A stretch of 64,000 nt of DNA. It comes from Pararhodonellum marinum (GTDB taxonomy: Bacteria; Bacteroidota; Bacteroidia; Cytophagales; Cyclobacteriaceae). Position numbers and translations under genes: made by a program. This document shows positions 1 through 64,000 of this stretch, piece by piece (positions within the stretch are counted from its first letter, which is position 1; every line of letters begins with the position of its first letter). The stretch covers positions 17,093-81,092 of the forward strand of contig NZ_JACEFJ010000019.1 of assembly GCF_015354735.1 (NCBI RefSeq), in the 5' to 3' direction. The notes under the pieces are model-generated. The model worked only from the letters and a program-made list of their open reading frames with translations, was not told where the DNA came from and did no database searches.

Positions 1-305
1 ATCTGGCGCATATGATCATGGAGGAAAGGGCGGTGTTGGATTTGATTTGGACGCACTTCTCAGACCAGGAACTGATGGACCTGCATCATCGGATTTTGGC
101 TTCTTTTTCACCGGAAAAAATCCTCAGATGGTTCAGGTATATCGTCCCCGCTCTTAATCCTTCGGAGCGGTTCATGGTACTGTCTGGCTTGAGGGATAAG
201 GCACCAAAACCATTTTTTGATGCCCTGATTGAAGTCATCAAACCTGAACTGGATGAGGCTGTTTTTTCTGAACTGTTGCATCAATTGACAGGAGTGGAAG
301 CCTAA
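1..305 (+). CDS. Hypothetical protein, C-terminal fragment (gene starts upstream of window)
   Basis: Frame is open from the window edge into ORF 12..305 and the stop is at 303-305. No recognisable motif. Confidence 0.35.
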   Translation, partial: LAHMIMEERAVLDLIWTHFSDQELMDLHHRILASFSPEKILRWFRYIVPALNPSERFMVLSGLRDKAPKPFFDALIEVIKPELDEAVFSELLHQLTGVEA

Positions 306-471
306 TAAATTTACTTTAAATCCTCTTTGGATATTAGATAAGCGCATTGGGTTGACCAATTTTGTTTCAAAATTTAAATTTTAAAGCATTATTAATCAAT
401 AAAATAATATACCTAAAATAAAGTAAAACTTCAATAATCAAGTTAAAAACCATTTTAATAAAACCACATAT

Positions 472-2526
472 ATGAAAACTATTCAAAAATTGCTTTTGGC
501 GAGCCTTTGGGTGATTTTGTTCGCCGCATGTGACACAGATGATACATTGCCTACGCTTACCAATAAATTACAAGCCAACGCCGGAACTGACAGAGAGGTG
601 CCTTTGGGTATCGCTGTCGAACTCAACGGAACTGCTTCCAAAGATGGGAACAACAAGCCCTTTTCGTATGAGTGGAGCTTCAAATCCAAGCCTGAAAACA
701 GCACTGCCATCCTGGAAGGTGCGAGCCATGAGAAATCGACTTTTACCCCAGATCAGCTAGGTGATTATACCATTGAACTGAAAATCGCCAATGAGACAGG
801 AGAAAGCAAAGCCTCGGTCAAAATAACCGCGGTCAACAGCAATGCTGGGGTCACCATAATCTTGGACCAAGACATCACACAGGATCGCATTCTTTTTGAT
901 ATCCATGATGATCCTACAGTACCTGACTACATTGTTTCGGTCAATCTCGCAGTGAAAGCAAAGCTGACCGTTCAACCCGGAGTGGTGATTGCATTTGAAG
1001 AAAAGAAAGGGATGTTGGTGCAGCAGGGTGGCATACTGATAGCCAAAGGAGAAATGGATAAGAAAATCCAATTTATTGGAAAAGCTGCTGCCAAAGGATA
1101 TTGGGCGGGGATTGTTATCCAAACCAATTCGCCTTTCAATGAATTTCAGCATGTAGAAATCAAGGATGCGGGAAGTCAGGCAGTTTATCCACTTTTGCAA
1201 GCCACTGCTTTGGGATTGGCCGGCAATTCCTATTTGAGGATCGCCCAATCCACCATTCTTCAGTCTTTGGGACATGGGTTTTGGGTCAGCCCCACCGCTT
1301 CAATGGATTTTAGCCAAAATGCATTCAGACAAAATGATGGGGTCAACATGGTATTGCCTGTGAATGAGGTCCATAAGCTGGATGCTGAGACGGTATGGGA
1401 AGCCCATTCCCAGGATGCAAACTATGTTGAAGTCACTGGTCCTGAACTCATAATTCAAGGAAATATCACCTGGCCTAAACTTAGCAATCAGACACGTTAC
1501 AGGATCAGTGAAAACCTGGTCATCAAATCCAACCTAACACTGGAAATGGGTGCTAAAATAGGGGTGGCGCCTGATAGATTTATCAGAGTCCTTGGTTCCC
1601 TTCATGCCAAAGGCAGTCAATTGGACCAAATCAGCATGGAGGTATGGCCTGCAGGAAATCACAAATGGGGTGGATTGGTTTTTCACTCCGCAAGTGATCT
1701 CAACCGCTTGGAGTGGGTAGAAATCCGTCATGCAGGTAACAACCAAAAAGGCTATGGCATGGACCAAAGTGCCGCAATAGGTGTGGATGGAGCTCAAGGA
1801 GGAAAGCTAAACTTGGTGAATACAAAGATCCTAGGAAGCAACGCTTATGGGCTATATGTAGAACAGGGAGCAGTATTGGGTGATTTTGAGAAATTATCAG
1901 TGGAAGCCATTAAGGGTAAAGTTATGGCCTTACCGGCTGCAATGGTTTACAGGGTGAAAGACCTGATCCAAGTAGCTGTCCAAAATCAGAATCCTGCTGT
2001 GGAAGTTGTGGGATTTTCTCTCAATGAGACAGAAGAGGCAGTTTGGGGGCCATTACCAGGTGGCATGACCTATTACCTTCCCAATCAACTTGATGTAACT
2101 TCTGGATTGAAATTACTGCCCGGAGTAAAACTTGAATTTAACCAACACGCCATGTTGGCAATCCTTCATGACGGCTACCTGATAGCCAAAGGAACAAGCC
2201 AAAAGAATATCGAATTCAAAGGAAGTGTGGATCAAAAGGGCTATTGGAGAGGCATAATTTTTAGATCCAACAGCAACCATAATGTCATGGAGCATACCTT
2301 GGTTTCTGGAGCTGGAGGTCTTGAGCTGCCTTGGACAGGTGGAAGAAAAGCAAGTATCGGTGTATTTCCCGGAGGCACTGGTCTACAGCTCAAGAACAGC
2401 AAAATCCTAAAAAGCGGCGGATGGGGCATTTTGGTTGATACGAGTTTTGGAGCCATCATCAATCCGGATGTAGAAAGTAGCAATCAGTTTGAGGACGTGA
2501 GCAGTGGCAACATTATTCGCTTGTAA
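472..2526 (+). CDS. Secreted lipoprotein with PKD/Ig-like domain and parallel beta-helix repeats (adhesin/polysaccharide-binding-like)
   Basis: Lipoprotein signal MKTIQKLLLASLWVILFAAC. An NGTASKDGNNKPFSYEWSF segment looks PKD-like. There are repeated G-rich beta-helix-like segments (ILIAKGEMDKKIQFIGK ... YLIAKGTSQKNIEFKGS). A strong terminator follows. Confidence 0.55.
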   Translation: MKTIQKLLLASLWVILFAACDTDDTLPTLTNKLQANAGTDREVPLGIAVELNGTASKDGNNKPFSYEWSFKSKPENSTAILEGASHEKSTFTPDQLGDYTIELKIANETGESKASVKITAVNSNAGVTIILDQDITQDRILFDIHDDPTVPDYIVSVNLAVKAKLTVQPGVVIAFEEKKGMLVQQGGILIAKGEMDKKIQFIGKAAAKGYWAGIVIQTNSPFNEFQHVEIKDAGSQAVYPLLQATALGLAGNSYLRIAQSTILQSLGHGFWVSPTASMDFSQNAFRQNDGVNMVLPVNEVHKLDAETVWEAHSQDANYVEVTGPELIIQGNITWPKLSNQTRYRISENLVIKSNLTLEMGAKIGVAPDRFIRVLGSLHAKGSQLDQISMEVWPAGNHKWGGLVFHSASDLNRLEWVEIRHAGNNQKGYGMDQSAAIGVDGAQGGKLNLVNTKILGSNAYGLYVEQGAVLGDFEKLSVEAIKGKVMALPAAMVYRVKDLIQVAVQNQNPAVEVVGFSLNETEEAVWGPLPGGMTYYLPNQLDVTSGLKLLPGVKLEFNQHAMLAILHDGYLIAKGTSQKNIEFKGSVDQKGYWRGIIFRSNSNHNVMEHTLVSGAGGLELPWTGGRKASIGVFPGGTGLQLKNSKILKSGGWGILVDTSFGAIINPDVESSNQFEDVSSGNIIRL

Positions 2527-2546
2527 TTGAATATCTCAATCCTTTT

Positions 2547-2582
2547 AAAACAAGTCTTTCGATTAAGAAAGACTTGTTTTTT
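2547..2582 (+). terminator. Rho-independent terminator after the lipoprotein gene
   Basis: Perfect hairpin AAAACAAGTCTTTC-gattaa-GAAAGACTTGTTTT followed by TT, 20 nt after the stop. Confidence 0.7.
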
Positions 2583-2791
2583 CATCTCAGATTTTCCTGA
2601 AGTAATCACTTTGAGTCAGGGATTGATGAATAGTAAGGAAACCATTCATTGACATTGGGTAAGGAATGAAAGGAAGTTTGTTTTTCTAAAAATTTGATGG
2701 TGAAATCCCATGTTTATGTGGTCTGACCTTTTCAGATCAATGCAACCTAGTGTGTGGAAATCCAATCATTATATAACCAATCAATAAGAAA

Positions 2792-3532
2792 ATGACAGTA
2801 ACCACCATTAAAATTGAGCAGATAATCAATCATACAAGAATAATCTTATTCCCTTCTTTGCTCCGGAAAAAGGATAAGGTTTATTTAATAGACTGTGGGT
2901 ATGAGGAAACTTTCGGAAATTTGGTAGGCGAGTTGTCAAAAATAGGCATTCAGGTAAATCAAATCCACGGAATCATCATTTCCCATGATGATATCGATCA
3001 TTTAGGGGCACTCAAAAAGTTTAAAGAGCAAAATGAATCCATAGAAATTTATTGTGGATCATTTGAAAAGGATTCCGTAAGCGGAAAAATTAAATCTGAG
3101 AGATTGGTTCAGGCGGAAAGCTCTTTGGGTGATCTCACAGGTGATTACAGGAATTGGGCACTCGGTTTTATTCATGCCTTGACCAAGATAAAAAGGCTTG
3201 AGGTGGATAAAACTTTTCATGATGGGGAAATTTTTGAAGATGAAATTCAGATTCTCCATACGCCGGGACATACCAAAGGGCATATTTCACTTTTCATTCC
3301 AAATCAAAGAATCCTCATCGCCAATGATGCCTTGGTGGCAGAAAATGGTTCTTTCGAAATCGCTAATCCCACTTTCACATTAGACCTTAAAAATGCGATT
3401 AAATCGGTAGAAAAAATTAAAGCACTCAAGCCCCAAAAGGTAATTTGCTATCATGGGGGAATTGTAGAAGAGGATGTGGAAGCAAAATTGGAAGATCTGA
3501 TTTGTAGATACAAGCCTATTTTAGACCATTGA
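2792..3532 (+). CDS. MBL-fold metallo-hydrolase
   Basis: HxHxDH-type motif IISHDDIDHLGAL. A downstream His in HTPGHTKGH and the D/H pattern are typical of the metallo-beta-lactamase fold. Confidence 0.75.
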   Translation: MTVTTIKIEQIINHTRIILFPSLLRKKDKVYLIDCGYEETFGNLVGELSKIGIQVNQIHGIIISHDDIDHLGALKKFKEQNESIEIYCGSFEKDSVSGKIKSERLVQAESSLGDLTGDYRNWALGFIHALTKIKRLEVDKTFHDGEIFEDEIQILHTPGHTKGHISLFIPNQRILIANDALVAENGSFEIANPTFTLDLKNAIKSVEKIKALKPQKVICYHGGIVEEDVEAKLEDLICRYKPILDH

Positions 3533-3570
3533 TATCCAATGGAATTGACCAATCTAAAACAGAATATGAA

Positions 3571-4098
3571 ATGAGAAAAGTTATTTTATACATAGCAAGT
3601 AGTTTGGACGGTTACATTGCCAAACCAGGAGACGATCTTTCTTTCTTGAATAGCGTGGCAATAGAAGGAGAGGACTATGGTTACAAGGAATTCACAGACA
3701 CCGTTGATACAGTAATCATGGGAAGAAGAACCTATGAATGGGTGATGAAACAGGTTCCTGAGTTTCCGCATCAGGACAAGCAAACGTATATCATCACCAG
3801 GGAACTGAGAGAGAGAAACGGAAATGTGCATTTTTATTCTGATGAATTGGTGTCTTTAGTGGAAAGACTTAAAAAGCAAGAGGGCATGAATATTTTTGTA
3901 GATGGAGGTGCTCAAGTAGTCAGAATGATGATGGAAAGAAAATTGTTGGACGAAATCATCTTGTCCATCATCCCTGTCACACTGGGGGATGGGATCCGAT
4001 TGTTTTCTCCTGGCATCCCTGAACAGGCGCTTGCGTTACAATCTGTGAAATCTTTTGAATCCGGTTTGGTCCAACTTCATTACCAGATTAGAAAGTAA
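3571..4098 (+). CDS. Dihydrofolate reductase family protein (RibD C-terminal domain)
   Basis: MRKVILYIASSLDGYIAKPGDDLSFL ... DTVIMGRRTYEW ... NIFVDGGAQVV is the RibD_C/DHFR-like signature. The ORF track starts at a TTG (3529); I prefer the ATG at 3571. Confidence 0.7.
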   Translation: MRKVILYIASSLDGYIAKPGDDLSFLNSVAIEGEDYGYKEFTDTVDTVIMGRRTYEWVMKQVPEFPHQDKQTYIITRELRERNGNVHFYSDELVSLVERLKKQEGMNIFVDGGAQVVRMMMERKLLDEIILSIIPVTLGDGIRLFSPGIPEQALALQSVKSFESGLVQLHYQIRK

Positions 4099-4181
4099 AA
4101 AAAATTAGTATGATAAACAACTGAAAATAAATTAAATAGATAAAGTATATTAGAAATTTATTTAATAACCTAAAGTAGATC

Positions 4182-5750
4182 ATGAAAAAATATTTCCTTT
4201 TATTGTCATCAATCCTTGCACTCAACAGCCTCCCGTTTAGCGCTCCTGTCTTCTCCCAAAAAGCACCTTGTACTTGTCCGGATGAATTCGAATTTCTGAA
4301 AAGCTACATAGAAAAGAATCATGCTGCATTTGGAGACAATGTCAATATCTCCAATCAGAAGGAATATGATGAATTTGTTGAATCAGTATCTAAGGAGATC
4401 CAAGGTGATCCTGTGGAAGACCACTGCATTATTTATCTAAAAAAATACCTCGCTTATTTCAAAGACAACCATACACAGATCCACGATATGGGCTATCAAG
4501 TCGATGAAAACAATGAAGAAGCATTGAAGCAATTTTTTGCCTCTACCAGGTTTCAACATAGAGAACGAATTGAACTTGACCTACCTGCCATTGAGGCCTA
4601 TTTAAATTCAGAAAATGCAGCACCCATGGAAGGGATCTATGAAACACAGGATGGAACCTATACGGTGGCTGTGCTTAAGGATCAGAATGATTTCCGTGAT
4701 TTTTATGGAATTATACTGGATTCAAAAACCAAGATATGGGAACCCGGTCAAGTCAAATTTGAACTGAAAGCATTGGGAGAAAACCGATTTCAAGGGTATT
4801 TCTACTATAAATTTTACGGTCTAAATGATGAGGAAGTGAGATTCGATGGAAATCAATTGGGTACTTGGATAAAAAAGGAGGCGATAATTGAAGAGCATCC
4901 ACCTTTTGATTCAGAATTTAGTCAGGAGCAAAAGCTTTTTGAATTTAAACTGTTATATGATGATCTAGGCTACCTGTCAATAAAAACCTTTGAAGGATAT
5001 TTCAAAAGCCAATTGGATTCCCTTTTTCTGGCTCACGAGCAGGAACTGGGCAGCGTTTCCAAATTGATCATTGATGTAAGAGGTAATGGAGGTGGGAGTG
5101 ACGCTTTATTGGCTCCATTTATCCCCATGTTTTATACAGATACATTAAGAACTGAACTCCCTCAGTTGTACGCCACCAAGGATAATCTAAAAACCTATGC
5201 CGAATTCTTTGAGCAAATAAAATCAGATTCTGCCAGGTACGGTAAAGCCACGATTGACCATTTAAGGAAGCTGATCAAAAAAATGGAAGCTGGTGAAGAA
5301 GGGGAGTATGTCAATATGTTTGATTCCATAGAAGAACTTGGAGAAACCATGGAAACTGATTTCGGATCCCAACAATTTGTTTTGACCAATTCTATGAGTG
5401 AAGATAATCGATACCGGCTTACATATTACAACCAAGAAAAACCACTTCCCCTCAATCCGGAGAAAATCGTGCTTCTGATGGATAGAGGCTGTGCAAGTAC
5501 CTGTGAAAACTTGATTCTACTTGCCAATCAAAGCAAGAAAGTCATTACCTATGGAGAGAATTCGGGTGGATACAAAGGCTATGGGAATGTTTTTCCGATT
5601 ATGACTCCTATGGGTTATCAATTGAGCATGAGTACTACAAGATACGAAAAAGAAAGTCAATACGAATTTGTGGGAATACCTCCCATGGTTAGTGCCGAAG
5701 CAAATGAGGAATGGATAGCAAGAGCTATCGAGCTTTTGGAATCCAAATGA
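4182..5750 (+). CDS. S41 family peptidase (tail-specific protease-like), secreted
   Basis: Signal peptide. LIIDVRGNGGGSD is the S41 nucleophile-region motif, and the downstream DRGCASTCENLIL also fits. Confidence 0.7.
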   Translation: MKKYFLLLSSILALNSLPFSAPVFSQKAPCTCPDEFEFLKSYIEKNHAAFGDNVNISNQKEYDEFVESVSKEIQGDPVEDHCIIYLKKYLAYFKDNHTQIHDMGYQVDENNEEALKQFFASTRFQHRERIELDLPAIEAYLNSENAAPMEGIYETQDGTYTVAVLKDQNDFRDFYGIILDSKTKIWEPGQVKFELKALGENRFQGYFYYKFYGLNDEEVRFDGNQLGTWIKKEAIIEEHPPFDSEFSQEQKLFEFKLLYDDLGYLSIKTFEGYFKSQLDSLFLAHEQELGSVSKLIIDVRGNGGGSDALLAPFIPMFYTDTLRTELPQLYATKDNLKTYAEFFEQIKSDSARYGKATIDHLRKLIKKMEAGEEGEYVNMFDSIEELGETMETDFGSQQFVLTNSMSEDNRYRLTYYNQEKPLPLNPEKIVLLMDRGCASTCENLILLANQSKKVITYGENSGGYKGYGNVFPIMTPMGYQLSMSTTRYEKESQYEFVGIPPMVSAEANEEWIARAIELLESK

Positions 5751-5918
5751 TTTATATTGTGATCCAAAAAATATTCTGATTCCATGGGGTGTTACTGGCA
5801 ATAGTATGGATTCTATCTTAACGTGATATTGATATTAGGATATTGCTATTAAAATACCAAACGTTTCCGAGTTTGAACACCTTCGGTTAAAGATTACGGA
5901 AAATCAATAATACTTTTA

Positions 5919-5955
5919 GACCTGCCAGGTTTTCAAAACCTGGTAGGTCTTTATA
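5919..5955. terminator. Stem-loop between convergent genes (candidate bidirectional terminator)
   Basis: GACCTGCCAGGTT-ttcaa-AACCTGGTAGGTC, a 13-bp stem with one G-U pair, followed by a T-rich tract on the + strand. Confidence 0.5.
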
Positions 5956-5991
5956 CATTTGACCCTGAAATAAGTTCGAGATAATCATAGG

Positions 5992-6573
5992 TTACTTTTC
6001 TAAAGCATGATGATTCTGGTATGCTTTCACTTGTTTCTTGGCTTGGATAAGGTGTCTCTCGTTGTGTACCAAAAGAAACTCAATGGTATCACAGGGTCTA
6101 AGCCTCAGCAAATGGGAAATGGAACTGCCTATCCTACCACGGTTTAGATTACTAAATCTAGCCCGAGATAGCATCACCAATATTTCCTCCAGGTATTGGA
6201 TAAAATCAGCCACGATTTTATGGGGATTGTTTGTTATGGCATTGGGATAATGCTTTTTCATCGCTTTGAATTTTTTCCCGTTTTCAACAGGCTTCATCAT
6301 AGTGATGAAATAAGTCCCTAGCCAACTTAACTTAATTGGGGTTGAATCTTTAGTTTGTCTTTGGGTTGCCAGAACCTTTTTGACCCTGGGTAAATAAAAG
6401 GCTGCATAGCTGTTGAGATGGTCAATGCAGGCTGCAGCGGACCAAGCTTCAGCAACGGAAAACAACAAGGCTTCCTCCGGGAGGTTTTGGAAAATTTTGG
6501 TGGAAGCTGCTATCTGTTCTTCCACCATTTTTTCCATTTTTTCTATCCAGGTTTCTTTATTCTGCAATTTCAT
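5992..6573 (-). CDS. DinB/DinB_2 superfamily protein (metal-dependent hydrolase-like four-helix bundle)
   Basis: The size and the H-containing helices (IDHLNSYAAFYLPRV ... LLVHNERHLIQ) suggest a DinB-family fold. The start may be an internal Met because the 5' end overlaps the upstream gene by 17 nt. Confidence 0.5.
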   Translation of the reverse strand: MKLQNKETWIEKMEKMVEEQIAASTKIFQNLPEEALLFSVAEAWSAAACIDHLNSYAAFYLPRVKKVLATQRQTKDSTPIKLSWLGTYFITMMKPVENGKKFKAMKKHYPNAITNNPHKIVADFIQYLEEILVMLSRARFSNLNRGRIGSSISHLLRLRPCDTIEFLLVHNERHLIQAKKQVKAYQNHHALEK

Positions 6574-6991
6574 AATTCAACTCTTGTTTTTTAGAAGCGA
6601 TCTGATGTGCCGATATCAGTCCCAGAGCAATGACAAACAACATGGTTTCAATCTTAAGCCATTGGTTTCCAAATTCCCCAAGTTCACCTTCCATGAGGAT
6701 CGTCATGACTCTTGAAAATGCATAAAAACCCCAAAGAATAGCCAAAAATCCCAGTCCTTGGATTGGGTTTTTGATCATGAGGTAGATCAGAGAAAAAAAC
6801 AAGGTCAGACCTACTCCTCCATATACCCCCCTTATGGAGCTGAAGGCATCTGTGTTTGAAAGCTTTACCTGAACCAAGTCCATGATGGATTGGGGAGATG
6901 CAAAAGCCATAAGGCTTACTGAAAGCAAGGCCAATCCAGAGCACAATATGAATAATCTGGAAAGAAGTGTTAAAATTTTAATCGTTTTCAT
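6557..6991 (-). CDS. Small integral membrane protein (DUF4345-like)
   Basis: Four predicted TM helices; no catalytic motif. Confidence 0.45.
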   Translation of the reverse strand: MKTIKILTLLSRLFILCSGLALLSVSLMAFASPQSIMDLVQVKLSNTDAFSSIRGVYGGVGLTLFFSLIYLMIKNPIQGLGFLAILWGFYAFSRVMTILMEGELGEFGNQWLKIETMLFVIALGLISAHQIASKKQELNYEIAE

Positions 6992-7094
6992 CCTTCAATG
7001 TTGTTTTGTTTGTTACCCAAAATTGGACATTTTCTAAAGGATTATTTTTGGTATTTACCAAGATTTTGGACTCTCAAACTCAAAGGCTGTCTCA

Positions 7095-7667
7095 TCAGAT
7101 TCTAACCTTATTGATCAATTTACTAAAGTTGCTGGCATCAATGCCTATGTAATTGGCCAGGTATTTATGCGGGATCATTTGAAGGATATGTGGGCTTCTT
7201 TGTAGGAGTTTCCGGAATTTTTCTTCTGAACTGTAGGTCTGTAATTCCACCTGTCTTTCCAAAACCCCAGCTAAAGCACCGGTGATGCCCAGCCTTACAA
7301 ACTTTGAAATACCTGCATGTTTTTGGGAAAGTCTTTCTAGATCATCGTAATGGACCCTTAAAAATTTTGAAGGCGTTAAGGCCTTATAAGCATATTTTGA
7401 AGGAGTTCTTAAGATGAAAGAATCCAGTAGTCCCCCAAATGAATGGGGGTAGGTAAAGACCAAAGTGGCCTCCCTTTGCTGGTTTTCATAAAAAATCCTT
7501 TGAAGCCCTTCTGTGATAAAGTAAAGGTTGTCTTCTATTTTGCCAACAGGGGACAGACATTCCTTCCTTTTGCAGGAGAACGGCTTCCATATCTGATGAA
7601 AATCTTCCCATTCCTCATCGTTCAAAGTTGATATGTTGTTGGTGATTACTTTTAAGATTTCTTTCAT
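7095..7667 (-). CDS. Crp/Fnr family transcriptional regulator
   Basis: cNMP-binding-like beta-roll region, plus a C-terminal HTH (YLANYIGIDASNFSKLINKVR). Confidence 0.75.
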   Translation of the reverse strand: MKEILKVITNNISTLNDEEWEDFHQIWKPFSCKRKECLSPVGKIEDNLYFITEGLQRIFYENQQREATLVFTYPHSFGGLLDSFILRTPSKYAYKALTPSKFLRVHYDDLERLSQKHAGISKFVRLGITGALAGVLERQVELQTYSSEEKFRKLLQRSPHILQMIPHKYLANYIGIDASNFSKLINKVRI

Positions 7668-7852
7668 GGTTTAGCGTGTACTTTTGTCTCCTTTTATAGA
7701 GATTGTAAAACAATGCCATTGGTTGTCTTGAGCAATTTATTTAGCAGCTATATTAGTGGCGTTTTTTAATACTTGCACTTTTTTATAGAAAAGTCAATCA
7801 GGAAGCAACTGTTTAACGCTAAAATGCATCTTCTTTTTTAAAACTCAAAAGT

Positions 7853-8563
7853 ATGAGAGCTGATACCTTTAACCACAATGGCATGAGAAAAATCAATGTA
7901 CTGTTTCTGGTGTTTCTTATCCTCCTCTTGATATCCAAAGTCTATGGTCATTGGATGGAGGATGGAGTGAGGTTTATCAGGGTAATTGGCTGGTTTGATT
8001 TTTTATGGCTGGGACTTGGGTGGCTTTTTGCCCATCTTCAGGCAAAAGCCGGATTGCCTGAAATATTGGGAACTGTAAAGCAATGGAAAAAATGGATGCT
8101 TCCTTTTACCATTGGGGTAGCTTTCGCCATCCTGGACGTTTGGGTTATTGAAGGGATGTTAAGAAATGAAGCCCACACGACACTTCCTCCATATACTCAG
8201 CCTTTTCCTTATTCGATTTTACTATATTTCGCAGGAGGGCTTCATATGGAGATTGTCTATAAACTAATCCCATTGACAGCCTTTCTTTTAATCATTGAAA
8301 GGTTTGTCCATTCAGGGGTAAAAAAATACCTGATTTTTCTTATTGTTTTCCTTCTTTCCATTTGGGAACCTTTGGAGCAAATGCCTTTAGAACCTAAGAT
8401 GTTCATTGCATATAGTTTGCTTTCAGGTTTTGCGTTCAATTTTATCCAACTATACTTTTTTAGAAAATGGGGATGGATATATTCCCTAATCTGCAGATTG
8501 GGACTGTATTTGGTTTGGCACGTTCTCCTTGGTGTATGGATTGAATTTTTCCAGTTAACTTAA
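7853..8563 (+). CDS. Hypothetical polytopic membrane protein
   Basis: Six or more hydrophobic helices. The likely start is at 7883 (MRKINVLFL). Confidence 0.4.
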   Translation: MRADTFNHNGMRKINVLFLVFLILLLISKVYGHWMEDGVRFIRVIGWFDFLWLGLGWLFAHLQAKAGLPEILGTVKQWKKWMLPFTIGVAFAILDVWVIEGMLRNEAHTTLPPYTQPFPYSILLYFAGGLHMEIVYKLIPLTAFLLIIERFVHSGVKKYLIFLIVFLLSIWEPLEQMPLEPKMFIAYSLLSGFAFNFIQLYFFRKWGWIYSLICRLGLYLVWHVLLGVWIEFFQLT

Positions 8564-8618
8564 GAATTCATAGGTCTTGGGGAACAGAGCATGGTATCAA
8601 GGACCTTATGCCTTCCCA

Positions 8619-9338
8619 TCATTCTTCCCAAAAATGTTCCATTTCTCCTTGTCCACAGTTTTCAGAATAGTAATAAATATGTTTACCAAAATCTTTGAAT
8701 TTGGGTTTTCTGATAGCTAGAAGACTCGGACATTCCCCAAACAATCGTTTAAAGCTTTTTGAATAGCTTCCTTTCTTGACCTTAAAAGTGGGTGAACCTT
8801 CCTTTGAAACCAAATATGCCCTTTGCATTTCTCCTGTCAGGGTGATAGTGCCTTTTGTTAAAGCAGTTGATTTTCTTGCATTTACGGCATGATATACCTG
8901 AATTTTATCATCAAAACGGGGATTTAGGAGTTGCAGGAGCAATTCTTTACCACCTTTTAATTGCGCATTTCTGAAAACAACATAATCATTGTCTTTTATC
9001 GCACTTCTGTCTGTTTTTACCATGGCTTTGATGGAAGCTGAACTTTCATTGAAATATTGAGCTTTGACCAAATCATTGGAATATATCCCAAATTCAAATA
9101 TTTCACTGGCCTTCAACTCATGTTTTAAGCCGGTATCATCTCGAAGCACCCATTTGTTGATTCCACGGCCGCTGCTGGTATTTAGAATTTTGCCATCAAT
9201 TTTATCGCCATTTTTGAGTTGAATGTATGCTTTCTGAGAGAGTGGCATTTCTTCCAAAGGAGGCAACAAGGCTTGAGCTATTCCTTGAATAGGGCCATAA
9301 AGCCCAAGTGCTATAAGGAGCAACATTATTTTTTTCAT
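8619..9338 (-). CDS. Hypothetical secreted protein
   Basis: N-terminal signal peptide MKKIMLLLIALGLYGPIQGIAQA. Confidence 0.45.
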   Translation of the reverse strand: MKKIMLLLIALGLYGPIQGIAQALLPPLEEMPLSQKAYIQLKNGDKIDGKILNTSSGRGINKWVLRDDTGLKHELKASEIFEFGIYSNDLVKAQYFNESSASIKAMVKTDRSAIKDNDYVVFRNAQLKGGKELLLQLLNPRFDDKIQVYHAVNARKSTALTKGTITLTGEMQRAYLVSKEGSPTFKVKKGSYSKSFKRLFGECPSLLAIRKPKFKDFGKHIYYYSENCGQGEMEHFWEE

Positions 9339-9524
9339 GGTTCCTTTTTAGGCTAATGATGGCTTTGGCTAGTGATAGGTTGCATGTTTGGTTTGGTTGC
9401 CAATAGGAATCACATGTTTATGTGGTTTTTTTGGTGGGATGCAACTTTTCTTCAAAATCCACCATCATTGGGTTGTTAAATAAAAACAATCAATAATAAC
9501 TAATGAATTAAACCAACTCAAATT

Positions 9525-10067
9525 ATGTACACCGTCAAAAATTCAGTTTTAAACCTTATGATGGGTTTGGCATTTCTCTCAATGGTTTTAGGAGGATGCA
9601 ACAATGATGATAGCCTTCCAATAGTTAATCCGATTATCGGAGAATGGGTGGCTGCCGAAGGGCAGTTTACGACCATCACCGTGAATGGTGAAGAAAAAAC
9701 AATCGTGGAATTCGGTATGGAGGTTTTAAAATCCAATGAAACCGAGGCAGAACTCGCTGGAAAGGAATACCTTCAATTCAACTTTTTGGGTCCGATCGAT
9801 ATGGAGGAGCCTAAATTATTGTTTACCCCTTCGGATAAGCTGATAGCTAATCTGTCAGGTGAGCAGATAGAAGGTACATGGGAATTGAAAAACAATAAAA
9901 CCATCCTGAATCTTGAGGCTCCTGATCTTTATGCCAATGGTTATTCTTTTAATGTTAAGAAGTTGACCGCCAATGAACTGGAATTGGATTGGGAATGGGA
10001 AATGAGCTTAGTGGGTGAAGATCCGGAAGTATTTGAGGTAGGTTTGAAAATCAAACTGGTCAAATAA
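9525..10067 (+). CDS. Hypothetical lipoprotein (lipocalin-like size)
   Basis: Lipobox LGGC. It ends 1 nt before the next gene and is probably co-transcribed with it. Confidence 0.45.
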   Translation: MYTVKNSVLNLMMGLAFLSMVLGGCNNDDSLPIVNPIIGEWVAAEGQFTTITVNGEEKTIVEFGMEVLKSNETEAELAGKEYLQFNFLGPIDMEEPKLLFTPSDKLIANLSGEQIEGTWELKNNKTILNLEAPDLYANGYSFNVKKLTANELELDWEWEMSLVGEDPEVFEVGLKIKLVK

Positions 10068-10068
10068 G

Positions 10069-11142
10069 ATGTGCGTGGCTTGTGATATTGATCCTGCAAA
10101 GGCTGAGGGCTTTGCAGGATCTTTAGTTGAAATGATCAATCAGGGAGCCTTGACCATCATGGTTTCTATGGGTCATCAATTGGGGTTGTTTGATGCCATG
10201 GTGGGATTAGCGCCATCCACTTCGGCTGAAATAGCTGAGAAAACGGGACTGCATGAAAGATATGTCAGAGAATGGCTCAATGCGATGGCTGTTGGAAAGA
10301 TAGTAGAAGTGGACCACAGCTCCACCTATTTTCATCTGCCTCAGGAACATGCCATGTACCTGAGCAGACATTTTCCCGGAGACAACATCGCCTTGTTCTC
10401 TCAATATATTCCTGTTCTGGCCAATGTGGAGCAAAAAGTGCTGCACTGTTTTAAAAATGGGGGAGGCGTCCCTTATGAAGAACATGGCAGATTCCATGAG
10501 GTAATGGCTGAGGATAGTGGCCAAACAATTTTGGGGGCCTTGTTTGACTTCATTCTGCCTTTGATCCCAGGTCTTAAAGAAAAATTAGGGTCAGGAATCA
10601 ATGTCTTGGATATTGGATGTGGTAGTGGAAAAGCGATGGTGATGATGGCAGAGTATTTCCCCAACTCAAATTTTTTAGGAGTGGATTTATGCGAAGAACC
10701 TTTGAGAAATGGAAGACGGGCTGTGGAGCAGAAAGGGTTGAAAAATGTTCGATTTCAACAAGGTGATTTGACCATGTATAAACCTGAGGGGCGTTTTGAT
10801 CTGATTACGGCTTTTGATGCCATACATGATCAAGCAAGGCCTGATCTGGTTTTGAAAACAATTTTTAACTGTCTGGAGGATAACGGCGTGTTTTTGATGC
10901 AGGATATCGATGCTTCAGAGAAAGTCTATAACAATTTGGGTCATCCTTTCGGTAGATTGCTTTACAGCATTTCAACCTTGCATTGTACTACTGTTTCTTT
11001 GGCGCAGGGTGGGATGGGTCTGGGGACCATGTGGGGCACTGAAAGGGCCAACCTGATGCTGAAAGACGCCGGTTTCACTCAAATCCAGGAAAACAGATTG
11101 GATCATGATCCCATGAACTGTTATTTCGTGGTTCAAAAATGA
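10069..11142 (+). CDS. Class I SAM-dependent methyltransferase (O-methyltransferase-like, N-terminal dimerisation/winged-helix region)
   Basis: SAM-binding motif I is VLDIGCGSGKA. An acidic motif II (FDLITAFDAIHD) follows. Confidence 0.7.
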   Translation: MCVACDIDPAKAEGFAGSLVEMINQGALTIMVSMGHQLGLFDAMVGLAPSTSAEIAEKTGLHERYVREWLNAMAVGKIVEVDHSSTYFHLPQEHAMYLSRHFPGDNIALFSQYIPVLANVEQKVLHCFKNGGGVPYEEHGRFHEVMAEDSGQTILGALFDFILPLIPGLKEKLGSGINVLDIGCGSGKAMVMMAEYFPNSNFLGVDLCEEPLRNGRRAVEQKGLKNVRFQQGDLTMYKPEGRFDLITAFDAIHDQARPDLVLKTIFNCLEDNGVFLMQDIDASEKVYNNLGHPFGRLLYSISTLHCTTVSLAQGGMGLGTMWGTERANLMLKDAGFTQIQENRLDHDPMNCYFVVQK

Positions 11143-11246
11143 GATTTCAATCATTTAGAATAGTGCGATACTGACATAATACCATACTGCAAAAACCTGG
11201 GAGTGATTAAAGAGTCGGATGCCATCCGGATCACGGAAGTTTCTTT

Positions 11247-12440
11247 CTACTTGAAAAACCTATAGGAAACCTTTTTCCATATGAATTCGATAGGACCTTG
11301 TTGAAATCTCATCAACCAAAATTTACTGAACATCACTTGAAGCATAAAAAGGAAGATTGCCAATAGGTAAGTTTCGGTAAGTGTGATTTTTCCGAAAAGT
11401 TTCAGTCCGCCTCCTGCGTGGAAAAAAATTAGGATGTAAAAGGCCGTCTGCAACAGATAGTTGGTTAGGGCCATTTTACCGACAGGAACAAATATTGAAA
11501 GCAACTTCCTGAAATAATTCAAATTAAAAAGCTTCATAAACGCTGCGATATAGAAAAGACTTTGCCATACCATCCCTGCAACTATTACAAATGGAAGCCA
11601 AATTAGCGAAAGAGTAAGCTCCAATGCGCCAATGGAAAGGAGATAAAACAAATAACTGGCTCCAATTCCAACAATGATTCCCCCGTAAATGATCGGTTTG
11701 AAGTATTTACTAAACCGCTCAGGCTGTTCGAAAAACAAACTTTTTCCTAACCAGAAACCTAGCAGGATATTGCCAAAAGAAAACACAAAGGTCAAGATGG
11801 AATCATTGAAAAAGTTGACCATAGGATCAATGGTCGCATTGATTTTCAAGTATCGCCACCATGAATTGGTGACTGGGAGTTCGGTTGACAGTGAATGGTC
11901 ATATGGGTAATCAGGTAAGCCTAAGATCCCATTGATGATGAATACCGAGGCTGTTAAAAAGACATTAAAGAATAGAGCTACTTTAAGAATCTTTTTCACC
12001 GGCCAGTGAAATACAAACAACAATAAACTACCACAAATAGCATAATAGCGGATGATATCTCCAAACCAAAAAAAGTAAGCATGAACACTTCCTATCAAGA
12101 GGAGCAGCAACATCCGGATCAGGAAATAGGATTTAAAATCAGCACCTTTTTCCAATGTCCGCTTCATTTGTATGTAAAAACCAAAACCAAAAAGGATTCC
12201 GAATATGGTAATGAATTTTTTATCGATAAAAAGATGGAATAATGTATTCAATATTTCATCTGAAATTGATGAGCCAATATGAAAGTTTCGAGTCTCGTAA
12301 ATTTCGGTTGAATCAGGCATGTAAGGAATATTTGCGATAAGAATTCCGAAAAGGGCAAGTCCCCTTAAGGCATCTACCACCGATAATCTGGTAGTGTTCG
12401 GTTTTTGAAGTTCTACAATCATAATTTTTTGGTTGCTCAA
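11247..12440 (-). CDS. DUF418/YeiB-like membrane protein
   Basis: The N-terminal RLSVVDALRGLALFGILIANIPYM signature of the DUF418 family, followed by many TM helices. Confidence 0.65.
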   Translation of the reverse strand: MSNQKIMIVELQKPNTTRLSVVDALRGLALFGILIANIPYMPDSTEIYETRNFHIGSSISDEILNTLFHLFIDKKFITIFGILFGFGFYIQMKRTLEKGADFKSYFLIRMLLLLLIGSVHAYFFWFGDIIRYYAICGSLLLFVFHWPVKKILKVALFFNVFLTASVFIINGILGLPDYPYDHSLSTELPVTNSWWRYLKINATIDPMVNFFNDSILTFVFSFGNILLGFWLGKSLFFEQPERFSKYFKPIIYGGIIVGIGASYLFYLLSIGALELTLSLIWLPFVIVAGMVWQSLFYIAAFMKLFNLNYFRKLLSIFVPVGKMALTNYLLQTAFYILIFFHAGGGLKLFGKITLTETYLLAIFLFMLQVMFSKFWLMRFQQGPIEFIWKKVSYRFFK

Positions 12441-12595
12441 AATTATGATCAGGTTTGTCGAAATGTGTTTTTTGTCATTTCTAAATCAATGAAGTCTAAA
12501 AAGATGGTGTTGAAGTATGGAAATTATCGTTCTATACTTTAATTTTACTGATACCATTTTTTAATTTTCCAATCATTTTCGATAATCGACCAAGA

Positions 12596-13414
12596 ATGAA
12601 AAATGTCCGAAAATCCCTTTTACTGGTTTTGGTCAGTTTTCTCATTGCAGTTTTTTTTGTTTTAATAGGAAGGGAATCATGGGATTGGGGGCTCTTTTTG
12701 AAGGGAATGTTTTATTTTGATATTGGATGCGTTACTTTAATTGTGTTGACTGTCCTTAGTTTTTTGGTTTGGCAAGATGGAAGGCTAAATCAAAAGTTTT
12801 CATGGTTCGATAGTTTTTGGAAGCGGTTGTCTCATCAGTTCTTATTTGGGGTAATGGTCCCAGTCTTTATGTCTATCGCTTTGGTATACTTTTACATGGA
12901 ATTTGTCCTTGGTTATAACATTTTCAACACTACCTATTTTTCTTATGAGCTGCCTATTTCAGTAGTATTTTTCGTATTGATTAATCTGGTTCTTGGTATC
13001 ATTTATTTATTGGAAAACAGGGAAACAATTTCTGAAAAAGAGAAGCTACAGGAATCAAATACTGACAAAAGACTTCAACCGATATTGGCACATAAAGGCA
13101 AGAATAAAGTAATCATTGACCAAGAGAAAATCCAATTGGTAGAGAAAATCGGAGTTGCCAATATCATTTTCTGCAACCCATTGGGTCAATTTATTTTTCA
13201 GGGCTCATTGGAGGATTTGGATGGATTATTGAATCCTCAATTGTTTTTTAGAGCAAATAGACAGGCCATTGTTTACCGGGAAAACTGCAAAAGTTTTCTT
13301 ACCGAACGTTCGGGAAAGGTCATTTTGAGTTTAAAGTGTCCAGATTCTAAACAGCTGACAATCAGTCAAAAGAAGGCTAAAGAATTTAAATCTTGGTTGA
13401 TTAAAAAAATTTGA
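12596..13414 (+). CDS. LytTR-family DNA-binding protein with N-terminal membrane domain
   Basis: N-terminal TM helices plus a C-terminal LytTR-like segment (ILAHKGKNKVIIDQEKIQLVEKIGVANIIF ... FFRANRQAIV). Confidence 0.65.
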   Translation: MKNVRKSLLLVLVSFLIAVFFVLIGRESWDWGLFLKGMFYFDIGCVTLIVLTVLSFLVWQDGRLNQKFSWFDSFWKRLSHQFLFGVMVPVFMSIALVYFYMEFVLGYNIFNTTYFSYELPISVVFFVLINLVLGIIYLLENRETISEKEKLQESNTDKRLQPILAHKGKNKVIIDQEKIQLVEKIGVANIIFCNPLGQFIFQGSLEDLDGLLNPQLFFRANRQAIVYRENCKSFLTERSGKVILSLKCPDSKQLTISQKKAKEFKSWLIKKI

Positions 13415-13529
13415 AAAAAAACCATACCTCAGATTGAAGTTTCCATACTTCACTTTGAAGGAGGCCAAGTAACGGTATTTTTTGGGCGAATAAGCCGAAT
13501 TTTGGACCGATATAGGTTTCAGAAATACT

Positions 13530-14405
13530 TTGAAAATGGCTATATGGCCGATGTCCTCATTTAATTTTATGTTAATCAAAATGAAGTCTACCACTATTAT
13601 TTTCATCTTGTTGGCATTGAGTGTCAATCTCGGTTTCTCCCAGGAAGAAGGAAAGAAAAACAGTCTAGGTTTAAGCTTGGGCTATGCACAGCTCCAAAGG
13701 CAGGATTTGATTTTCTCGCCATTCGTCCACCGTGATACATCTTTTCCTTCGGTGGGAATCCATTTTGAAAGGAGGTCAAAATTATACCATAAAGTGGCTG
13801 TCAATTATGTGAATTTTGACCCGATGCTTGATGGTCCCTTTGATTTTTTTCTTGATGGGGAGCAAGAGACCGCTTACCCGCACTCCCTTAATTTTGTCGA
13901 TCTGGATTATCTGATAGGGAAAAGTAAAATGATCAATGACCGGTCTTCCATTATTAAGGGAGTGTTGTTCAGTACCAATATTCAGGCTTTGAATTATGTG
14001 TATGGAAGGATCAGCAGTTTTGGATATTTAGCTACAATTGGTCTCGGGATTTTCGGGAATTATGAATATGATTTGAATGAAAGGAACACACTGTCGGTAT
14101 CTCTGCGGCTTCCTCTTGTTTTTTGGAAAGCTAGATCTCCTTATCTGGTCAACGATGACGAATTTATTGAGAACATCAGTAGTCATTCTGGCTTAAAAAC
14201 CTTTGCGGCTTTTTTGGGAGATGGCAAACCTGTGACTTTGAATAGGATCCAACAATTTGATTTAATGATGAAATATTCCTACCAAGTCAATGAAAGATGG
14301 GGTATCGGGGCTACTTATTGGTTGGAGTTCATCCATTCAAATGATCCTAGGGGATTGCTGTCCTTTAGGAACACACTCAATTTTTCAGGCACTTATTTAT
14401 TTTGA
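13530..14405 (+). CDS. Hypothetical outer-membrane beta-barrel-like protein
   Basis: Signal peptide (start probably at 13587, MKSTTIIFILLALSVNLGFSQ). Alternating amphipathic strands, with a terminal aromatic (YLF). Confidence 0.4.
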   Translation: MKMAIWPMSSFNFMLIKMKSTTIIFILLALSVNLGFSQEEGKKNSLGLSLGYAQLQRQDLIFSPFVHRDTSFPSVGIHFERRSKLYHKVAVNYVNFDPMLDGPFDFFLDGEQETAYPHSLNFVDLDYLIGKSKMINDRSSIIKGVLFSTNIQALNYVYGRISSFGYLATIGLGIFGNYEYDLNERNTLSVSLRLPLVFWKARSPYLVNDDEFIENISSHSGLKTFAAFLGDGKPVTLNRIQQFDLMMKYSYQVNERWGIGATYWLEFIHSNDPRGLLSFRNTLNFSGTYLF

Positions 14406-14408
14406 GAT

Positions 14409-15428
14409 ATGAATACATTATTGAAATACCTTACGTCATTGGTCCTGTTCATAGGAATGGCAGCTTGTGAGCCAATGTTTACTGAACAACCTTCAATGGA
14501 CCCAGAAGCTATTTTTGAAAATCTCTGGACAACATTTCTTCAGGAATACGCCCCATTTGAAGAAAGAAATGTGGATTGGGAAATGGAGTATTCCCGTTTT
14601 AGACCAATGATCAATTCCTCTACATCGGATGAAGAATTGTTTGATGTTATATCGGATTTGTTGGAAACATTAGATGATGGACATGTCAGCCTGACCGCTC
14701 CAGGTAAGGAGATATATTTTGCCAATCGTATCAGACGGGAGAAAATTGATGAAGGTCTTTTTGATTTGGATGTCATCCAGAACAATTACCTCGAAAACAT
14801 CAGAATGGATGAAGACCAAAGCTACATTTACGGTAAAATCAAAAATGAGAATATCGGATACATTTTCTTTGATTTTGTTGGGGATAACTTTTTCCGTATG
14901 CATGATTTTCTGAATGAATTTGAAAATGCAGATGGATTGATCATTGACCTTCGTCACAATCAGGGTGGAGATTTTACGTATGCTTTTTCCGAAATCGGCA
15001 GGTTGACAGATCAGAGAAGGTTTGTTTTTAAGAGCAAAACCAAAAATGGTAAAGGGAAAGATGATTTTACACCTTGGTTTGATTGGTATCTCAATCCCTC
15101 AGGAAATTACCTCGAAATCCCCATTGTTGTCCTTACGGATCGGTTTACCATCAGTGCGGGGGAACGGGCTGTAATGGCATTCATGACTATTCCCAATGCA
15201 ATCACACTTGGAGATACTACTAACGGTGCCCACGGAACCATGATCGGGAGAGAATTGGCCAATGGCTGGTTTTACTCATTGGTGCCTCAAAAGGTGGAAT
15301 TGTTTGATGGGAAAAATTATGAAGGCATTGGTTTGCCTCCGGACATTTTTTTCAAGAATAAGCTGGAAGATGTGGTCTCAGGAAAGGATGAGCTGTTAGA
15401 AAATGCCATAAGTAGACTAAACAATTAA
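14409..15428 (+). CDS. S41 family peptidase
   Basis: LIIDLRHNQGGDF is the S41 signature, and the Ser nucleophile region FTISAGERAV is present. There is also a signal peptide. Confidence 0.7.
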   Translation: MNTLLKYLTSLVLFIGMAACEPMFTEQPSMDPEAIFENLWTTFLQEYAPFEERNVDWEMEYSRFRPMINSSTSDEELFDVISDLLETLDDGHVSLTAPGKEIYFANRIRREKIDEGLFDLDVIQNNYLENIRMDEDQSYIYGKIKNENIGYIFFDFVGDNFFRMHDFLNEFENADGLIIDLRHNQGGDFTYAFSEIGRLTDQRRFVFKSKTKNGKGKDDFTPWFDWYLNPSGNYLEIPIVVLTDRFTISAGERAVMAFMTIPNAITLGDTTNGAHGTMIGRELANGWFYSLVPQKVELFDGKNYEGIGLPPDIFFKNKLEDVVSGKDELLENAISRLNN

Positions 15429-15660
15429 CTCAAGTATGATGTTGAAACCATCTATTATATTTAGGATAAGGTAATTTTTTTTATGACAATAATTCAAAAT
15501 GATTTCTGAGTATCCTTAAATCTCAGGATTGTATCAATTAATTGGGTCAAAAATCATCCGGCAAGCCTTCCCGATGCTGAGGGGCTCGAGGAAAGGGGGT
15601 TAGGCCGGGGAAATTTTTAAATCCAATGCAACCAAACTATAGGGATTTGTATCTTTTTCA

Positions 15661-16353
15661 ATGAAACCCCATCGTAAAAGCATGCTTGTCCACAGACCAA
15701 AAAAAATCCTTCTTCTAGGTGCCACAGGCAGAACAGGAAAAGAAGTGCTCAAAGAAGCTTTGGAGCATGGATGCAAGGTGAATGTATTGGTTCGAGATGC
15801 CCAACAAATCCATGATCAACACCGAGACCTGCGGGTATTTGAAGGGGATACCAGAGTACCCGCTGACCTCAGAAAATCTATTGCTGGCTGTGAGGCTGTT
15901 ATCAGCTGTTTGAATATATCCAGAAAAAACGATTTTCCATGGGCTCCGCTGAGAACACCTGAATACTTTCTTTCCATGACCATGAAAAGCCTAATTGCAG
16001 TCTGTAAGGAAGAGGGAGTCAAAAGGCTTATCTTCACATCAGCTTGGGGAGTAGGGGATAGCCGACCCCATATTCCTGGCTGGTTTGCTTGGATCATAGA
16101 TAATAGCAATCTCTCCGCGGCTTATTTGGAGCACGAAAGGCAGGAGGCTTTAATTAGTCAATCAGGCTTGGATTGGACCGTCATACGACCTGTGGGGCTA
16201 ACAAATAGTAAGACAAAAAAGGTTGTAAATGTTGTCTTGAACCATGAAAAAAAGCCCTCTTATACCATTAGCAGAAGATCTACAGCCTCTTTTATCCTAG
16301 CATCTTTGATGGATCGGAAATATATCCATACCTACCCCGTTATTTATTCTTGA
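15661..16353 (+). CDS. NAD(P)H-binding protein (atypical SDR / NmrA-like)
   Basis: Rossmann motif ILLLGATGRTGKEVL at the N-terminus. Confidence 0.7.
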   Translation: MKPHRKSMLVHRPKKILLLGATGRTGKEVLKEALEHGCKVNVLVRDAQQIHDQHRDLRVFEGDTRVPADLRKSIAGCEAVISCLNISRKNDFPWAPLRTPEYFLSMTMKSLIAVCKEEGVKRLIFTSAWGVGDSRPHIPGWFAWIIDNSNLSAAYLEHERQEALISQSGLDWTVIRPVGLTNSKTKKVVNVVLNHEKKPSYTISRRSTASFILASLMDRKYIHTYPVIYS

Positions 16354-16531
16354 AGATAATTGAAATTCCTGCCTGGGGCTTGGGGAATAAGCAAAAAAAA
16401 TGGAGAACGTCCGTCAGGTGTTCTCCTTGTTTTCTTCCATTAAAAAATCCGTCGTTGGTTTAAGGATGCTGTTCTTTACATTTACTTGTAATTGAGAATC
16501 TAGTTACAATCCCAATTAGAAGTCACTTAAT

Positions 16532-16729
16532 TTACCCTAAAGCTGTCTTCGGGTCATCAAAACCCCAACTGGCATGAAGTCTGTCAACTTTATGCTTCAA
16601 TTTTTGGTATTTTGTCATGTAAGGAAAGGCCTCTTTATTGTTGGCTTTGTTTTGAAAAGCGTTGGACTCATTATGATCTTGTCCATCGGCATGTTGCAAT
16701 TCCCAGTTGTTTTTGCTTCTGTTTTCCAT
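16532..16729 (-). CDS. Small hydrophilic hypothetical protein (65 aa)
   Basis: An ORF only, in a 1.1-kb low-density region. It has a charged composition and no motif. Confidence 0.25.
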   Translation of the reverse strand: MENRSKNNWELQHADGQDHNESNAFQNKANNKEAFPYMTKYQKLKHKVDRLHASWGFDDPKTALG

Positions 16730-17446
16730 GGTTGGTCTCTAGTTAGTTGTAGTTGGTTATGGTTATTTACTTTTACAAATTTGCAAATTATATGCCCAAG
16801 CATCATTACATCATCTCCAGAATTGCTTATAAAATTTACAGGTTAAATAACCATCTCGTTTAATTATTTCGAGATAAAATTTGGATTATCATTGATTTTG
16901 ATATTACTAAAAGAAGAAATGCAAAGTTTTTATTTTTGAGAATTTTGGTGAAAATCCAGAGTGGATACCCAATACCGCAAAGAAAATAAAATTGGGCTGG
17001 ATGGGGATTGAGTGGTTTGGTCGGTGAATTTTTGGGAAAAACAGTAATACGGAGTTGTATTTTTTTTGGTAAAACACCCCTTGAATTTCAACTTACTTAT
17101 AGTATTCAGCGGCTCGAAAATTATTAAGATTAGGATTTAAAACTGATATGCCAATTAGTTCATTAAAATGATCATTTCGTCATGGTTTTAGCCATGTTTT
17201 ATGGGTCAAATTTTTTCTTTTAGTCCTGGATTTCAGTTATGAATCAAATTCATATTGGGTATTTTTTACAACATTTTGTAGATTTCTACCAATAGGACAA
17301 GACTGGAAATTTGGATTGGTCTTTTAGCAATTGGTTAAGCATTTGCATCAAACAAACCTGAAGGTGAACTTGGTTAAATTCCGATTTCCAAGAATGAGAT
17401 CCGATGAATAATTTTTATGTCGTAAGAAAAATCCGCTCACTAATTT

Positions 17447-17490
17447 AAATGCCCATAGAAACCAAAAGGCATTCCATGGGCATTTTTTAT
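17447..17490. terminator. Stem-loop with T-tract at the 3' end of the cytochrome gene / end of a long intergenic region
   Basis: AAATGCCCAT ... ATGGGCATTT (a 9-10 bp stem) followed by TTTTTTAT on the + strand. Confidence 0.4.
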
Positions 17491-19469
17491 CTTAAAGAAT
17501 TGATATAGGCGGCGATTTTCAGGGCTTCCTCTTTGGGTACCTGAGGCATAGGAGGCATAGGGGTCGCATAATCAGGCCAGTTTTCGGGCTTGGGGTAATA
17601 AATCAGTTCCACGATCTGTTCATTGGTATACCTCCTTTTTGCAATGTCGGTATATGAGGGACCCACTTGTTTTTTATCCGCTGCATGGCATGCTGTACAG
17701 GTGTTTTTGGCCAGTAGCGCATTGACTACCTCCAAAGAAGGCACTTCATCGCCTTTGGGAGCTTCTGGCTTTACTACAGCAGTACTGGAAGCTGTGAGGG
17801 GCTTTTTGGTTGCTGCTGCTTTCTTGGCGGCTTCTTCCTCTTGTTTTTTTCTTTCTTCAGCGGAATTGAACTGGCTGACTTCAGCAAGCGTCAATTTGTT
17901 GCCTTCAGGAATGTTGTTTAGGGTGTAATAAGCCGTAGGATGCACCAGTGAATGAAATTCCAATTTTTCTCTCAATCCATCTAAAGAGAGCTTGTGGATG
18001 TAATATCTCCTGAGGTTCTCCACGAGGATCCGGACTTTCTTTCCATCCTCAGATAATTTTACTCCGGTTATGGGGTTGTCCAAGATGTTTACCGGAGGGC
18101 TGCCGTAAACTGGGGTGTACTTGTATGTGAAACTTTGGACGGCATAGGAAGCAAGATCCTCCGCTGATTTTGGATCTACGGGTTTGGTAAATTCAATTTC
18201 AAATCCATCAGGCATGGACTTGATGTTTCTCATTTCAAACGGCAGTTCATTATTCCAAACCATCCGTTGTAATCCTTCGTTGGCTTCCCCGGCAGAACCC
18301 CAACCCCGGTTGGTTTCTCCAACGAAGAGGGACTGGTCAGGGCCAAACACCATTCTTAACACACCGGATTGAAAACCGCTTCTGAAATCTATGGAAGCCC
18401 CCTGGTATTCCCCATTGACTTCTTCCAACATAATCCGCATGATCTTACTTTGCCCTTGATCACCTACTAGGATCTGCCCTTCAAATGGCCCCAGATGTCC
18501 TTTGGGTATCTGCAGAGGCTCGGCATTGGAGATGCCATGGATACCGTGGGGCAGCCAAACGGCCGGCAGCTTCAGTTCCTTGATCTTTTCTTTGGCTTGG
18601 TACATGGTCACAAATTCCTCATCGATGATGTTTTCCGGCTTGATGTATCGGCCGTTTTCATTTTTAACTTTACGTGGATCCACCACCACATCAAACTGTG
18701 CGGCAGTGAGTTGAAGGGGAGAGCCTTCGACACCTGTCCAGGCAAGACCGGCTGGATGACCGGTAAAATCCCCTTTTTCTAAATGCCACAGCCCGCCCGA
18801 ACCGATATAATCACCCTGGTTTTCGGTGTAAAACAGCTTCCCGTCAATCATTCCAAGGCCGGCAGGAGAGCGCATGCCCGTGGCAAAAGGCTCCATTTTT
18901 CCATCGGGAGAAATCTTCATGACCCAACCCCGGTATGGAACCCTGCTTTCTCCCCGCCACCATTCTTCATTCCCAAAAGCAACATTACCGGAAACATAGA
19001 AATTTCCTTCCTGATCCATCACTGGACCAAAGCTGTATTCATGGTAATGCCCGGAAATGGGCCACGAAAAAATGGTTTCATAGGTGTCGGCGAGACCATC
19101 CTGTGTGGTATCAGTCAACTTGGTCAATTCGCCTCTTTGCGCACAATACCATGAACCGTCCTTGTAGGTCAATCCCAAAATTTCATGCAGTCCTGTAGCA
19201 AATTTACGGAAATAAGGCCTTGGACTACTGGGATTTTCTACCATAAAGACATCTCCACGACGGGTAGCTACACCCAGCGTGCCTTGGTCAGAAAAGGCCA
19301 GACCACCCACTTCGAGCAAAGTGCCTTCCGGTGAACTGACTTTCATGATTTTGAAATAATCCTCTTCCATAGGTGATTCCTGTCCAAGGGCAGAAAAAGC
19401 AACCAAAGCAAAACAACTAAAAGAGAGGAAGGTATTGAAATATGTTTTTGAGGTCTTCATGGGTGTCAT
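17487..19469 (-). CDS. Secreted beta-propeller (PQQ-dependent sugar dehydrogenase-like) fused to a C-terminal c-type cytochrome domain
   Basis: Signal peptide. A Lys/Ala/Glu-rich linker. A single CxxCH haem motif (CTACH) near the C-terminus. The N-terminal ~450 aa are G/W-rich as in propellers. Confidence 0.55.
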   Translation of the reverse strand: MTPMKTSKTYFNTFLSFSCFALVAFSALGQESPMEEDYFKIMKVSSPEGTLLEVGGLAFSDQGTLGVATRRGDVFMVENPSSPRPYFRKFATGLHEILGLTYKDGSWYCAQRGELTKLTDTTQDGLADTYETIFSWPISGHYHEYSFGPVMDQEGNFYVSGNVAFGNEEWWRGESRVPYRGWVMKISPDGKMEPFATGMRSPAGLGMIDGKLFYTENQGDYIGSGGLWHLEKGDFTGHPAGLAWTGVEGSPLQLTAAQFDVVVDPRKVKNENGRYIKPENIIDEEFVTMYQAKEKIKELKLPAVWLPHGIHGISNAEPLQIPKGHLGPFEGQILVGDQGQSKIMRIMLEEVNGEYQGASIDFRSGFQSGVLRMVFGPDQSLFVGETNRGWGSAGEANEGLQRMVWNNELPFEMRNIKSMPDGFEIEFTKPVDPKSAEDLASYAVQSFTYKYTPVYGSPPVNILDNPITGVKLSEDGKKVRILVENLRRYYIHKLSLDGLREKLEFHSLVHPTAYYTLNNIPEGNKLTLAEVSQFNSAEERKKQEEEAAKKAAATKKPLTASSTAVVKPEAPKGDEVPSLEVVNALLAKNTCTACHAADKKQVGPSYTDIAKRRYTNEQIVELIYYPKPENWPDYATPMPPMPQVPKEEALKIAAYINSLR

Positions 19470-19476
19470 CTATCAA

Positions 19477-21279
19477 TTAAAACAAAAGGGAATATTGAAC
19501 GGGCAACCCAATGGAGACCATGAGGGCTTTACCATTTTGGTTGCTTTCCAGGACTGGTTTGGACGGTGATTTCGGATCCAACTGAAGGTAGTATCCTTTG
19601 TCCACCACCCAATAAAGTCCGTCTCTTATCATTTTAATGTCACTGCCTTCTGCAATGGTCAGTCGCTTGTTGCCAGAGGCCCCTTCTACGGTAATGGATC
19701 TGTCCAAACCTTTTCCGTCAGACCTACTCGTGATCAAATCCTTGAATGAAAGCCCTTGGCTAAGGTAACGGTATTCTATGCCATTGTCTTTGACTTGGTA
19801 TCCTTTCGGAATAAACTCCACATTGCCTGACTGAAAAGTGGTACCATGTATGGTTCGGGTTGGATTGCCCAGAAAAACCACTGCGCCCAAGGGCCTGGAG
19901 ACCCCATTGCCTCGTTCATGCCACATAGGTGTAGCATCCAAAAAATCCCCTCTCCACACCTGGGCCAGGTTACCTTTGCTCAGGTCAAAGGAATAATGTA
20001 CTTTTTGGGGACTCGAGACAGATATGGCATGGGTCAATTTTTGGCCATCCGGTAATTCGATGAAACTTCTCAGCATCGGCACCTCCTGGGTATTGACCAA
20101 AATAGGATCTACCTGATTGGAGGGTGCAACCCTACTTTGGGAAAGTGGAGTCATTCTAAGTCCCGGACCAGCAATGCTCAATTCCAATCCCGTTTTGGAC
20201 CAATCATTGGTTTTGGATACCAGAATTTCTATAGGTAAGAGGCCTTTTTCCAGGGCAATGGTTTGAAATTGATATCCCTCTATCAAGGGTAACTCTTTTT
20301 TGCCATTAATTTTCAATCCCGCCCTTCCTGATGGCGCACCCATAAGGAATGTATATTCTCCGGATTCCGGAATGCTGAGATGGCCTTGATAATGTATTAT
20401 GTTTTGTCCGGATGGTGCGGATATCTGATCCGAAATTTCATTTAAACTACCCTCAATCACTGGCTTTAACTGCGCAAATTCAGGTTCCTTATCGAAAAAA
20501 CCCTGATATACTTTGTATTTGAGGCCGGAAAGTTCAGGTAATTCAGTATCAAACTGGGTCACTTGAATGTTTCTGAATGCCACAGCTCCATGATCTCCTT
20601 GGATCCTAATAGGTCCTGTGGCAATTTCATCCGCCACCAAAGCACCCCTCGTAGGGCCGTAAAGTTCCAGATTTTCATGGATCAGGACCCCATTGAGCAT
20701 CACGGAGATGAATTTTGCATTTTTGGTTTTTTGTCCCTGTTCATCAAATCTCGGAGCTTGAAACGATATGGATAGTTGCTGCCATATTCCCGGTGCTTTG
20801 CTTACATTCTGTCTGGGAGCATGACCACCAAAGCCTTTTTGGCCCTCAGGCTTGCTCTCGTCCCACCTTTCATAAATGCCACCCATGTCTCCTGCCCTCG
20901 GATTGGTTTTGGTCCAGCTATCCAAAATCTGAATCTCGTACTGCCCCATCAGGTAGACCCCTGAATTGGAATTGGGAGCCACCATGAATTCCATTTCAAG
21001 ATCGATGTCCCCGAATTTTTCTTTGGAAACGAGGTCTTCACCCTTGTTCTTTTTAGTAGGGAGGTTGACCAAAATACCCTTCCCGTTTTCTATTTTGAGT
21101 ACATTGATTTTGTCCAATTCAGCCATGACTGCTCCGGCTTCCTGCCAAGTACCTTTGTTGGGCTCAAAGGCGGTCAATCCATCCAATTTTAAGGGCTCTT
21201 GGGCAATGGCTGTTGTCAATCCCCAAAAGTAAATGGCGGCCAAGCACAAGGGGATTTTATTTAGACTTTTTATTTTCAT
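19477..21279 (-). CDS. DUF1080 (3-keto-disaccharide hydrolase-like, concanavalin fold) domain protein, secreted
   Basis: Signal peptide. The segment LFDGKTLNGW-type (here LDGLTAFEPNKGTWQ ... GDIDLEMEFMVAPNSNSGVYLMGQYEIQILDSW) is typical of DUF1080. It lies 8 nt upstream of the cytochrome/propeller gene. Confidence 0.55.
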   Translation of the reverse strand: MKIKSLNKIPLCLAAIYFWGLTTAIAQEPLKLDGLTAFEPNKGTWQEAGAVMAELDKINVLKIENGKGILVNLPTKKNKGEDLVSKEKFGDIDLEMEFMVAPNSNSGVYLMGQYEIQILDSWTKTNPRAGDMGGIYERWDESKPEGQKGFGGHAPRQNVSKAPGIWQQLSISFQAPRFDEQGQKTKNAKFISVMLNGVLIHENLELYGPTRGALVADEIATGPIRIQGDHGAVAFRNIQVTQFDTELPELSGLKYKVYQGFFDKEPEFAQLKPVIEGSLNEISDQISAPSGQNIIHYQGHLSIPESGEYTFLMGAPSGRAGLKINGKKELPLIEGYQFQTIALEKGLLPIEILVSKTNDWSKTGLELSIAGPGLRMTPLSQSRVAPSNQVDPILVNTQEVPMLRSFIELPDGQKLTHAISVSSPQKVHYSFDLSKGNLAQVWRGDFLDATPMWHERGNGVSRPLGAVVFLGNPTRTIHGTTFQSGNVEFIPKGYQVKDNGIEYRYLSQGLSFKDLITSRSDGKGLDRSITVEGASGNKRLTIAEGSDIKMIRDGLYWVVDKGYYLQLDPKSPSKPVLESNQNGKALMVSIGLPVQYSLLF

Positions 21280-21491
21280 TTTACGAAAGGGTATTTAGCT
21301 AAAAGGTTATTCAAAGGTTTGTAAAGATGCTCCAAAGGCCCTTATTTTCCAAACAAGCAACCTTAGAAAGGTGTTTTTTAGCAATGAGGGCATCTCCGAT
21401 GCTGAGGTTTTTTAGATCCAAGTGCTGATGAAGAAACAGTTGAATTGTTTACTAAGAAATCAAGAGAAAAATGGATGGGGTGGTGCCAAGT

Positions 21492-22172
21492 TCATTTTTC
21501 CCGGGTAAATGGAACAAAACGAACAGCCCCCAACCGAGTGGTCTTGATTTTCCCGTTCTTGTTTTCCAATCGAACCAATTCCTGAATGCTGTCTTGTGAC
21601 CCAATAGGAATGATCATGATACCTCCTTCTTTGAGTTGGGCCAGTAGGGGGGCTGGTGGACTTTCCGCCGCCGCAGTAACTAAGATGGCATCAAAGGGAC
21701 CCCTTTCCGGCCAGCCCTGAAATCCGTCGCCAATCTTTACCCTTACATTTTTGTAACCTAGGTTTTTCAAGTCCTCCTGAGCTTTTTCCCCCAAAGAGGC
21801 TATAATTTCCACTGAATATACTTTATCTACTATTTCTGCCAAAACCGCTGCCTGATACCCGGATCCCGTGCCTATTTCGAGCACTTTCATGTCGTTTTTT
21901 GGCTGAATGAGGGAAGTCATGTAAGCCACCATATAGGGTTGTGAGATGGTCTGTCCTTCACCTATTGGCAAAGGTCGGTCCTGATAAGCGTATTCTGCAA
22001 GTTCTTTTGGTACGAGGAGGTGGCGAGGCACCTTCCTCATGGCCATTAGGACCTCAGGATTTTTGATTCCCCTGGCAGCAATTTGGGTTTCCACCATTTC
22101 TATCCTTCTGGCTTGGAATGGGTCTTCTTGAGCGATAAGCAAAAACAACAGTAAGATCCAATGGTTCTTCAT
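21492..22172 (-). CDS. pcm: Protein-L-isoaspartate(D-aspartate) O-methyltransferase
   Basis: GQTISQPYMVAYMT ... VLEIGTGSGYQAAVLA ... DAILVTAAA are the canonical PCMT motifs. Start chosen at MKNHWILLLFLL; the ORF track extends to 22232. Confidence 0.85.
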   Translation of the reverse strand: MKNHWILLLFLLIAQEDPFQARRIEMVETQIAARGIKNPEVLMAMRKVPRHLLVPKELAEYAYQDRPLPIGEGQTISQPYMVAYMTSLIQPKNDMKVLEIGTGSGYQAAVLAEIVDKVYSVEIIASLGEKAQEDLKNLGYKNVRVKIGDGFQGWPERGPFDAILVTAAAESPPAPLLAQLKEGGIMIIPIGSQDSIQELVRLENKNGKIKTTRLGAVRFVPFTREK

Positions 22173-22515
22173 AAGAATGGCATTTTTAACCTTGGTTCTT
22201 CTAAATTTACCAATAGGGACAGTGAGATGCAAATGAGGTTATTTGAATCATGGTCTTTCCTTGCTGGAGATCCATATTCCAAAAGGATTGTTACCCCACA
22301 TCATTACTTATTAAGTTCAAATTAATTAGCTCCCTCTGCTGTAATTTTGGAAAGCCGCTTGTTTTTTTTACATAAATTGCAGGCAGTTTTCAAAGGAATC
22401 CCTTTGGCATCAGAATGCCATGCTAAAAAAGCTCCTGTTGAAATATGCTGTACCCATACGCTCATACACCTTTGATTTGATGATTGGATTTCGAATGCAT
22501 ACTATTATGCGTCTT

Positions 22516-24645
22516 GGCATAATGACGCTGCTTGCCCTTCTTTCTGCGAAACAGCTATCGGCACAAAACAATCCCGATACCTTAACTACCAGGCAGCTTG
22601 AACAAGTCACCGTAACCGCACAAAAGCAAACTGAAAACCTACAGGATGTACCTGTCAGCGTGACTTCATTTGGTGCTATGGAAATCCAAAATTTACGTTT
22701 ATGGAACAATGAAGGGCTTTCCGGTTTTGCGCCGAATCTATATGCGGCACATTCCGGTGATGGCCGAACCGTGATGGGCATTCGGGGAATTGCGACCACT
22801 TCCTATGATCCGGCTGTAGTCACTTACATTGACGGTGTGTTGCAGTTTGGTCTGGACACCTATTTCAATACTTTGCTGGATGTGGAGCGGATCGAGGTAT
22901 TAAGAGGTCCTCAAGGCACACTATATGGCCGCAATGCCATGGGAGGGGTGATCAACATCATCACCCAGCAGCCTACCAATACCACCAAAGGTTTTGTTGG
23001 CGTGGATATTGGAAATTATGGACTGCAGCGGTACAGCGCCGGCATCAAAACCCCATTGGTCAAAGACAAGTTGTTTTTGGGCGTTTCGGGACTATGGGAA
23101 AACCATGACGGTTTTTTTACCAATGATTTTGATGGTTCAAAATTTGATCGACGAAGGGCCTTGATGGGCAATTATTACCTCCGCTATTTGGCCACAAACC
23201 GACTTGCTTTTACCCTTAACCTCAAACACAACAACAACCGGAATTTCGGTGCTTTTCCCCTCGCTGGCAGCATCGAACAGGCACTTGAAAATCCTTTTAG
23301 GGTGAATCAGAATGCAGTTACCCGAATGGTGGATGATGTATTCAATGTTTCTTTGAGTGCAGAGTATACTGCAGAAAACTACACCCTCACTTCCCAGACT
23401 GCCTTCCAATCCAATTACCGCATTTATGAAGAGCCTATAGATGGGGATTTTTCCCCACTTGACATCGTGTCCATTGTTAATAATTTTGGAAGGGAGTGGA
23501 ATAGAGTAAAGGTTTGGACCCAGGAAATCAGGCTGGCCTCTGTCAGAAAACCTGAAACCAAAATTTCATGGCATACCGGTGTATTTGGATTTTTGCAGGA
23601 TGATCCTGTAAGACAGGGAATTTATTTTGGCGAAAATGCTGACCTTTTTGGATCTCCGTTTACTGATTTTACCCAGATCACTACCAATGTGGGGAATAAT
23701 TATGGTATGGCTTGGTTCGGTCAGGGGACCTATCACCTTGATCCCAAATGGGATGTCACTTTTGGTCTACGTTTTGATTATGAAAGCAGGGAATTGACCG
23801 CAAATCAGGAGGTTATTTTTGGAAGCAACCCACCTATCCTGACTCAGGGAGATACCACGGGAAAAGCCAGTTTCAATGCGTTTTCTCCTAAAGTCATCTT
23901 AAGCCGTAATTTGGCTGAAAACCGCCTGCTTTTCTTATCATACAGTAGAGGTTTTAGGGCAGGTGGTATTACCCAGCTTTCCTCAGATCCCGGCGAAATT
24001 CCGCTTCTAGGTTTTGACCCGGAATTCAGTGACAATTTTGAGTTGGGGTTCAAAAGTGACTGGATGGATAATAGGCTGCGTTGGAATGCAAGTCTCTTCT
24101 ATACCTTGGTCAGTGATGTTCAGGTGCCTATCCTGATTCTGCCAGATGCCATCGTGGTCACCACCAATGAGGGCAGTCTCATAAGCAAGGGAGTAGAATC
24201 TGAGTTGACTGGATTGATCGGTAAAAAAACAATGCTTTCCTGGAATGTAGGCTTTACAGATGCCCGGTTTACGAATCTGAATTTAGGTGGGGAAGGGAAC
24301 GGTGAAGATTTAAGTGGTAACAGACAGCTGTTCACTCCTGATTTTACCTCTTCACTAATCGCTCAATATCAGACTGATATCAGCAGTGAGAAAAATTTGA
24401 GTTTAATTGCCAGAGCGGAATGGATATGGATAGGAAACACCTACTATGATTTGGCCAATACCCTGAAACAAGATCCCTACCACTTGGTCAATTCCCGCAT
24501 TGCTTTGAGAAAAGACAAGTTGGAATTGGCGCTGTGGGCGAGAAATATGCTGGATACCAAGTATGTGAATTTTGCTTATAACTTCGGAGCTGCCCACCTT
24601 GGCAACCCGGCCACCTTCGGGCTTTCTGCGAGGTTTGACTTTTGA
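22516..24645 (+). CDS. TonB-dependent receptor
   Basis: Signal peptide (MRLGIMTLLALLSAKQLSAQ), a plug-domain motif region, a long beta-barrel and a C-terminal ...GLSARFDF ending in Phe. The track ORF starts earlier, at 22420. Confidence 0.8.
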   Translation, partial: GIMTLLALLSAKQLSAQNNPDTLTTRQLEQVTVTAQKQTENLQDVPVSVTSFGAMEIQNLRLWNNEGLSGFAPNLYAAHSGDGRTVMGIRGIATTSYDPAVVTYIDGVLQFGLDTYFNTLLDVERIEVLRGPQGTLYGRNAMGGVINIITQQPTNTTKGFVGVDIGNYGLQRYSAGIKTPLVKDKLFLGVSGLWENHDGFFTNDFDGSKFDRRRALMGNYYLRYLATNRLAFTLNLKHNNNRNFGAFPLAGSIEQALENPFRVNQNAVTRMVDDVFNVSLSAEYTAENYTLTSQTAFQSNYRIYEEPIDGDFSPLDIVSIVNNFGREWNRVKVWTQEIRLASVRKPETKISWHTGVFGFLQDDPVRQGIYFGENADLFGSPFTDFTQITTNVGNNYGMAWFGQGTYHLDPKWDVTFGLRFDYESRELTANQEVIFGSNPPILTQGDTTGKASFNAFSPKVILSRNLAENRLLFLSYSRGFRAGGITQLSSDPGEIPLLGFDPEFSDNFELGFKSDWMDNRLRWNASLFYTLVSDVQVPILILPDAIVVTTNEGSLISKGVESELTGLIGKKTMLSWNVGFTDARFTNLNLGGEGNGEDLSGNRQLFTPDFTSSLIAQYQTDISSEKNLSLIARAEWIWIGNTYYDLANTLKQDPYHLVNSRIALRKDKLELALWARNMLDTKYVNFAYNFGAAHLGNPATFGLSARFDF

Positions 24646-24667
24646 GCAGGATTGGTCTGAAAAATTA

Positions 24668-24990
24668 TTGCACGCAAAGGTGCAAAGGCGCTAAGAAAAA
24701 AAGGGAGGTAAAGGTTTTTTTGGATAGCTGAAACTTTTTGTTTTGAGTTAGGGGCTTTTTAATTGCACGCAAAGGCGCAAAGACGCTAAGAAAAAAGGGG
24801 AGGTAATGGTTTTTGGTTAGCTGAATCTTTTGTTTTGTTAGAGGCTTTTTAATTGCACGCAAAGGCGCAGAGACGCTAAGAAAAAAGGGAGGTAAAGGCT
24901 TCTTGGCCCAGCGGAATCTTTTATTTGAGATAGGGACTCTTTAATTGCATGCAAATACGCAAAGGCGCTAAGAAAAAAAGGAGCTTATAA
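24668..24990. repeat. Tandem array A: ~3.5 copies of a ~93-bp unit (TTGCACGCAAAGGCGCAAAGACGCTAAGAAAAAAGGGGAGGTAATGGTTTTTTGGTTAGCTGAATCTTTTTGTTTTGAGTTAGGGGCTTTTTAA)
   Basis: Directly visible head-to-tail copies with point substitutions. Confidence 0.85.
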
Positions 24991-25300
24991 TTAATTAACA
25001 CAGTGCTTTCTTTTTTTTTGAAAAATATTGACTTTTAATGAATTACAAAAAATGGTTATCTGCTTCTTTGCCAGTAACACAATATTCTTCTTCAAACGGG
25101 ACGGAAGTCGGCCTTTAGTCGGGCAGGCCCGCCTTTAGTCGGGCAGGGGATGTGCCGGGATTTCAGTTCGCTGGTGATAATTATATTGAATTACCATTTT
25201 ACTGGCATCATTGCGTACCTACATATTACAAAAAAAACTTTGCGTCTTTGCGCCTTTGCGAGAAACCAGTTTCTTTACTCCTCTGCGAGAGAAACAATGG
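24991..25300. repeat. Repeat tail B (~310 bp), duplicated at 26733-27055
   Basis: It contains a GC-rich hairpin microsatellite (GCCCGCCTTTAGTCGGGCAG x2) and the inverted complement of the array core (CTTTGCGTCTTTGCGCCTTTGCG). Confidence 0.8.
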
Positions 25301-25448
25301 ATTTTGATTATTTTATCTGGATTATTTATATTTAGAATTATTTAGGTATTTAATCGTTGACAAAATTGCCTTCATAGTCTTTCGCTTTTGCGAAAATAAA
25401 TTTTTGTTTTTTTAAGAAGTTTTTAGTGCTACACTCACTTTTATATTT

Positions 25449-25826
25449 ATGACAGAAAATGAGCTTTCAAAAACCATTGTAGACACCTGTTACCGAATTC
25501 ATGTGGAATTAGGTCCGGGTTTGTTTGAGTCAGTTTATGAAGAGATTTTAACTTACGAATTGATTCACAAAGGATTGTTTGTTTCGCGGCAGCAGGCCAT
25601 ACCTGTCTATTGGCATGATGTTAAAATGGATCAGGGATTTCGTGCTGACTTGATAGTGGAAAATAAAGTGCTGATAGAGGTAAAATCTGTTGAGTCCATT
25701 GCACCCGTCCATCAAAAACAAGTATTGACTTATTTAAAGCTTTCTGGCTTAAAGCTTGGGTTGTTGATTAATTTTAATGAGGTATTGTTAAAAAATGGAG
25801 TTAGCCGGATAGTAAATAATCTTTAG
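25449..25826 (+). CDS. GxxExxY protein (PD-(D/E)XK nuclease-fold family)
   Basis: The N-terminal TCYRIHVELGPGLFESVYEEIL contains the G-x-x-E-x-x-Y motif. Downstream D...E.K residues fit the PD-(D/E)XK pattern (ADLIVENKVLIEVKS). Confidence 0.75.
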   Translation: MTENELSKTIVDTCYRIHVELGPGLFESVYEEILTYELIHKGLFVSRQQAIPVYWHDVKMDQGFRADLIVENKVLIEVKSVESIAPVHQKQVLTYLKLSGLKLGLLINFNEVLLKNGVSRIVNNL

Positions 25827-25833
25827 TTGACAA

Positions 25834-26732
25834 TTGCACGCAAAGGCGCAGAGACGCTAAGAAAAAAAGGGAGCTAAAGGGCTCCTTGGGCTAGCTGAAT
25901 CTTTTTGTTTTGAGTTAGGGGCTTTTTTAATTGCACGCAAAGGCGCAAAGACGCTAAGAAAAAAGGGGAGGTAATGGTTTTTTGGTTAGCTGAATCTTTT
26001 TGTTTTGAGTTAGGGGCTTTTTAATTGCACGCAAAGGCGCAGAGACGCTAAGAAAAAAGGGGAGGTAATGGTTTTTTGGTTAGCTGAATCTTTTTGTTTT
26101 GAGTTAGGGGCTTTTTAATTGCACGCAAAGGCGCAAAGGCGCTAAGAAAAAAAGGGAGGTAAAGGTTTTTTTGGATAGCTGAAACTTTTTGTTTTGAGTT
26201 AGGGGCTTTTTAATTGCACGCAAAGGCGCAAAGACGCTAAGAAAAAAGGGGAGGTAAAGGTTTTTTTGGATAGCTGAAACTTTTTGTTTTGAGTTAGGGG
26301 CTTTTTAATTGCACGCAAAGGCGCAGAGACGCTAAGAAAAAAGGGGAGGTAATGGTTTTTTGGTTAGATGAATCTTTTGTTTTGAGTTAGAGGCTCTTTA
26401 ATTGTACGCAAAGGCGCAAAGGCGCTAAGAAAAAAAGGGAGTTAATGGTTTTTTGGTTAGCTGAATCTTTTGTTTTGAGTTAGAGGCTTTTTAATTGCAC
26501 GCAAAGGCGCAAAGACGCTAAGAAAAAAGGGGAGGTAATGGTTTTTTGGTTAGCTGAATCTTTTGTTTGAGATAGGGGCTTTTTAATTGCACGCAAAGAC
26601 GCAAAGGAGCTAAGAAAAAAAGGGAGGTAATGGTTTTTTTGGATAACTGAAACTTTTTGTTTTGAGATAGGGGCTTTTTAATTGCACGCAAAGGCACAAA
26701 GGCGCAAAGAAAAAAAGGACTTATAATTGATT
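25834..26732. repeat. Tandem array A': ~9.5 copies of the same ~93-bp unit, starting 8 nt after the GxxExxY stop
   Basis: Copies are directly visible. Two sub-variants alternate (GGTAATGG / GGTAAAGG). Confidence 0.85.
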
Positions 26733-27055
26733 TACACAGTGCTTTCTTTTTTTTGAAAAATATTGACTTTTAATGAATTACAAAAAATGGTTATCTGCTT
26801 CTTTGCCAGTAACTCAATATTCTTCTTCAAACGGGACGGAAGTCGGCCTGTAGTCGGGCAGGCCCGCCTGTAATCGGCCAGGTCCGTCTTTTGTCGTGCG
26901 GGCCCGCCTTTAGTCGGGCTGGGATGTGCCGGGATTTCAGTTCGCTGGTGATAATTATATTGAATTACCATTTTACTGGCATTTTTGCGTACATACATAT
27001 TACAAAAAAACTTTGCGTCTTTGCGCCTTTGCGAGACACTAGTTTCTTTACGCCG
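26733..27055. repeat. Repeat tail B' (second copy of tail B)
   Basis: It is >90% identical to 24991-25300, except that the GC hairpin microsatellite has 4 units instead of 2. Confidence 0.8.
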
Positions 27056-27196
27056 CTGCTAGAAGGCAATTTCTTTAGGTAGAAACATTTAGAAAAAGCT
27101 GCAAAGAAAAAGGTATATTTTTATTTATTTTACCCTAGATCTATTTCCAAAAACAATTTGTTTAATCCAACAAAAAAATCAGCTAAAGGGTAAGAG

Positions 27197-28033
27197 ATGA
27201 GCATCCAACCACCAATAGTAGTAAAACCGCTTTTTGGTCCTTTAGACGACCTGCTGCTTGACCTTTTAAAAGGACTTTCGGACCAGGATTGGGAAAAGCA
27301 AACCATAGCCAAAGCATGGAAAGTAAAGGATGTAGCAGCCCATTTGTTGGATGGAAACCTAAAGACCCTGAGTATACAGAGGGATGGCTATTTTGGAGAG
27401 ATTGCCCCGGAAAAGCCAACATATGGAACTTTGGTTGAGTGGCTGAATGAGCTAAACGCAAGCTGGGTAAAGGCAGCCAAAAGAATCAGTCCAAAAGTAC
27501 TGATTCATCTTCTTGAAATCACCGGGAAAGAGGTTACCGCCTACTATGAAACTCTACCGGATTATGAAAAGGCGGTTTTCCCAGTCAACTGGGCAGGGGA
27601 GACCCAAAGCCAAAACTGGATGCACCTGGCCAGAGAGTACACCGAGAAATGGCATCACCAACAACAAATAAGAGACGCAGTAGAGGTACCCGGGATTATG
27701 AACAAAGAATTTTATTTGCCGGTGTTGGATACCTTTATGAAAGCCCTGCCTTTTACTTTTTCCCAAATGAAAGCAGGCAAGAATGATATGGTGAAAATAA
27801 GTGTAACCGGAACGGTAGAATCTACTTGGTACTTATCAAAAATCACTTCCGGTTGGCATGTAGGAAAAACAGAGATGCAACAACCTACCGCGACTGTTGA
27901 GATTGATGCTGATTGGGCTTGGAAACTGTTTTCAAAAAGCCTCAGGTCCCATGATATTATGGACAGGGTAAAAATTTCAGGTGAGGAACGGTTGGCCTTA
28001 AGGGTATTGGAAATGGTGTCCGTTATGGCCTGA
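27197..28033 (+). CDS. DinB_2 / maleylpyruvate-isomerase N-terminal-domain (TIGR03083-like) protein
   Basis: The N-terminal W..K..TIAKAWKVKDVAAHLLDGN resembles the MDMPI_N/DinB_2 His-containing helix. Confidence 0.5.
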   Translation: MSIQPPIVVKPLFGPLDDLLLDLLKGLSDQDWEKQTIAKAWKVKDVAAHLLDGNLKTLSIQRDGYFGEIAPEKPTYGTLVEWLNELNASWVKAAKRISPKVLIHLLEITGKEVTAYYETLPDYEKAVFPVNWAGETQSQNWMHLAREYTEKWHHQQQIRDAVEVPGIMNKEFYLPVLDTFMKALPFTFSQMKAGKNDMVKISVTGTVESTWYLSKITSGWHVGKTEMQQPTATVEIDADWAWKLFSKSLRSHDIMDRVKISGEERLALRVLEMVSVMA

Positions 28034-28044
28034 ATGTGCTGAGC

Positions 28045-28515
28045 TTATTCTTCATTGTCATTCCAGATATCATGCGTGGTTTTCCAGGTTCCGTCGGACT
28101 GTTTTTGTAAGATATTGAGGTATTTGGAAGTGGAGGTAGTTTTCTCGCCAGTAGCCTTTGAAATCAAATCAACCTTGGCTTCCCCTCTCCCAAAAGCCAT
28201 ATCTCCAGACACTTCCACCTCCTCGTAATAACTTTCCAAAGAAGTTTCAAATTCATTAAAAATCGCTGCGTAATAGGCCTCTACCTCTTGGGTTCCAGTT
28301 TTAACAGGGCTACCTGGGGCCATTAGCTTTGCATCCCCTGTAAAATATTTGGCTATAGTGGCTGCATCTCCCCGGTTAAAGGCCTCAGCTCTGGCTTTAC
28401 TCATTGCTGTGATGGCAGTTTTATCACTTTCTATATTCTCATCCCCCTTCTGATTAGTTTGACAGGAGAAAAGGAGAAAGGCAAGAAAGCAAAAGGACAT
28501 AAGGTTTTGTGACAT
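28045..28515 (-). CDS. SnoaL-like/DUF4440 (NTF2-fold) lipoprotein
   Basis: Lipoprotein signal (...LLFSCQT). YFTGDAKLMAPGSP ... is typical of DUF4440 / NTF2-like proteins. Confidence 0.5.
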   Translation of the reverse strand: MSQNLMSFCFLAFLLFSCQTNQKGDENIESDKTAITAMSKARAEAFNRGDAATIAKYFTGDAKLMAPGSPVKTGTQEVEAYYAAIFNEFETSLESYYEEVEVSGDMAFGRGEAKVDLISKATGEKTTSTSKYLNILQKQSDGTWKTTHDIWNDNEE

Positions 28516-28731
28516 TTTGGAGATTAGTTTATATATTGAAAGATAGATACTTGTTATATTTTAGGTATCAAAACCCTTTGGCAATGAGCTAAAGGAGGAG
28601 CTACTTTCACAAAGTGAAGGCAATTTAATTGAATATTGCCACAATAGCCATGGACCGCAAAAGTACTACTTGGCTAGGGTTGAAAGTACAAAAAAACCAA
28701 ATTTGAACATTCAAATCCCAACAAAAAACCT

Positions 28732-30594
28732 ATGCAACAAATGAATTGTCAACGAAATGTACTATCACTCAAAATTCGGATAATTATCTTCCAATTTTTA
28801 TTGATCCCAACCATACTAATCGCCCAGACCCCTGTCCAAAATTCTCTTTCCACGCCATGGACAACACTTGTCGATAATGAAAAACCTTTGCCTGAATACC
28901 CTAGACCACAGATGGTCAGGGATTCTTGGATAAACCTGAACGGTCAGTGGGATTACGCCATCCAGGAGAAAGGCCTGAAACCGCCTAAGCAGTTTGAAGG
29001 TAAAATTACGGTTCCTTTTCCTGTAGAATCCCAGCTCTCAGGAGTTATGAAGCCAGTTGGGGCTGAGAAGGAATTGTGGTACAAAAAGGAAACAACTATT
29101 GCGTCAAAAGATAGGAAAGGCAAGGTATTGCTTCACTTTGGAGCAGTGGATTGGGAAACTGAAGTTTTTGTCAATCGAAAATCAGTAGGGATCCATCGAG
29201 GTGGATATGATCCTTTTACTTTTGATGTCACAGATTTTTTGAACAATGGTCAAATGCAAGAAATTATGGTCAGGGTCTGGGATCCCACTGATGATGGGCC
29301 TCAACCTAGGGGGAAACAAGTGAACAATCCAAGGGGCATTTGGTACACCCCAGTAACCGGTATCTGGCAAACTGTCTGGCTTGAATTTGTACCGAAGGAT
29401 TATATTTCTGACATCAAAATCTCTCCTGATTGGGACAGAAGCAGGTTTTTTTTGGATATTGAAACAAAATTGAACCCAGGTCAATTTTCATGGGAAGCGG
29501 TAGCATATTATGGTACAGAGGTAGTGGCGAGTGAAAATGGAGAAATCGGTCAGGAAATTGAATTGAACATTCCAGATCCCAAAGCTTGGTCACCAGAACA
29601 TCCCCATCTTTATGATATTACAATCAAGCTGAAGCGCGGCAATAGGGTAGTGGATCAATTCAAGACTTACAGCGCTTTAAGAAAAATAAGTATTGGATAC
29701 GACGCCAATGGCATGCAGCTGATGGAACTCAATGGCAAAGCCCTCTTTCAATACGGACCGCTGGATCAAGGTTGGTGGCCGGATGGGTTGTACACTGCAC
29801 CGACTGATGAAGCCCTGTTGTTTGACATTGAGAAAACCAAAGAAATGGGCTTCAACATGATTCGTAAACATGTGAAGGTGGAACCTGCACGGTGGTATTA
29901 CCACTGCGACAGATTGGGAATGCTGGTCTGGCAGGACATGCCCAGCGGGGATATGGGTAATGTATGGGAATCGAAGATTGGCATTTATCGGAAAGGTCTC
30001 GAAAGGGAAAGGACCAATGAATCAGAGGCGATTTTTAAGACAGAATGGCAAGCCATCATGGATGCGTTCCATCATTTTCCTTCCATTGTGGTGTGGGTGC
30101 CTTTCAACGAAGCCTGGGGGCAATTTAAAACCAAAGAAATCACGGAATGGACAAAAGCACACGATCCCAGTAGATTGGTTAATTCTGCTTCAGGAGGCAA
30201 CTTTGAACTAGAAGGCAACAAACTGGTTGGGGATATCTTTGATGTGCACAATTATCCGGATCCGGTCATGCCATCCCCTGACCTTTTTGGAAAAGTAAAT
30301 ATTCTGACCTTGGGGGAGTATGGTGGCTTAGGCCTTCCTGTGGAGGGTCATACTTGGCAGGAGAAGGACAATTGGGGTTATCAGTCTTTTAAAAATAAAG
30401 ACGAACTATGGGACCGTTATCAAAAGCTGATTGTTGACCTTAAACCATTGATCCAAAAAGGTCTTGCCGCTGCGGTTTACACCCAGACAACAGATGTGGA
30501 AGTGGAAGTAAATGGCCTGATGACCTATGACAGGCAGGTTATTAAATTCCCCATTGAAGCGTTGAAAAAGCTGCACGATGAATTGTATAAGTGA
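28732..30594 (+). CDS. Glycoside hydrolase family 2 protein
   Basis: Signal peptide. N-terminal GH2 sugar-binding hallmark YPRPQMVRDSWINLNGQWDY. TIM-barrel region with a WxxxNE-type acid/base context (WVPFNEAWGQ). Confidence 0.65.
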   Translation: MQQMNCQRNVLSLKIRIIIFQFLLIPTILIAQTPVQNSLSTPWTTLVDNEKPLPEYPRPQMVRDSWINLNGQWDYAIQEKGLKPPKQFEGKITVPFPVESQLSGVMKPVGAEKELWYKKETTIASKDRKGKVLLHFGAVDWETEVFVNRKSVGIHRGGYDPFTFDVTDFLNNGQMQEIMVRVWDPTDDGPQPRGKQVNNPRGIWYTPVTGIWQTVWLEFVPKDYISDIKISPDWDRSRFFLDIETKLNPGQFSWEAVAYYGTEVVASENGEIGQEIELNIPDPKAWSPEHPHLYDITIKLKRGNRVVDQFKTYSALRKISIGYDANGMQLMELNGKALFQYGPLDQGWWPDGLYTAPTDEALLFDIEKTKEMGFNMIRKHVKVEPARWYYHCDRLGMLVWQDMPSGDMGNVWESKIGIYRKGLERERTNESEAIFKTEWQAIMDAFHHFPSIVVWVPFNEAWGQFKTKEITEWTKAHDPSRLVNSASGGNFELEGNKLVGDIFDVHNYPDPVMPSPDLFGKVNILTLGEYGGLGLPVEGHTWQEKDNWGYQSFKNKDELWDRYQKLIVDLKPLIQKGLAAAVYTQTTDVEVEVNGLMTYDRQVIKFPIEALKKLHDELYK

Positions 30595-30668
30595 AGGAAT
30601 TCATATTGCAGCTGACTGAAACTTGAATGCTTAAAAAGTAAAGAAAATGCATTCAGTTGAAAAGTCCC

Positions 30669-30708
30669 AAAAAAAAGAGGGTTGGATAATTCCAACCCTC
30701 CGATTACA
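30669..30708 (-). terminator. Orphan rho-independent terminator oriented for minus-strand transcription
   Basis: A8-GAGGGTTGG-ataattc-CAACCCTC on the + strand. On the minus strand this reads as a 9-bp GC-rich stem followed by U8. Confidence 0.45.
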
Positions 30709-31268
30709 TAGTTCCATTGATTTCAACCAAACTACACTTAATGAGAAAAGCCAAACAAACCTTATGAATGTAAGCCAATTCTCCGGACTATGTAATGTTT
30801 AATATTTTTATAAAATAAAGTAGGACATTTATGTATTTAACACGAAAATCTGCTTCATTTATTGTGTTTCTCCTAAGGTAATTGACAAAATACCTACCAA
30901 AATTGCAATATACAGTCAATCAGTCCCTTAAGTTGCTTTGCTAAAATTGGCTATACATTTTTGAACAAATTTGTTTGAAAAATGGACTAAGTTGATGGTA
31001 ACAAAATTATCCAGATGATCTTTGTTTTGTCAAATCCACTGAATTTATGTACGGAAAAAATATTGGGGTGAGCAAGAACTGCCAAAAGCTTAAGCCTTTA
31101 GCAATATAAAAACCAAGGTGAATTTATGAATTTCCGTAAATGAAATCCAGGATTTGTGATGAGCTTTTGACATTGAACGAAACAATTTCCGGTATGAAAA
31201 GTTATAAAAATCGAATTATTTACAGGAAAAGTGATTAATTTTTGGTCTGAAAGCCATCAACCCACCTT

Positions 31269-32609
31269 ATGTTGCAAAAGTTGAGCCTCGTCATCTTTAT
31301 GATTCTTTTTGGATCCATCCTTCAAAATCTGCATGCTCAAACCCGAAAAGCCACCTTGGAAGAGATCATTTCTTTTGCTTTTGAGAATCAACCCGGAGCA
31401 AGGCAGGGCCAATTGGCCAGAGAAATAACCGATGCCAATGTGAAGTCGGACTTATCCGGCTGGTGGCCACAGGTGGGAGTTTTTGCTGATTTATTCCGGT
31501 ATTTTGAGCAACCGGTGGCTATTTTTCCCGATTTCGATGATCCGACTTCCGGACAATTTCAGGAAGTTAGGACTGGTGTTCCTTATAATTCTAATGTGAA
31601 TTTTACCGTTGACCAGCCTTTGTTCAACAACTCGTTGTTTTTGGCTAAAGACCAGGCCAACCTACGTAGAAAGGAAGCAGACCAAAATTTGGAAATTTAT
31701 TTGGTGGATTTAAAGGTTGATGTGAGTAAGGCATTTTATGACGTATTGCTCAGTCAGGAAGAAATCAAAATCAGGGAAGAGGACCTTCAGCGGCAGGAGA
31801 GGCAACTGAAAGATGCCATGGCCCTCTACCGGGCCGGAATCGCAGACAATATTGATTATAAAAGAGCTACCATCACCGTTCAGAATACCAAATCAGCCCT
31901 TTACCAAGCCAGAGAAGCCTATCAGGTGCGAATGGCCATGCTCAAAGAATTGAGTGGACTGCCGAAGGAAGAACAGCTTGTCCTGGAGTATGACCTTGAC
32001 AGGATGTTAGAAAATGTCTACTTGGATACGCTTGAGAATGTGGCTTACCGCAACAGACCAGAGGTAGTGCTGGTCCAGACGCAGCAATCCCTTCAAGATG
32101 CCGGCCTGAGTTATTACCGGAGAATGTACATTCCGGAGTTTTCTGCATTTTTCAATTACAACCTGCTTTACCAGACACCGGTTGGCGCTGAATTGTTTAA
32201 CCGAACTTTCCCTAATTCTTTGATAGGAATGAGGTTCAATTTTCCCATTTTTCAAGGCGGAAAAAGAAACCACGACATTCGGGCAGCATCTTTGGAGCTT
32301 CAACAATTGGAGCTTGAAATGGACAACATACAACTTCAGGTGGATCGAGAGCATCAGGAAGCCCTCAGCAATTACAAAACAAACCTTTACCAGTTGATGA
32401 TCCTGGAGGGGAATAGGGAGTTGGCAGGGGAAATCTACCAAACCGTCAGCTTACAATATGAACAAGGCATCAAAAATTTTCTAGAGGTGATCCAAGCTGA
32501 AACTGATTTGCAAACCGCCCGAATCAACTATTTCAATGCCCTTTTCAGACTGATGGCCAGCAGAATGGATCTACTTAGGGCAAGAGGCTTGATTGATACC
32601 GGATATTAA
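31269..32609 (+). CDS. TolC-family outer membrane efflux protein
   Basis: Signal peptide. Two-repeat architecture with coiled-coil segments. It is the first gene of an efflux triad. Confidence 0.8.
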   Translation: MLQKLSLVIFMILFGSILQNLHAQTRKATLEEIISFAFENQPGARQGQLAREITDANVKSDLSGWWPQVGVFADLFRYFEQPVAIFPDFDDPTSGQFQEVRTGVPYNSNVNFTVDQPLFNNSLFLAKDQANLRRKEADQNLEIYLVDLKVDVSKAFYDVLLSQEEIKIREEDLQRQERQLKDAMALYRAGIADNIDYKRATITVQNTKSALYQAREAYQVRMAMLKELSGLPKEEQLVLEYDLDRMLENVYLDTLENVAYRNRPEVVLVQTQQSLQDAGLSYYRRMYIPEFSAFFNYNLLYQTPVGAELFNRTFPNSLIGMRFNFPIFQGGKRNHDIRAASLELQQLELEMDNIQLQVDREHQEALSNYKTNLYQLMILEGNRELAGEIYQTVSLQYEQGIKNFLEVIQAETDLQTARINYFNALFRLMASRMDLLRARGLIDTGY

Positions 32610-33770
32610 ATGCCAGCTATGAAAAACCCTTTGAAAATCAATTTCTTTACTATTTATCCTAGGTACATAAATATGGCTTGGGCCAAATTTTTTTGTTTGG
32701 TTTTGCTTTTTTCTTTTTCCTGCGGTGAAAAAGAGGAGGAGCAAACATACACGGAGGTGACAAGTACTTTGGTCAAGGAAGAGCAGGTAAGGTTTTCCAG
32801 AACCTACCCTGCTGCTGTGGTGGCATTGGAAGAGGTGGACCTGCGGGCCGATGTGGTCGGGTACGTGACCCGAATCCACATTGAAGAAGGGCAACAGGTG
32901 AAAAAGGGTACCTTGATGTATACCATAGACCAAACCCGCTACCTGGCCAGAAAGCAACAGGCAGAATCGGCTGTAGCCATTGCAGAAGCCAATTATGATA
33001 GGGTAAGCATGGATGTGAATCGGTACCAGAAGTTGAAAGAGGAAGATGCCATTGCTACTCAGATACTTGACAATGCCTTGGTAGATCTTCGCAATGCTCA
33101 AGAAACTTTAAATTCGGCCAAATCTGATTTGGAGAATGCAAGAATTGATCTGGATTATGCTAGTATAAGAGCACCATTTGACGGAACAGTCGGTTTCTCG
33201 CAAGTCAGGATCGGGACTTTGGTCAGTCCCGGTGAGACATTGTTGAACACCATATCCAAAGATGATCCTATCGGAGTAGATTTTTTTCCTGAGGAGCAGC
33301 ACCTTTGGACTTTTCAAGAGCTGTTCAGGAATGAAAATGTTGAAGTAGACTCCATTTTTCAACTGCTCTTACCAGGAAATAGGGCATATCCTTTTACGGG
33401 AAAAATAGAAACTTTGGATCGGGCAGTGGACCGAAACACAGGGACTTTTCAGGTAAGGTTGCGATTTCCCAATCCGGACAACATGCTCCGTCCCGGATTG
33501 AGCTCCACGCTTAAGGTTCTGGATGAAAAATCGGAGACGGTATTGTTGGTTCCCCAGGCAGCCGTTCAGGAACAGATGGGAGAATTTTATGTGTATGTGG
33601 TAGAGGGAGAAGAGGCCAAGGAAGTCAAAATCAAACCAGGAAAAAGCAAAGGAGGGTATTTGGTTGTTTTGGAGGGGTTAAAAGAAGGACAGGAAATCGT
33701 TGTCAAAGGCATTCAAAAAGTAGGTTCAGGGGATAAAATCAAGGTATTAAACCAGGAGGTGTCTCCATGA
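32610..33770 (+). CDS. Efflux RND transporter periplasmic adaptor (membrane fusion protein)
   Basis: A lipoyl/beta-barrel-like stretch and a coiled-coil hairpin (LVDLRNAQETLNSAKSDLENARIDL). The start may be at 32673 (MAWAKFF). It overlaps the next gene by 4 nt. Confidence 0.8.
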   Translation: MPAMKNPLKINFFTIYPRYINMAWAKFFCLVLLFSFSCGEKEEEQTYTEVTSTLVKEEQVRFSRTYPAAVVALEEVDLRADVVGYVTRIHIEEGQQVKKGTLMYTIDQTRYLARKQQAESAVAIAEANYDRVSMDVNRYQKLKEEDAIATQILDNALVDLRNAQETLNSAKSDLENARIDLDYASIRAPFDGTVGFSQVRIGTLVSPGETLLNTISKDDPIGVDFFPEEQHLWTFQELFRNENVEVDSIFQLLLPGNRAYPFTGKIETLDRAVDRNTGTFQVRLRFPNPDNMLRPGLSSTLKVLDEKSETVLLVPQAAVQEQMGEFYVYVVEGEEAKEVKIKPGKSKGGYLVVLEGLKEGQEIVVKGIQKVGSGDKIKVLNQEVSP

Positions 33771-36700
33771 TAGCGGATACCTTTATCAAGCGCCCCAATA
33801 CTGCCATTGTTTTATCGGTTTTTATCCTGCTTTTTGGGATTTTGGCTATAGTTAGTCTTCCTGTGTCCCAATATCCCAACATTACTCCGCCGGTCATTCA
33901 GGTCACAGCCATCTACACCGGAGCAGATGCTGAAACCATCGAGGAAACGGTAATTACTCAACTGGAAAAAGAAATCAATGGCACTCCTGGTATGGCCTAC
34001 ATCGAGAGCATCGCCAGCAGTGAAGGTAGGATGACGATGAACATCACTTTCGAAGTGGGTACCGACGTCGATGTAGCGGCTGTAGAAGTCCAAAACAGGA
34101 TCAGCGTGGCAGAACCGCTTCTACCCGAGGAAGTAAGAAGGCTGGGTGTGGTAGTAAGGAAACGTAATCCCAGTATTCTTTTGATTGTATCCATATTTTC
34201 TCCTGAAGGTACCCATGGCATAGACTTTCTTAATAACTACACCAACATTTTTGTAAAGGATGAGTTGTTGCGGGTTCCTGGGGTAGGAGACATATTTGCA
34301 AGAGCAGAGGATTTTAGTATGAGGATATGGTTAAAACCTGACCGGCTATCCCAACTTAATCTGACCGCCAATGACGTAATCAATGCCTTAAGGGAACAAA
34401 ATATCCAAGTGGCAGCAGGTAGGATAGGAGCTCCCCCGCAAACAGACTATCAGGCCTTTGAGTATACCGTATTTACCAATGGACGCCTTGAAACCGCAGC
34501 AGAATTTGAGCAGGTGATTCTTAAGCGGAATGAGGACAACAATGCCTTGGTCTATCTCAAAGATGTGGCAAGGGTGGAGTTGGGAAGATTTGATTATTCT
34601 ACCAATAATTTTACAGACGGCTTTCCAGCTGCCTACCTGCTCGTCTACCAAACTCCAGAAAGCAATATACTGGAAACTGAGGAGGGAATCAGGGAAACAA
34701 TGGAAAGATTGAAACAAAGCTTCCCTAATGACTTGGATTACATTGTACCTTTTGAATCGGCCTCTGTGGTTTCTGAATCCATTTCTGAGGTGGTAAAAAC
34801 TTTGCTCATTGCCCTGGGATTGGTTCTTTTGGTTGTATTTCTTTTTCTTCAAAACTGGCGAGCCACCCTGATCCCTATATTGATCATTCCTGTTTCGATC
34901 ATTGGCACCTTTGCGCTGTTTATTCCTTTAGGTTTCACGATCAATACACTTACTTTATTTGGTTTTGTATTGGCCATTGGCATTGTGGTAGATGATGCGA
35001 TTGTGGTGGTGGAAGCCACTATGGCCATTATGGAAGAGAAAAAAGTATCCGCCAAAGAAGCGGTATCTGAGGCCATGAAGCAGATTTCGGGACCGGTTAT
35101 CGCCATGTCCCTGATTGTGGCTTCGGTGTTTTTGCCGGTGGGTTTTATACCTGGCATACTTGGCAGGCTGTATCAACAGTTTGCCATGGCTATCGCTGTT
35201 TCAGGATTGATCTCCGGATTTGTTGCCCTTTCCCTTACCCCTGCATTGTGTTCTCTCTTGCTCAAACCCAGCAACATAGACAAAAAATCTAAAGGATTGA
35301 ATCGTTTTTTCTATTTGTTCAATCGCTTTTTTGAAAGATTGTCCAAAAGTTATAACCGAAAGGTCATGTGGAGTCTGGAAAGGTCTAAATACATCCTGAT
35401 AGGCTTGGGACTGCTTATCTTGGCTACCTTTCTGATGTTCCAGCAAAAGCCCACTGGATTCATACCCACAGAAGATGAAGGAAGGTTATTTGTAACTTTT
35501 GAATTGCCCGAAGGGGCTTCCACCAACCGAACCTTGGCGACCATCACCAAGTTGATGGACATCTTGGATCAGCAGGAAGAAGTCCTTCATTATTCGGCGG
35601 TTACCGGTCTGAACGCAGTAAATTTTGCTGTTAAATCAAACAGTGGTACAGTGTTCACCCAATTGACTCCTTGGGGAGAAAGGAAAGGTAAAGGGCAAGG
35701 GGCTTTTGAGATTCAAAAAAGACTGGAAGACCTTCTGGCAAGGGAATTGCCAGAAGCTGAAGTAGTTATCATTGCTCCACCTGCTATTCCTGGATTGGGT
35801 AGCACCTCTGGCTTTACCTTTGTCTTTCAGGAGCTGGATGGAACAGGTAACATCAAAGACTTTGAATCCAATCTGGAAACCTTTGTGGAGGAATTGAACA
35901 AGCATGAAAGCATAGGGAATGCTTTTTCATTTTTCAGTGCCAGTACTCCGGCTTATCGCGTAAAGTTAAATAGGGAACAGACTGCCCGGCAGGGCATCAA
36001 CATCGGGGAAGCCTATCAGACCCTTCAATCCTACCTGGGGAGTTTTTATGTAAACGATTTTATCCTCTATGGAAGAAATTTTAGGGTGGTGGTGCAAGCA
36101 GACAGTGTTTATCGAGAAGATCCAGAGGGACTCAACCAGTTTTTTCTTAGAAATGCCGCTGGGGGATTGACACCCATGAGTGCTCTGACGGAGGTGGAAT
36201 TGATAGAAAATGCCCCTTTAATCAATCATTTCAACTTGTTCAGGTCAGCCACTATCAACGGTGAGGCCGCTCCTGGTCGCAGTTCAGGTGAAGGTATTGC
36301 TGCCTTGGAAGAGGTAGGTGACGGAAACCTGCCAACAGGATATGGGTATGATTTTGCAGGAATTACCCGGGAAGAAGTAAAAACTGGACAGAGTACCCTT
36401 TTGGTATTTCTGCTTTCCGTATGCTTTGTTTTTCTATGTTTGACTGCGCTTTATGAAAGTTGGTCTGTCCCTTTTTCGGTTTTGTTGGCGGTTCCTACTG
36501 GAGCTTTCGGAGCTATTTTGACTTTGCTGTTGTTTCCTCGATTGGAAAACAATGTATACGCTCAGATAGGCTTGCTGACACTGATAGGCTTGGCTGCTAA
36601 AAATGCCATCTTAATTGTAGAGTATGCAAAAGAGAGGGTAGATGGGGGCATGGATATTACAGAAGCAGTCAAAGAAGCTGCCAGCCTGCGTTTGCGTCCC

Positions 36701-36931
36701 ATCATCATGACTTCCATGGCTTTTATTTTGGGGATTTTGCCTTTGGCATTTGCAGGTGGTGCCGGTGCTTTGGCCCGCCAAACCATCGGATGGACTGTTT
36801 TCGGCGGGATGATTGCGGCCACGCTGTTGACCATTTTTTTGGTACCTGTGCTTTTTGTTTTGATCAGTAAGTTGGCTTTCAGCAAAAAGGAATTGGAAGA
36901 CTTAAAACATCAAAGCGATTCATCCGGATAA
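33767..36931 (+). CDS. Efflux RND transporter permease (AcrB/HAE1 family)
   Basis: 1054 aa, 12-TM, with two large periplasmic loops. It has the conserved D-rich TM4 region (IGIVVDDAIVVVE). Confidence 0.9.
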   Translation: MIADTFIKRPNTAIVLSVFILLFGILAIVSLPVSQYPNITPPVIQVTAIYTGADAETIEETVITQLEKEINGTPGMAYIESIASSEGRMTMNITFEVGTDVDVAAVEVQNRISVAEPLLPEEVRRLGVVVRKRNPSILLIVSIFSPEGTHGIDFLNNYTNIFVKDELLRVPGVGDIFARAEDFSMRIWLKPDRLSQLNLTANDVINALREQNIQVAAGRIGAPPQTDYQAFEYTVFTNGRLETAAEFEQVILKRNEDNNALVYLKDVARVELGRFDYSTNNFTDGFPAAYLLVYQTPESNILETEEGIRETMERLKQSFPNDLDYIVPFESASVVSESISEVVKTLLIALGLVLLVVFLFLQNWRATLIPILIIPVSIIGTFALFIPLGFTINTLTLFGFVLAIGIVVDDAIVVVEATMAIMEEKKVSAKEAVSEAMKQISGPVIAMSLIVASVFLPVGFIPGILGRLYQQFAMAIAVSGLISGFVALSLTPALCSLLLKPSNIDKKSKGLNRFFYLFNRFFERLSKSYNRKVMWSLERSKYILIGLGLLILATFLMFQQKPTGFIPTEDEGRLFVTFELPEGASTNRTLATITKLMDILDQQEEVLHYSAVTGLNAVNFAVKSNSGTVFTQLTPWGERKGKGQGAFEIQKRLEDLLARELPEAEVVIIAPPAIPGLGSTSGFTFVFQELDGTGNIKDFESNLETFVEELNKHESIGNAFSFFSASTPAYRVKLNREQTARQGINIGEAYQTLQSYLGSFYVNDFILYGRNFRVVVQADSVYREDPEGLNQFFLRNAAGGLTPMSALTEVELIENAPLINHFNLFRSATINGEAAPGRSSGEGIAALEEVGDGNLPTGYGYDFAGITREEVKTGQSTLLVFLLSVCFVFLCLTALYESWSVPFSVLLAVPTGAFGAILTLLLFPRLENNVYAQIGLLTLIGLAAKNAILIVEYAKERVDGGMDITEAVKEAASLRLRPIIMTSMAFILGILPLAFAGGAGALARQTIGWTVFGGMIAATLLTIFLVPVLFVLISKLAFSKKELEDLKHQSDSSG

Positions 36932-36982
36932 GTTGAATTGATCATTTGCATGACATTGACCCCTTTTTGGATTCCGTTTAAA

Positions 36983-38095
36983 TCAGGACTCCTCTTCGTC
37001 ACTGCTGAATAAGTAGCCAAAGGCTCCGAAAGCTGGAACATTTCTAGAAACCACACTTACTATGGCAAAAATCGGAATAGCTAGTATCATACCCACAATG
37101 CCCCAGATGGCATTGCCCAATATTACAGAAAGGATAATAAAAAAGGGATGTACATTTAATTTTCCCCCCAAAACGATGGGTTGGAGGATATAGCTGTCCA
37201 GGAATTGAACAAATAAAAACGTAACAGTGACACCAATCAAAGTGGACATGTCTCCTCCTGAAAAAACTCCCATGGCCATGGCCAGTACGTATCCAAAAAA
37301 ATTACCCACAAAAGGAATCAAGGAAAGGATGGCCGCAATGATGCTGACCACGATGAAATTTTCTACCCCTGAAATCCACAGTCCAAGACCGTACAATACC
37401 ACCAAAACTATCATAAGTAGCAGTCTACCAATCAGATAATGCTGTACCACATCAGCAGATTTGGATATGATATTTCTAACTTCATCTTGCTTTTCTTTTT
37501 CAAAAAGCTTCAGGATAAATTGCTTGAATCGGTTTCGATAGTGGATAAAGAAAAAGATATAAACAAATGTGATCAGGAAATCTGTCAAAAATCCAGCGGC
37601 TCCTCCAATCACCGACAGTGCCTGTTCTCCTTTTTCTCCGTTATCTCCGTTTTCTTCTTCTTCTTCTTCTGATTCCTCTTCATCATCACCAACGCCCATA
37701 TCTGATTTATATTCCTCCAGTTCGCCTTCATCCATTGGCGTATGTTGTAGGATGTAGGCTTCTGCTTTTTCTATTTTTGGCAATATAGTGTCCTTTATGT
37801 CATCCCAATCATCCACAATGGTTTTCATCTGCCAAGAGATGACCAAAAAGAAAAGCCCGGCTAAAATCAACAATATCAAAATATTGATGATACTGGTCCA
37901 AATCCGTTTCATCCCTTTGGACTCCAGTTTGTTGGCCAAAGGAAAGGTCAACATGGCAAGGATAAAAGCCAATACCAGAGGAGCTAGAAATTCCTTAGCC
38001 AGGACCAGACCATAAATGAAAAAGAACAGCCCCGCAACAAGCAATGTAAAATTGATTAAGATGCCATTGGGAGTAAATATTTTATTGGGTTGCAT
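36983..38095 (-). CDS. AI-2E family transporter (UPF0118/PerM-like) with acidic poly-Glu insert
   Basis: 8-TM topology. Conserved C-terminal region. Inserted EEYKSDMGVGDDEEESEEEEEENGDNGEKGEQ loop. Confidence 0.7.
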   Translation of the reverse strand: MQPNKIFTPNGILINFTLLVAGLFFFIYGLVLAKEFLAPLVLAFILAMLTFPLANKLESKGMKRIWTSIINILILLILAGLFFLVISWQMKTIVDDWDDIKDTILPKIEKAEAYILQHTPMDEGELEEYKSDMGVGDDEEESEEEEEENGDNGEKGEQALSVIGGAAGFLTDFLITFVYIFFFIHYRNRFKQFILKLFEKEKQDEVRNIISKSADVVQHYLIGRLLLMIVLVVLYGLGLWISGVENFIVVSIIAAILSLIPFVGNFFGYVLAMAMGVFSGGDMSTLIGVTVTFLFVQFLDSYILQPIVLGGKLNVHPFFIILSVILGNAIWGIVGMILAIPIFAIVSVVSRNVPAFGAFGYLFSSDEEES

Positions 38096-38202
38096 GGGTT
38101 GGTCATTAGAATTCTATGTAAAAATGGGGTAAATAATTGATTAATTCAAAATAATATTGAAAATATGATAATTTTCACCAAATAATATATCTTAAAAACC
38201 TT

Positions 38203-39171
38203 TTAAATCCTATTAAATCTGTATCGATAATCTACAGGTGACATGTCCACATATTTTTTAAATACATCGCGAAAGGCTTTTGGATCACTGTAGCCTACTG
38301 CATACATGACTTCATTGACTTGCTTTTGCCCCGATTCCAACTGGAGTTTGGCTGCTTCTATCTTTACCCTTTGCGTGTATTCAATCAGTGAATTGGACGT
38401 TGCTTTTTTAAATCTCCTTTCTAGGGTTCTTCTGCCAATTCCAAACCGTTCAGCCAGTTCCTCCACTGAAAATTTCTGGTCAAAATATTTTTCCAGGTAT
38501 TCCTGAATGGCTAGAATTAAATCATCTCCATGATTTTTTTGCCCTTTGAATAGGGCGAAAGGCAATTGACTGTTACGTTCAATATCAAGGAGAAAAAACT
38601 TGGAGGCCATGATGGCCATTTCTCTGTGGGTGTGTTTTTCCACCAAATAGAGCAAAAGGTTCCAATAGGCATTGGCCCCGCCACTTGAGTATAGGCCATT
38701 TTGTTCTGAAATGATTCTGTTGTCCACCAACTTTACTTCAGGAAACATCTCTTTGAAAGTGGGGGCATGGAGCCAGTGGGTAGAACAGGTTTTTCCGTTG
38801 AGTAAGCCGGTCGAGGCCAACAGAAAAGCACCAATACAGAGGCTTGCTACTTCGGCACCTTTCAAATATTGGGCTGAGATCCATGGATAAAATGCCTGAT
38901 TAAGCGCAATGGCTTCCTTGATATCCCCAGAGATCGCGGGTATGATGATCAAGTCAGTGGAGGTAACCTCATCCAGCAAAGTATCAGGATGAAAGCTTAC
39001 CAAACCATGGTTGACCATTACTTCTTTCTGCAACCCGACCAATTGAACCTTGAAGGCTGGTTCAAGGTCCATATTTTCCAGAAACATATTGATGGCGGAA
39101 AACATGTACTGAGGATCTACCACTGCGGCGGGAACCGCCCTTTCAGGTACAAGAATGGAGACAGTCTTCAT
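38203..39171 (-). CDS. GlxA-type AraC-family transcriptional regulator with N-terminal DJ-1/PfpI domain
   Basis: DJ-1/PfpI-like N-terminal half with a Cys elbow (EVASLCIGAFLLA). C-terminal AraC HTH (YAVGYSDPKAFRDVFKKY). Confidence 0.75.
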   Translation of the reverse strand: MKTVSILVPERAVPAAVVDPQYMFSAINMFLENMDLEPAFKVQLVGLQKEVMVNHGLVSFHPDTLLDEVTSTDLIIIPAISGDIKEAIALNQAFYPWISAQYLKGAEVASLCIGAFLLASTGLLNGKTCSTHWLHAPTFKEMFPEVKLVDNRIISEQNGLYSSGGANAYWNLLLYLVEKHTHREMAIMASKFFLLDIERNSQLPFALFKGQKNHGDDLILAIQEYLEKYFDQKFSVEELAERFGIGRRTLERRFKKATSNSLIEYTQRVKIEAAKLQLESGQKQVNEVMYAVGYSDPKAFRDVFKKYVDMSPVDYRYRFNRI

Positions 39172-39267
39172 GTCAGGAAGTTAATAATTATGACTGTCGC
39201 AATCAACCCTGAATGATGTCGGAATTACACTTGGGATGTTTTTTATTTGGAAGTCAAGGCCTATCCA

Positions 39268-39456
39268 TCAGCTTTTGTCATCCGTTCTTTTGAGCAATCC
39301 AAGTCCTGAACTGAAAAAAATAATACCTAAAATAAAAAAGACAAGGATGGTTTTCCAGTCACTGTTTTCACTGTTGAGAAAAAGATAGGCGCTATAAATT
39401 AATCCGCCTATGCCTGCTACGGTCAGGAGGGGGCCGAAAATTCTTTTGAGATTCAT
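39268..39456 (-). CDS. Small two-TM membrane protein
   Basis: 62 aa with two hydrophobic helices, immediately upstream of the giant gene's 3' end. ORF only. Confidence 0.3.
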   Translation of the reverse strand: MNLKRIFGPLLTVAGIGGLIYSAYLFLNSENSDWKTILVFFILGIIFFSSGLGLLKRTDDKS

Positions 39457-39590
39457 AGGTTGGTTTTTAGTTGTGGATAAATTGGGTCAAAAATGTTGCC
39501 AGTAATTTTCGGGGCTTTCAGGGTTGCCAGGGTTATCCAATTTGAAGGGTGACTGGATTATTTAGGGCGTGTTTGATATTGAAGCGCGCG

Positions 39591-42500
39591 TTAATCCTTT
39601 GTTTTTTTAGGATTGGTGAGGGCTTTTTTGATGCCCTCTAAACCCTCTACAAATAGTGACATCTGACCGATGACTTGAGACATCCTGTCCTGATCACCTA
39701 ATCCCCTGATCCGGTTGTTGCGAACGAAGGCCTCTTTGATGGCTTCCCATCGTTTTTGCATGGAAGGATCCAATCTTCCCATCATTTCCGCCAATTTCAA
39801 CAGGTTGGATTCTGCGTCTGAAGTCAGGGTTTGAGACTCATTTTGATAATGGTCCAAAACCAACTGTATGACTTCTTCATCATTGAGGATAGGGACCAGC
39901 ATGCCCATCAATTTGTTCATGTCCCGATAGGAACCCTGCAGCTTAAAGGGAGGTTCAGTCCTGTAGTCATCAGACATGGCAGCAGAAGCAATGTATTGGG
40001 CGTTGACCATGAGAAGCACATCCCTGAGCATGATGGTCATTTGCAAAACTCGGATGCAGTCTTTTATCTCTTGAGCGGAAAGATTGCCTTCCAAATCAGG
40101 CAATTGAGTTTCACCGTTTTCAATGAATTGAATCAGTTTGTATAAATTTTCCATACCAAACTGCGCCATGGATTTCAGATTTTGATTTGAGGTCAATCCA
40201 TTTTCGATCAAACTCAGCTCAAATAACTCTTTCCTATTGGAGGCGGTATCACCCAAGTTGTAAATATCGGCACGGTTGGACAACATGTCCGGGATTTGGA
40301 ATTTGTCCCCGCTTTCTGTGTAGGGATTTCCTGCCATGACTACGCAGAACCGCTTTCCTCTGAAATCATAGGTCTTGGATTGTCCGTTGAATACCCCTTC
40401 GATCTTGCGCTGACCGTCAGCCAGAGAGATGAATTTCTGCAAAAACTCGGGATTGCAATGCTGTATGTCATCCAGATAAAGCATCACATTGTCACTCATC
40501 TCAAAGGCCAGATTTAGTTTTTGTAATTCCTGACGTGTGGCGGCATTTCTTGCTTCTGAAGGATCCACAGAGGTAATTTCATGCCCTATGGAAGGTCCGT
40601 TGATTTTCATAAAGATCAGCCCCAGCCGGTCGGCCACGTATTCCATCAAGGTTGTTTTCCCATACCCGGGGGGAGAAATCAGCAATAGCATTCCTGAACG
40701 ATCTGTGCGCTTATCCAGTCCATAAGCACCAAGCTGCTTGGCGAAGTTGGCCCCGATCATGTTGAAATAGACCTGATTGATCAGTTTGTTCCTCACAAAC
40801 GAAGTCAAGACTTGCGTTTGGAATTCATGCAACCTTAAAGATTGTTTTTTCTCTTCGATTAACTGATGTTTGATTTCTTGAAGTTTCAAAAAGCGAGGCC
40901 TGGCATGTGTTGTAAATTGGTTTAATCTCTTGACAAAGTCATGGTAGTCAAAAAGGTAAACATTAGATTCCTCTTGGCCTATGGGAGCCTTGAGATTTTC
41001 AACTTCGGTCAATCCATTGACAAATAAGACGTTAGGTTGATTTGAACTATGGGTAATAAGCAAAACGGTTAACTCATCCAAAACTCCTTCTGAAACATTT
41101 TCACCATCATTTTCAGCAAAAGTTTCGACCCATTGTCTGCAGAGATGCCATACCTCAGCAGGGTAGGAGGTAATTTCATCCTGGGCATCTTGAAAGGTCA
41201 GGTCTGCATTTTTCGATTTCAGCGATTTTTTAAACGCCTCATGGAGTTCAAAAGCTGATTTTTCACAGACAAAGCCATCAGTGACCTGTTCTTCTGACAA
41301 ATACAAAGCGGATTGAAAGGGGTCGCTTTGTTCAAATAATTTATACTTTTTGGAAAAGCTTTCAATTTTCTCACCCAATAATTTGATGAGATGCTTTTGT
41401 TCTTTGGTTTGGGGAAAAGCTTGTTTGAGCAGGTTGAGAAAAACAAATTGCTTTTTAAAGAACATCTTTTCCTCCGGATCACAGAAATGCCAAAACAATT
41501 GGGCCAAAACCCTTGTCTGAGCGGCAAAACGAAGCAATCCCAAGTCTCTGTCTTTTTCAAGCAATATTTTCAAAAGGACTAAGGCATCATGGTCGTGGAC
41601 ACCTTTGACATATCCTTCTCCGTAATGGCTGGCGATATGACGGTCAATGTGGTTTTTGATCAACGCATCTGTGAGGGCTTGCCGCTTATCCAATGACTCA
41701 AAAATTTTCCATGCCAAATACTCTGAACGGTGCACCTCTTTGTTTTCAGAAGGCAATTCCTGATTCCATACATCCTGAAGTTGGTTGAGTTCCTCTTTAT
41801 TTACAGCTTCATAATAGGATGTGCCGGTCAGGTGATAATGATATTTCCTGTCTCTGACTACCAGTGTCAGATCGAGCTTCTGATTGTTTACAGCAAATCT
41901 AAAATCCCCCAATTTGATGACGTTTTTGCCATCTTCAAACAGCTCATTTTTGTCTTTCAGAGCTCTAATGGCTTCCTGCTGAAGTACCTGAATCTGATTG
42001 AGCAAATCTTCGGACTTGGCTGAATCATCCAGTTTCTGAAGCTGTTTGGCTACATCCCTGACTTTATCCACCATCAGGTCTGCAGCAAAATATCCGTTGA
42101 TTTCTACTTCGGTGGTAAAACTGGCAGCCCTTGATTTGATCCCATTTAGTATACGTTCCGCTGATGCGAAAAGGGAGTTTGTCCTTCGGTTTCTGGCTTC
42201 TGTAAGATTCACCTTTTTGGATTCGAAGGCAGCATAGATGGCTTCCCTCTTTTCTCCGATTTTTTCCACAAACTCGTCAAAATCAGCAAACTTACCCTCT
42301 AGTTCCTCCAGATGTATGGATAATTTGGTCAGGTATTCGTCACATTTGGCAGGTTCGTTAGCCAAGTCAAGATAATTGACGATGGATTGTTCAAACAAGG
42401 TCATCTGAGCTTGAAAATCAGCCCTCGCCTCCTTCTGACCCAATTGTCTTCTTTGGGTGTTGAGGTTGACTCTTTCTTGATTGAGCTGGGCAAAAATCAA

Positions 42501-44471
42501 GGATATGTTTTCTATGATCTGCGTAGAATGAGCCGTATCCTCTACTTTGAGGTTATTGACAATGTCAATCAACATTTCCAGTTGACGGGAAAGGTTGTCA
42601 AACTCCTGTTCCAAAGCCCTGGCATCGATTACTTTGGTAAGCTTCTGTACTGATGCTTTCAAGGTATCCATGCTGGATTGATAGAAATCCAAGGCATCAT
42701 CCTGAAGCAAAAACTGTACACAGGCTTCAGCAAGCTCATCTGCCCGCTCGGCAACTTTTTTTTCCAACTCCTCAACCAAATCTAAATCCACGTACCTAAG
42801 GTTTTTCAGCCCGATGATCTCTCCTCTGATGCTTCTCATTTGTGAAAGCAGGGAGACATACTGATCCAGGCTCTCAAAATTGGCCCTTCTTGTGTCAAAG
42901 ATAATTTTGTCTACTTTTTCTTTGACGGTTTGCAGCGATTTAGCTGTATTTTGTCTGATCTGTACGACTTTTTCAAATTCGTCGATGGCGGAAACAGCGA
43001 TTTCCTTGATCTGCGAAAGCGGCTGCTGCAGGCCAACAGCGCTTCCGTTTTTGAGCCAGAAGTAACCATCAAGAATGCTTTGGCTTCGCCTTTCGAGGTC
43101 TTCATAAAGACCGTTGTAACTGTCTTCCTTGTTGAGCAAAACCACCAGTTCCTGGATTTCCGCCATGGCTTTTACAATATCCCTGTTGCCAATCTTGTAC
43201 AACTCCTTGTCCTTGTAGGCTTCATTTGGGAGCAGTTCTTTGGCATAGGGTGTTTGCCATATCTGGATGAGGTGATGGGTTCCCGGTTCCTTTTCCGTAT
43301 TGAAATAGCAAAGTTCTCCATCAGCAAAAAGGGTATAGCCATTGCAAAATATGGGTGTTTTGACGGTTTGCTCGATTACATTGTAGGAGAGGATGACAAA
43401 GTCATGGTTTTTCTCTTCATAAAAAATAAAAAGGTAATCCTCGCCGTTGGGAGACTGCACCTTTCTAAGGAATTTGACCCCTTCAATTTTCCTGTCAAAC
43501 AGCTTGTATTCCCCGGTCTGTAAATAATATCCATTGGACAGGATGATTCCCTGATGATCCGGCAACAATATGCCTGCGTCCTTGAGGGTGTCTACGCGGA
43601 TGACGTTTTTTACCCTCGAATTAAAAATGAAATACCTGTCACTTTCCAGATAAGGGCGGATTTTTAGTAAAACCAGATTGCCTAGGTCACAAAAATGAAT
43701 TTCAGCATCATCGAGTGACTGGTCTTTCTGTTCGACTTCTTCCGAATAAATACCCAAACCATCATCCGTATTGTCCTCCACTTTAATGGTTAGATTACCA
43801 CTCACGGTTTCTACAAAAACCTTATCCACGATAGAGATATGGGGGTTTTTGCCAGCCCGCTGCATGTCACGGGTGGCCCTGGACCATTCAAATTCGTGCT
43901 GTAAGGGAAATTTGATTTCAGCAGCACTCCGGGAATCAATGTACTGCAATTTTTCATTTTGGATCAACCACTTGAAAGCCTTGATATCTGTAGGACTCTC
44001 AGACAATTGAAATACCATGTACAGGAAATTTCCCGAAACAAAAAAACGGGAAAATTGGGTGTTTCTGTAGAATTTGTAAAGGTTTTGAAGCTCTGCGGCA
44101 AAGGTTTGGTCTTTGATGATATCCAGAGGAAGCGGATGAAATTCATGGTTGTCAAATTTGTAGACATTGAAGACATCGTCCACTTCTAGGACCGTTTTAA
44201 GTCCTAACCGTACGTTATACCCGAATAGGCAGATTCTTCCCACCGAAACAATGTCCCTTGCCATGCAATTGTGCTGGGTCGTGATTCTGATGTTGGACAA
44301 CAATTTGAAATCCACCACCCCAAAAATCAACTGCCGGTCCTGATTAAGGATTTGAAGTTGCTCGATGAGTTCTTGGCGCTGCTGTTGGAGCCTGTTTTGA
44401 ATGATTTCGTAGGTACCTTTTTCTATATTCCTGTCCATATACGGTAAAATCCTAATTCGGTCGTAAGTCAA
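39591..44471 (-). CDS. Giant (1626 aa) coiled-coil-rich protein with C-terminal AAA+ (AAA_5/MoxR-dynein-like) ATPase module
   Basis: A single uninterrupted ORF. Walker A ISPPGYGKTT is encoded at ~40650-40690. Atypical Walker B VMLYLDDIQH. Sensor-like FCVVMAGNP. The N-terminal ~1150 aa are rich in heptad/coiled-coil segments. It is the last gene of the PspA/flotillin operon. Confidence 0.6.
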   Translation of the reverse strand: MTYDRIRILPYMDRNIEKGTYEIIQNRLQQQRQELIEQLQILNQDRQLIFGVVDFKLLSNIRITTQHNCMARDIVSVGRICLFGYNVRLGLKTVLEVDDVFNVYKFDNHEFHPLPLDIIKDQTFAAELQNLYKFYRNTQFSRFFVSGNFLYMVFQLSESPTDIKAFKWLIQNEKLQYIDSRSAAEIKFPLQHEFEWSRATRDMQRAGKNPHISIVDKVFVETVSGNLTIKVEDNTDDGLGIYSEEVEQKDQSLDDAEIHFCDLGNLVLLKIRPYLESDRYFIFNSRVKNVIRVDTLKDAGILLPDHQGIILSNGYYLQTGEYKLFDRKIEGVKFLRKVQSPNGEDYLFIFYEEKNHDFVILSYNVIEQTVKTPIFCNGYTLFADGELCYFNTEKEPGTHHLIQIWQTPYAKELLPNEAYKDKELYKIGNRDIVKAMAEIQELVVLLNKEDSYNGLYEDLERRSQSILDGYFWLKNGSAVGLQQPLSQIKEIAVSAIDEFEKVVQIRQNTAKSLQTVKEKVDKIIFDTRRANFESLDQYVSLLSQMRSIRGEIIGLKNLRYVDLDLVEELEKKVAERADELAEACVQFLLQDDALDFYQSSMDTLKASVQKLTKVIDARALEQEFDNLSRQLEMLIDIVNNLKVEDTAHSTQIIENISLIFAQLNQERVNLNTQRRQLGQKEARADFQAQMTLFEQSIVNYLDLANEPAKCDEYLTKLSIHLEELEGKFADFDEFVEKIGEKREAIYAAFESKKVNLTEARNRRTNSLFASAERILNGIKSRAASFTTEVEINGYFAADLMVDKVRDVAKQLQKLDDSAKSEDLLNQIQVLQQEAIRALKDKNELFEDGKNVIKLGDFRFAVNNQKLDLTLVVRDRKYHYHLTGTSYYEAVNKEELNQLQDVWNQELPSENKEVHRSEYLAWKIFESLDKRQALTDALIKNHIDRHIASHYGEGYVKGVHDHDALVLLKILLEKDRDLGLLRFAAQTRVLAQLFWHFCDPEEKMFFKKQFVFLNLLKQAFPQTKEQKHLIKLLGEKIESFSKKYKLFEQSDPFQSALYLSEEQVTDGFVCEKSAFELHEAFKKSLKSKNADLTFQDAQDEITSYPAEVWHLCRQWVETFAENDGENVSEGVLDELTVLLITHSSNQPNVLFVNGLTEVENLKAPIGQEESNVYLFDYHDFVKRLNQFTTHARPRFLKLQEIKHQLIEEKKQSLRLHEFQTQVLTSFVRNKLINQVYFNMIGANFAKQLGAYGLDKRTDRSGMLLLISPPGYGKTTLMEYVADRLGLIFMKINGPSIGHEITSVDPSEARNAATRQELQKLNLAFEMSDNVMLYLDDIQHCNPEFLQKFISLADGQRKIEGVFNGQSKTYDFRGKRFCVVMAGNPYTESGDKFQIPDMLSNRADIYNLGDTASNRKELFELSLIENGLTSNQNLKSMAQFGMENLYKLIQFIENGETQLPDLEGNLSAQEIKDCIRVLQMTIMLRDVLLMVNAQYIASAAMSDDYRTEPPFKLQGSYRDMNKLMGMLVPILNDEEVIQLVLDHYQNESQTLTSDAESNLLKLAEMMGRLDPSMQKRWEAIKEAFVRNNRIRGLGDQDRMSQVIGQMSLFVEGLEGIKKALTNPKKTKD

Positions 44472-44610
44472 AAATTGTCACCAATAAAATGCCCTTAAAG
44501 ATCATGCTTGGTTTCTGTGGATAATTGAGAGCCGCTGACCTTAGTGAAATTCAGGGCAGAAAACCGCAAATTATCCATACTAAAGTTTTTGAAGGATTAA
44601 AAGGAGGATC

Positions 44611-46638
44611 CTACATGATCCTCCTGTTTTCTACTCCCATCCCTTTGGCTAAATTCAGCATGTTGGTCAAAAAGCCCTTGTCCTGGTCAGAGGCTTTCAT
44701 TTGAATCTGAGCAATCAAAGCGGCAATGGATAGGTTTTTCAAATCCTCAGTCGTTATCCCATACTTATTGGCAATGTTGCGGATTTTTTCCACCAGATCA
44801 TTTGGGGTGTCGTCTTTGCCGTTTTCACCCAAAAAGGCATCTTTGAACTGGGCAACCGTATGGGAGTGTTCCACCATTTTGTCGATTCCTTTTCCGGTTG
44901 ATATTTGCTTGATCAGGTTGTCGAAGAAGGTGTTGTCTCCTCCCACAATATCAATTTTCGCGGTTTTAAATGCTTCTGCAAGCACTTTGGCCTGTGCATC
45001 TGCGATGTCCTTTTGGATACTGATTTGCGCCAATTCCACATCCTTCTCTTTTTGAAGCTTTAGCCTGAATTCTTCGTGTTCCTTACCGGCATCATTCAGT
45101 TGTTTCATGGCTCCGGCTTTTTCATTGATGCCTTTGGCTTCTGCGATGGCTTTTTCTTGGATCACCTCAGCTTCTGCCAAACCTTCTTTACGTTTCGCTT
45201 CCGCTATCTTCTCAATGACTATGGCATCTACCATTCCCTGTCTTTCCAAGGCATCGGCCTTGGCATGCATCACCTGAGCCTCTGACATACCGAGCGTGGC
45301 TTCCTCCTTGGCTTTTGCTTCTGCGATGATTTTTCGGGCATCAGCCTCTTTGTCTGCAGCATCTTTTTTCGCATTGGCCTCAATGATGATTTTGGCAGCT
45401 TCATGTTTGGCTGATTTCTCTTTTGATTCAGCAGCTTTTACTTCTTCAATCAGGTTTTTCTCAGCTTCTTTGGAAGCAATAATCAATGCAACATCTTTTT
45501 GCCTGTTCGCTTCTTTAAGGGCTTCAACATCCTTGATTTTCTCTTGCTCTTCTACCACGGTTTTTTCCATGGCTACCCTTTCTCTTATGGCATCCTGAAT
45601 GTTTTTCTTTTCGATTTCAACTGCTTTTTCTTTTTCGATCTGAGCCAAAGCTACCACTCTTTCTCTTTCAGTTGCTTCGATATCCCGGTCTTTTTTGACC
45701 CTTTCGGTTTCTACTGCCTCGGCCCGTTCTTTGTTCTTTGCCGCAATGATGACTTGCCGCTGTTTGTTTTCTTCCTGGATTTCCAGTTGTTCCTCAGTCC
45801 TGATTCGGACTTCTTCTGACTTGAGTTTTTCCTGAACCGTCACCTTATCGATTTCAGCTTGTTCACGTGCTTTTATGGTCTCAATTTCACGTCTCTGGGA
45901 CTCTTCTTTTTCTTTCAGCTGTTTTTCAAGTTCCAGAATGGCTTCTCTTGCTTCCACATCTTGCTTTTTGATGATTTTTTCCTCGTCTCTGCGGATGAGA
46001 TTTGCTTTGATGTTTTGCGCTGCGGTCAGTTCTGTGATTTTCTTGATACCTTCTGCATCCAGGATATTATCCGAATCCAGGTTCTCGATTTTGGTTTGTT
46101 CCAGGTAATCAATGGCACAATCATCCAGAACATAGCCGTTGAGATCGGTTCCGATGATATCGATGATTTCATCGCGAAATTCCCTTCTTGCTTCATAGAG
46201 TTCTATGAACTCGAATTTTTTACCCACACTTTTCAGTGCTTCAGAAAATTTGGCTTCAAACAGGCTTTCCAAGGTTTCATGGTCAGAAGCCCTGGCACAG
46301 CCTATGGTCTGGGCTACATTGATGATGTCCTGCACGGATTTGTTGACCCTTACAAAAAAGGCCACTTTGATGTCAGCCCTCATGTTGTCTTTACAGATCA
46401 ACCCATCTTTGGTCATCCTTGAAATCTCCAGTTTTTTGACGGAAATATCCATGATTTCTTCTTTATGGAGTATGGGAATTACCATTCCGGCATTGAAGAA
46501 TATCCTTACACCACCCTGACCCGTTCGCACCAACACCCGGCCCTGGCTTACTTTTTTGTACATTGAAATGAGCCACATGAATAGCCCCAATAGCACGATT
46601 ATACTGACTCCTGCTATCACATAAAAAGATTCCATCAT
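44611..46638 (-). CDS. Flotillin family (SPFH/band-7) protein, YqiK-like
   Basis: N-terminal TM, then the SPFH region (YKKVSQGRVLVRTGQGG...). The ~400-aa C-terminal half is a long EA/KE-rich coiled coil, typical of bacterial flotillins. Confidence 0.8.
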   Translation of the reverse strand: MMESFYVIAGVSIIVLLGLFMWLISMYKKVSQGRVLVRTGQGGVRIFFNAGMVIPILHKEEIMDISVKKLEISRMTKDGLICKDNMRADIKVAFFVRVNKSVQDIINVAQTIGCARASDHETLESLFEAKFSEALKSVGKKFEFIELYEARREFRDEIIDIIGTDLNGYVLDDCAIDYLEQTKIENLDSDNILDAEGIKKITELTAAQNIKANLIRRDEEKIIKKQDVEAREAILELEKQLKEKEESQRREIETIKAREQAEIDKVTVQEKLKSEEVRIRTEEQLEIQEENKQRQVIIAAKNKERAEAVETERVKKDRDIEATERERVVALAQIEKEKAVEIEKKNIQDAIRERVAMEKTVVEEQEKIKDVEALKEANRQKDVALIIASKEAEKNLIEEVKAAESKEKSAKHEAAKIIIEANAKKDAADKEADARKIIAEAKAKEEATLGMSEAQVMHAKADALERQGMVDAIVIEKIAEAKRKEGLAEAEVIQEKAIAEAKGINEKAGAMKQLNDAGKEHEEFRLKLQKEKDVELAQISIQKDIADAQAKVLAEAFKTAKIDIVGGDNTFFDNLIKQISTGKGIDKMVEHSHTVAQFKDAFLGENGKDDTPNDLVEKIRNIANKYGITTEDLKNLSIAALIAQIQMKASDQDKGFLTNMLNLAKGMGVENRRIM

Positions 46639-46650
46639 AGTCTAATTGAT

Positions 46651-47277
46651 TTAAAGTTGATATTTTTGAGCTAAGAAATATTTTTTGTCGGAAGACTCCT
46701 CCAAAATGATGACTGTATCATTGAACAGGATAAAATCCCCATCGATGGATTTGGCATAAATCCTTATCACATCATTTTCAATGCTGATTTCTACCTGTCC
46801 GATTTTCTCCTTTCCCATAGGAGAGATTACTTTACCGGTTTTTCCAATAAAATCAATGGCTTCCTCCCCCTTGTGGTTGAAGTGCCCATAAAGCTTTACA
46901 AATGGCCTTGCTACTACCTTGGTAATCAACATGCTGATGACTAATCCGGGGACATAGACAAGAAATCCAAGCAGGCTATCTGAGATTCCCAACAGGGCGG
47001 TGACATTGACGTTGATCAACCACATGCAGAAAATCACAATGGAAAGGATGAACATGATCGGCAACTCACCTATGTAGAGGAATTCCAATACAGCGGACCA
47101 AAATCCCTGGCCATCTGCACTCCCCACTTCTGGATTGTTGATGTCCGCATCTGCCTCAGCCAAATCCAAATCAAAACCAGTAAAGATGATCACCAACCAA
47201 TAAATTAGGATGATGATGGCCAATAGGGTTAGGATGAAGTTGGCAGGGGCAAAAGATATCTCGATGAGTCTTTCCAT
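46651..47277 (-). CDS. NfeD-like membrane protein (YqiJ family) with C-terminal OB-fold
   Basis: An N-terminal multi-TM region plus a C-terminal soluble beta-rich segment (GKTGKVISPMGKEKIGQVEISIENDVIRIYAKSI). It sits 12 nt upstream of the flotillin gene, as in yqiJ-yqiK and NfeD-flotillin pairs. Confidence 0.55.
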   Translation of the reverse strand: MERLIEISFAPANFILTLLAIIILIYWLVIIFTGFDLDLAEADADINNPEVGSADGQGFWSAVLEFLYIGELPIMFILSIVIFCMWLINVNVTALLGISDSLLGFLVYVPGLVISMLITKVVARPFVKLYGHFNHKGEEAIDFIGKTGKVISPMGKEKIGQVEISIENDVIRIYAKSIDGDFILFNDTVIILEESSDKKYFLAQKYQL

Positions 47278-47348
47278 AACTTTTTATGCTAACATTACCT
47301 GTTTCATTTAATTGACAAGAGATTGATTAGAAAGGGGAGAGGCAGGAT

Positions 47349-48041
47349 TTAAAGGCCCATGTCCTTTTTCATCTGTGCCAATTCATCCTCCACCGATAAG
47401 TCCTCCAAGGCTTTCTTGAGCTTTTCCTCATGGGTGATGCTACTTTGGGCCATTTCCCCATAAGCTTGAGCCAATGCTTCATCCTGAGCCACCTTGTTTT
47501 TCATTCTTTCAAGCATAGATACTACACTTGTGCTGTCCATATTGGTCATCTGCTTGTTGATTTTTTGGGTTGCACTGCTGACTTTGATTCTTGCCCTCAA
47601 AGTGCCCAATTCATTTTCCCATTGGTGGATGCCGGCTTTGATCCGGTTCACATTTTGTTCCAGTGTGGCCACCTGCTTTTCAAGATTGCTCACTTCCTCT
47701 TTGATGAGCACGATCTCTTGGCTGATGCTGGCCTTTCTTCTTAGGTTTTCTTTGACCAAAGTGTCCGCTTCAGCACTGTCGATTTCACCTTGTTGGGCTT
47801 TTTTCAACAAGATCACAGATTTATTCTGTAGGTCTGTCTCGGTATTGAGGTGCTCATTGAGGTCTTTTGTCCTGCGAATGTGCATGGCTTTCACCTCAGC
47901 CAAAGCCTTCACAGCTTTGTCTTTGTTTTCGTTCATGTCCCGAAGCCCCTGCTCAATCATTTTGATAGGGTCTTCTAGTTTGTCAATGGCAGAATTGGTT
48001 TCCGCTTGTCCTATTTTGAATAATCTTCTTAAAACGTTCAT
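47349..48041 (-). CDS. PspA/IM30 family protein (Vipp1/ESCRT-III-like; YjfJ-like)
   Basis: The N-terminal ...AIDKLEDPIKMIEQGLRDM... is the PspA signature. The protein is all-helical with coiled coils and is 230 aa. Confidence 0.85.
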   Translation of the reverse strand: MNVLRRLFKIGQAETNSAIDKLEDPIKMIEQGLRDMNENKDKAVKALAEVKAMHIRRTKDLNEHLNTETDLQNKSVILLKKAQQGEIDSAEADTLVKENLRRKASISQEIVLIKEEVSNLEKQVATLEQNVNRIKAGIHQWENELGTLRARIKVSSATQKINKQMTNMDSTSVVSMLERMKNKVAQDEALAQAYGEMAQSSITHEEKLKKALEDLSVEDELAQMKKDMGL

Positions 48042-48053
48042 GTTTGTACCGGT

Positions 48054-48443
48054 TTATTTTGAAAATGACAATATTTCGTTTGAATATTCAGAGAGCAATA
48101 GGCCCAGAGAATTGATGGTGCTCTCCAATTCTTTGAGGTCCAAGGTCTCCGCTTGCAATGTATTTCTGAAAATAACCTTTCGGCCGGTTTCATCCAATAC
48201 AAATGCCCCATGCACAATGTCCCTGTTCTTGATCAGCAACTGCTTGTAGATGTTGGCTTCATCTTTCAGATCAAACAGGTACTGCTCAATGATTACTATG
48301 GGGGTGGCTACCCCGATCACCATGTTCTTGACCCCGATATCCTCGTTCTCGATGACCAATAAATTATCGGCCTCGTTTTCATATTGAATTACCGACCCAA
48401 GTTCCAAAGCAAATTCCTTTACGACTTTAAAATATTTATCCAT
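48054..48443 (-). CDS. YbjN/DUF2170-like (YjfI-like) small cytoplasmic protein
   Basis: 129 aa, acidic, with no TM. Its position as the first gene, 12 nt upstream of the PspA homolog, mirrors E. coli yjfI-yjfJ. The assignment is from context and size, not a motif. Confidence 0.4.
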   Translation of the reverse strand: MDKYFKVVKEFALELGSVIQYENEADNLLVIENEDIGVKNMVIGVATPIVIIEQYLFDLKDEANIYKQLLIKNRDIVHGAFVLDETGRKVIFRNTLQAETLDLKELESTINSLGLLLSEYSNEILSFSK

Positions 48444-48525
48444 AATTGACTTTTTAAAGTGTTTTTTTAAAAATGAACTATATTTAGATGGACTGTTTCA
48501 CAATATTAAATATTTTTTTTAGTTA

Positions 48526-48565
48526 TGCAAATAATATTAGCTATTTTTTGCTAATTTTATTTGCA
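48526..48565. promoter_or_regulatory. Imperfect 16-bp inverted repeat (candidate operator) in the divergent promoter region
   Basis: TGCAAATAATATTAGC-N8-GCTAATTTTATTTGCA, with 15 of 16 positions complementary. It lies 26-65 bp upstream of the XRE regulator ATG and ~80-120 bp upstream of the operon's first gene. Confidence 0.45.
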
Positions 48566-48590
48566 ATATTTATTACTTATCTTTACTGCC

Positions 48591-49226
48591 ATGTCAAAAT
48601 ACGGAAAGAACATCAAAAAAATCCGCAGTGTAAGAGGCCTTACCCAGGCCCAACTCGCTGAAATGCTAGAGGTCAGCAGGGGTGTCATCAGTTCTTATGA
48701 AGAGGGAAGAGCCGAACCAAAAATCGAAACCATTTTAAAAACGGCTGAAGTTTTCCACCTCTCTACAGACATCCTACTTTCCAGCAATGTGACCGTCAAT
48801 CAGTTGAGTGGATTTAATCTTCCTGATTTGTTAGGTAATCAGGAAGAAAAGTCTGTAAAACTTGAGGAACTTAAACTATCCTCTCATTTATTTCCTGAAA
48901 ACATTTGTTTGTTTCCGAGTTATCAAATAAAAGCAAATCACTACCTTCAAGCAAATGACATCGTATTTGCCCTGCCTGCACAGCCTGTAAAGGAAAAACT
49001 GGTAGTAATGAAATTGGCTAGTGGATATGTGATTGGGAAAATAAAGGCTATCAAAGAAAAGCATATTACCTTGGATGATGAACAATATTCCAATGAGGAA
49101 ATTTCCGATGTTTATGAAATCACCGGATTTTATAGTCCTTATTCGGATAAATCATCCTTGGAAAATAAATTGCAAGAGCTTGAAAAAAGGATAATAGAAT
49201 TAGAACGACGGACAGAAAGCCAATAA
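48591..49226 (+). CDS. XRE-family HTH transcriptional regulator with C-terminal coiled coil
   Basis: The N-terminal IRSVRGLTQAQLAEMLEVSRGVISSYEEGRAEP is a Cro/C1-type HTH. The C-terminus has LENKLQELEKRIIELERR. Start taken at the ATG at 48591; the track starts at a TTG at 48561. Confidence 0.7.
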   Translation: MSKYGKNIKKIRSVRGLTQAQLAEMLEVSRGVISSYEEGRAEPKIETILKTAEVFHLSTDILLSSNVTVNQLSGFNLPDLLGNQEEKSVKLEELKLSSHLFPENICLFPSYQIKANHYLQANDIVFALPAQPVKEKLVVMKLASGYVIGKIKAIKEKHITLDDEQYSNEEISDVYEITGFYSPYSDKSSLENKLQELEKRIIELERRTESQ

Positions 49227-49372
49227 TTTTTGCATAGTTATTTTCAAGGTTTGCTATTTTTTTAACATATCATGGAATAATTATATGGGGAAAGCCATGT
49301 TTTGAAAAGCATTAATCACCTATAAAAAAAGGTTGACCAATCAACTTTAGGCTCGTTTCGAACCTGCTTTTT

Positions 49373-49966
49373 TCAAAGACTCCACGAATTACCAATCTCT
49401 TCCAAAGGCACACAACCCCTGTACTCTCCCGGAATGGGATCGTAGTTCAGATGGTTTTTGCCTATTTCCTCCGACGAGAAATAAGCCCACAAAGCCATCG
49501 ATTTCAAAGAGCGGTAAAAACCCACCGGTGGCTGTTCTCCCACTGTGGTTCCCCAAACTTTCCCGTTGAATTTTGGAGATGACATTTCTGCTTTTTGCAA
49601 AGCCTTTATCTTGTCTTCCTCTTTTAAGTCGGTAAATACTTTTCCAAACTCGGCTTTGATGGCTGCATTGAACTGATCGATATCATTTTTCACCTTTTCC
49701 TGTGCTTTTCCATCGTAGGTTTTTGCAAAAACCGCATCCAAAAAGATATCCGTTTTCACATCCAATGCGCCAGGGGTGTCGGTTTTTGGAAGTAAGGTAT
49801 CTACAAATGCAGATACAAATCGGGCTTGCTCTTCATTGAGGAAAAGTGGTTTCCAGTCCAGCCTGGATTGTTTGTTGCAGGATTGCAGTAGCGATAACAG
49901 GGTAGGAGTAGCTATAGCAGAACCAGCCAATACCAAGGTGTTTCTTAATGCGTTTCTTCTATTCAT
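49373..49966 (-). CDS. Gluconate 2-dehydrogenase subunit 3 family protein (Tat-signal small subunit)
   Basis: Twin-arginine signal MNRRNALRNTLVLAGSAIA. It sits 4 nt downstream of a GMC oxidoreductase. Confidence 0.65.
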   Translation of the reverse strand: MNRRNALRNTLVLAGSAIATPTLLSLLQSCNKQSRLDWKPLFLNEEQARFVSAFVDTLLPKTDTPGALDVKTDIFLDAVFAKTYDGKAQEKVKNDIDQFNAAIKAEFGKVFTDLKEEDKIKALQKAEMSSPKFNGKVWGTTVGEQPPVGFYRSLKSMALWAYFSSEEIGKNHLNYDPIPGEYRGCVPLEEIGNSWSL

Positions 49967-49969
49967 GGC

Positions 49970-51676
49970 TTAAAGATTCATTTTTTTCAATTCGGAAACC
50001 GCATGGTCAGCTGCCCTTGCTGTAAGTGCCATGTAGGTGAGTGATGGGTTGACACAAGATGATGAGGTCATGCATGCCCCATCAGTGACATACACATTTT
50101 TGCAGCCATGCACCTGATTGTTTCCGTTGAGCACGGAAGTTTTGGCATCTCTTCCCATGCGTGCAGTTCCCATTTCGTGGATGCCAAATCCGGGTTCATG
50201 TTGGTTGTCAAAATCAAGAATGTCTTTCAACCCGGCTCTTTCCAGCATTTCTTTGGCATCTTCCCTGATCTGCTTGTTCATGGCTTTTTCATTTTCCTTG
50301 AATTCCGCATCAATCGAAAGGGTAGGCTGTCCCCATTTGTCCAGCACGCCTTTGTTTAGGGAAACTTTGTTGTCATGATAAGGGAGGCATTCTGCAAATC
50401 CGGTAATGAAAAATTCCCATGGGCCCGGCTTCATCAACCGGTCTTTAAAGTCCGCTCCAAAATCATCCATATTGGCACCTGCGCCCCAGCCTGCACGGCC
50501 TGCACCGCCTTGGTAACCAAATCCCCTAAGGAACTTGTCCGATTTGGTTTGCTCATCCAAATTGACATACCGAGGAATATAAATGCCGTTCGGCCTTCTT
50601 CCACTGTAATATTGGTCTTCATACCCCTCAAATTTACCCATAGCCCCTACGCGGTAGGTATGGTCCATCAGGTTATGTCCCAATTCACCACAGTCATTGC
50701 CCATACCTTCCGGGAACCGGTTGGAGGTGGAATTCAGCAGAATCTGCGTACTGCTCAAAGCTGAGGCATTGCAGAAGACGACTTTTGCATAATATTCTAT
50801 TTCCTCATGGGTTTCGGAATCTATGATCCTGACTCCTTTGGCTTTTCCCTTTGATTCATCATAGATGATCGATTGTACAATGGAAAACGGCCGGATGGTT
50901 AGGTTGCCTGTAGCGTTGGCAGCGGGTAGGGTGACCGCATTGCTGCTGAAATAGGCCCCATAGGGACAGCCTCTGTCGCATCGGTTTCTGTATTGGCATT
51001 TGCCTCGGCCATTGAGCGGTACGGTCAAGTGGGCTGCTCTGCCAATGATCAAATGTCTTCCCGGATAATCCTTTTCCAATCTGTTTTTGATATCCTTTTC
51101 GACACAATTCAGCTCCATGGGGGGAAGGAAGTGACTGTCAGGGAGGTGAGGAAGCCCTAAGGCTTCGCCGCTGATTCCGGCAAATTTCTCCACATAAGTG
51201 TACCAGGGTGCTAGGTCCTTGTAGCGGATCGGCCAGTCCACCCCATGTCCATCCTTTGCATTGGCTTCAAAGTCCAGGTCTGATAATCGATAACACTGCT
51301 TTCCCCACAAAAGTGATCGGCCACCCATCTGATGGGCCCTAACCCAGAGAAACGGTTTGACTTCTGTATATGGATTTTCCTGGTCATTGGCATGAAAATG
51401 CTCATTGGTCTCTCCAATGAAACCGGACCGAATCCCTTTATAATGCTTTTCTTGCAGCTCAGGACTGATTGAGCCTCTTAATTCCATGTCCCATGGGTCA
51501 AGGTTCATGGTTGGATAATCTTTTACATGCTCTACCAGTCGGCCCCTTTCCAAGACCAGGGTTTTCAATCCTTTTTCGCAGAGCTCTTTAGCAGCCCAGC
51601 CACCGCTGATGCCGGAACCTATGACTATGGCGTCATAAGTTTGGTTACTTTTTGCGTCTATGTTAAAATTTGCCAT
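49970..51676 (-). CDS. GMC family oxidoreductase (FAD-dependent)
   Basis: The N-terminal FAD motif DAIVIGSGISGGWAAKEL. The C-terminal GMC region with His (NQHEPGFGIHEMGT). Confidence 0.8.
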   Translation of the reverse strand: MANFNIDAKSNQTYDAIVIGSGISGGWAAKELCEKGLKTLVLERGRLVEHVKDYPTMNLDPWDMELRGSISPELQEKHYKGIRSGFIGETNEHFHANDQENPYTEVKPFLWVRAHQMGGRSLLWGKQCYRLSDLDFEANAKDGHGVDWPIRYKDLAPWYTYVEKFAGISGEALGLPHLPDSHFLPPMELNCVEKDIKNRLEKDYPGRHLIIGRAAHLTVPLNGRGKCQYRNRCDRGCPYGAYFSSNAVTLPAANATGNLTIRPFSIVQSIIYDESKGKAKGVRIIDSETHEEIEYYAKVVFCNASALSSTQILLNSTSNRFPEGMGNDCGELGHNLMDHTYRVGAMGKFEGYEDQYYSGRRPNGIYIPRYVNLDEQTKSDKFLRGFGYQGGAGRAGWGAGANMDDFGADFKDRLMKPGPWEFFITGFAECLPYHDNKVSLNKGVLDKWGQPTLSIDAEFKENEKAMNKQIREDAKEMLERAGLKDILDFDNQHEPGFGIHEMGTARMGRDAKTSVLNGNNQVHGCKNVYVTDGACMTSSSCVNPSLTYMALTARAADHAVSELKKMNL

Positions 51677-51939
51677 ATAATTATTTCCGGAACAAGATAA
51701 AAAAAGTTGGGAAATTGATGCTTATCTGAAAATTTATTTCCATTAAAAATGGACATTTATCAACGTTCAACACCAATTTACCTCCCTTGGGTACTTTAGG
51801 AAAGGTTCCGATCCATGCTTTTTACCATGAAAAATGCAAATACTCCTTTTACCCATCCCCAATTTCCTGCAATCCTGTATTTATGGCTTAGTATTCAGTC
51901 GGCGTTGACGACTTTGCCTGCTGAATACATTTCAAACTT

Positions 51940-53013
51940 ATGTTCAACATGAAAAAGTCATTGATTTTAACCTTGATGCTGTTTTTTTCAGCTGTTCTTA
52001 TTTTACAGGCACAGGAATTCAAGTGGAAAAAACTCCAAACGGAAGCCTATCCGGGCAAACAGGATGACATTGCTTTTATAAATCCCCTTCAGGGTTGGTA
52101 TGTGAATGGGGCCGGGAACATTTATCATACAGAGGATGGAGGAGTAAGTTGGGTCAAGCAATGGGAGAAAAAAGGTACCTTTTTTAGAACCATTGCTTTT
52201 GTGGATGAAAACATCGGATTTGCAGGGACAGTGGGTACGGACTATTTCCCGAATGTAAGTGATACCATTCCCCTTTATGGCACCCAAGACGGTGGCAAAT
52301 CCTGGCATCCGGTGGCTTATTCCGGTCCGTATGTCAAAGGGCTATGTGCCATCGACATCGTGAGGGAACAATACATCAATCATGGCAAGACTGATTACAA
52401 AGTCCACCTCTTTGCGGTAGGAAGGGTGGGAAGCCCCGCCAATTTGCTGGTTTCCCATGATGGGGGAGCCACTTGGACCTCACAAAGTCTGCAGGAAAGC
52501 GGCAAAATGCTTTTTGACATCAAAATGTTTGATAAAAATACCGGGATCGCCTGCAGTGCAAGTGATGAGGACATCAGCAAGTCTAACGCCTTGATTTTGA
52601 AAACCATTGACGGAGGAAAAACCTGGTCGAAAGTCTATCAGTCAGACCGCCCATTGGAAATCACCTGGAAGGCCAGTTTCCCCACTGAGCAGATTGGCTA
52701 TGTGACCATCCAATCCTATGATCCCAACAATACCCAACAAAGGATCGCCAAAACTACAGATGGCGGTAACACCTGGAAAGAAATGGATCTCTGGGAGGAT
52801 GCAGGAGCAAGGGAATTCGGGATTGGCTTTATCGATGAACTGCATGGGTATGTGGGAACGGTAAACAGTGGTTTTGAAACCCGGGATGGGGGGATGACAT
52901 GGGAAAAAATTGACTTGGGCATGGCCTGCAACAAGATTCAAATCTACAAAGAAGAACAAAAAACCTATGGATATGCCATCGGGGTGGATGTGTTCAAATT
53001 GACCGCTGAATAA
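51940..53013 (+). CDS. BNR/Asp-box repeat beta-propeller protein (Ycf48/sortilin-like), secreted
   Basis: Signal peptide. Six S/T-x-D-G-G-x-S/T-W Asp-box repeats (TEDGGVSW, TQDGGKSW, HDGGATW, TIDGGKTW, TTDGGNTW, TRDGGMTW). Confidence 0.6.
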   Translation: MFNMKKSLILTLMLFFSAVLILQAQEFKWKKLQTEAYPGKQDDIAFINPLQGWYVNGAGNIYHTEDGGVSWVKQWEKKGTFFRTIAFVDENIGFAGTVGTDYFPNVSDTIPLYGTQDGGKSWHPVAYSGPYVKGLCAIDIVREQYINHGKTDYKVHLFAVGRVGSPANLLVSHDGGATWTSQSLQESGKMLFDIKMFDKNTGIACSASDEDISKSNALILKTIDGGKTWSKVYQSDRPLEITWKASFPTEQIGYVTIQSYDPNNTQQRIAKTTDGGNTWKEMDLWEDAGAREFGIGFIDELHGYVGTVNSGFETRDGGMTWEKIDLGMACNKIQIYKEEQKTYGYAIGVDVFKLTAE

Positions 53014-53136
53014 AACCTAAAGAATAAAATAGACCCAATTTAATTTTTTTTAGCAAGTTGCTTTTCCCAAGGAAGGCGGTCGGTTGATTGTATCAACTGA
53101 CTGTTCTTTTTTCTCTCTATTATATGGATTGAAAAA

Positions 53137-54282
53137 TCAGGGTATTATTTCCTTCAATGCTGCCTTTAAAAAGGCCGGTTTGTTCACGGCATTCATGATC
53201 CTTAAATCCGACCACAAATGGCTGTCTTCATCCAAGAAACCCAGAACCACTGAGGGAGGGAGTTTGCTGAACAAATCGTTGAATATGGTCCAAGCTGGGA
53301 TCTTTTGGTCTTTCAATACGCGCAAAAATATCGAATCAAATAATTTGAATTTGGGTATCAGAGATGTAGTCCCGTGGAGTGGGTCTCTGTGAAGGGCAAG
53401 GTTGTTTACGATGGTTTGGCAGTATTTCTGAATAAAGCGGAAGGTATAGCCGGTGGAGGGCTTTGAATTGCCTCCGGCGGTACCGATATTGATGATGTGT
53501 TTTCCTTTCCTTTTTGCCAGTTTGGCATTGGACATGGGAATGATCCCGAATTCCCTTTCCTTAATTTCAAAATCCTTGATGCCCATTTCCTTGCTGATGT
53601 AATTTTGAAGAAAGACATCATAGGCATCCTTTTCCAACAAAGTCTCACTAAAAAGGGTATACTCAATTAGGGCATAAGTCGGGCTCAGGGGTAGGATATA
53701 AATAAAGCTGCACCCATCGGTCTGTGGAATCCTGAAGTCCATCATCACCGGTTTTTCAGGATTGAATTGTTCTTCCTTTGTGCTGATGTACCAGCCTTTA
53801 AAATGTTGCAATAGGTGGCTGGAGGAGGGTTTTATGTCAAAGGCATACATCACACTGTTGAAAATGTATGAGGCTTTATATTGCCCATTTTCAGTATTCA
53901 CCCTGTCTTTATCCATAACTGTGACCTTATCGAGCAGGAACGTTACATTGGCATGTTCCTTAATCAATCCATGGCCATAATGGTAAAAATCCCTGCTTCT
54001 AAGCAATTTATACTGGTACGGTCCTATGTCCATCAGCTTGCTGAATGCAGGAGAGTGGAAATAAAGTCGGCTCCACTTTTTGGTCAAAAGGGATTCAAAG
54101 GCTCCTGCTTCTTTTTCCCAAAAACACCAGGTCCTGTCATTGGCGTTTTTTTCGGATTGATCGATCAGCAGGATCTTTTTGCTACGGGTCTTGGGCTCTG
54201 CCAATAAGTAATGAAGAAGACTCAGGCCAGAAGCCCCTGCACCCAAAATGATATAATCATAGTCTTTTTTGATCTCCGTCAT
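53137..54282 (-). CDS. Lycopene cyclase family protein (CrtY-type, FAD/NAD-binding)
   Basis: The N-terminal dinucleotide-binding motif DYDYIILGAGASGLSL. The length (~380 aa) and overall pattern are typical of CrtY-type cyclases. Confidence 0.6.
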   Translation of the reverse strand: MTEIKKDYDYIILGAGASGLSLLHYLLAEPKTRSKKILLIDQSEKNANDRTWCFWEKEAGAFESLLTKKWSRLYFHSPAFSKLMDIGPYQYKLLRSRDFYHYGHGLIKEHANVTFLLDKVTVMDKDRVNTENGQYKASYIFNSVMYAFDIKPSSSHLLQHFKGWYISTKEEQFNPEKPVMMDFRIPQTDGCSFIYILPLSPTYALIEYTLFSETLLEKDAYDVFLQNYISKEMGIKDFEIKEREFGIIPMSNAKLAKRKGKHIINIGTAGGNSKPSTGYTFRFIQKYCQTIVNNLALHRDPLHGTTSLIPKFKLFDSIFLRVLKDQKIPAWTIFNDLFSKLPPSVVLGFLDEDSHLWSDLRIMNAVNKPAFLKAALKEIIP

Positions 54283-54504
54283 TGACCCGTGAAATTAAGA
54301 TTTAATTGTGAAAATAAAACCGGCACCGACATCAATGGGAAACTGATGGGGACGAAAAAGGTTAATCTGCGCAGGGTAAAGTTTTACATATCCCCGTTAT
54401 TTCTACAGCCAATTTTCAGTATTTGAATGGTGAAGAGTTGTTTCAGCATAGCAAAATCAAGGAAACAGGCTTCACAGGCTTTTCCTTACAGCAAGTAATC
54501 ACAT

Positions 54505-55149
54505 TCAATAGGTCAATTCTACTGATTTTCTTTCCTGATTCATATCCCAAAACTTCTCGGCAAGTATTTGCGGTGAATGGGTTTTGCTATCGGGGGACAC
54601 CTCGCCTGATACCGTTAAAGTTCCCACATAAATTCCTTTGCTTTTTAAAGCATCATGAAGTTGAAAAGCCATGCTTCTGATTCCCGCTTTGCTCAAGGAA
54701 ATGGATCCCATGGCAGCATTGGGGTATTTGGATGTGCCACCCCCTGTCAATAGGACAGAGCCCTGATTGGCTTGCAGATCCGCTAAAAGCGCTTTGGTGG
54801 CCTCTAAGGCGTTTGCTACGCCGATAAGAAAACTTTTGGAGAGGGATTCTGCAGACTCCTCCAATAAAGGGATCATCCTGGCATCGACTGCATTGTAATG
54901 AAGGACATGGATCTGGGGCAATTTTTCTCTCAGTTTACCCAATGCGGTCAAAAGCTGAGAAGTATCGGATAAATCGGCAGTTTCGAACTCGGATTTTATT
55001 GCTGCCTTAGAAAGTAATTTTTGGTATTGACCCAGTTTATCGGCATTCCGGCTGATCATCCCGATCTGATAGCCTGCCTTGCCAAAGCGTTCTGCCATAC
55101 CAAAACTGAGTCCGGGCCCCATTCCAATGATGATCATCGTTTTTTTCAT
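54505..55149 (-). CDS. SDR-family NAD(P)-dependent oxidoreductase (short)
   Basis: Gly-rich N-terminus IIGMGPGLSFGMAERF, with downstream S...Y/K-like positions. Confidence 0.55.
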   Translation of the reverse strand: MKKTMIIIGMGPGLSFGMAERFGKAGYQIGMISRNADKLGQYQKLLSKAAIKSEFETADLSDTSQLLTALGKLREKLPQIHVLHYNAVDARMIPLLEESAESLSKSFLIGVANALEATKALLADLQANQGSVLLTGGGTSKYPNAAMGSISLSKAGIRSMAFQLHDALKSKGIYVGTLTVSGEVSPDSKTHSPQILAEKFWDMNQERKSVELTY

Positions 55150-55554
55150 AGCACAAGAAAAGTTTGATTTAATTTTTTCGAAATTATCGATACAAAAGCC
55201 AAGTTAAAGTTCCGAAAGGTCATTTCCAACCAACTTTTTAAAATTATATTTTATGGAAATAAGTCTGTTTTTTTCTGCAGGAGAAAATTTAAAACACTGC
55301 TTCTTTTGCCAGTTTTAAGGAATTGTTAAAAATCCGGATAGATGTGTTTTATTTTAGGAGAAAGAAAATTTCGAATTTTAACCATAGCAATGGGTTTGGT
55401 CTGTATTACTTACTTTTTTGGATAAAATTTTATAACTTAAGCCATCGGAAAATCCAAAATTGACCCCACTGATCTTTCTGTGAAACGCTTATACTGCTGG
55501 AAAATTCACAGATTATTGACGAATAATATATCCAATCTATAAACCTCACCCGTC

Positions 55555-56010
55555 ATGACCACATCTTTTATTCTGAATGGCAAAAAAGTCGAAGTGACAG
55601 CGGCATCTGATGCCAACCTGTTATGGACACTGAGAGAAAGACTCCAGCTGACAGGAACCAAGTATGGCTGTGGGGCTTCTTTTTGTGGCACCTGCACGGT
55701 GCACTTGGAAGGAAAGCCCATCAAAGCTTGCGTAACCCCCTTGTCAGCCGTGGAAGGCAAAGAGGTATTGACCATAGAGGGGCTGTCCGAAAACAGGTCC
55801 CATCCGCTTCAAATTGCTTGGATAGAAGAACAGGTGCCTCAATGTGGCTACTGTCACTCGGGGCAAATCATGCAGGCAGCCGCCTTGCTCAAAGCAAACC
55901 CCAATCCCAGTAGAGAAGAGATCCTCTCCCACATGAATGCAGTATTGTGTAGATGCGGAACTTATCCCAGAATTATGAAGGCCATCGAAAAAACCATCCA
56001 AAATACCTGA
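55555..56010 (+). CDS. (2Fe-2S)-binding protein, small subunit of a molybdenum hydroxylase (IorA/aldehyde-oxidoreductase type)
   Basis: Two cysteine clusters: [11 protein letters not shown] and [10 protein letters not shown] ... CRCGTY. Confidence 0.85.
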
Positions 56011-56012
56011 TC

Positions 56013-58175
56013 ATGGAAACGCCAATCAAAGAAAATAAAATATCAAGAAGGAAATTCCTGAAGAGAGGAGGAGGGATAACCTTCCTAATTGCAGCGGCAG
56101 GGGTTCCGGTATGGGGATTGCGAAACCATGAAAAAGAGACCAACCCTGGTCAAATTACCGCTTGGGTGCATTTGGATGAAAACGGCACGATTACCATTTA
56201 TAATCCCGCTGCGGAAATGGGACAAGGTACCATGACCGCTTTGGCGGCCATTGTGGCAGAAGAAATGGATGCAGACTGGAGCATGGTCAAAATTATGGAT
56301 GCACCTGTAGAACCTGAGATCTACGGTATAGGCTGGGGAGGCGAAAGAGGAGGTAGCATGCTTACAGTAGGAAGCCGTTCAGTCAGTGGCCATTACAGAA
56401 ATCTCCGGCAATCCGGCGCACAAGCCCGGTATGTGCTGCTGCACAATGTGGCCAGAGAGTGGAAGGTGGATATCAAAGAACTTACTACCCAAGAAGGCCA
56501 TGTGATACATAGCAAAAGCAACAGGAAAATATCCTATGGCGAGATCGCTGGATTTATCCAATTGCCGGAGGAGTTGCCCGAAATTCCTGAAAGTGAATGG
56601 AAAGACCCCAAGGATTTCAGGTTGATAGGCAAGGAATTCCAGAGAAAAGATATTCCTGAAAAGGTTGATGGAAGTGCCGTTTTCTCCACAGATATCATGG
56701 TCCAAGATATGGTTTACGGAGTAGTATCCCGCTCCCCGGTCAATGGATCCAAGCCTGAGTTGAAAAATGAATCCGAGATAAAAGCCTTGGATGGCATGCT
56801 GGGTGTTCTGATGCTGGACCATGGGATCGGATTGGTGGCGGACAGCATGGAGTCCGTGCTCAAAGCGAAAAGAAACTGTCAGATAAGCTGGAACGGAAAT
56901 CCCAAAGCCCTGGGTCACAACAGTAGGGAAGCATACGAGGATTACAATAAGATGGCGGAATCCGACAGTTCAGGTAACATTATTACCAGTTCGGGGAATT
57001 TGCGTAACGAATTGAGCCTATCAGATAAAATCATCAAAGCAGACTATAAAAACGATTATGTCTATCATGCCCAGATGGAACCGCTCAATGCTGTGGCCCA
57101 TGTGAAAGCGGACAGAGCGGAAGTTTGGGCAGGAACCCAGGCTGCAGATGGCACCAGAAAGGCCATTGCCGATCATTTAAAAATTCCTCTGGAGTCGGTC
57201 AAGCTCCACACCTGTTTTTTGGGTGGTGGCTTCGGGAGGAGGTCTATGACTGATTATGTTCTGGAAGCGGTGGACTTGTCCAAAGCCATGGGTCGTCCTG
57301 TGAAGTTGCAATGGACCAGGGAGGATGACATTCAATTTGGTGCATTCAGACCCATGTCTCTTCAGTGCATGGAGGCAGGCATAGACCAAAAGGGTAAAAT
57401 CAACGCATGGAGGCATGTGGTCGTCGGTACGGGTGGAGGTCTGCTTGGATCTGGAGCGGACATCCCATTTTATGACATCCCCAACAAACACATTGAAGTG
57501 AGAAACATAGACCATGGCATCCGAACCAAACATTGGCGGGCAGTGGGCCATGGGCCAAATAAATTTGCCATAGAAACCTTTTTGGACGAAATAGCTGTAG
57601 CCCAAAAACTTGATCCATATCAGCTGAGAAGAGAGCTGATGAAAAACCACCCAAGGGCGCTTAAGGTTCTGGATACTGCAGCAAAAATGGCTGATTGGGG
57701 AGGCAAAGTGCCTGAAGGAAGGGCTAGAGGCATTGGCTTTGCCGAAAGAAGCGGGACTTTGGCTGCCGGGGTCTGTGAAATATCTTTAAACAGAAATACG
57801 GGAAAAATCAAAGTACATAAAATATGGGGGGCCATGGATGCCGGTGTGGTGGTCCATCCCCAAAATGCCAAAGGTCAGATGGAAGGTGCTTTGGTGATGG
57901 GACTGTCCAGTGTGCTCAATGAGAGCATAACCTTTAAAGATGGCCGTGTGGAACAATCCAATTTCAACAATTATCCCCTGCTGAGGATGGAAGATTCACC
58001 TGAGGAAATAGCAATTGAAATCATTCCTTCGACCGAACCCCCAGCGGGAATAGGGGAGGCGGGTCTGCCGTTTATGGGTGCGGTGGTTTCCAATGCCTTT
58101 GCTTCATTGACCGGAAAGCGACTCCGACACATGCCCTTTACACCGGAGAAGGTGAAGGAAGTATTGGCCTCTTAA
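56013..58175 (+). CDS. Xanthine dehydrogenase family molybdopterin-binding subunit (IorB-like), Tat-exported
   Basis: Twin-arginine signal SRRKFLKRGGGITFLIAAAG. Large MoCo-binding domain motifs (GGGFGRR, ...E..). Start at the ATG at 56013, 3 nt after the small-subunit stop. Confidence 0.85.
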   Translation: METPIKENKISRRKFLKRGGGITFLIAAAGVPVWGLRNHEKETNPGQITAWVHLDENGTITIYNPAAEMGQGTMTALAAIVAEEMDADWSMVKIMDAPVEPEIYGIGWGGERGGSMLTVGSRSVSGHYRNLRQSGAQARYVLLHNVAREWKVDIKELTTQEGHVIHSKSNRKISYGEIAGFIQLPEELPEIPESEWKDPKDFRLIGKEFQRKDIPEKVDGSAVFSTDIMVQDMVYGVVSRSPVNGSKPELKNESEIKALDGMLGVLMLDHGIGLVADSMESVLKAKRNCQISWNGNPKALGHNSREAYEDYNKMAESDSSGNIITSSGNLRNELSLSDKIIKADYKNDYVYHAQMEPLNAVAHVKADRAEVWAGTQAADGTRKAIADHLKIPLESVKLHTCFLGGGFGRRSMTDYVLEAVDLSKAMGRPVKLQWTREDDIQFGAFRPMSLQCMEAGIDQKGKINAWRHVVVGTGGGLLGSGADIPFYDIPNKHIEVRNIDHGIRTKHWRAVGHGPNKFAIETFLDEIAVAQKLDPYQLRRELMKNHPRALKVLDTAAKMADWGGKVPEGRARGIGFAERSGTLAAGVCEISLNRNTGKIKVHKIWGAMDAGVVVHPQNAKGQMEGALVMGLSSVLNESITFKDGRVEQSNFNNYPLLRMEDSPEEIAIEIIPSTEPPAGIGEAGLPFMGAVVSNAFASLTGKRLRHMPFTPEKVKEVLAS

Positions 58176-58330
58176 AATTAATCGAAAGCAAACTAAGTCC
58201 GGCTTATCGTGGTCTGAAAATAAAGATTCTTTGTGATGTCAAAAAATATAACCGAACGTTTTTTAACTTGTAAATGGGTTTGGTTCCGTTCAACTTTTAA
58301 TGATCAATCGAATCCGTTCATGATACTTTT

Positions 58331-60025
58331 ATGATAAAAACCATCTCGACCCAAGTCGCCCTTTTATTGCAAAATAAACCGGAAAGAAGAAATCTGAAGC
58401 TGCTGTTTAAATTTGTGATGGCGCTGGTGGTGCTGGTGGTGATTTTTTCCTTCATTTTTCACCTCCTGATGCTCCGAGAAGGGCGGACTTTTTCTTTTCC
58501 GACTGGATTTTATTGGACCTTAACCGTCATGTCTACGCTGGGTTTTGGAGACATCACCTTCAATTCTGACTTGGGTAGGATGTTTTCACTGGTAGTACTG
58601 TTGTCCGGTATGCTTTTTTTGCTGGTGATGTTCCCCTTTACCTTTATCAATTTCTTTTATTCTCCTTGGATGAAAGCCCAGGAACAGGCCAAAGTTCCCA
58701 AAGCTTTGCCCGATGATATAGAAGGTCATGTCATTCTGACCCGTTTTGGACCGGTGACAGAAGCGTTTATCAAAAAATTAAACCGCTACCACTACCCCTA
58801 CGTGGTGCTGGTACCTGATTTGGCCGAGGGTCTACGATTGAGAGAATTAGGAATCAAAGTCATGTTGGGAGACTTGGATGACCCGGACACTTACCGCAAA
58901 CTGCAAATCGGTAAAGCAGCCATGGTGGTCACTACCGAAACGGATGTCATTAATACCAATGTGGCTTTTACCGTGCGGGGGTTAAGCAAAGATGTGCCCA
59001 TCATTTCTTCCTGTAATGCTGAAGCTTCCGTGGATATTTTAAAGTTGGCCGGAAGCAACCACGTGCTCCAACTTGGTGAAATCATGGGGCTTTTTCTTTC
59101 CAGAAGGGCCAATGCCGGGGATGCCCGTGCCCATGTGGTCGGCCGTTTTGAAGAATTGTTGATTGCTGAAGCTTTGGTCACTGGATGTTCACTGGTAGGT
59201 CTAACACTAAAGGAAACTAAACTGCGTCAGGAAATCGGTGTCAGTGTGGTGGGGATTTGGGAGCGGGGCAAGTTCCAGGCCGCCCACCCCGATACCCTGA
59301 TTTCACAAAGCACCGTTTTGGTTTTGGCTGGTTCCGCTGCCCAAATAGATCTTTACAACCAAACCTTTGAGGTTAAAACAAGCTTCAGTGCGCCTGTAGT
59401 AATCTTAGGCGGAGGAAGGGTAGGCCGGGCAACAGGAAGGGCTTTGCTTGCGCGAAATCTGGATTACAGGATTGTAGAAAAAGACCCCCTTAGAGTCAGG
59501 GATAATTCCAAAACCATTGTAGGGGATGCTGCAGAATTGGAAGTTCTGAAGGCAGCAGGAATTGATGATTCACCCTGCGTGATCATTACCACACATGATG
59601 ATGAAGTAAATGTATATCTTACTATATATTGTAGATTATTAAGACCTGATATACAAATCATTACAAGATCTACATTAGAAAGAAATTTAAGCAATATGCA
59701 CCGTGCCGGGGCTGATTTTGTGATGTCTTATGCCACCATGGGAGCCAATACCATCCTCAACCTCCTTCAGCGAAGCAATGTACTGATGGTGGCTGAGGGA
59801 CTGGATTTGATCCGTGTCAGGGTACCCAAGCAGCTTTCAGGGAAAACCATTGCAGAATCATCCATCAGAAAAGAAACCGGATGTACCATCATCGCCATCC
59901 ACACGGGAGAAGGCATACAGATCAATCCAGAGCCGGATATGATTCTGACAGAAGATACTGAAATCATCCTGATCGGCACCGTCGCCTCCGAAAATGAATT
60001 TTTTAAGATTTACGGCTCAGATTAA
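58331..60025 (+). CDS. Potassium channel protein with two cytoplasmic RCK/TrkA domains
   Basis: Two TM helices flanking a pore helix and a TLGFGD filter. Two Rossmann-like RCK_N motifs (VILTRFGPV.., VVILGGGRVGRATG) plus TrkA_C-like segments. Confidence 0.75.
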   Translation: MIKTISTQVALLLQNKPERRNLKLLFKFVMALVVLVVIFSFIFHLLMLREGRTFSFPTGFYWTLTVMSTLGFGDITFNSDLGRMFSLVVLLSGMLFLLVMFPFTFINFFYSPWMKAQEQAKVPKALPDDIEGHVILTRFGPVTEAFIKKLNRYHYPYVVLVPDLAEGLRLRELGIKVMLGDLDDPDTYRKLQIGKAAMVVTTETDVINTNVAFTVRGLSKDVPIISSCNAEASVDILKLAGSNHVLQLGEIMGLFLSRRANAGDARAHVVGRFEELLIAEALVTGCSLVGLTLKETKLRQEIGVSVVGIWERGKFQAAHPDTLISQSTVLVLAGSAAQIDLYNQTFEVKTSFSAPVVILGGGRVGRATGRALLARNLDYRIVEKDPLRVRDNSKTIVGDAAELEVLKAAGIDDSPCVIITTHDDEVNVYLTIYCRLLRPDIQIITRSTLERNLSNMHRAGADFVMSYATMGANTILNLLQRSNVLMVAEGLDLIRVRVPKQLSGKTIAESSIRKETGCTIIAIHTGEGIQINPEPDMILTEDTEIILIGTVASENEFFKIYGSD

Positions 60026-60054
60026 AAGGTAAAAACCAAAAGATAAAAGGGAAC

Positions 60055-60552
60055 TTAACCGTTCCCCTCATCCGCACTCGGGCCATAGCTCCCCGGAATA
60101 GGCACTTCCAACAATCGCAGGTAAACACCCAGCTGGGCCCTGTGATGAATGATTTGGCTGATCGACATCCTGAGTACTTCCCATTTGGTTTCAGTGCTGT
60201 AAACCACTTCGCCTTCACTCAAAGTCCACATTTCCTCCAATTTGTCTAGTTCGGCATTTTCTAAATCCCTTCTTCCGGATTCTAAGACCTCTTCAAAGTG
60301 TTCCAAAAGACTTTTCGTATCCGTATACTCAGTGGGTTGGTAAGGATTTTCTGAAAAATCCAACCCATCGGTATGCAAAGTCATCCCTATCCATCCAGGG
60401 AGTTCGATGATGTGGTTGGCCAACCTTTTGATGGTCATGCTTTTGGGATGGGGCTGCCAGTCGAATTTGCCCTCAGGGATCCTTTCAATCATTTTTCTGG
60501 TGGTGATGGCTTCTTTTTCCAATTCTTTCTGAAAAGCTTCTATGATGTTCAT
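60055..60552 (-). CDS. DinB family protein (DinB/YfiT-like four-helix bundle)
   Basis: H-containing helices (ANHIIELPGW ... IIHHRAQLGVYLR). Start taken at MNIIEAF. Confidence 0.6.
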   Translation of the reverse strand: MNIIEAFQKELEKEAITTRKMIERIPEGKFDWQPHPKSMTIKRLANHIIELPGWIGMTLHTDGLDFSENPYQPTEYTDTKSLLEHFEEVLESGRRDLENAELDKLEEMWTLSEGEVVYSTETKWEVLRMSISQIIHHRAQLGVYLRLLEVPIPGSYGPSADEGNG

Positions 60553-60606
60553 GGCTTTGTTTGTTTTGTTTGGTACAAAGAAAAAAGCCATGATGACAAC
60601 CCTATG

Positions 60607-61569
60607 TCAGGAGGGAATGGGATTTTTTATTTTTTCCAACATGATCTCCAACAGCTCCTGCAATCTTTCTCTGAGACTTACTGGTTCCAACACCTCCCAT
60701 TGATCCCCCATCATCAAAAGCCAACGGGCAAATCCTTCCAAATGGCTGCTCATAAAAGTCATGTGATAGTATTCCTCATACTTTTCCTGCAAGACGAAAC
60801 CTTGGTTGTACCGCTGGTTTTTGATGTATTTGTAGGAGGATTTTGGTACCTTGATCACCACTTTCTCCAGATTCTCCTCCTGTTTCACTTGATCCAAATA
60901 AGCCTGCAGGGAGGGGTGCCGGTCTGAATAGGTTTCTTCCAAAGTGTGGATATCAGAGATTCTGTCCACCCTGAAGTTCCGATAGGCTTTCCTGAGTTTG
61001 CACCAGGCGATCAGGTACCATTGTTCAAAAGCGAAATAGACCCCGATAGGCTCAATTTTCCTTTCGGTCAACTCTTCTTTATCAAAAGAAATGTAGGTCA
61101 TGTTCAAGATTTTCTTTTCCGAAAGGGCATTTAGGATGGTCTGAATACGGTTTTTCTTTCCCCAATCTTTTTCGGAATTATGCGGTCGGAAGGCAGCTAT
61201 CTGATCATTGAGGTTTTCGATCAGGTTTTTCTCGTCCAACCGCAACACAGACTTGATTTTGATCATGGCAGATTGCAGGTGTGCAGCACCTTCTTTGTCC
61301 ATGATTTTTTCCAGGATCTTCTCCGCCATCAGGAAGGCCATGGCTTCCTCTTTGGTAAACATCACAGGAGGCAATCGATAACCTTCCACCAACGAATAAC
61401 CAAAACCCGCCTCTCCGATAATGGGAATGCCAGCCTCTCCCAAGGCCCTCATGTCCCGATACACCGTTCTCAGACTGATATCAAAGCGATCTGCAATTTC
61501 CTGCGCCTTAAGCAATCTTTTGCTCTGCAACTGCGTCAAAATGGCGGTCAGCCGGTCAATTCTATTCAT
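60607..61569 (-). CDS. WYL domain-containing transcriptional regulator (YafY family: HTH + WYL + WCX)
   Basis: The N-terminal MNRIDRLTAILTQLQSKRLLKAQEIADRFDISLRTVYRDMRAL is an HTH_11-type motif. The central YISFDKEELTERKIEPIGVYFAFEQWYLIAWC is the WYL motif region. Confidence 0.75.
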   Translation of the reverse strand: MNRIDRLTAILTQLQSKRLLKAQEIADRFDISLRTVYRDMRALGEAGIPIIGEAGFGYSLVEGYRLPPVMFTKEEAMAFLMAEKILEKIMDKEGAAHLQSAMIKIKSVLRLDEKNLIENLNDQIAAFRPHNSEKDWGKKNRIQTILNALSEKKILNMTYISFDKEELTERKIEPIGVYFAFEQWYLIAWCKLRKAYRNFRVDRISDIHTLEETYSDRHPSLQAYLDQVKQEENLEKVVIKVPKSSYKYIKNQRYNQGFVLQEKYEEYYHMTFMSSHLEGFARWLLMMGDQWEVLEPVSLRERLQELLEIMLEKIKNPIPS

Positions 61570-61739
61570 GGGACTGCTGGATAGTGGACAAGTATATAAA
61601 ATTGTAAAACTTATGGGTAAGGTCAAAATATTATGCTGTCAACCCACCTGTATATTTTGTAAAGAATGCTTGTTGTCGGGGTTGTCCAGTTGTCAGGTTA
61701 CCGTAAAACAGCATAACAGAAAACTGGATATCAGAGGAA

Positions 61740-62500
61740 AAGCTTGAGGTAGGATAATTAGAATAACGGAAAAACAGGAAACGGAATATCAGAAGGACAG
61801 TGAAGGGGTTGAAGCTGAAAGCTCAAAGGTGAAAGCTGAAAGCAGAGAAACAGGCTATCGGAAAAACAGAAAAAAAGAGGTTCAGAGGAAAGCTCGAAGT
61901 AGATAATCAGAATAACAGAAAACTGAATAACAGAAAACAGGATATCAGAGGAGAAGCTCAAACCAGGGAAAACAAATCAGTAGGAAGAAGGAAGTGCTGT
62001 AGGCACGAACGATGTAATAGCCCGGTAATTTATTGCCGGGATTTGGAAGCAAATAGTAAAGAAAAGTGCCGTAGGTACGACAGATTTTCTACGAACAAGA
62101 GGATGGAAAGAGAGGAAAAGCTTGAAGTAGGATAATTAGAATAACGGAAAAACAGGAAACGGATCATCAGAAGAACAGTGAAGGGGTTGAAGCTGAAAGC
62201 TCAAAGCAGAGAAACAGGCTATCGGAAAAACAGAAAAAAAGAGGTTCAGAGGAAAAGCTTAAACTAGGGAAAACAAATCAGTAGGAAGAAGGAAGTGCTG
62301 TAGGCACGAACGATGTAATAGCCCGGTAATTTATTGCCGGGATTTGGAAGCAAATTAGTAAAGAAAAGTGCCGTAGGTACGACAGATTTTCTACGAACAA
62401 GAAGATGGAAAGAGAGGAAAAGCTTGAAGTAGGATAATTAGGATAACGGAAAAACAGGATAACAGAGGATAAGCTCAAAGGTGAAAGCTGAAAGTAGTTT
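61740..62500. repeat. Purine-rich complex tandem repeat, ~310-bp unit x ~2.4, with internal AACAGAAAACAGGA-type sub-repeats
   Basis: The unit from ~61744 recurs at ~62112 and partially at ~62412 with >90% identity. It includes a hairpin-containing module GCCCGGTAATTTATTGCCGGG. Confidence 0.8.
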
Positions 62501-62774
62501 ATCAATTAGACCAAAAAACAGGGCAACAGAAAAAGCGCGAAGCTGAAGGACTTAAGCGGAGGTCCGAGGCAAAAAGCCAAGATACTCCGTAAATCGCAAC
62601 TCACAATTCATACCTCGTAAATCGTAAATCGTACCTCTCAAATCCCTTTTCTTTTTGGATGACAGGACGCAAAAGGCCATAGTTCGCTCTATCAAAAAAA
62701 ATCCCCCCTCCTGACATAGGGCTGTCACTGAGTAGTAGTTTCTTTGAGATATGTTACATCCAAAACCAGAAATC

Positions 62775-63266
62775 ATGAAAACAACAACCGAAATCAGCAC
62801 ATCCCCATTGATGACCTCCGACCAACTGTTGGCCCACTGGCAAGGGCATAGGCAATTGACCAGAAGGGTCATCGATGCTTTTCCGGAGAAAGATCTTTTT
62901 CATTACAGCATAGGCGGAATGCGGCCATTTGGTGCAATGGTCAATGAATTGTTGGCCATTGCCGTGCCTGGATTAAAAGGAATCGCCAATGGGCAATGGG
63001 AATCCTTGAATGAGGACATTGAGGTGGATGAAAACAAACCCAAATTACTTGGACTTTGGGATCAAACAACCTTAGACATCGATCATTGGTGGGCAAAACT
63101 TGATCCCAATGGCTGGCAGAATACAGTTTTGACCTTTGGTCAATACGAGGGAACAGTGCTGAACAGCATCCTTTATTTTATCGACAATGAAATCCACCAC
63201 CGGGGACAGGGATATGTTTATCTCAGAAGTCTGGGCATAGAACCACCTTATTTCTGGGAGCATTGA
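62775..63266 (+). CDS. DinB family protein (DinB_2 superfamily)
   Basis: W..H...T.R.I..FPE... at the N-terminus and a C-terminal HHRGQ region, as in DinB-family proteins. Start taken at MKTTTEI. Confidence 0.6.
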   Translation: MKTTTEISTSPLMTSDQLLAHWQGHRQLTRRVIDAFPEKDLFHYSIGGMRPFGAMVNELLAIAVPGLKGIANGQWESLNEDIEVDENKPKLLGLWDQTTLDIDHWWAKLDPNGWQNTVLTFGQYEGTVLNSILYFIDNEIHHRGQGYVYLRSLGIEPPYFWEH

Positions 63267-63277
63267 CTCTTTTCCAT

Positions 63278-63925
63278 TCAAGCATCCCGGGTTGTACCGG
63301 GATGTTTTTTATTTAAGTGAAAACCGATTTTTTTTCTCGCCAATACCAAGCCCAATAACCCTATCAATAAACAGGTGCCAAACCAAAAAACAGGATCATA
63401 GCGGTCTCGGGCCAGCCTGTAGATCAAGGTAAACAGAAAAAGCAAGAAGCCTAAATAGACCCAAACAGGCTCATCCTCAAGTCGGTTTTTTTCTTCAGGA
63501 AATGCAGGGAGATTGACCAAAACCCTTAAGCTGTCCCAATGCCAGACCAGTAATCCAAGGTTAGCCAGCAGCATCATACCTGTTATCACAGGTGTGTAGG
63601 CAAAATCCATAGAAAGGGTAATCACAAATACATTGAGCACAATGGGGAAATTGACCACAGCCCCCAATCTGGCAAAAAATTGAGTCATCAATAGGAAACC
63701 CGCCAACAGTTGACCCCATCCGAGAAACTGCCAATACAAACCGGTCTGATACATGGTCTCGAAAAAATGGAAAGGGGTACCGAATGGTTCATTTTCAGCA
63801 CTGAGTGTGGTAAATCTTCTTCCTTTAATCTTGATCACACTGGCAAAAACAAAGCCGCCCCCCAAAACAAACCGGGTGTAAATAACAAAAATTTGGGCCC
63901 AGATCTTTTGTTTGAGTTGTTGCAT
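63278..63925 (-). CDS. Hypothetical polytopic membrane protein
   Basis: Six hydrophobic helices; no motif recognised. Confidence 0.4.
   Translation of the reverse strand: MQQLKQKIWAQIFVIYTRFVLGGGFVFASVIKIKGRRFTTLSAENEPFGTPFHFFETMYQTGLYWQFLGWGQLLAGFLLMTQFFARLGAVVNFPIVLNVFVITLSMDFAYTPVITGMMLLANLGLLVWHWDSLRVLVNLPAFPEEKNRLEDEPVWVYLGFLLFLFTLIYRLARDRYDPVFWFGTCLLIGLLGLVLARKKIGFHLNKKHPGTTRDA
63283..63310 (+). terminator. Rho-independent terminator
   Basis: CATCCCGG-gttgta-CCGGGATG followed by TTTTTT. Confidence 0.55.
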
Positions 63926-64000
63926 AAAGTGTTTTGGAAACTAATGCATGAAGTTAGTGATTGTTACATTTTTCGGGAAAAGATTTCAAGAAGGTTGAAG

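Follow-up and report, generated by a model that had tools for sequence, protein, structure and literature searches.

In Pararhodonellum marinum, a gene of the GxxExxY family stands between two direct copies of an arm-bounded non-coding module, and the arms are the inverted ends of a cassette of ~440 bp; this is the reading that we hold to be probable. Since such arms are common to the family, and only their core of 23–28 nt was found beyond P. marinum, the window (the whole stretch of 64,000 nucleotides analyzed here) apparently contains an extreme, lineage-specific expansion of a family-wide cassette architecture. That architecture is apparently undescribed, and it can be likened to REP/RAYT or BOX elements; the mechanism is inferred.

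Layout of the Locus

The locus runs in the order array A, tail B, leader, GxxExxY gene, array A' and tail B'. The composite array/tail module that the earlier note had described as directly duplicated around the gene is indeed there with all its parts, as follows.

24667–24983, + strand: array A, ~3.4 tandem units of ~92 nt each
24667–24761, 24762–24851, 24852–24943 and from 24944, + strand: units A1, A2, A3 and the partial unit A4 of array A
24984–25290, + strand: tail B, non-coding, terminating in a right arm and ~25 nt common with tail B'
25107–25148, + strand: 20-nt sub-repeat of tail B, 2 copies
25238–25265, + strand: right arm of module 1, CTTTGCG-T-CTTTGCG-C-CTTTGCG-AGAAA, inverted complement of the unit core
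25291–25448, + strand: AT-rich leader from module 1 to the gene, unique and unduplicated, homologue not detected
25449–25826, + strand: GxxExxY gene, 125 aa, minimal PD-(D/E)XK nuclease family
25833–26722, + strand: array A', ~9.4 tandem units (P1–P10) of ~94 nt, built of the same left arm and 65-nt unit
26716–27063, + strand: tail B', direct copy of tail B, with a right arm at its end
26842–26923, + strand: 20-nt sub-repeat of tail B', 4 copies, two more than in tail B
27011–27038, + strand: right arm of module 2, CTTTGCG-T-CTTTGCG-C-CTTTGCG-AGACA

The neighbors encode a TonB-dependent receptor, a DinB/MDMPI-like protein, a SnoaL-like protein and a PCMT methyltransferase. Tandem Repeats Finder delimits array A at 24667–24983 (period 90, 3.4 copies, 84% matches) and array A' at 25832–26715 (period 95, 9.4 copies, 92% matches). 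The units of both arrays measure 90–97 nt each and follow one another head to tail, differing by substitutions and by indels of 1–3 nt. Each begins with a left arm, ATTGCA-CGCAAAG-G-CGCAAAG-A-CGCTAAG, which is followed by ~65 nt of lineage-specific sequence. Tails B and B' are ~310–350 nt long and ~95% identical overall (92–97% by block). The open reading frames found in arrays and tails are short, and none is conserved between the two copies.

The gene itself is bracketed by the right arm at 25238–25265, which lies 184 nt upstream of the start codon, and by the first left arm of array A' at 25834–25861, which begins 6 nt past the stop codon with its outer end toward the gene. These are cognate repeats in inverted orientation. 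Their order, right arm, gene, left arm, places the gene outside both modules; it is opposite to the commonest order among homologues and counts against the cassette reading. In the AT-rich leader, matches to sigma-70-like promoters are weak and no more frequent than in shuffled sequence.

The Arms and their Tie to the Gene

The left arm is a triple octamer whose core spans 23–28 nt (TTGCA-CGCAAAG-G-CGCAAAG-A-CGCTAAG), and its inverted complement forms the right arm in each tail. With up to 3 mismatches allowed, the window of 64 kb contains the core CGCAAAGGCGCAAAGACGC 15 times, where shuffled sequences would lead one to expect 0, and every occurrence falls inside the locus. The units account for 13 of these, on the + strand, and the tails for 2, on the − strand (25242–25260 and 27015–27033). 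The latter two show 0 mismatches, which bears out the earlier observation that the unit core recurs in the tails as its inverted complement. Neither a second triple-octamer motif nor a second GxxExxY gene was found outside the locus in the whole window.

Are such arms a peculiarity of this locus? They prove to be a cross-phylum, family-wide hallmark of GxxExxY cassettes. Arms lie at most 300 nt from the gene in 85 of 90 homologous loci, counts that are not independent, as the metagenome loci were chosen by similarity to one protein and include several near-duplicates; farther from the gene the density is 0.16 arms per kb. The consensus of 183 arms is TTTCW(CGCAAAGr)3, in which the outer end TTTCW was left unconstrained and C is found at position −2 in 96% of the arms. 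At the homologous loci the arms stand within a few nucleotides of the start and stop codons, and the nearest arms on the two sides are of opposite type in 51 of 75 loci, with the order left-gene-right in 36 and right-gene-left in 15, the window being among the latter. In the distant homologues (33–51% identity) this architecture is kept with other words (CACAGAG, CGCAGAGG, CGCGAAG), and in the other subfamilies generally the words are 7–9 nt long. Bernardetia and Bacteroides carry arms made of CACAGAG/CTCTGTG; in Gemmatirosa the CGCAGAGG hairpin is duplicated on each side of the gene; in Sphingomonas, CGCGAAG words bound a cassette inserted inside fabD-fabG; and the arm word of a further locus (L194) is CGCAGATAA.

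The Cassette as a Presence/Absence Unit

Arms and gene together form a unit of ~440 bp, ordered left arm, ORF, right arm. A case in point is a locus (L007) with a homologue 68% identical to the P. marinum protein, where TTGCACGCAAAG...ORF...CTTTGCGTGCAA is placed between a CN_hydrolase gene and purH. Three related loci (L191, L192 and L193), whose purH is 85–88% identical, have neither the gene nor the arms at this site; between the filled locus and these three, presence and absence are discrete and bounded by the inverted ends. What the loci show is that the arms are conserved, that they are linked to the gene, and that the cassette is a presence/absence unit. The spacers of the empty sites cannot be aligned with the filled one, so that a target-site duplication is not readable from this comparison. 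For the window locus no empty counterpart was found, the nearest homologues of the TonB receptor being 63% identical and non-syntenic.

The cassette is usually placed downstream of a host gene and in the same direction, and the upstream neighbor is co-directional with the GxxExxY gene in 66 of 73 loci. Some insertion sites are common to diverged genomes, such as ffh-folD in three of the loci (L036, L084 and L086), which argues for long vertical persistence rather than frequent movement; this too counts against the cassette reading.

Direct repeats of at least 40 nt enclose the gene at 27 of 83 loci, with lengths of 177 nt in L077, 343 nt in L081 and 93 nt in L044. Tandem arrays adjoin the gene in 17 of 90 loci, some with a period of 91–104 nt, and are found solely farther away in 2 loci; in L081 and L033, arrays of 91–101 nt flank the gene on both sides. 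The link between repeats and GxxExxY gene that had been noticed in the window therefore extends to the homologues on both counts, duplication and arrays. Independent lineages have repeatedly acquired both the duplication of the flanking module and tandem arrays. Cassette copies minus the ORF make up the tandem units of L064, and ORF-less derivatives accordingly exist. That the P. marinum unit might likewise be a remnant of a GxxExxY gene was considered and rejected, the similarity not being significant.

Could the arms instead be a generic extragenic palindrome, REP-like or acting as a hairpin that stabilizes or processes mRNA 3'-ends, and be untied to the nuclease? The genes would then be small promoterless hitchhikers that land or survive beside hairpins, and the arrays would reflect minisatellite drift. 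The exact 26-nt core is found in genomes of Bacteroidota, Acidobacteriota, Chloroflexota and Leptospira, and a GxxExxY gene adjoins it in 6 of 22 genome loci; in the other 16 of 22, and in 80 of 80 viral-contig loci, the arms are solitary, as they are in many phyla, and no recurrent neighbor gene family accompanies them. Arms without the gene suggest that they may be a generic element with which GxxExxY genes merely associate. The earlier note had foreseen that a repeat dispersed without link to GxxExxY would be a generic REP-like element: this holds in part for the core, and not for the 93-nt unit. Arms also usually stand just past stop codons, and the motif may drift as an octamer microsatellite (L124, L131). 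Moreover, arms of one locus are hardly more complementary to each other than to those of other loci (21.2 vs 20.9 of 26 matches, p = 0.2), and with no excess there is no compensatory evidence for a stem in this subfamily. Against this explanation, the arms of L007 come with the gene and the empty sites lack them, 85 of 90 genes have arms against the low background given above, the arms lie a few nucleotides from start as well as stop codons, and the arm words shift from one protein subfamily to the next under an unchanged architecture. We therefore regard a generic palindrome as unlikely, and retain the cassette with its own inverted ends.

Arrays, Tails and RNA Structure

Do the arrays have a role of their own? 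Folding of the RNA from 25225 to 25875 predicts that the outermost stem is formed by the right arm of tail B and the first left arm of array A', with 25238–25265 pairing with 25836–25861 (z = −3.9). This predicted long-range arm-arm stem, which encloses the ORF, agrees with the array/tail pairing put forward from the first inspection of the sequence. In itself the unit has no self-structure on either strand, and its folding is at the level of shuffled sequence (z +0.87 and −1.18). Promoters and terminators per unit are no more numerous than in shuffled sequence, and Rfam gives no match for the locus (E up to 1), for the whole window or for 20 related loci. Outside the core, the sequence of units and tails resembles nothing in 200 other loci or elsewhere in the window. 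No clear right arm was found within the units of the window, a further point against the cassette reading; a decayed one gives a weak signal (p 0.02–0.07) with hand-picked consensus sequences, and no claim is made for it.

These results bear on the possibility that the 93-nt units constitute a functional RNA or DNA array acting through pairing with the tails, whether as small RNAs, as right-arm decoys or sponges, or as protein-binding sites that titrate a factor or regulate the nuclease gene. The excess of left arms (13) over right arms (2), all on a single strand, would suit such a role, as would the predicted pairing of right and left arms, the similar 91–104-nt periods beside homologues, and the near identity of units A1 and P4 (1 difference in 95 positions), which suggests homogenization; A3 is the most diverged unit. 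The chance-level folding and signals, the lack of an Rfam match and the unmatched non-core sequence speak against it. In addition, 73 of 90 homologues have no array, and the arrays of other lineages have unrelated spacers, a different inner layout and both arms in each unit. A functional array is in our view improbable, and the 93-nt unit in itself is most likely functionless; the idea that unit and tail form a functional entity is not upheld. As to the recent expansion that had been proposed, the resemblance of A1 to P4 makes it plausible, while the copy number remains uncertain owing to the assembly.

Reliability of the Assembly

An artifact, in which short-read assembly created or distorted the duplication and arrays of a simpler locus, is very unlikely. 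The source contig is only 81 kb long, and the longest exact repeat in the locus, 125 nt, has the length to be expected after de Bruijn assembly. This length is just below the usual maximum assembly k of 127, which means that the path is resolvable, although identical adjacent units would have collapsed; as the source is probably a short-read assembly, the copy numbers of the arrays are lower bounds. The distinct substitution patterns of the units define a unique path, the tails differ at ~5% of positions and by a 40-nt indel, unlike an assembly duplication, and modules and arrays occur on both sides of the gene in many independent assemblies.

As for an integron-like cassette with attC-type sites, or a CRISPR- or TIGR-like guide array, small promoterless ORFs flanked by directly oriented imperfect palindromes of variable length do resemble ORF-attC arrays, and a tandem array does stand beside a nuclease gene, but both are scarcely credible: the cassette ends (TTGCACG...CGTGCAA) lack the attC core GTTRRRY, cassettes are single, within ordinary operons and without arrays by an integrase, no integrase or cas-like gene was recognized in ~4 kb (five ORFs scanned with Pfam, two other large ORFs read), the PADLOC similarity to Cas4 is weak (E 3e-3), and units of 90–97 nt set head to tail without unique spacers, in place of 23–55-nt repeats with unique spacers, confirm the earlier exclusion of CRISPR.

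The GxxExxY Protein

The predicted protein of 125 aa matches PF13366 (E 2e-39, 135 bits, cut-off 22) over residues 5–122 and TIGR04256 (E 1.4e-41, 141.5 bits, cut-off 35). It has the PD-(D/E)XK fold, the GxxExxY motif and the D...ExK catalytic residues. The family is very large, with at least 8000 homologues, all of the scored ones passing E 1e-3. No solved structure was found by sequence, and a phage origin received no match in GenBank phages or PHROGs and a single homologue in IMG/VR. PADLOC returned for the nuclease only the weak Cas4-like similarity already mentioned and one to a DRT nuclease, and a known defense system was rejected on these grounds. In a survey of the superfamily from 2012, the function of PF13366 is given as "Unknown" (PMC3424549). 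The parts of the literature accessible to our search mention the GxxExxY family in passing and do not contain the arm sequences.

A Possible Mechanism and its Significance

How might such a locus have arisen? Nuclease activity, recognition of the arms and mobility of the cassette are what we infer for the family. The arms would be recognized sequence-specifically, most economically by the cassette's own PD-(D/E)XK nuclease. ORF-less modules bounded by arms would descend from the cassette, much in the way that larger elements give rise to MITEs, REPINs or BOX elements. Slippage, unequal crossing-over or gene conversion could act on the repeated arms, producing both tandem arrays and the succession module-gene-module. 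Inside each P. marinum module, the left arm and ~65 nt of local sequence have undergone tandem amplification, reaching 3.4 and 9.4 copies. The succession itself may stem from a duplication across the gene, or from single-crossover integration of a circle made of gene and module into a solitary module. In the transcript, the arms may form a stem of 23–28 bp that insulates, processes or represses the ORF, which would be expressed by read-through.

A bolder proposal, possible but doubtful at this stage, is that GxxExxY proteins are the nucleases of an unrecognized, multi-phylum class of cassettes. They would recognize their own triple-repeat arms as duplex, hairpin, cruciform or RNA stem, and thereby drive or regulate the insertion, excision, copying or transcript excision of the ~440-bp unit in host operons. 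ORF-less arm pairs and tandem arrays would be non-autonomous by-products, and the whole would constitute a PD-(D/E)XK counterpart of REP/RAYT.

The fixed DNA context (inverted triple-octamer arms, presence or absence of the cassette, sense insertion in operons, recurrent duplication and amplification of the module) gives the PF13366 family a first testable functional hypothesis and offers concrete substrates for biochemistry. Annotation would also benefit, since the arms account for spurious ORFs and for extensions at the N or C terminus such as "...RKGAKTLR..." and "...LRLCAFA...", and they mark a source of assembly breaks and of copy-number polymorphism. If the arms are the sites of a compact, 125-aa nuclease specific for sequence or structure, they may also be of interest for tool development.

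Comparison with Known Systems

Integron cassettes likewise comprise small promoterless ORFs expressed by read-through, imperfect palindromes of variable length and direct palindromic modules on both sides. The GxxExxY cassettes differ in having no recognized integrase, no GTTRRRY core and no cassette array, being single insertions between housekeeping genes.

Free-standing homing endonuclease genes include PD-(D/E)XK types such as I-Ssp6803I, and flanking inverted arms are not among their known features. They share with the cassette a small nuclease gene that forms a presence/absence unit at conserved sites; the GxxExxY cassettes differ in having no intron or intein, and homing and a target site are only putative here.

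The intervening sequences (IVS) of 23S rRNA also carry a small ORF within inverted repeats, could form a long stem in the transcript (a putative RNase III substrate), and are present or absent between relatives. There is, however, no rRNA in the window, and the protein matches PF13366 only and not the four-helix-bundle IVS protein. The earlier note's assertion that rRNA intervening sequences are a known residence of GxxExxY genes is thus unsubstantiated, the accessible literature mentioning the family only in passing; it presumably confuses the GxxExxY family with the four-helix-bundle IVS protein family.

BOX elements of Streptococcus pneumoniae, like the MITE-like Correia and ERIC elements, are modular, with complementary ends and an amplified inner module, boxA-(boxB)n-boxC; they are intergenic, co-transcribed with their neighbors and capable of forming stems. 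The module of the window has an equivalent layout, (left arm + 65 nt)n-tail-right arm, with an inner sub-module of variable copy number. It differs in having no sequence similarity to BOX and in that the modules here are tied to a protein-coding cassette.

REP/REPIN-RAYT systems, finally, differ in several respects. The enzyme here is a 125-aa PD-(D/E)XK protein (PF13366) and not an IS200-like transposase of the HUH/Y1 type; the arms consist of triple 8–9-nt words of a single family conserved from phylum to phylum, in contrast to the species-specific REPs; the remaining 61 kb of the window contain 0 further copies, although solitary arms exist in other genomes; and GxxExxY genes are often multi-copy and wedged inside operons. 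What the two share is one small gene of nuclease or transposase type amid inverted repeats able to form palindromes, gene-free repeats in intergenic regions, often as hairpin pairs, a repeat sequence that co-varies with the protein subfamily, and seemingly long vertical persistence.

Organization of the repeat locus

The 125-residue protein encoded in the middle of the repeat locus is a GxxExxY protein (PF13366, E 2e-39; TIGR04256, E 1.4e-41), in which residues E27, D67, E77 and K79 are invariant among 68 homologues; its sequence is identical to that of a Pararhodonellum marinum (Cyclobacteriaceae) protein whose gene lies on an 81-kb contig. No solved structure is detectable by sequence for it and PHROG yields no match, while PADLOC returns weak Cas4-like matches. 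PDDEXK_3 was listed as a family of unknown function in a 2012 superfamily survey, which also described multiple transfers between bacterial divisions (PMC3424549). The gene and its surroundings, where all three genes share the + strand, are organized as follows.

Features of the locus
22420-24645, + strand: TonB-dependent receptor gene (Plug and beta-barrel domains), upstream of the repeat locus
24667-24983, + strand: array A, 3.4 units
24984-25290: tail B
25107-25148: two copies of the 20-nt tandem sub-repeat GCCTTTAGTCGGGCAGGCCC, in tail B
Between tail B and the ORF: unique leader, 158 nt
25449-25826, + strand: GxxExxY ORF, 125 aa
25833-26722, + strand: array A', 9.4 units, beginning 6 nt past the GxxExxY stop codon
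26716-27063: tail B'
26842-26923: four copies of GCCTTTAGTCGGGCAGGCCC, in tail B'
27197-28033, + strand: DinB/MDMPI-like gene

The array-tail pair proposed in an earlier note is thus found on both sides of the gene, with tails 92-97% identical in blocks; B' holds two additional copies of the sub-repeat, each copy of which is a small GC-rich hairpin. By eye, cctgcc...ggcagg motifs near arms in two comparison loci (L030 and L089) resemble this sub-repeat. Units measure 90-97 nt in both arrays, and the substitutions described earlier as the sole differences between them are accompanied by 1-3-nt indels. The first unit of array A (A1) differs at one position from the fourth of A' (P4), the nearest partners of A2 and of the partial A4 are P2 and P10, and A3 is the most diverged unit. 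These pairings make the arrays related copies, between which sequence has been exchanged recently at least once. Exact repeats in the locus reach 125 nt at most, and k = 127 leaves a single assembly path; the unit copy numbers are minimum values, since identical adjacent units would be collapsed in assembly.

Each unit opens with a core made of a triple octamer, the left arm. There are 15 copies of the core CGCAAAGGCGCAAAGACGC in the 64-kb window (0 expected), all within the repeat locus: 13 on the + strand, in the units, and two on the - strand, one per tail, so that the tails do carry the inverted complement (the right arm) reported for them. This places the gene between the two halves of an inverted repeat of 23-28 nt (25238-25265 / 25834-25861).

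The core is also the sole part of the locus shared with other sequences. Neither the remaining 65 nt of the unit nor the tail nor the leader resembles anything elsewhere in the window or in the fetched loci, and none of them is a remnant of the GxxExxY gene. The unit matches no Rfam family, and its promoter-like and terminator-like matches do not exceed shuffle level. Nor is the folding of two adjacent units better than that of shuffled controls, whichever strand is taken (z +0.87 and -1.18). The 93-nt arrays of the window are probably functionless by-products.

A further non-coding repeat region, with no sequence relation to the arms, lies at 61690-62520 (period ~302 nt, ~2.7 copies), between a regulator-like ORF (60607-61626, - strand) and a DinB-like ORF (62751-63266). 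It contains the purine-rich sub-repeats AAGCTGA (x4.6 at 61812) and CAGAATAACAGAAAA (x2.8 at 61908).

Association of the arms with GxxExxY genes

Arms are linked to the GxxExxY gene well beyond this locus. Homologues encoding 61-88%-identical proteins were gathered from 80 metagenome loci and 3 contigs; arms lie within 300 nt of 85 of 90 homologous genes, and farther out their density falls to 0.16 per kb. The commonest nearest-arm layout, left arm - ORF - right arm (36 loci), forms a cassette of ~440 bp whose arms usually stand just a few nucleotides off the start and stop codons. The reverse, right arm - ORF - left arm, comes second (15 loci, including the window), and arises when the gene is flanked on either side by complete left-to-right modules. 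Across the larger set, 66 of 73 loci have an upstream neighbour in the same direction as the gene (by a long-ORF heuristic), and in all seven annotated or inspected plasmid loci the genes on both sides run the same way as it does, which would fit read-through from the upstream gene as its mode of expression.

Taken together, 183 distinct arms give the consensus TTTCW-CGCAAAG-r-CGCAAAG-r-CGCAAAG-a. Its outer TTTCW, though outside the search pattern, shows strong conservation, position -2 being C in 96%. Within loci of the CGCAAAG subfamily the two arms match each other as complements no better than they match arms of other loci; conservation here looks like a constraint on the sequence itself, as for a recognised site, and not on pairing alone.

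More distant homologues (33-51% identity) share the layout, but their arms use other words of 7-9 nt, so that arm words differ between protein subfamilies, both arms changing together.

Arms of distant homologues
Bernardetia: CACAGAG / CTCTGTG
Bacteroides finegoldii: CACAGAGG / CCTCTGTG
Gemmatirosa: CGCAGAGG hairpin module, duplicated on both gene sides
Sphingomonas: TTTTCACGCGAAGGCGCGAGGACGCGAAG-ORF-...CTTCGCGGCTTCGCGTGAA, inserted between fabD and fabG
L194, a viral-contig locus: CGCAGATAA
Treponema: CACGGATTCG / CGAATCCGTG
Fusobacteria and Prevotella: direct repeats of ~40-60 nt flanking both sides (by eye)

The arms also create annotation artefacts: on the Sphingomonas plasmid NZ_CP155749.1 (L197, 771-1199) the annotated GxxExxY CDS runs through the right arm, ending in '...SSRLRVNQRIGG', and the window arrays yield spurious - strand ORFs with '...APLRAIKKPL...' repeats (24665-24862 and 26518-26697).

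Are the arms generic hairpins?

The main rival explanation holds that the arms are generic extragenic hairpins, incidental to the gene. The exact 26-nt core GCACGCAAAGGCGCARAGRCGCTAAG occurs at 22 loci of a species-representative genome collection, spanning Bacteroidota, Acidobacteriota, Chloroflexota and Leptospira and usually followed by its own inverted complement; a GxxExxY gene directly adjoins it in 6, leaving 16 without. The gene is likewise absent from all 80 analysed viral-contig loci carrying the triple octamer CGCAAAGnCGCAAAGnCGCAAAG, and no recurrent gene family stands beside gene-less arms. The IMG/VR scan (L106-L185) gave 81 predicted-viral-contig stretches with CGCAAAGnCGCAAAGnCGCAAAG, placed, among the ~40 listed, mostly directly after ORFs with tctCA in front. 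In two such contigs (L124, ~6000-6160; L131, ~3080-3230) the word behaves as an octamer microsatellite grading between variants, (CACAAAGG)3(CGCAAAGR)6(TACAAAGG)n.

The co-variation of arm word and protein subfamily, and the empty sites of one homologous cassette, nevertheless speak against a purely incidental association. At L007, a CN_hydrolase gene and purH enclose TTGCACGCAAAGACGCTAAGGCGTAAAG-aaaggc-ORF-t-CTTAGCGTCTTTGCGCCTTTGCGTGCAA, while in three relatives (purH 85-88% identical) these two genes are 80-169 nt apart with neither ORF nor arms between them. For this homologue the arms thus came with the gene and were no pre-existing hairpin, and the cassette is carried by one genome and missing from its relatives. 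No equivalent empty site was found for the window locus, whose nearest TonB receptor homologues are 63% identical and not syntenic. Between purH and mreB, L192 (4556-5078) has a 58-aa ORF and a PIN-domain gene absent from the otherwise identical L193 region, which looks like another small-gene insertion or deletion in the same neighbourhood. Neither the empty sites nor the co-variation proves that the nuclease acts on the arms, an action that we infer.

Duplication, amplification and a possible mechanism

The same kinds of duplication and amplification are seen in independent lineages. In 27 of 83 loci the gene stands between direct repeats of 40 nt or more, often starting within 10 nt of the stop codon (for example 177 nt in L077, 93 in L044, 91 in L094, 343 in L081 and 217 in L033). 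Of 90 loci, 17 have tandem arrays (period 30 nt or more) no farther than 1 kb from the gene, and 2 have them solely farther away. Arrays stand on both sides of the gene in L081 (91 nt; 7.8 and 3.8 copies) and in L033 (101 and 96 nt), and arrays with 97-104-nt periods occur in L092, L002 and L066; in all five loci every array unit carries both arms, with spacers unrelated to the window's. Direct evidence that ORF-less arm-bounded modules derive from cassettes comes from L064 (Ga0316209_1000350), where 172-nt tandem units (1948-2519) upstream of an intact GxxExxY gene are whole cassette copies minus the ORF, keeping its first 19 nt and the 3' flank.

The window is accordingly read as a case of exceptional expansion within a general GxxExxY cassette architecture. 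The nuclease gene sits between two direct copies of an ORF-less arm-bounded module, within each of which the left arm and local sequence have been amplified. Recombination, slippage or gene conversion at the arms may have produced the arrays and the module-gene-module arrangement, and the cassette's own nuclease would recognise the arms. In a read-through transcript the arms may pair into a 23-28-bp stem around the ORF: the long-range array-tail pairing suggested earlier agrees with the predicted fold, whose outermost helix joins the right arm to the first left arm of A' (MFE -168.7 kcal/mol, z = -3.9). Such a stem could insulate, process or repress the ORF. What deserves interest is the family-wide arm-gene association, not the 93-nt arrays.

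Comparison with known systems

A CRISPR array, already discounted in the earlier note, is ruled out because CRISPR has spacers and the window units have none between them. Integron cassettes share individual traits, but the GxxExxY locus has no attC core, and no integrase was recognised among five neighbouring ORFs scanned with Pfam and two further large ORFs that were read; ORF-containing rRNA intervening sequences share traits too, although the window element lies outside rRNA. Anatomically the nearest is the BOX element, with its pairing ends and internal sub-module of variable copy number. In logic the closest analogue is REP/REPIN-RAYT, whose enzyme is a Y1 transposase, unlike the GxxExxY protein. 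Since the locus lacks defining features of these known systems, and no paper in the literature searched, where one of those naming GxxExxY does so in passing, contains the arm sequences, it is rated as a variant belonging among repeat-flanked selfish or domesticated nuclease cassettes.

Follow-up and report, generated by a model that had tools for sequence, protein, structure and literature searches.

The 64-kb window (the whole 64,000-nucleotide stretch of Pararhodonellum marinum DNA analyzed here) contains six open reading frames (ORFs) at positions 39591-49226, organized as five co-oriented minus-strand genes and a divergently transcribed XRE regulator (Table 1). The gene count, order, and strands given in an earlier note are correct, as are its intergenic gaps, which are in gene order 12, 71, 12, and 139 nt, except that the last was measured to a TTG start of the giant ATPase gene. 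Sequence comparisons place this start most likely at ATG 44438, because the resulting 1615-aa form is 100% identical to an NCBI Pararhodonellum marinum protein and because homolog alignments begin at that Met; the protein is thus 11 residues shorter than the 1626 aa noted before, and the flotillin-ATPase gap becomes 173 nt. The XRE gene most likely starts at ATG 48591, as 33 of 33 homologs open with MS(F/K)(F/Y)GKNIKKIR, and extending the ORF upstream to the TTG would run it into the palindrome described below.

Table 1. Genes, domains, and candidate regulatory elements of the locus (window positions)
Feature	Position	Strand	Description
XRE ORF as first called	48561-49226	+	
XRE-type regulator, most likely span	48591..49226	+	211 aa; N-terminal Cro/C1 HTH, degenerate S24 (LexA/CI)-like middle, C-terminal coiled coil
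Candidate operator	48526..48565		inverted repeat TGCAAATAATATTAGC / GCTAATTTTATTTGCA, 8-nt spacer
Candidate operon promoter, Bacteroidota-type	48501..48531	-	
CesT/Tir-superfamily gene	48443-48054	-	129 aa; operon gene 1
PspA/IM30 gene	48041-47349	-	230 aa
YqiJ/YuaF-type gene	47277-46651	-	208 aa
Flotillin-like SPFH gene	46638-44611	-	675 aa; anchor aa 1-31, SPFH, E/K-rich coiled coil, conserved C-terminal region
SPFH domain	45961-46554	-	aa 29-226
RNA hairpin	44602..44625	-	9-bp stem AGGAGGAUC/GAUCCUCCU, 6-nt loop, across flotillin stop codon
Giant ATPase ORF from TTG	44471-39591	-	1626 aa
Giant ATPase, most likely span	39591..44438	-	1615 aa
DUF3686 region	about 43059-44372	-	N-terminal long helix and divergent beta-propeller
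DUF7902 (preceded by a helical bundle)	42444-42698	-	
Long helical middle region	between DUF7902 and AAA+ module	-	
AAA+ module	40317-40688	-	Pfam match
C-terminal helical domain of giant ATPase	after AAA+ module	-	conserved

The first operon gene codes for a protein with a full-length Pfam match to CesT_Tir_1 (PF22550; 1.5e-51), lesser matches to CesT and TY-Chap1, and none to the DUF2170 profile; its previous designation as YbjN/DUF2170-like is right at the superfamily level only, the family being CesT_Tir_1. This CesT-type gene adjoins PspA in every homologous locus that has it, and the gammaproteobacterial gene in the same slot is DUF2170. The product of the second gene is confirmed by sequence comparison as PspA/IM30, with a predicted ESCRT-III fold, matching PspA_IM30 over residues 2-227 of 230 (Pfam; 1.5e-36, 126.5 bits versus a cutoff of 33.9) and solved Vipp1/PspA chains across residues 3-228 (3e-15). 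The third protein has about three hydrophobic segments followed by a soluble C-terminal domain in its hydropathy profile, and its YqiJ_N score of 18.7 bits is under the cutoff of 23; the NfeD/YqiJ-like call holds at the family level, with YqiJ_N matched by 15 of 31 members (best, 3.6e-08). Only one of the 31 members matches the NfeD C-terminal OB-fold profile (0.0049); a sequence scan of the last 83 aa alone found no match.

The fourth protein was taken to be SPFH, and this is borne out once the coiled coil is removed: its N-terminal 243 aa scanned alone match Band_7 (PF01145; 1.4e-13, 51.7 bits versus a cutoff of 23.6), whereas the E/K-rich coil keeps a Pfam scan of the full-length protein from matching Band_7. 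The 675-aa protein has no significant match to the Pfam Flot domain (E = 5.3), and the flotillin-family profile, with a mean column identity of 59%, matches solely the QmcA coiled coil among PDB structures (0.0013). The succession of anchor, SPFH, long coil, and conserved C terminus, with an NfeD-like partner upstream, fits a flotillin type, and the class is called flotillin by Ravi et al. (PMC11237479), who also describe stand-alone dyads. YqiJ-YqiK of Escherichia coli and YuaF-FloT of Bacillus subtilis (SPFH2 operons; PMC2636767) likewise have an NfeD-like gene directly upstream of a flotillin-like SPFH gene, and the YqiK/FloT-type protein resembles the window flotillin in its N-terminal anchor and long coiled coil, but these pairs come without a giant ATPase, PspA dyad, or XRE regulator.

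The AAA+ call on the giant protein is supported by a Pfam AAA match (33.6 bits versus a cutoff of 21.2) and by motifs invariant in 18 diverse members: Walker A GYGKT, Walker B DD, the sensor-1 Asn (AGNP), and the Arg finger (NRAD). Walker B is DD and not DE in every member, and ATP hydrolysis may therefore be slow or regulated. The best structural matches of the AAA+ module are MoxR-type, and its model contains a pre-sensor-1 hairpin, a feature absent from the classical AAA+ clade; the module thus looks MoxR/dynein-like and not Vps4-like. Compared with MoxR-family ATPases such as NorQ, CbbQ, and RavA, which are about 300 aa and usually have VWA-domain partners, the window protein has propeller and helical domains of roughly 1,250 aa at its N terminus and, in addition, the conserved C-terminal domain, and its cassette codes for no VWA partner. 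The family is very large, as one homolog search at E <= 1e-50 brought up over 5,900 relatives, and it is spread over about ten phylum-level lineages; a full-text literature search on DUF3686 found no paper. Database names alone ("DNA repair ATPase" or "ATPase involved in DNA repair" in NCBI, UniRef, and Pfam DUF3686) speak for a DNA repair enzyme whose membrane-gene neighbors are incidental. We give this very little credence, since Pfam scans of the whole protein and its segments detect no DNA-binding or nuclease domain, RuvB-type matches are limited to the Walker A region and far under cutoffs, and the near-universal gene linkage is to two membrane proteins rather than to repair genes.

Both the XRE regulator and its adjacent palindrome, as claimed in the earlier note, are confirmed, with an HTH_3 match at 2e-12 and 16-nt arms. 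HTH_3 is matched by 34 of 34 members of the XRE family and Peptidase_S24 by 15 of 34 (best, 4e-09), and the window protein has no match to the Pfam S24 profile. The column of the S24 catalytic Ser is nearly always Glu or Ala in the homologs (Ser is present in a single member), and the segment bearing it is deleted from the window protein in the homolog alignment. LexA-style self-cleavage is unlikely because the S24-like domain is without the catalytic Ser, and the regulator does not fit a LexA/CI-type self-cleaving repressor with an S24 Ser/Lys dyad.

The arms of the candidate operator (48526-48541 and 48550-48565) are complementary at 15 of 16 positions, and the half-site consensus is GCTAAnnnTATTTGCA. 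Allowing at most one mismatch, a search of related loci totaling 1.72 Mb finds 37 copies of the motif, 28 in the XRE-operon intergenic region (in 25 of 34 XRE loci) and nine within XRE genes, and none in related loci lacking XRE; within the window, this site is the only one. A candidate promoter has its -33 element (TTTG; 48531-48528) within an operator arm, followed by a 19-nt spacer and a -7 element, TAATATTG, at 48508-48501, the consensus being that generally known for Bacteroidota promoters. Among the 25 motif-bearing loci, 22 have an operon-facing TAnnTTTG (at most one mismatch) 18-20 nt downstream of the motif TTTG, compared with a background rate of 6.6%, and conservation of the motif may be partly due to the promoter itself instead of a repressor site.

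The proposal that the five genes form one transcription unit needs qualifying, as most homologous loci, like the window, have a stable hairpin after the stop codon of the flotillin gene. The window hairpin, directly followed by UUUUAAU, has a minimum free energy (MFE) of -19.6 kcal/mol (z = -3.5), and none of 200 shuffled sequences is equally stable. Across 69 loci, the post-flotillin junction has a median MFE of -18.4 and a median z of -2.8, with z < -2 in 61%, whereas family-wide the CesT, PspA, and YqiJ junctions have z < -2 in 0-9%; the hairpin is also present in loci of Gammaproteobacteria, Actinomycetota, and Myxococcota. It is a candidate attenuator or processing/stabilizing element ahead of the ATPase gene.

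The 80 sampled loci are those nearest to the query, so that percentages are not an unbiased census, and synteny was counted in the 64 informative loci, each with 5 kb or more of sequence upstream. The six-gene cassette (XRE and the five operon genes) is present in 32 of these, and Marivirga and Chryseobacterium have the same cassette among unrelated flanking genes. The NfeD-like/flotillin/giant triad is found in 61 of the 64, in many phyla and with the YqiJ-like gene directly upstream of the flotillin gene, and is profile-confirmed in Halopseudomonas, Vibrio, Streptomyces, and Myxococcus. Hahella and Cellvibrio have the order DUF2170-PspA-NfeD-like-flotillin-giant, and in Halopseudomonas a DUF2170-PspA operon directly adjoins the triad. 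PspA, however, adjoins the ATPase cluster in just 33 of the 64; no sampled locus of Planctomycetota, Verrucomicrobiota, Kiritimatiellota, Desulfobacterota, Clostridia, Actinomycetota, Myxococcota, or Vibrio has an adjacent PspA gene, and CesT-PspA is lost from two Chryseobacterium loci that still have the triad and XRE. The constant partner of the ATPase is therefore the flotillin/NfeD-like pair, and PspA is facultative. No further conserved flanking families were found across the loci. The separate locations of the yjfIJ-type and yqiJK-type pairs in E. coli, stated in the earlier note and in line with the stand-alone dyads of Ravi et al., would suit a chance juxtaposition of independent modules, but this gene order comes back in Gammaproteobacteria as well as in several classes of Bacteroidota, amid differing flanks, which effectively refutes it. 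In some genomes, IS200-type transposase, AbiEii, DUF559, and DMP19 genes lie between the flotillin and ATPase genes, and the Vibrio triad lies amid RNA-ligase/kinase-like genes, HipBA, and TelA.

The five-component architecture had been thought uncharacterized, but Ravi et al. (mSystems 2024, preprint 2020; PMC11237479, section 19) describe this operon class including its giant AAA+ protein, a "novel AAA+ ATPase with coiled-coil and beta-propeller," and their supplementary table lists a locus from Dokdonia that has all six genes, the divergent regulator among them. Gene content, gene order, the divergent "cHTH+Protease" regulator, and the domain architecture of every protein are the same as in the prototype from Dokdonia donghaensis (ANH61663.1), also a member of the Bacteroidota, and there is no architectural difference other than a shortened S24-like part, below Pfam detection, in the window regulator. 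The locus is thus one more instance of an operon class that is already known. The published description is purely computational and is without the operator motif, the post-flotillin hairpin, and the AAA+ clade; added here are a conserved candidate operator overlapping the -33 element, a conserved hairpin parting the scaffold genes from the enzyme gene, the tighter gene linkage of the ATPase to flotillin than to PspA, and the apparent MoxR-like rather than Vps4-like nature of the ATPase module.

A likely counterpart is the "biofilm-associated cluster" of Pseudomonas aeruginosa, bacABCDEF (PA3732-PA3727; PMC10948618 and PMC13086221), the link to bacE coming from published annotation and from loci in neighboring genera. 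The order is the same: BacA (DUF2170, CesT superfamily), BacB (PspA), BacC (short NfeD), BacD/PaFlo3 (SPFH), and BacE/PA3728, which is annotated as an ATPase "involved in DNA repair"; related Gammaproteobacteria have the exact bac order with a DUF3686-AAA+ giant. For bac there are RT-PCR, proteomic, structural, and phenotypic data: the six genes are co-transcribed, BacA has a type III secretion system (T3SS)-chaperone fold, the operon is stress-induced and under the negative influence of BacA, loss of which raises BacB-F 6- to 13-fold, and phenotypes are osmotic, biofilm, and virulence related (PMC10948618). The systems differ in that the bac chaperone is DUF2170 and not CesT_Tir_1, that a sigma-54 promoter is proposed in place of a divergent XRE repressor, and that bac has a further gene, bacF, after that for the ATPase, where related genera carry rhomboid and PLD genes. 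With its architecture already in print and its proteobacterial version partly studied, the cassette is not a discovery.

On balance, the locus is probably a conserved envelope/membrane-stress module. Its core in many phyla would be the YqiJ/YuaF-type gene, the coiled-coil flotillin-like gene, and the gene for a soluble ATPase of roughly 1,600 aa, preceded in Bacteroidota and Gammaproteobacteria by the CesT/Tir-superfamily chaperone and PspA genes and likely controlled in Bacteroidota by the divergent XRE repressor. Conservation suggests that an XRE dimer binds the GCTAAnnnTATTTGCA inverted repeat spanning the -33 element, so that the operon, and probably its own gene too, stays repressed until a signal relieves it. 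Induction would express the first four operon genes (chaperone through flotillin) together, and the hairpin may lower or separate ATPase expression, so that scaffold is plentiful and enzyme scarce. As in the homologous SPFH/NfeD cages and PspA/Vipp1 polymers of solved structure, the flotillin and NfeD-like proteins are predicted to form a cytoplasm-facing membrane scaffold and PspA to polymerize on membrane under stress; the CesT-like protein may hold or regulate PspA, as BacA does BacB in P. aeruginosa. Gene linkage alone suggests that the ATPase, oligomerizing via its AAA+ module, engages the flotillin/NfeD scaffold through its propeller and coiled-coil region and may secondarily engage PspA, with ATP spent on assembly, turnover, or client handling. 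HflK/C-FtsH, prohibitin-m-AAA protease, and SLP2-PARL-YME1L likewise set an AAA+ machine beside an SPFH scaffold at the membrane. This would be a functional analogy and implies no homology; the window ATPase is soluble, resembles MoxR and not FtsH, and has no protease domain. The gammaproteobacterial cassettes carry a rhomboid protease too, which recalls SLP2-PARL-YME1L.

The earlier note likened the giant ATPase to Vps4, as a dedicated enzyme for PspA polymers in an ESCRT-like membrane repair machine. Like the ESCRT-III/Vps4 pair of archaea and eukaryotes, the cassette joins an ESCRT-III-fold protein and an AAA+ ATPase, in 32 Bacteroidota loci and in Gammaproteobacteria, where the Halopseudomonas DUF2170-PspA operon lies directly beside the triad; triad-only genomes could encode PspA elsewhere, and Ravi et al. 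propose ATP-dependent remodeling for PspA-AAA+ associations generally (PMC11237479). Reviews of bacterial ESCRT-III report no Vps4-like ATPase known in bacteria, and since one is seemingly absent (2025 review), the niche is open. We nonetheless consider this reading unlikely. About half of the sampled loci have the ATPase without adjacent PspA while the NfeD-like/flotillin pair is near constant, the two Chryseobacterium loci dispensed with CesT-PspA and not with the triad, and Pfam scans of the whole giant protein and its segments find no MIT domain. The analogy is thus weak as homology: the protein is roughly four times larger than Vps4 and has a propeller, and with MoxR-type best structural matches and the pre-sensor-1 hairpin in its model, a Vps4-type classical-clade AAA+ was rejected, as was an obligate coupling of ATPase and ESCRT-III genes (33 versus 61 of 64 loci). 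The ATPase gene is truly linked to those of both scaffolds, which leaves room for an ATP-driven remodeler, and any Vps4-like role of the giant is one that arose by convergence. That it is an independently evolved Vps4 counterpart, disassembling or recycling flotillin cages and, where the cassette includes the PspA dyad (Bacteroidota, Gammaproteobacteria), PspA/ESCRT-III polymers, is doubtful; if true, it would supply the missing energy-consuming step of bacterial membrane repair. The cassette is a reasonable place to seek turnover of flotillin/PspA assemblies, and tractable hosts include Chryseobacterium, Flavobacterium, and probably P. aeruginosa.

The module could also be read as an anti-phage or other conflict system, its large NTPase being regulated, sensing through the propeller, and acting with membrane effectors, in keeping with the mobile and toxin genes between flotillin and ATPase in some genomes, the Vibrio neighborhood, the frequency of XRE regulators in defense loci, and weak PADLOC HTH matches. 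PADLOC has no meaningful match for the five operon proteins, however, returning just coiled-coil noise (PspA versus JetC/LmuB) and a P-loop fragment (E = 0.0027). PA3728-PA3732 are induced upon phage infection (PMC12041424), but this is classical Psp stress behavior and not evidence of immunity, and the defense reading is quite improbable. No integrase genes lie beside the cassette in the window or the other loci examined; the flanks in the window are ordinary metabolic and regulatory genes, and flanks conserved among Chryseobacterium species suggest vertical inheritance.

The cassette is best supported as a repressor-controlled membrane-stress module, in which the NfeD-like and flotillin-like proteins would build a membrane scaffold, a giant soluble MoxR-like ATPase would act on that scaffold, and PspA with its CesT-like partner would join as an accessory effector in two phyla; functionally, the closest analogues are SPFH-AAA+ partnerships, for example HflK/C-FtsH. 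Five ORFs run in one direction on the minus strand and the XRE ORF diverges from them on the plus strand; all six lie exactly where the earlier note located them, and its observation is confirmed once the start codons are corrected. The giant is 100% identical to a 1615-aa Pararhodonellum marinum protein and its predicted start is ATG 44438 rather than an upstream TTG, and the XRE start is set at ATG 48591 because the homologues all open with MS(F/K)(F/Y)GKNIKKIR; with these starts the gaps along the operon are 12, 71, 12, and 173 nt. The cassette is flanked by an AraC/DJ-1-type regulator and a Gluconate_2-dh3 and GMC-oxidoreductase pair, neither of which is a conserved neighbour elsewhere among the genomes examined. 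Shortly after the giant comes a 62-aa ORF predicted to form two TM helices; it is excluded from the system, as its position is not conserved, and its sole match among related loci (in L078) is far from the cassette.

Coordinates of the cassette features, their flanks, and selected features of homologous loci
Feature	Sequence	Coordinates	Strand
AraC/DJ-1-type regulator	window	38203-39171	-
62-aa ORF, excluded	window	39268-39456	-
Giant ATPase	window	39591-44438	-
AAA+ module of the giant	window	40317-40688	-
Flotillin-giant spacer	window	44439-44610	
Candidate -7 promoter element of the operon, TAATATTG	window		
XRE regulator	window	48591-49226	+
Gluconate_2-dh3 and GMC-oxidoreductase pair	window	49373-51676	-
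Second half-site copy in XRE coding region	L002	5453	
DUF2170-PspA dyad of another operon	L084 (Halopseudomonas)	2830-3949	
Rhomboid protease gene	L084 (Halopseudomonas)	4430-4987	
Rhomboid protease gene	L088	12387-12944	
Rhomboid protease gene	L089	12390-13617	
Surroundings of the triad	L085 (Vibrio chagasii)	2575-5232, 13191-16303	

Profile searches uphold most of the domain assignments. The first gene had been called YbjN/DUF2170-like; its product matches CesT_Tir_1 (1.5e-51), so that the family placement stands in part and the DUF2170 identity does not. The second gene is PspA/IM30 as proposed (126.5 bits; 3e-15 against solved Vipp1/PspA over the full length). The third, NfeD-like protein has about three hydrophobic segments and by itself falls below the YqiJ_N cutoff, with 15 of 31 family members matching that domain (best, 3.6e-08) and a C terminus without a match in a Pfam scan. 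Full-length scans of the 675-aa flotillin-like protein against Pfam, NCBIfam, and PDB are all negative because an E/K-rich coil of ∼300 residues dominates; with the coil removed, the first 243 residues match Band_7 (1.4e-13) and contain one N-terminal anchor, and this N-terminal fragment matches nothing among PDB sequences. No flotillin-specific Pfam domain was detected, so the designation flotillin-like rests on architecture and the upstream NfeD-like partner. Subfamily assignment by comparing a flotillin family profile with PDB was rejected, as only a coiled-coil stretch of QmcA matched.

Marivirga harenae, whose giant is 74% identical, and Chryseobacterium indologenes, whose giant is 53% identical, have all six genes in this order between entirely different flanks, and this recurrence amid unrelated flanks bears out the synteny of PspA, flotillin, and giant in relatives and rules out a chance juxtaposition. 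With one genome scanned per species, more than 588 loci with relatives of the giant were recovered, and the best 80 of them were analysed by iterated profiles. Among the 64 with at least 5 kb of upstream sequence, for which fractions are not an unbiased census since the 80 are those most similar to the query, NfeD-like and flotillin genes lie directly upstream of the giant in 61, PspA is upstream in 33, the XRE gene is present in 34, and all six genes in 32. Because the flotillin linkage is the constant one, flotillin rather than PspA is the likeliest primary partner of the ATPase. The three-gene core of NfeD-like, flotillin-like, and giant genes is seen in Bacteroidota, Planctomycetota, Verrucomicrobiota, Kiritimatiellota, Desulfobacterota, and Clostridia, and profile-confirmed targeted look-ups extend it to Gammaproteobacteria, Actinomycetota, and Myxococcota. 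Hahella and Cellvibrio are organized as DUF2170-PspA-NfeD-like-flotillin-giant followed by rhomboid and PLD genes, the same five-gene order as in Bacteroidota except that another member of the CesT superfamily comes first, and these loci rule out confinement of the PspA dyad to Bacteroidota. Clustering of flanking ORFs across loci gave no further conserved partner family, and a reading of the cassette as a defence system has little support, PADLOC having returned no meaningful match.

Several loci vary in their contents. Chryseobacterium aahli (L004) and Chryseobacterium sp. GP-SGM7 (L051) lack the CesT-PspA dyad but retain XRE, its operator motif, and the triad; the dyad can thus be lost without loss of the regulator. 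A rhomboid intramembrane protease gene adjoins the giant in Gammaproteobacteria, with a PLD-family gene also beside it in Cellvibrio, and the presence of a rhomboid with the cassette is reminiscent of hubs that unite SPFH, rhomboid, and AAA+ proteins, for instance SLP2-PARL-YME1L in mitochondria. In Halopseudomonas, a DUF2170-PspA dyad belonging to another operon, which also holds a K+ channel, DUF2491, DUF350, and DUF1190, is divergent and ∼1.3 kb from the triad, a second and independent route placing PspA modules beside it. The Vibrio chagasii triad lies between RNA-ligase, HD/kinase-like, and R2K genes and HipBA plus TelA, surroundings of a stress or conflict-island type unlike those in the window.

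The giant matches DUF3686 (5.4e-183), DUF7902, and one AAA+ module (AAA, 6.3e-08; AAA_5, 9.9e-07) and has no hydrophobic segment. Walker A, sensor-1, and the Arg finger show no variation in the family; Walker B is Asp-Asp and not Asp-Glu, invariant across 18 diverse members, and may make ATP hydrolysis unusually slow or partner-dependent. The module is classed as MoxR/dynein-like with only moderate confidence, given the narrow margin; in line with the MoxR-type structural ranking are the AAA_5 match, the AGNP-x8-F-x-IPDML-x-NR stretch from sensor-1 to the Arg finger, which we take to be MoxR-like, and the "MoxR-like ATPase" labels given to relatives by one source. The interpretation in the earlier note is partly supported as a whole, but its Vps4 idea fails as homology, with no MIT domain in Pfam scans and a MoxR/dynein-like module, and is weakened further by the distribution of the genes. 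According to a 2025 review, bacteria appear to lack a Vps4-like ATPase, and convergent remodelling by the giant of assemblies including PspA polymers, which we consider improbable, would if true fill that gap. The NCBI/UniRef name of the giant, "DNA repair ATPase," follows the Pfam description of DUF3686 and is probably a propagated misannotation, unsupported by domains or neighbourhood; a DNA repair role itself finds little support, as Pfam segment scans of the middle region gave nothing beyond DUF7902 and a literature search for "DUF3686" found no paper. This very large and probably mislabelled ATPase family stands beside flotillin in many phyla. In some relatives (P0348, P0357, P0366, P0370, P0372-P0374, P0376, and P0392; those with names are Myxococcota) the N terminus bears a PilZ domain (PF07238), a hint that c-di-GMP may control the ATPase there.

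The earlier note knew of no characterisation of this architecture, but the operon class is already described by Ravi et al. (mSystems 2024, PMC11237479), and probably also as the P. aeruginosa bac operon. Ravi et al. report abbreviated operons without the PspA dyad as more widely distributed, and in their supplementary table the locus of Dokdonia donghaensis has this gene set together with a divergent "cHTH+Protease" (PMC11237479); PspA-Band-7-NfeD and flotillin-NfeD associations are dealt with in Popp et al. 2022 and Hinderhofer et al. 2009. In bacABCDEF, BacA is DUF2170 with a crystal structure showing a T3SS-chaperone fold, BacB is PspA, BacC a short NfeD, and BacD an SPFH protein (PaFlo3); all six genes are co-transcribed by RT-PCR, loss of bacA raises BacB-F 6- to 13-fold, and bac mutants show defects in biofilm, rhamnolipids, and virulence (PMC10948618). 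The likeness to the cassette lies in the order CesT-superfamily chaperone, PspA, short NfeD-like protein, SPFH protein; the first gene is DUF2170 in bac and CesT_Tir_1 in the cassette. Phage infection raises expression of PA3728-PA3732 (PMC12041424). P. aeruginosa is not among the matches listed in the homologue searches, and we infer membership of PA3728 in the giant family from published annotations and the Hahella, Cellvibrio, and Halopseudomonas loci. Expression data were also sought for Bacteroidetes, and the NfeD/SPFH mentions in an iron-stimulon paper are not attributable to this operon.

The XRE regulator contains a Cro/C1 HTH, and 15 of 34 homologues also match Peptidase_S24; the C terminus of the window protein has no match in a Pfam scan. 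LexA-like self-cleavage is rejected as the induction mechanism because the catalytic Ser is missing, its position being Glu or Ala in nearly all homologues and the segment deleted in the window protein. The palindrome half-site GCTAAnnnTATTTGCA is conserved across Bacteroidota families; allowing at most one mismatch, 1.72 Mb of loci contain 37 copies, of which 28 lie between XRE and the operon (25 of 34 XRE loci), 9 are inside XRE coding regions, and none is in a locus without XRE. In the 64-kb window it is found only at the palindrome, which spans 48526-48565. In 22 of 25 motif-bearing loci the TTTG of the motif has, 18 to 20 nt on and facing the operon, a TAnnTTTG (at most one mismatch; background, 6.6%), a spacing that we take to be the Bacteroidota -33/-7 promoter arrangement. 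The repeat overlaps the predicted -33 element, which a protein bound there would occlude, and this predicted occlusion supports a repressor model; part of the motif conservation could stem from the promoter itself. A second half-site copy within the XRE coding region (L002-L007, L034, L051 [Chryseobacterium], and L064), ∼340 to 480 nt from the intergenic site and without a counterpart in the window at the same stringency, may be an auxiliary operator or DNA-looping site.

The operator is one of two regulatory features absent from the literature examined on this operon class, the other being a hairpin after the flotillin gene; as defined here, operator, promoter, and hairpin make regulation directly testable. 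The hairpin, at 44602-44625, has a 9-bp GC-rich stem over the flotillin stop codon with a short U-run behind it (-19.6 kcal/mol, z = -3.5), and family-wide this junction has a median z of -2.8, with 61% of 69 loci below -2, compared with 0 to 9% at the three upstream junctions and 25% after the giant. It is present also in loci of other phyla. The hairpin and spacer can be read as a punctuation point that would lower or separate ATPase expression relative to the scaffold genes, and the RT-PCR read-through in P. aeruginosa implies that any termination there is partial. In five loci (L014, L023, L043, L044, and L066) the spacer carries unrelated inserted genes, among them an IS200-type Y1 transposase, DMP19 with DUF3997, DUF559, an M54-like peptidase, and an AbiEii toxin, and so seems to tolerate insertions.

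Follow-up and report, generated by a model that had tools for sequence, protein, structure and literature searches.

A purine-rich hairpin repeat array, probably of a REP/BIME-like kind, between the divergent WYL regulator and DinB genes of Pararhodonellum marinum

Introduction

In Pararhodonellum marinum, a gene for a WYL/YafY-type regulator (60607-61569, minus strand; HTH_11, WYL and WCX domains in Pfam) and a DinB-family gene assigned by Pfam (62751-63266, plus strand, with a second in-frame ATG at 62775) diverge from a gap of 1.2 kb, of which about 1 kb is extra non-coding DNA. All coordinates refer to the window, that is, the whole 64-kb stretch of DNA that was analysed. The regulator protein shows 100% identity to a protein of P. 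marinum, a member of the Cyclobacteriaceae. The gap contains a purine-rich tandem array, and the question raised by this locus is whether such an array controls the two genes, is transcribed as a structured RNA or is repetitive DNA of another origin. A first-pass annotation, made from the sequence alone, had proposed either an array of regulator-binding sites or a structured, strand-asymmetric RNA locus.

The array is a genuine feature of an ordinary kind. With a probability of roughly 75%, it is made up of REP/BIME-like repeats that were inserted into a divergent promoter region which is otherwise short, and not of regulator sites. As its hairpin module adjoins a small IS200-type transposase gene in other bacteria, the array is probably mobile, "junk-like" DNA rather than regulatory machinery. 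This result removes a tempting regulatory reading of a WYL/DNA-damage locus and shows where the real conserved site lies.

Results

A tandem array of purine-rich units

The array extends from 61700 to 62560 on the plus strand, as delimited by its purine content, by the repeat families D1-D4 and by unit alignment. A repeat search and a MAFFT alignment resolved it into 2.3 tandem copies that are 93-97% identical, and the coordinates given to the tandem purine-rich repeat in the first-pass annotation were reproduced to within about 10 bp. Unit 1 (61733-62110, plus strand, 378 bp) and unit 2 (62111-62412, plus strand, 302 bp) each consist of a purine-rich, lineage-specific spacer followed by a hairpin module, the spacer of unit 1 carrying two extra inserts, one of 14 bp made up of two AAGCTGA heptads and one of 63 bp that is an internal sub-repeat. 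Partial unit 3 (62413 to about 62500, plus strand) contains the start of the spacer only and is followed by a degenerate purine-rich tail that reaches about 62560. For this array, TRF reported only nested repeats of 7 and 15 bp, and missed the period of about 300 bp because of the indels between units.

Purines account for 72% of the plus strand over 61700-62560 and for 75% in the spacers. When the 64 kb was scored in segments of 200 nt, the array was the sole stretch with more than 68% purine (mean 50%, sd 6.6%). The only other strongly skewed stretch, at 45501-45950, has 28% purine on the plus strand and lies inside a 675-aa minus-strand ORF (44611-46638); it is therefore probably a low-complexity coding segment. 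The hairpin module quoted in the first-pass annotation was present exactly twice in the 64 kb, and the two motifs that were tested gave 4 and 2 matches versus 0.07 and 0.00 expected.

The region had been described as non-coding, and this description held. On the plus strand, no ORF of 40 aa or longer starts within the array. On the minus strand, the ORFs of 45-75 aa do not maintain their frame from one unit to the next, because the units differ by 14-bp and 1-bp indels; a protein-coding reading of the array was rejected on account of these frame-breaking indels. A CRISPR-like reading was also rejected, as whole units are repeated with their spacers included.

No match to the array was found by blastn in the plasmid and phage collections, and blastn of the purine-rich spacers against all the fetched loci found nothing. 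Homology of the spacers to the arrays of loci L082 and L010 was considered and rejected, the local alignments being about as good as those of composition-preserving shuffles (p about 0.09-0.47). A search of the spacers with filters off revealed no decayed or inverted modules.

Orthologous loci and a conserved inverted-repeat site

The same divergent DinB-WYL pair was found in three relatives, a Lunatimonas MAG, a metagenome contig and another MAG, and in all three the genes are separated by a gap of 150-200 bp. The module was not found in loci L004, L005, L007 and L001. As the gaps of the relatives are this short and lack the module, the P. marinum lineage carries about 1 kb of DNA that they do not have, the bulk of which is the array segment 61700-62560. 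The module is thus not conserved upstream of orthologous DinB genes in the way that a cis-regulatory leader or riboswitch would be.

An inverted-repeat site of 17 nt, TGACATAGGGCTGTCAC (62712-62728, plus strand), lies upstream of DinB and outside the repeat; it is identical in the window and in loci L004, L005 and L007, and its distance to the DinB start is the same in all four loci. A second copy with one mismatch is located on the minus strand at 60594-60609, just upstream of a second DinB-family gene, a paralogue of the first (60055-60591). When the window was searched with TGACATAGGGCTGTCA, allowing up to three mismatches, only the sites at 62712 and 60594 were returned, both outside the array, and the TGACATAGGGCTGTCAC site is absent from the repeat unit. 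TGACATAGGGCTGTCAC is likely to be the site of the WYL/YafY regulator, in which case both DinB paralogues would belong to one regulon. The array separates the WYL gene from the conserved site at 62712-62728 by more than 1.1 kb, a distance that may alter the autoregulation of the gene.

Short direct repeats of the CGTAAATCG type were observed in three copies at 62582-62644, between the array and the conserved site. An ACGTAA-rich sequence is present near the DinB start in locus L004 too.

These comparisons bear on the proposal that the array is a set of binding sites, either for the WYL regulator encoded next to it or for some other DNA-binding protein by which DinB is controlled. The location of the array between two divergent genes is in line with that proposal, as is the abundance of AAGCT (14 occurrences versus 0.8 expected) and AACAG (16 versus 2.5), but the tandem duplication of the sequence inflates both counts. 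Moreover, the conserved site lies outside the repeat, as a single copy at each DinB promoter, and the gaps of 150-200 bp in the relatives lack the repeat. We therefore regard binding sites as a very unlikely explanation of the array, and a role connected with the WYL regulator or DinB, as suggested by the first-pass annotation, was not upheld by the three relatives or by the position of the conserved site.

Structure and strand of the hairpin module

Each full unit ends with a module of about 95 nt that contains three hairpins. Module 1 (61990-62084, plus strand) comprises box A (61993-62007), an 8-bp hairpin designated P4 (62021-62040) and box B (62065-62079); in module 2 (62291-62386, plus strand) the same elements are found at 62294-62308, 62322-62341 and 62367-62381, respectively. 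Box A has the form AGUGCY-GNA-GGCACG and box B the form AGUGCC-GNA-GGUACG, the latter being followed by ACAG, so that the two boxes are similar hairpins placed 72 nt apart in direct orientation. P4 is preceded by UAG, a triplet that was fixed by the search pattern used to collect the family, and GUAG occurs in the box loops solely where the loop is GUA.

Both window copies were recovered by R2, a covariance model trained on the copies of other genomes with the window copies left out, with 65.7 bits for module 1 (E=6e-14) and 64.3 bits for module 2 (E=1.4e-13), and no further R2 match was found in the 64 kb. With model R1, the scores were 74.2 and 72.3 bits, respectively.

When 27 modules were aligned, pairing was seen in 98.8% of the cells of the three local hairpins. 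Compensatory changes were detected at positions left free by the search pattern in five of the eight P4 pairs, and one pair of box B appears as CG in 14 modules, GC in 7 and GU in 6. Among 105 distinct model matches, 98.3% of the cells pair and 16 of the 18 pairs show compensatory changes, values for pairing and covariation that far exceed those of shuffled and slid controls. The conserved hairpin module pointed out in the first-pass annotation is thus real, and its hairpins covary. A long-range pairing between box A and box B, which appears in the RNAfold minimum-energy structure of the window copy (z=-4.65), was also considered; it fails in 14 of the 27 sequences, and the alignment supports the three local hairpins in its place.

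Regarding the strand, the 105 sequences contain 36 G-U or U-G cells versus 12 A-C or C-A cells, and the loop of box A is GNA in 99 of them. In the window copy, G-T pairs are present in all three small stems, at positions where the minus strand would have A-C mismatches. The wobbles and the GNA loops therefore identify the plus strand of the window as the functional one, which is opposite to the orientation in Rfam. The fold z-score of the module is -4.65 on the plus strand and -2.6 on the minus strand. The earlier description of the locus as a structured, strand-asymmetric and non-coding repeat agrees with these data. In DNA, C-GNA-G triloops have an unusually high stability.

A repeat family related to Rfam RF01687

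The Rfam model RF01687 (Acido-Lenti-1), the one lead obtained from Rfam, matched both window copies on the minus strand with 28.4 bits, a value that does not reach the gathering score of 37. The match nevertheless runs from end to end, with model positions 1-46 all aligned over the two hairpins and the conserved linker. In related loci (for example L016, L021 and L100), the model gave matches of 40-65 bits, and many copies of other genomes exceed the gathering score. RF01687 describes box A and the 8-bp hairpin only; it lacks the second box hairpin, which is conserved about 22 nt further downstream. We assign the window module to the Acido-Lenti-1 family as a member that is both divergent and extended.

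The genome collection was searched with a pattern in the sense of the plus strand that comprised the positions common to the window and to the Rfam consensus, for which about 0.6 chance matches were estimated; as the pattern was drawn partly from the window sequence, membership in the family is not fully independent of the window. At least 118 blocks of 8 kb were matched. Among the matches listed, the taxa were Pirellulaceae and other Planctomycetota, Acidobacteriaceae, Korobacteraceae, Hydrogenedentota and many Bacteroidota, the latter including Algoriphagus, Aquiflexum, Dyadobacter, Gillisia, Brumimicrobium, Chitinophagaceae and Saprospiraceae. The second box hairpin was found in 37 of the 151 matches listed, usually about 20-30 nt past P4, as in the window. 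The covariance model yielded 245 matches in 832 kb. In Bacteroidota, 25 of 32 copies lie outside long ORFs, though such ORFs cover about 73% of those loci. In scans of metagenomes, a pattern specific to the window and Aquiflexum gave no matches and a subtype pattern gave one.

The family is present in many copies in other genomes, with dozens of blocks in one Pirellulaceae MAG and several loci in Algoriphagus formosus and in a Chitinophagaceae MAG. In P. marinum, two copies were found in 64 kb, both inside the WYL-DinB array. The modules are arranged as inverted doublets, as alternating clusters or as direct arrays; inverted doublets with 25-45 nt between the modules are common in other genomes, and direct arrays were also found in loci L040, L070, L010, L073, L082 and L132. 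Purine richness on the same strand is shared with the direct arrays of Algoriphagus aestuariicola and of a Planctomycetia MAG, and is not general in module flanks (mean 0.52 upstream and 0.51 downstream).

Several variants of these arrangements were observed. In the Pirellulaceae MAG JTS-AC248 (L009, L011, L013, L018, L019 and about 40 more blocks), a module variant is followed by a perfect 23-bp palindrome (ccggcttgccagcgatcgaccgc / gcggtcgatcgctggcaagccgg); at dozens of contig ends this variant is found 40-110 nt from the terminus, and so it seems to interrupt the assembly. An IMG/VR viral contig (L008, 11085-11190) carries four tandem 32-bp units, CTAGTGCCGAAGGCACGACTGACCTCTGGT, as a box-only array between two ORFs. 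In Algoriphagus aestuariicola (L010, 380-470 and 720-800), the array unit contains three copies of CTTCGACAGGCTCAGTGACCATA, which we take to be a short repeat widespread in bacterial intergenic regions.

The breadth of the family also weighs on the possibility that the tandem units are an artefact of the assembly, or form a plain satellite unrelated to mobile DNA. Repeat-rich regions are error-prone and the same family breaks assemblies in other genomes, both of which would speak for it. Against this, the units of the window differ by substitutions and by indels of 1, 14 and 63 bp and have clean junctions, and the module is independently conserved across phyla, which makes this explanation scarcely plausible.

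Association of the module with Y1 transposase genes

All ORFs of at least 120 aa from the 118 blocks listed were clustered. Among the matches listed, the sole ORF cluster common to several phyla encodes a protein of about 150 aa, present at eight loci and assigned to Y1_Tnp (Pfam PF01797) and IS200 (NCBIfam NF033573). These proteins are distantly similar to IS608 TnpA (E=3.5e-4) and are nearer to IS200 transposases than to canonical RAYTs. The motifs DH[VI]H, WQ and Y-I-x-N-Q-x-E-H-H are present in seven of the eight, the eighth (L051) being truncated.

Modules lie within about 200 bp of the Y1 gene in seven of the eight loci, often in inverted orientation. The order is module (+), Y1 gene, module (-) in L120 and (-)(+)(+), Y1 gene, (-)(+) in L100, and four modules of alternating orientation are present in L113. 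In the remaining locus, L082, there is only a weak 17.5-bit match beside the Y1 gene, the array being located about 1.8 kb downstream. In a reverse test, Y1 genes were picked by protein similarity alone (from Antarcticibacterium flavum, Spirosoma, Emticicia, Echinicola sediminis, Parabacteroides and Dyadobacter diqingensis), and modules flanked all six. With both approaches taken together, hairpin modules flank 13 of 14 Y1-carrying loci, L082 being the exception. Most Y1 homologues are on metagenome contigs of 1-2 kb, which is what would be expected of a gene enclosed by repeats. No paper linking RF01687 to Y1 transposases was found in the literature collection that was searched.

In Antarcticibacterium flavum (L129, 3523-5869), 16 modules in strict +/- alternation occupy 2.3 kb directly downstream of the Y1 gene, and in Dyadobacter diqingensis a module-flanked Y1 gene coexists with a dispersed module copy on another scaffold. 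The doublets of L129 have a period of about 310 bp, near the 302-bp unit length of the window. In a 2.2-kb contig of Echinicola sediminis (L132), the Y1 gene is apparently duplicated in tandem together with its modules (partial at 23-340, full at 1104-1568), the modules being directly oriented and spaced about 365 bp apart.

The modules of the window array are all in plus orientation, whereas the clusters adjacent to Y1 genes mostly alternate. No Y1 gene was found within the 64-kb window, and a P. marinum homologue was not among the best 120 of 7671 and of 2381 protein matches. The direct flanking of IS200-like Y1 genes by the module family in other genomes amounts essentially to what the first-pass annotation had itself named as a refutation of its proposal, namely that the unit belongs to a transposon terminal region.

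The association with transposase genes is also relevant to the RNA reading, according to which the plus strand of the array would be transcribed as a structured non-coding RNA, for instance a protein-sponge RNA or a long leader with repeated hairpins, in keeping with the view of the family as an sRNA in Rfam. The preference of the G-U wobbles for one strand, the stronger fold of the plus strand (z=-4.65 versus -2.6) and the sub-threshold match to RF01687 would fit such an RNA, and the covariation fits RNA as well as it does single-stranded DNA. Nevertheless, members of the family occur in either orientation, form inverted doublets and are found at the ends of contigs and beside transposase genes, the module is missing from the orthologous loci, and conservation does not extend to the spacers. 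The long-range fold that accounts for the strong z-score fails in 14 of the 27 sequences. In addition, no sigma-70-type promoter was found in a scan of the array and no Bacteroidetes-type promoter motif (TAnnTTTG) by regex, and the terminator-like matches within the array are weak and on the minus strand only, opposite to the strand that would be transcribed. A structured non-coding RNA encoded by the array is therefore improbable, if less so than the binding-site and artefact readings considered above.

Discussion

Relationship to known repeat systems

The closest known systems are the REP/BIME clusters and the REPIN-RAYT (REPtron) systems of Proteobacteria (PMC3116915, PMC3337134, PMC3479197). 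Like these, the family consists of short extragenic hairpin repeats that are numerous and occur alone, as inverted doublets or clustered together, and it flanks a small HUH/Y1 transposase gene; the REPtron enzyme is thought to act on single-stranded DNA. Unlike the REP sequence of 20-40 nt, the module is about 95 nt long and has three hairpins. The associated enzymes carry the Y---Q--HH signature (IS200-like) and not that of class 2 RAYTs, and the combination of a 5' GTAG guide with a class 2 RAYT, typical of REPtrons, is not found in the module family. Unlike REP clusters, the window array is direct and has long purine-rich spacers; these 75% purine spacers, which have no detectable homologues, are not explained by the REP model and speak against the REP reading.

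The Acido-Lenti-1 RNA motif was listed as a likely RNA of Acidobacteria and Lentisphaerae (PMC2864571, Table 1). The module shares with it (RF01687) box A, the 8-bp hairpin and the conserved linker over the full 46-position alignment. It departs from the model in that the wobbles and loops favour the opposite strand, in having a second box hairpin and in that the window copies score below the gathering value. Beyond that listing, the family reaches Bacteroidota, Planctomycetota and Hydrogenedentota and flanks Y1 genes.

With respect to the enzymes, the flanked genes of about 150 aa, with DH[VI]H, WQ and Y-I-x-N-Q-x-E-H-H, bear the signature of TnpA-Y1 subclass 1.2 of Quentin et al. (2018), which was described as low-copy and without the typical terminal secondary structures of IS200 (PMC6006769); unlike in that description, hairpin modules flank 13 of the 14 loci here. 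The TIRtrons (TIRYT) of Di Nocera et al. (2013) are Y1 genes flanked by inverted repeats that also form moderately abundant families, Acidobacteria included (PMC3733652). The module family resembles them in flanking Y1 genes and may or may not be identical with them. Box A and box B, as two similar direct hairpins, also recall the left-end and right-end hairpins of IS200/IS605 elements. Unlike such elements, the units of the window have no transposase gene, and inverted doublets, in place of direct ends, border the Y1 genes.

A possible origin of the array and identity of the family

A REP/BIME-like origin of the array could have involved the following steps. The plus strand of the module would be recognised as single-stranded DNA by a Y1 enzyme and copied in trans, as is thought for REPs and REPINs by RAYTs. 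In the lineage of Pararhodonellum marinum, a module would then have inserted between the promoters of WYL and DinB, and the composite unit of spacer and module would have been amplified 2.3-fold by local tandem duplication, as the 93-97% identity of the units suggests. An array formed in this way would have no dedicated role in the control of WYL or DinB.

We give an even chance to the broader proposal that Acido-Lenti-1 is not a small RNA but the single-stranded-DNA repeat partner of the Y---Q--HH, IS200-like subclass of Y1 transposases, in a REPtron-like system spread over at least four phyla; its functional strand would be opposite to that of the Rfam model, which would also miss the conserved second box hairpin. 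An orphan Rfam "sRNA" family would thereby be given a concrete identity and a partner enzyme, and the Y---Q--HH subclass would gain a candidate DNA substrate. The data suggest that the RF01687 model is wrong-stranded and incomplete. More speculatively, the purine-rich spacers of direct arrays could favour R-loops, by which the hairpin-bearing strand would be left single-stranded for the enzyme.

Module repeats of this kind fragment metagenome assemblies and yield spurious small ORFs with the peptide VPTALP, and ORFs of this type may enter databases as hypothetical proteins. Such opposite-strand spurious ORFs run through the module at 62278-62505 (-) of the window and at 403-711 (+) of locus L010, and the VPTALP that they have in common derives from box A.
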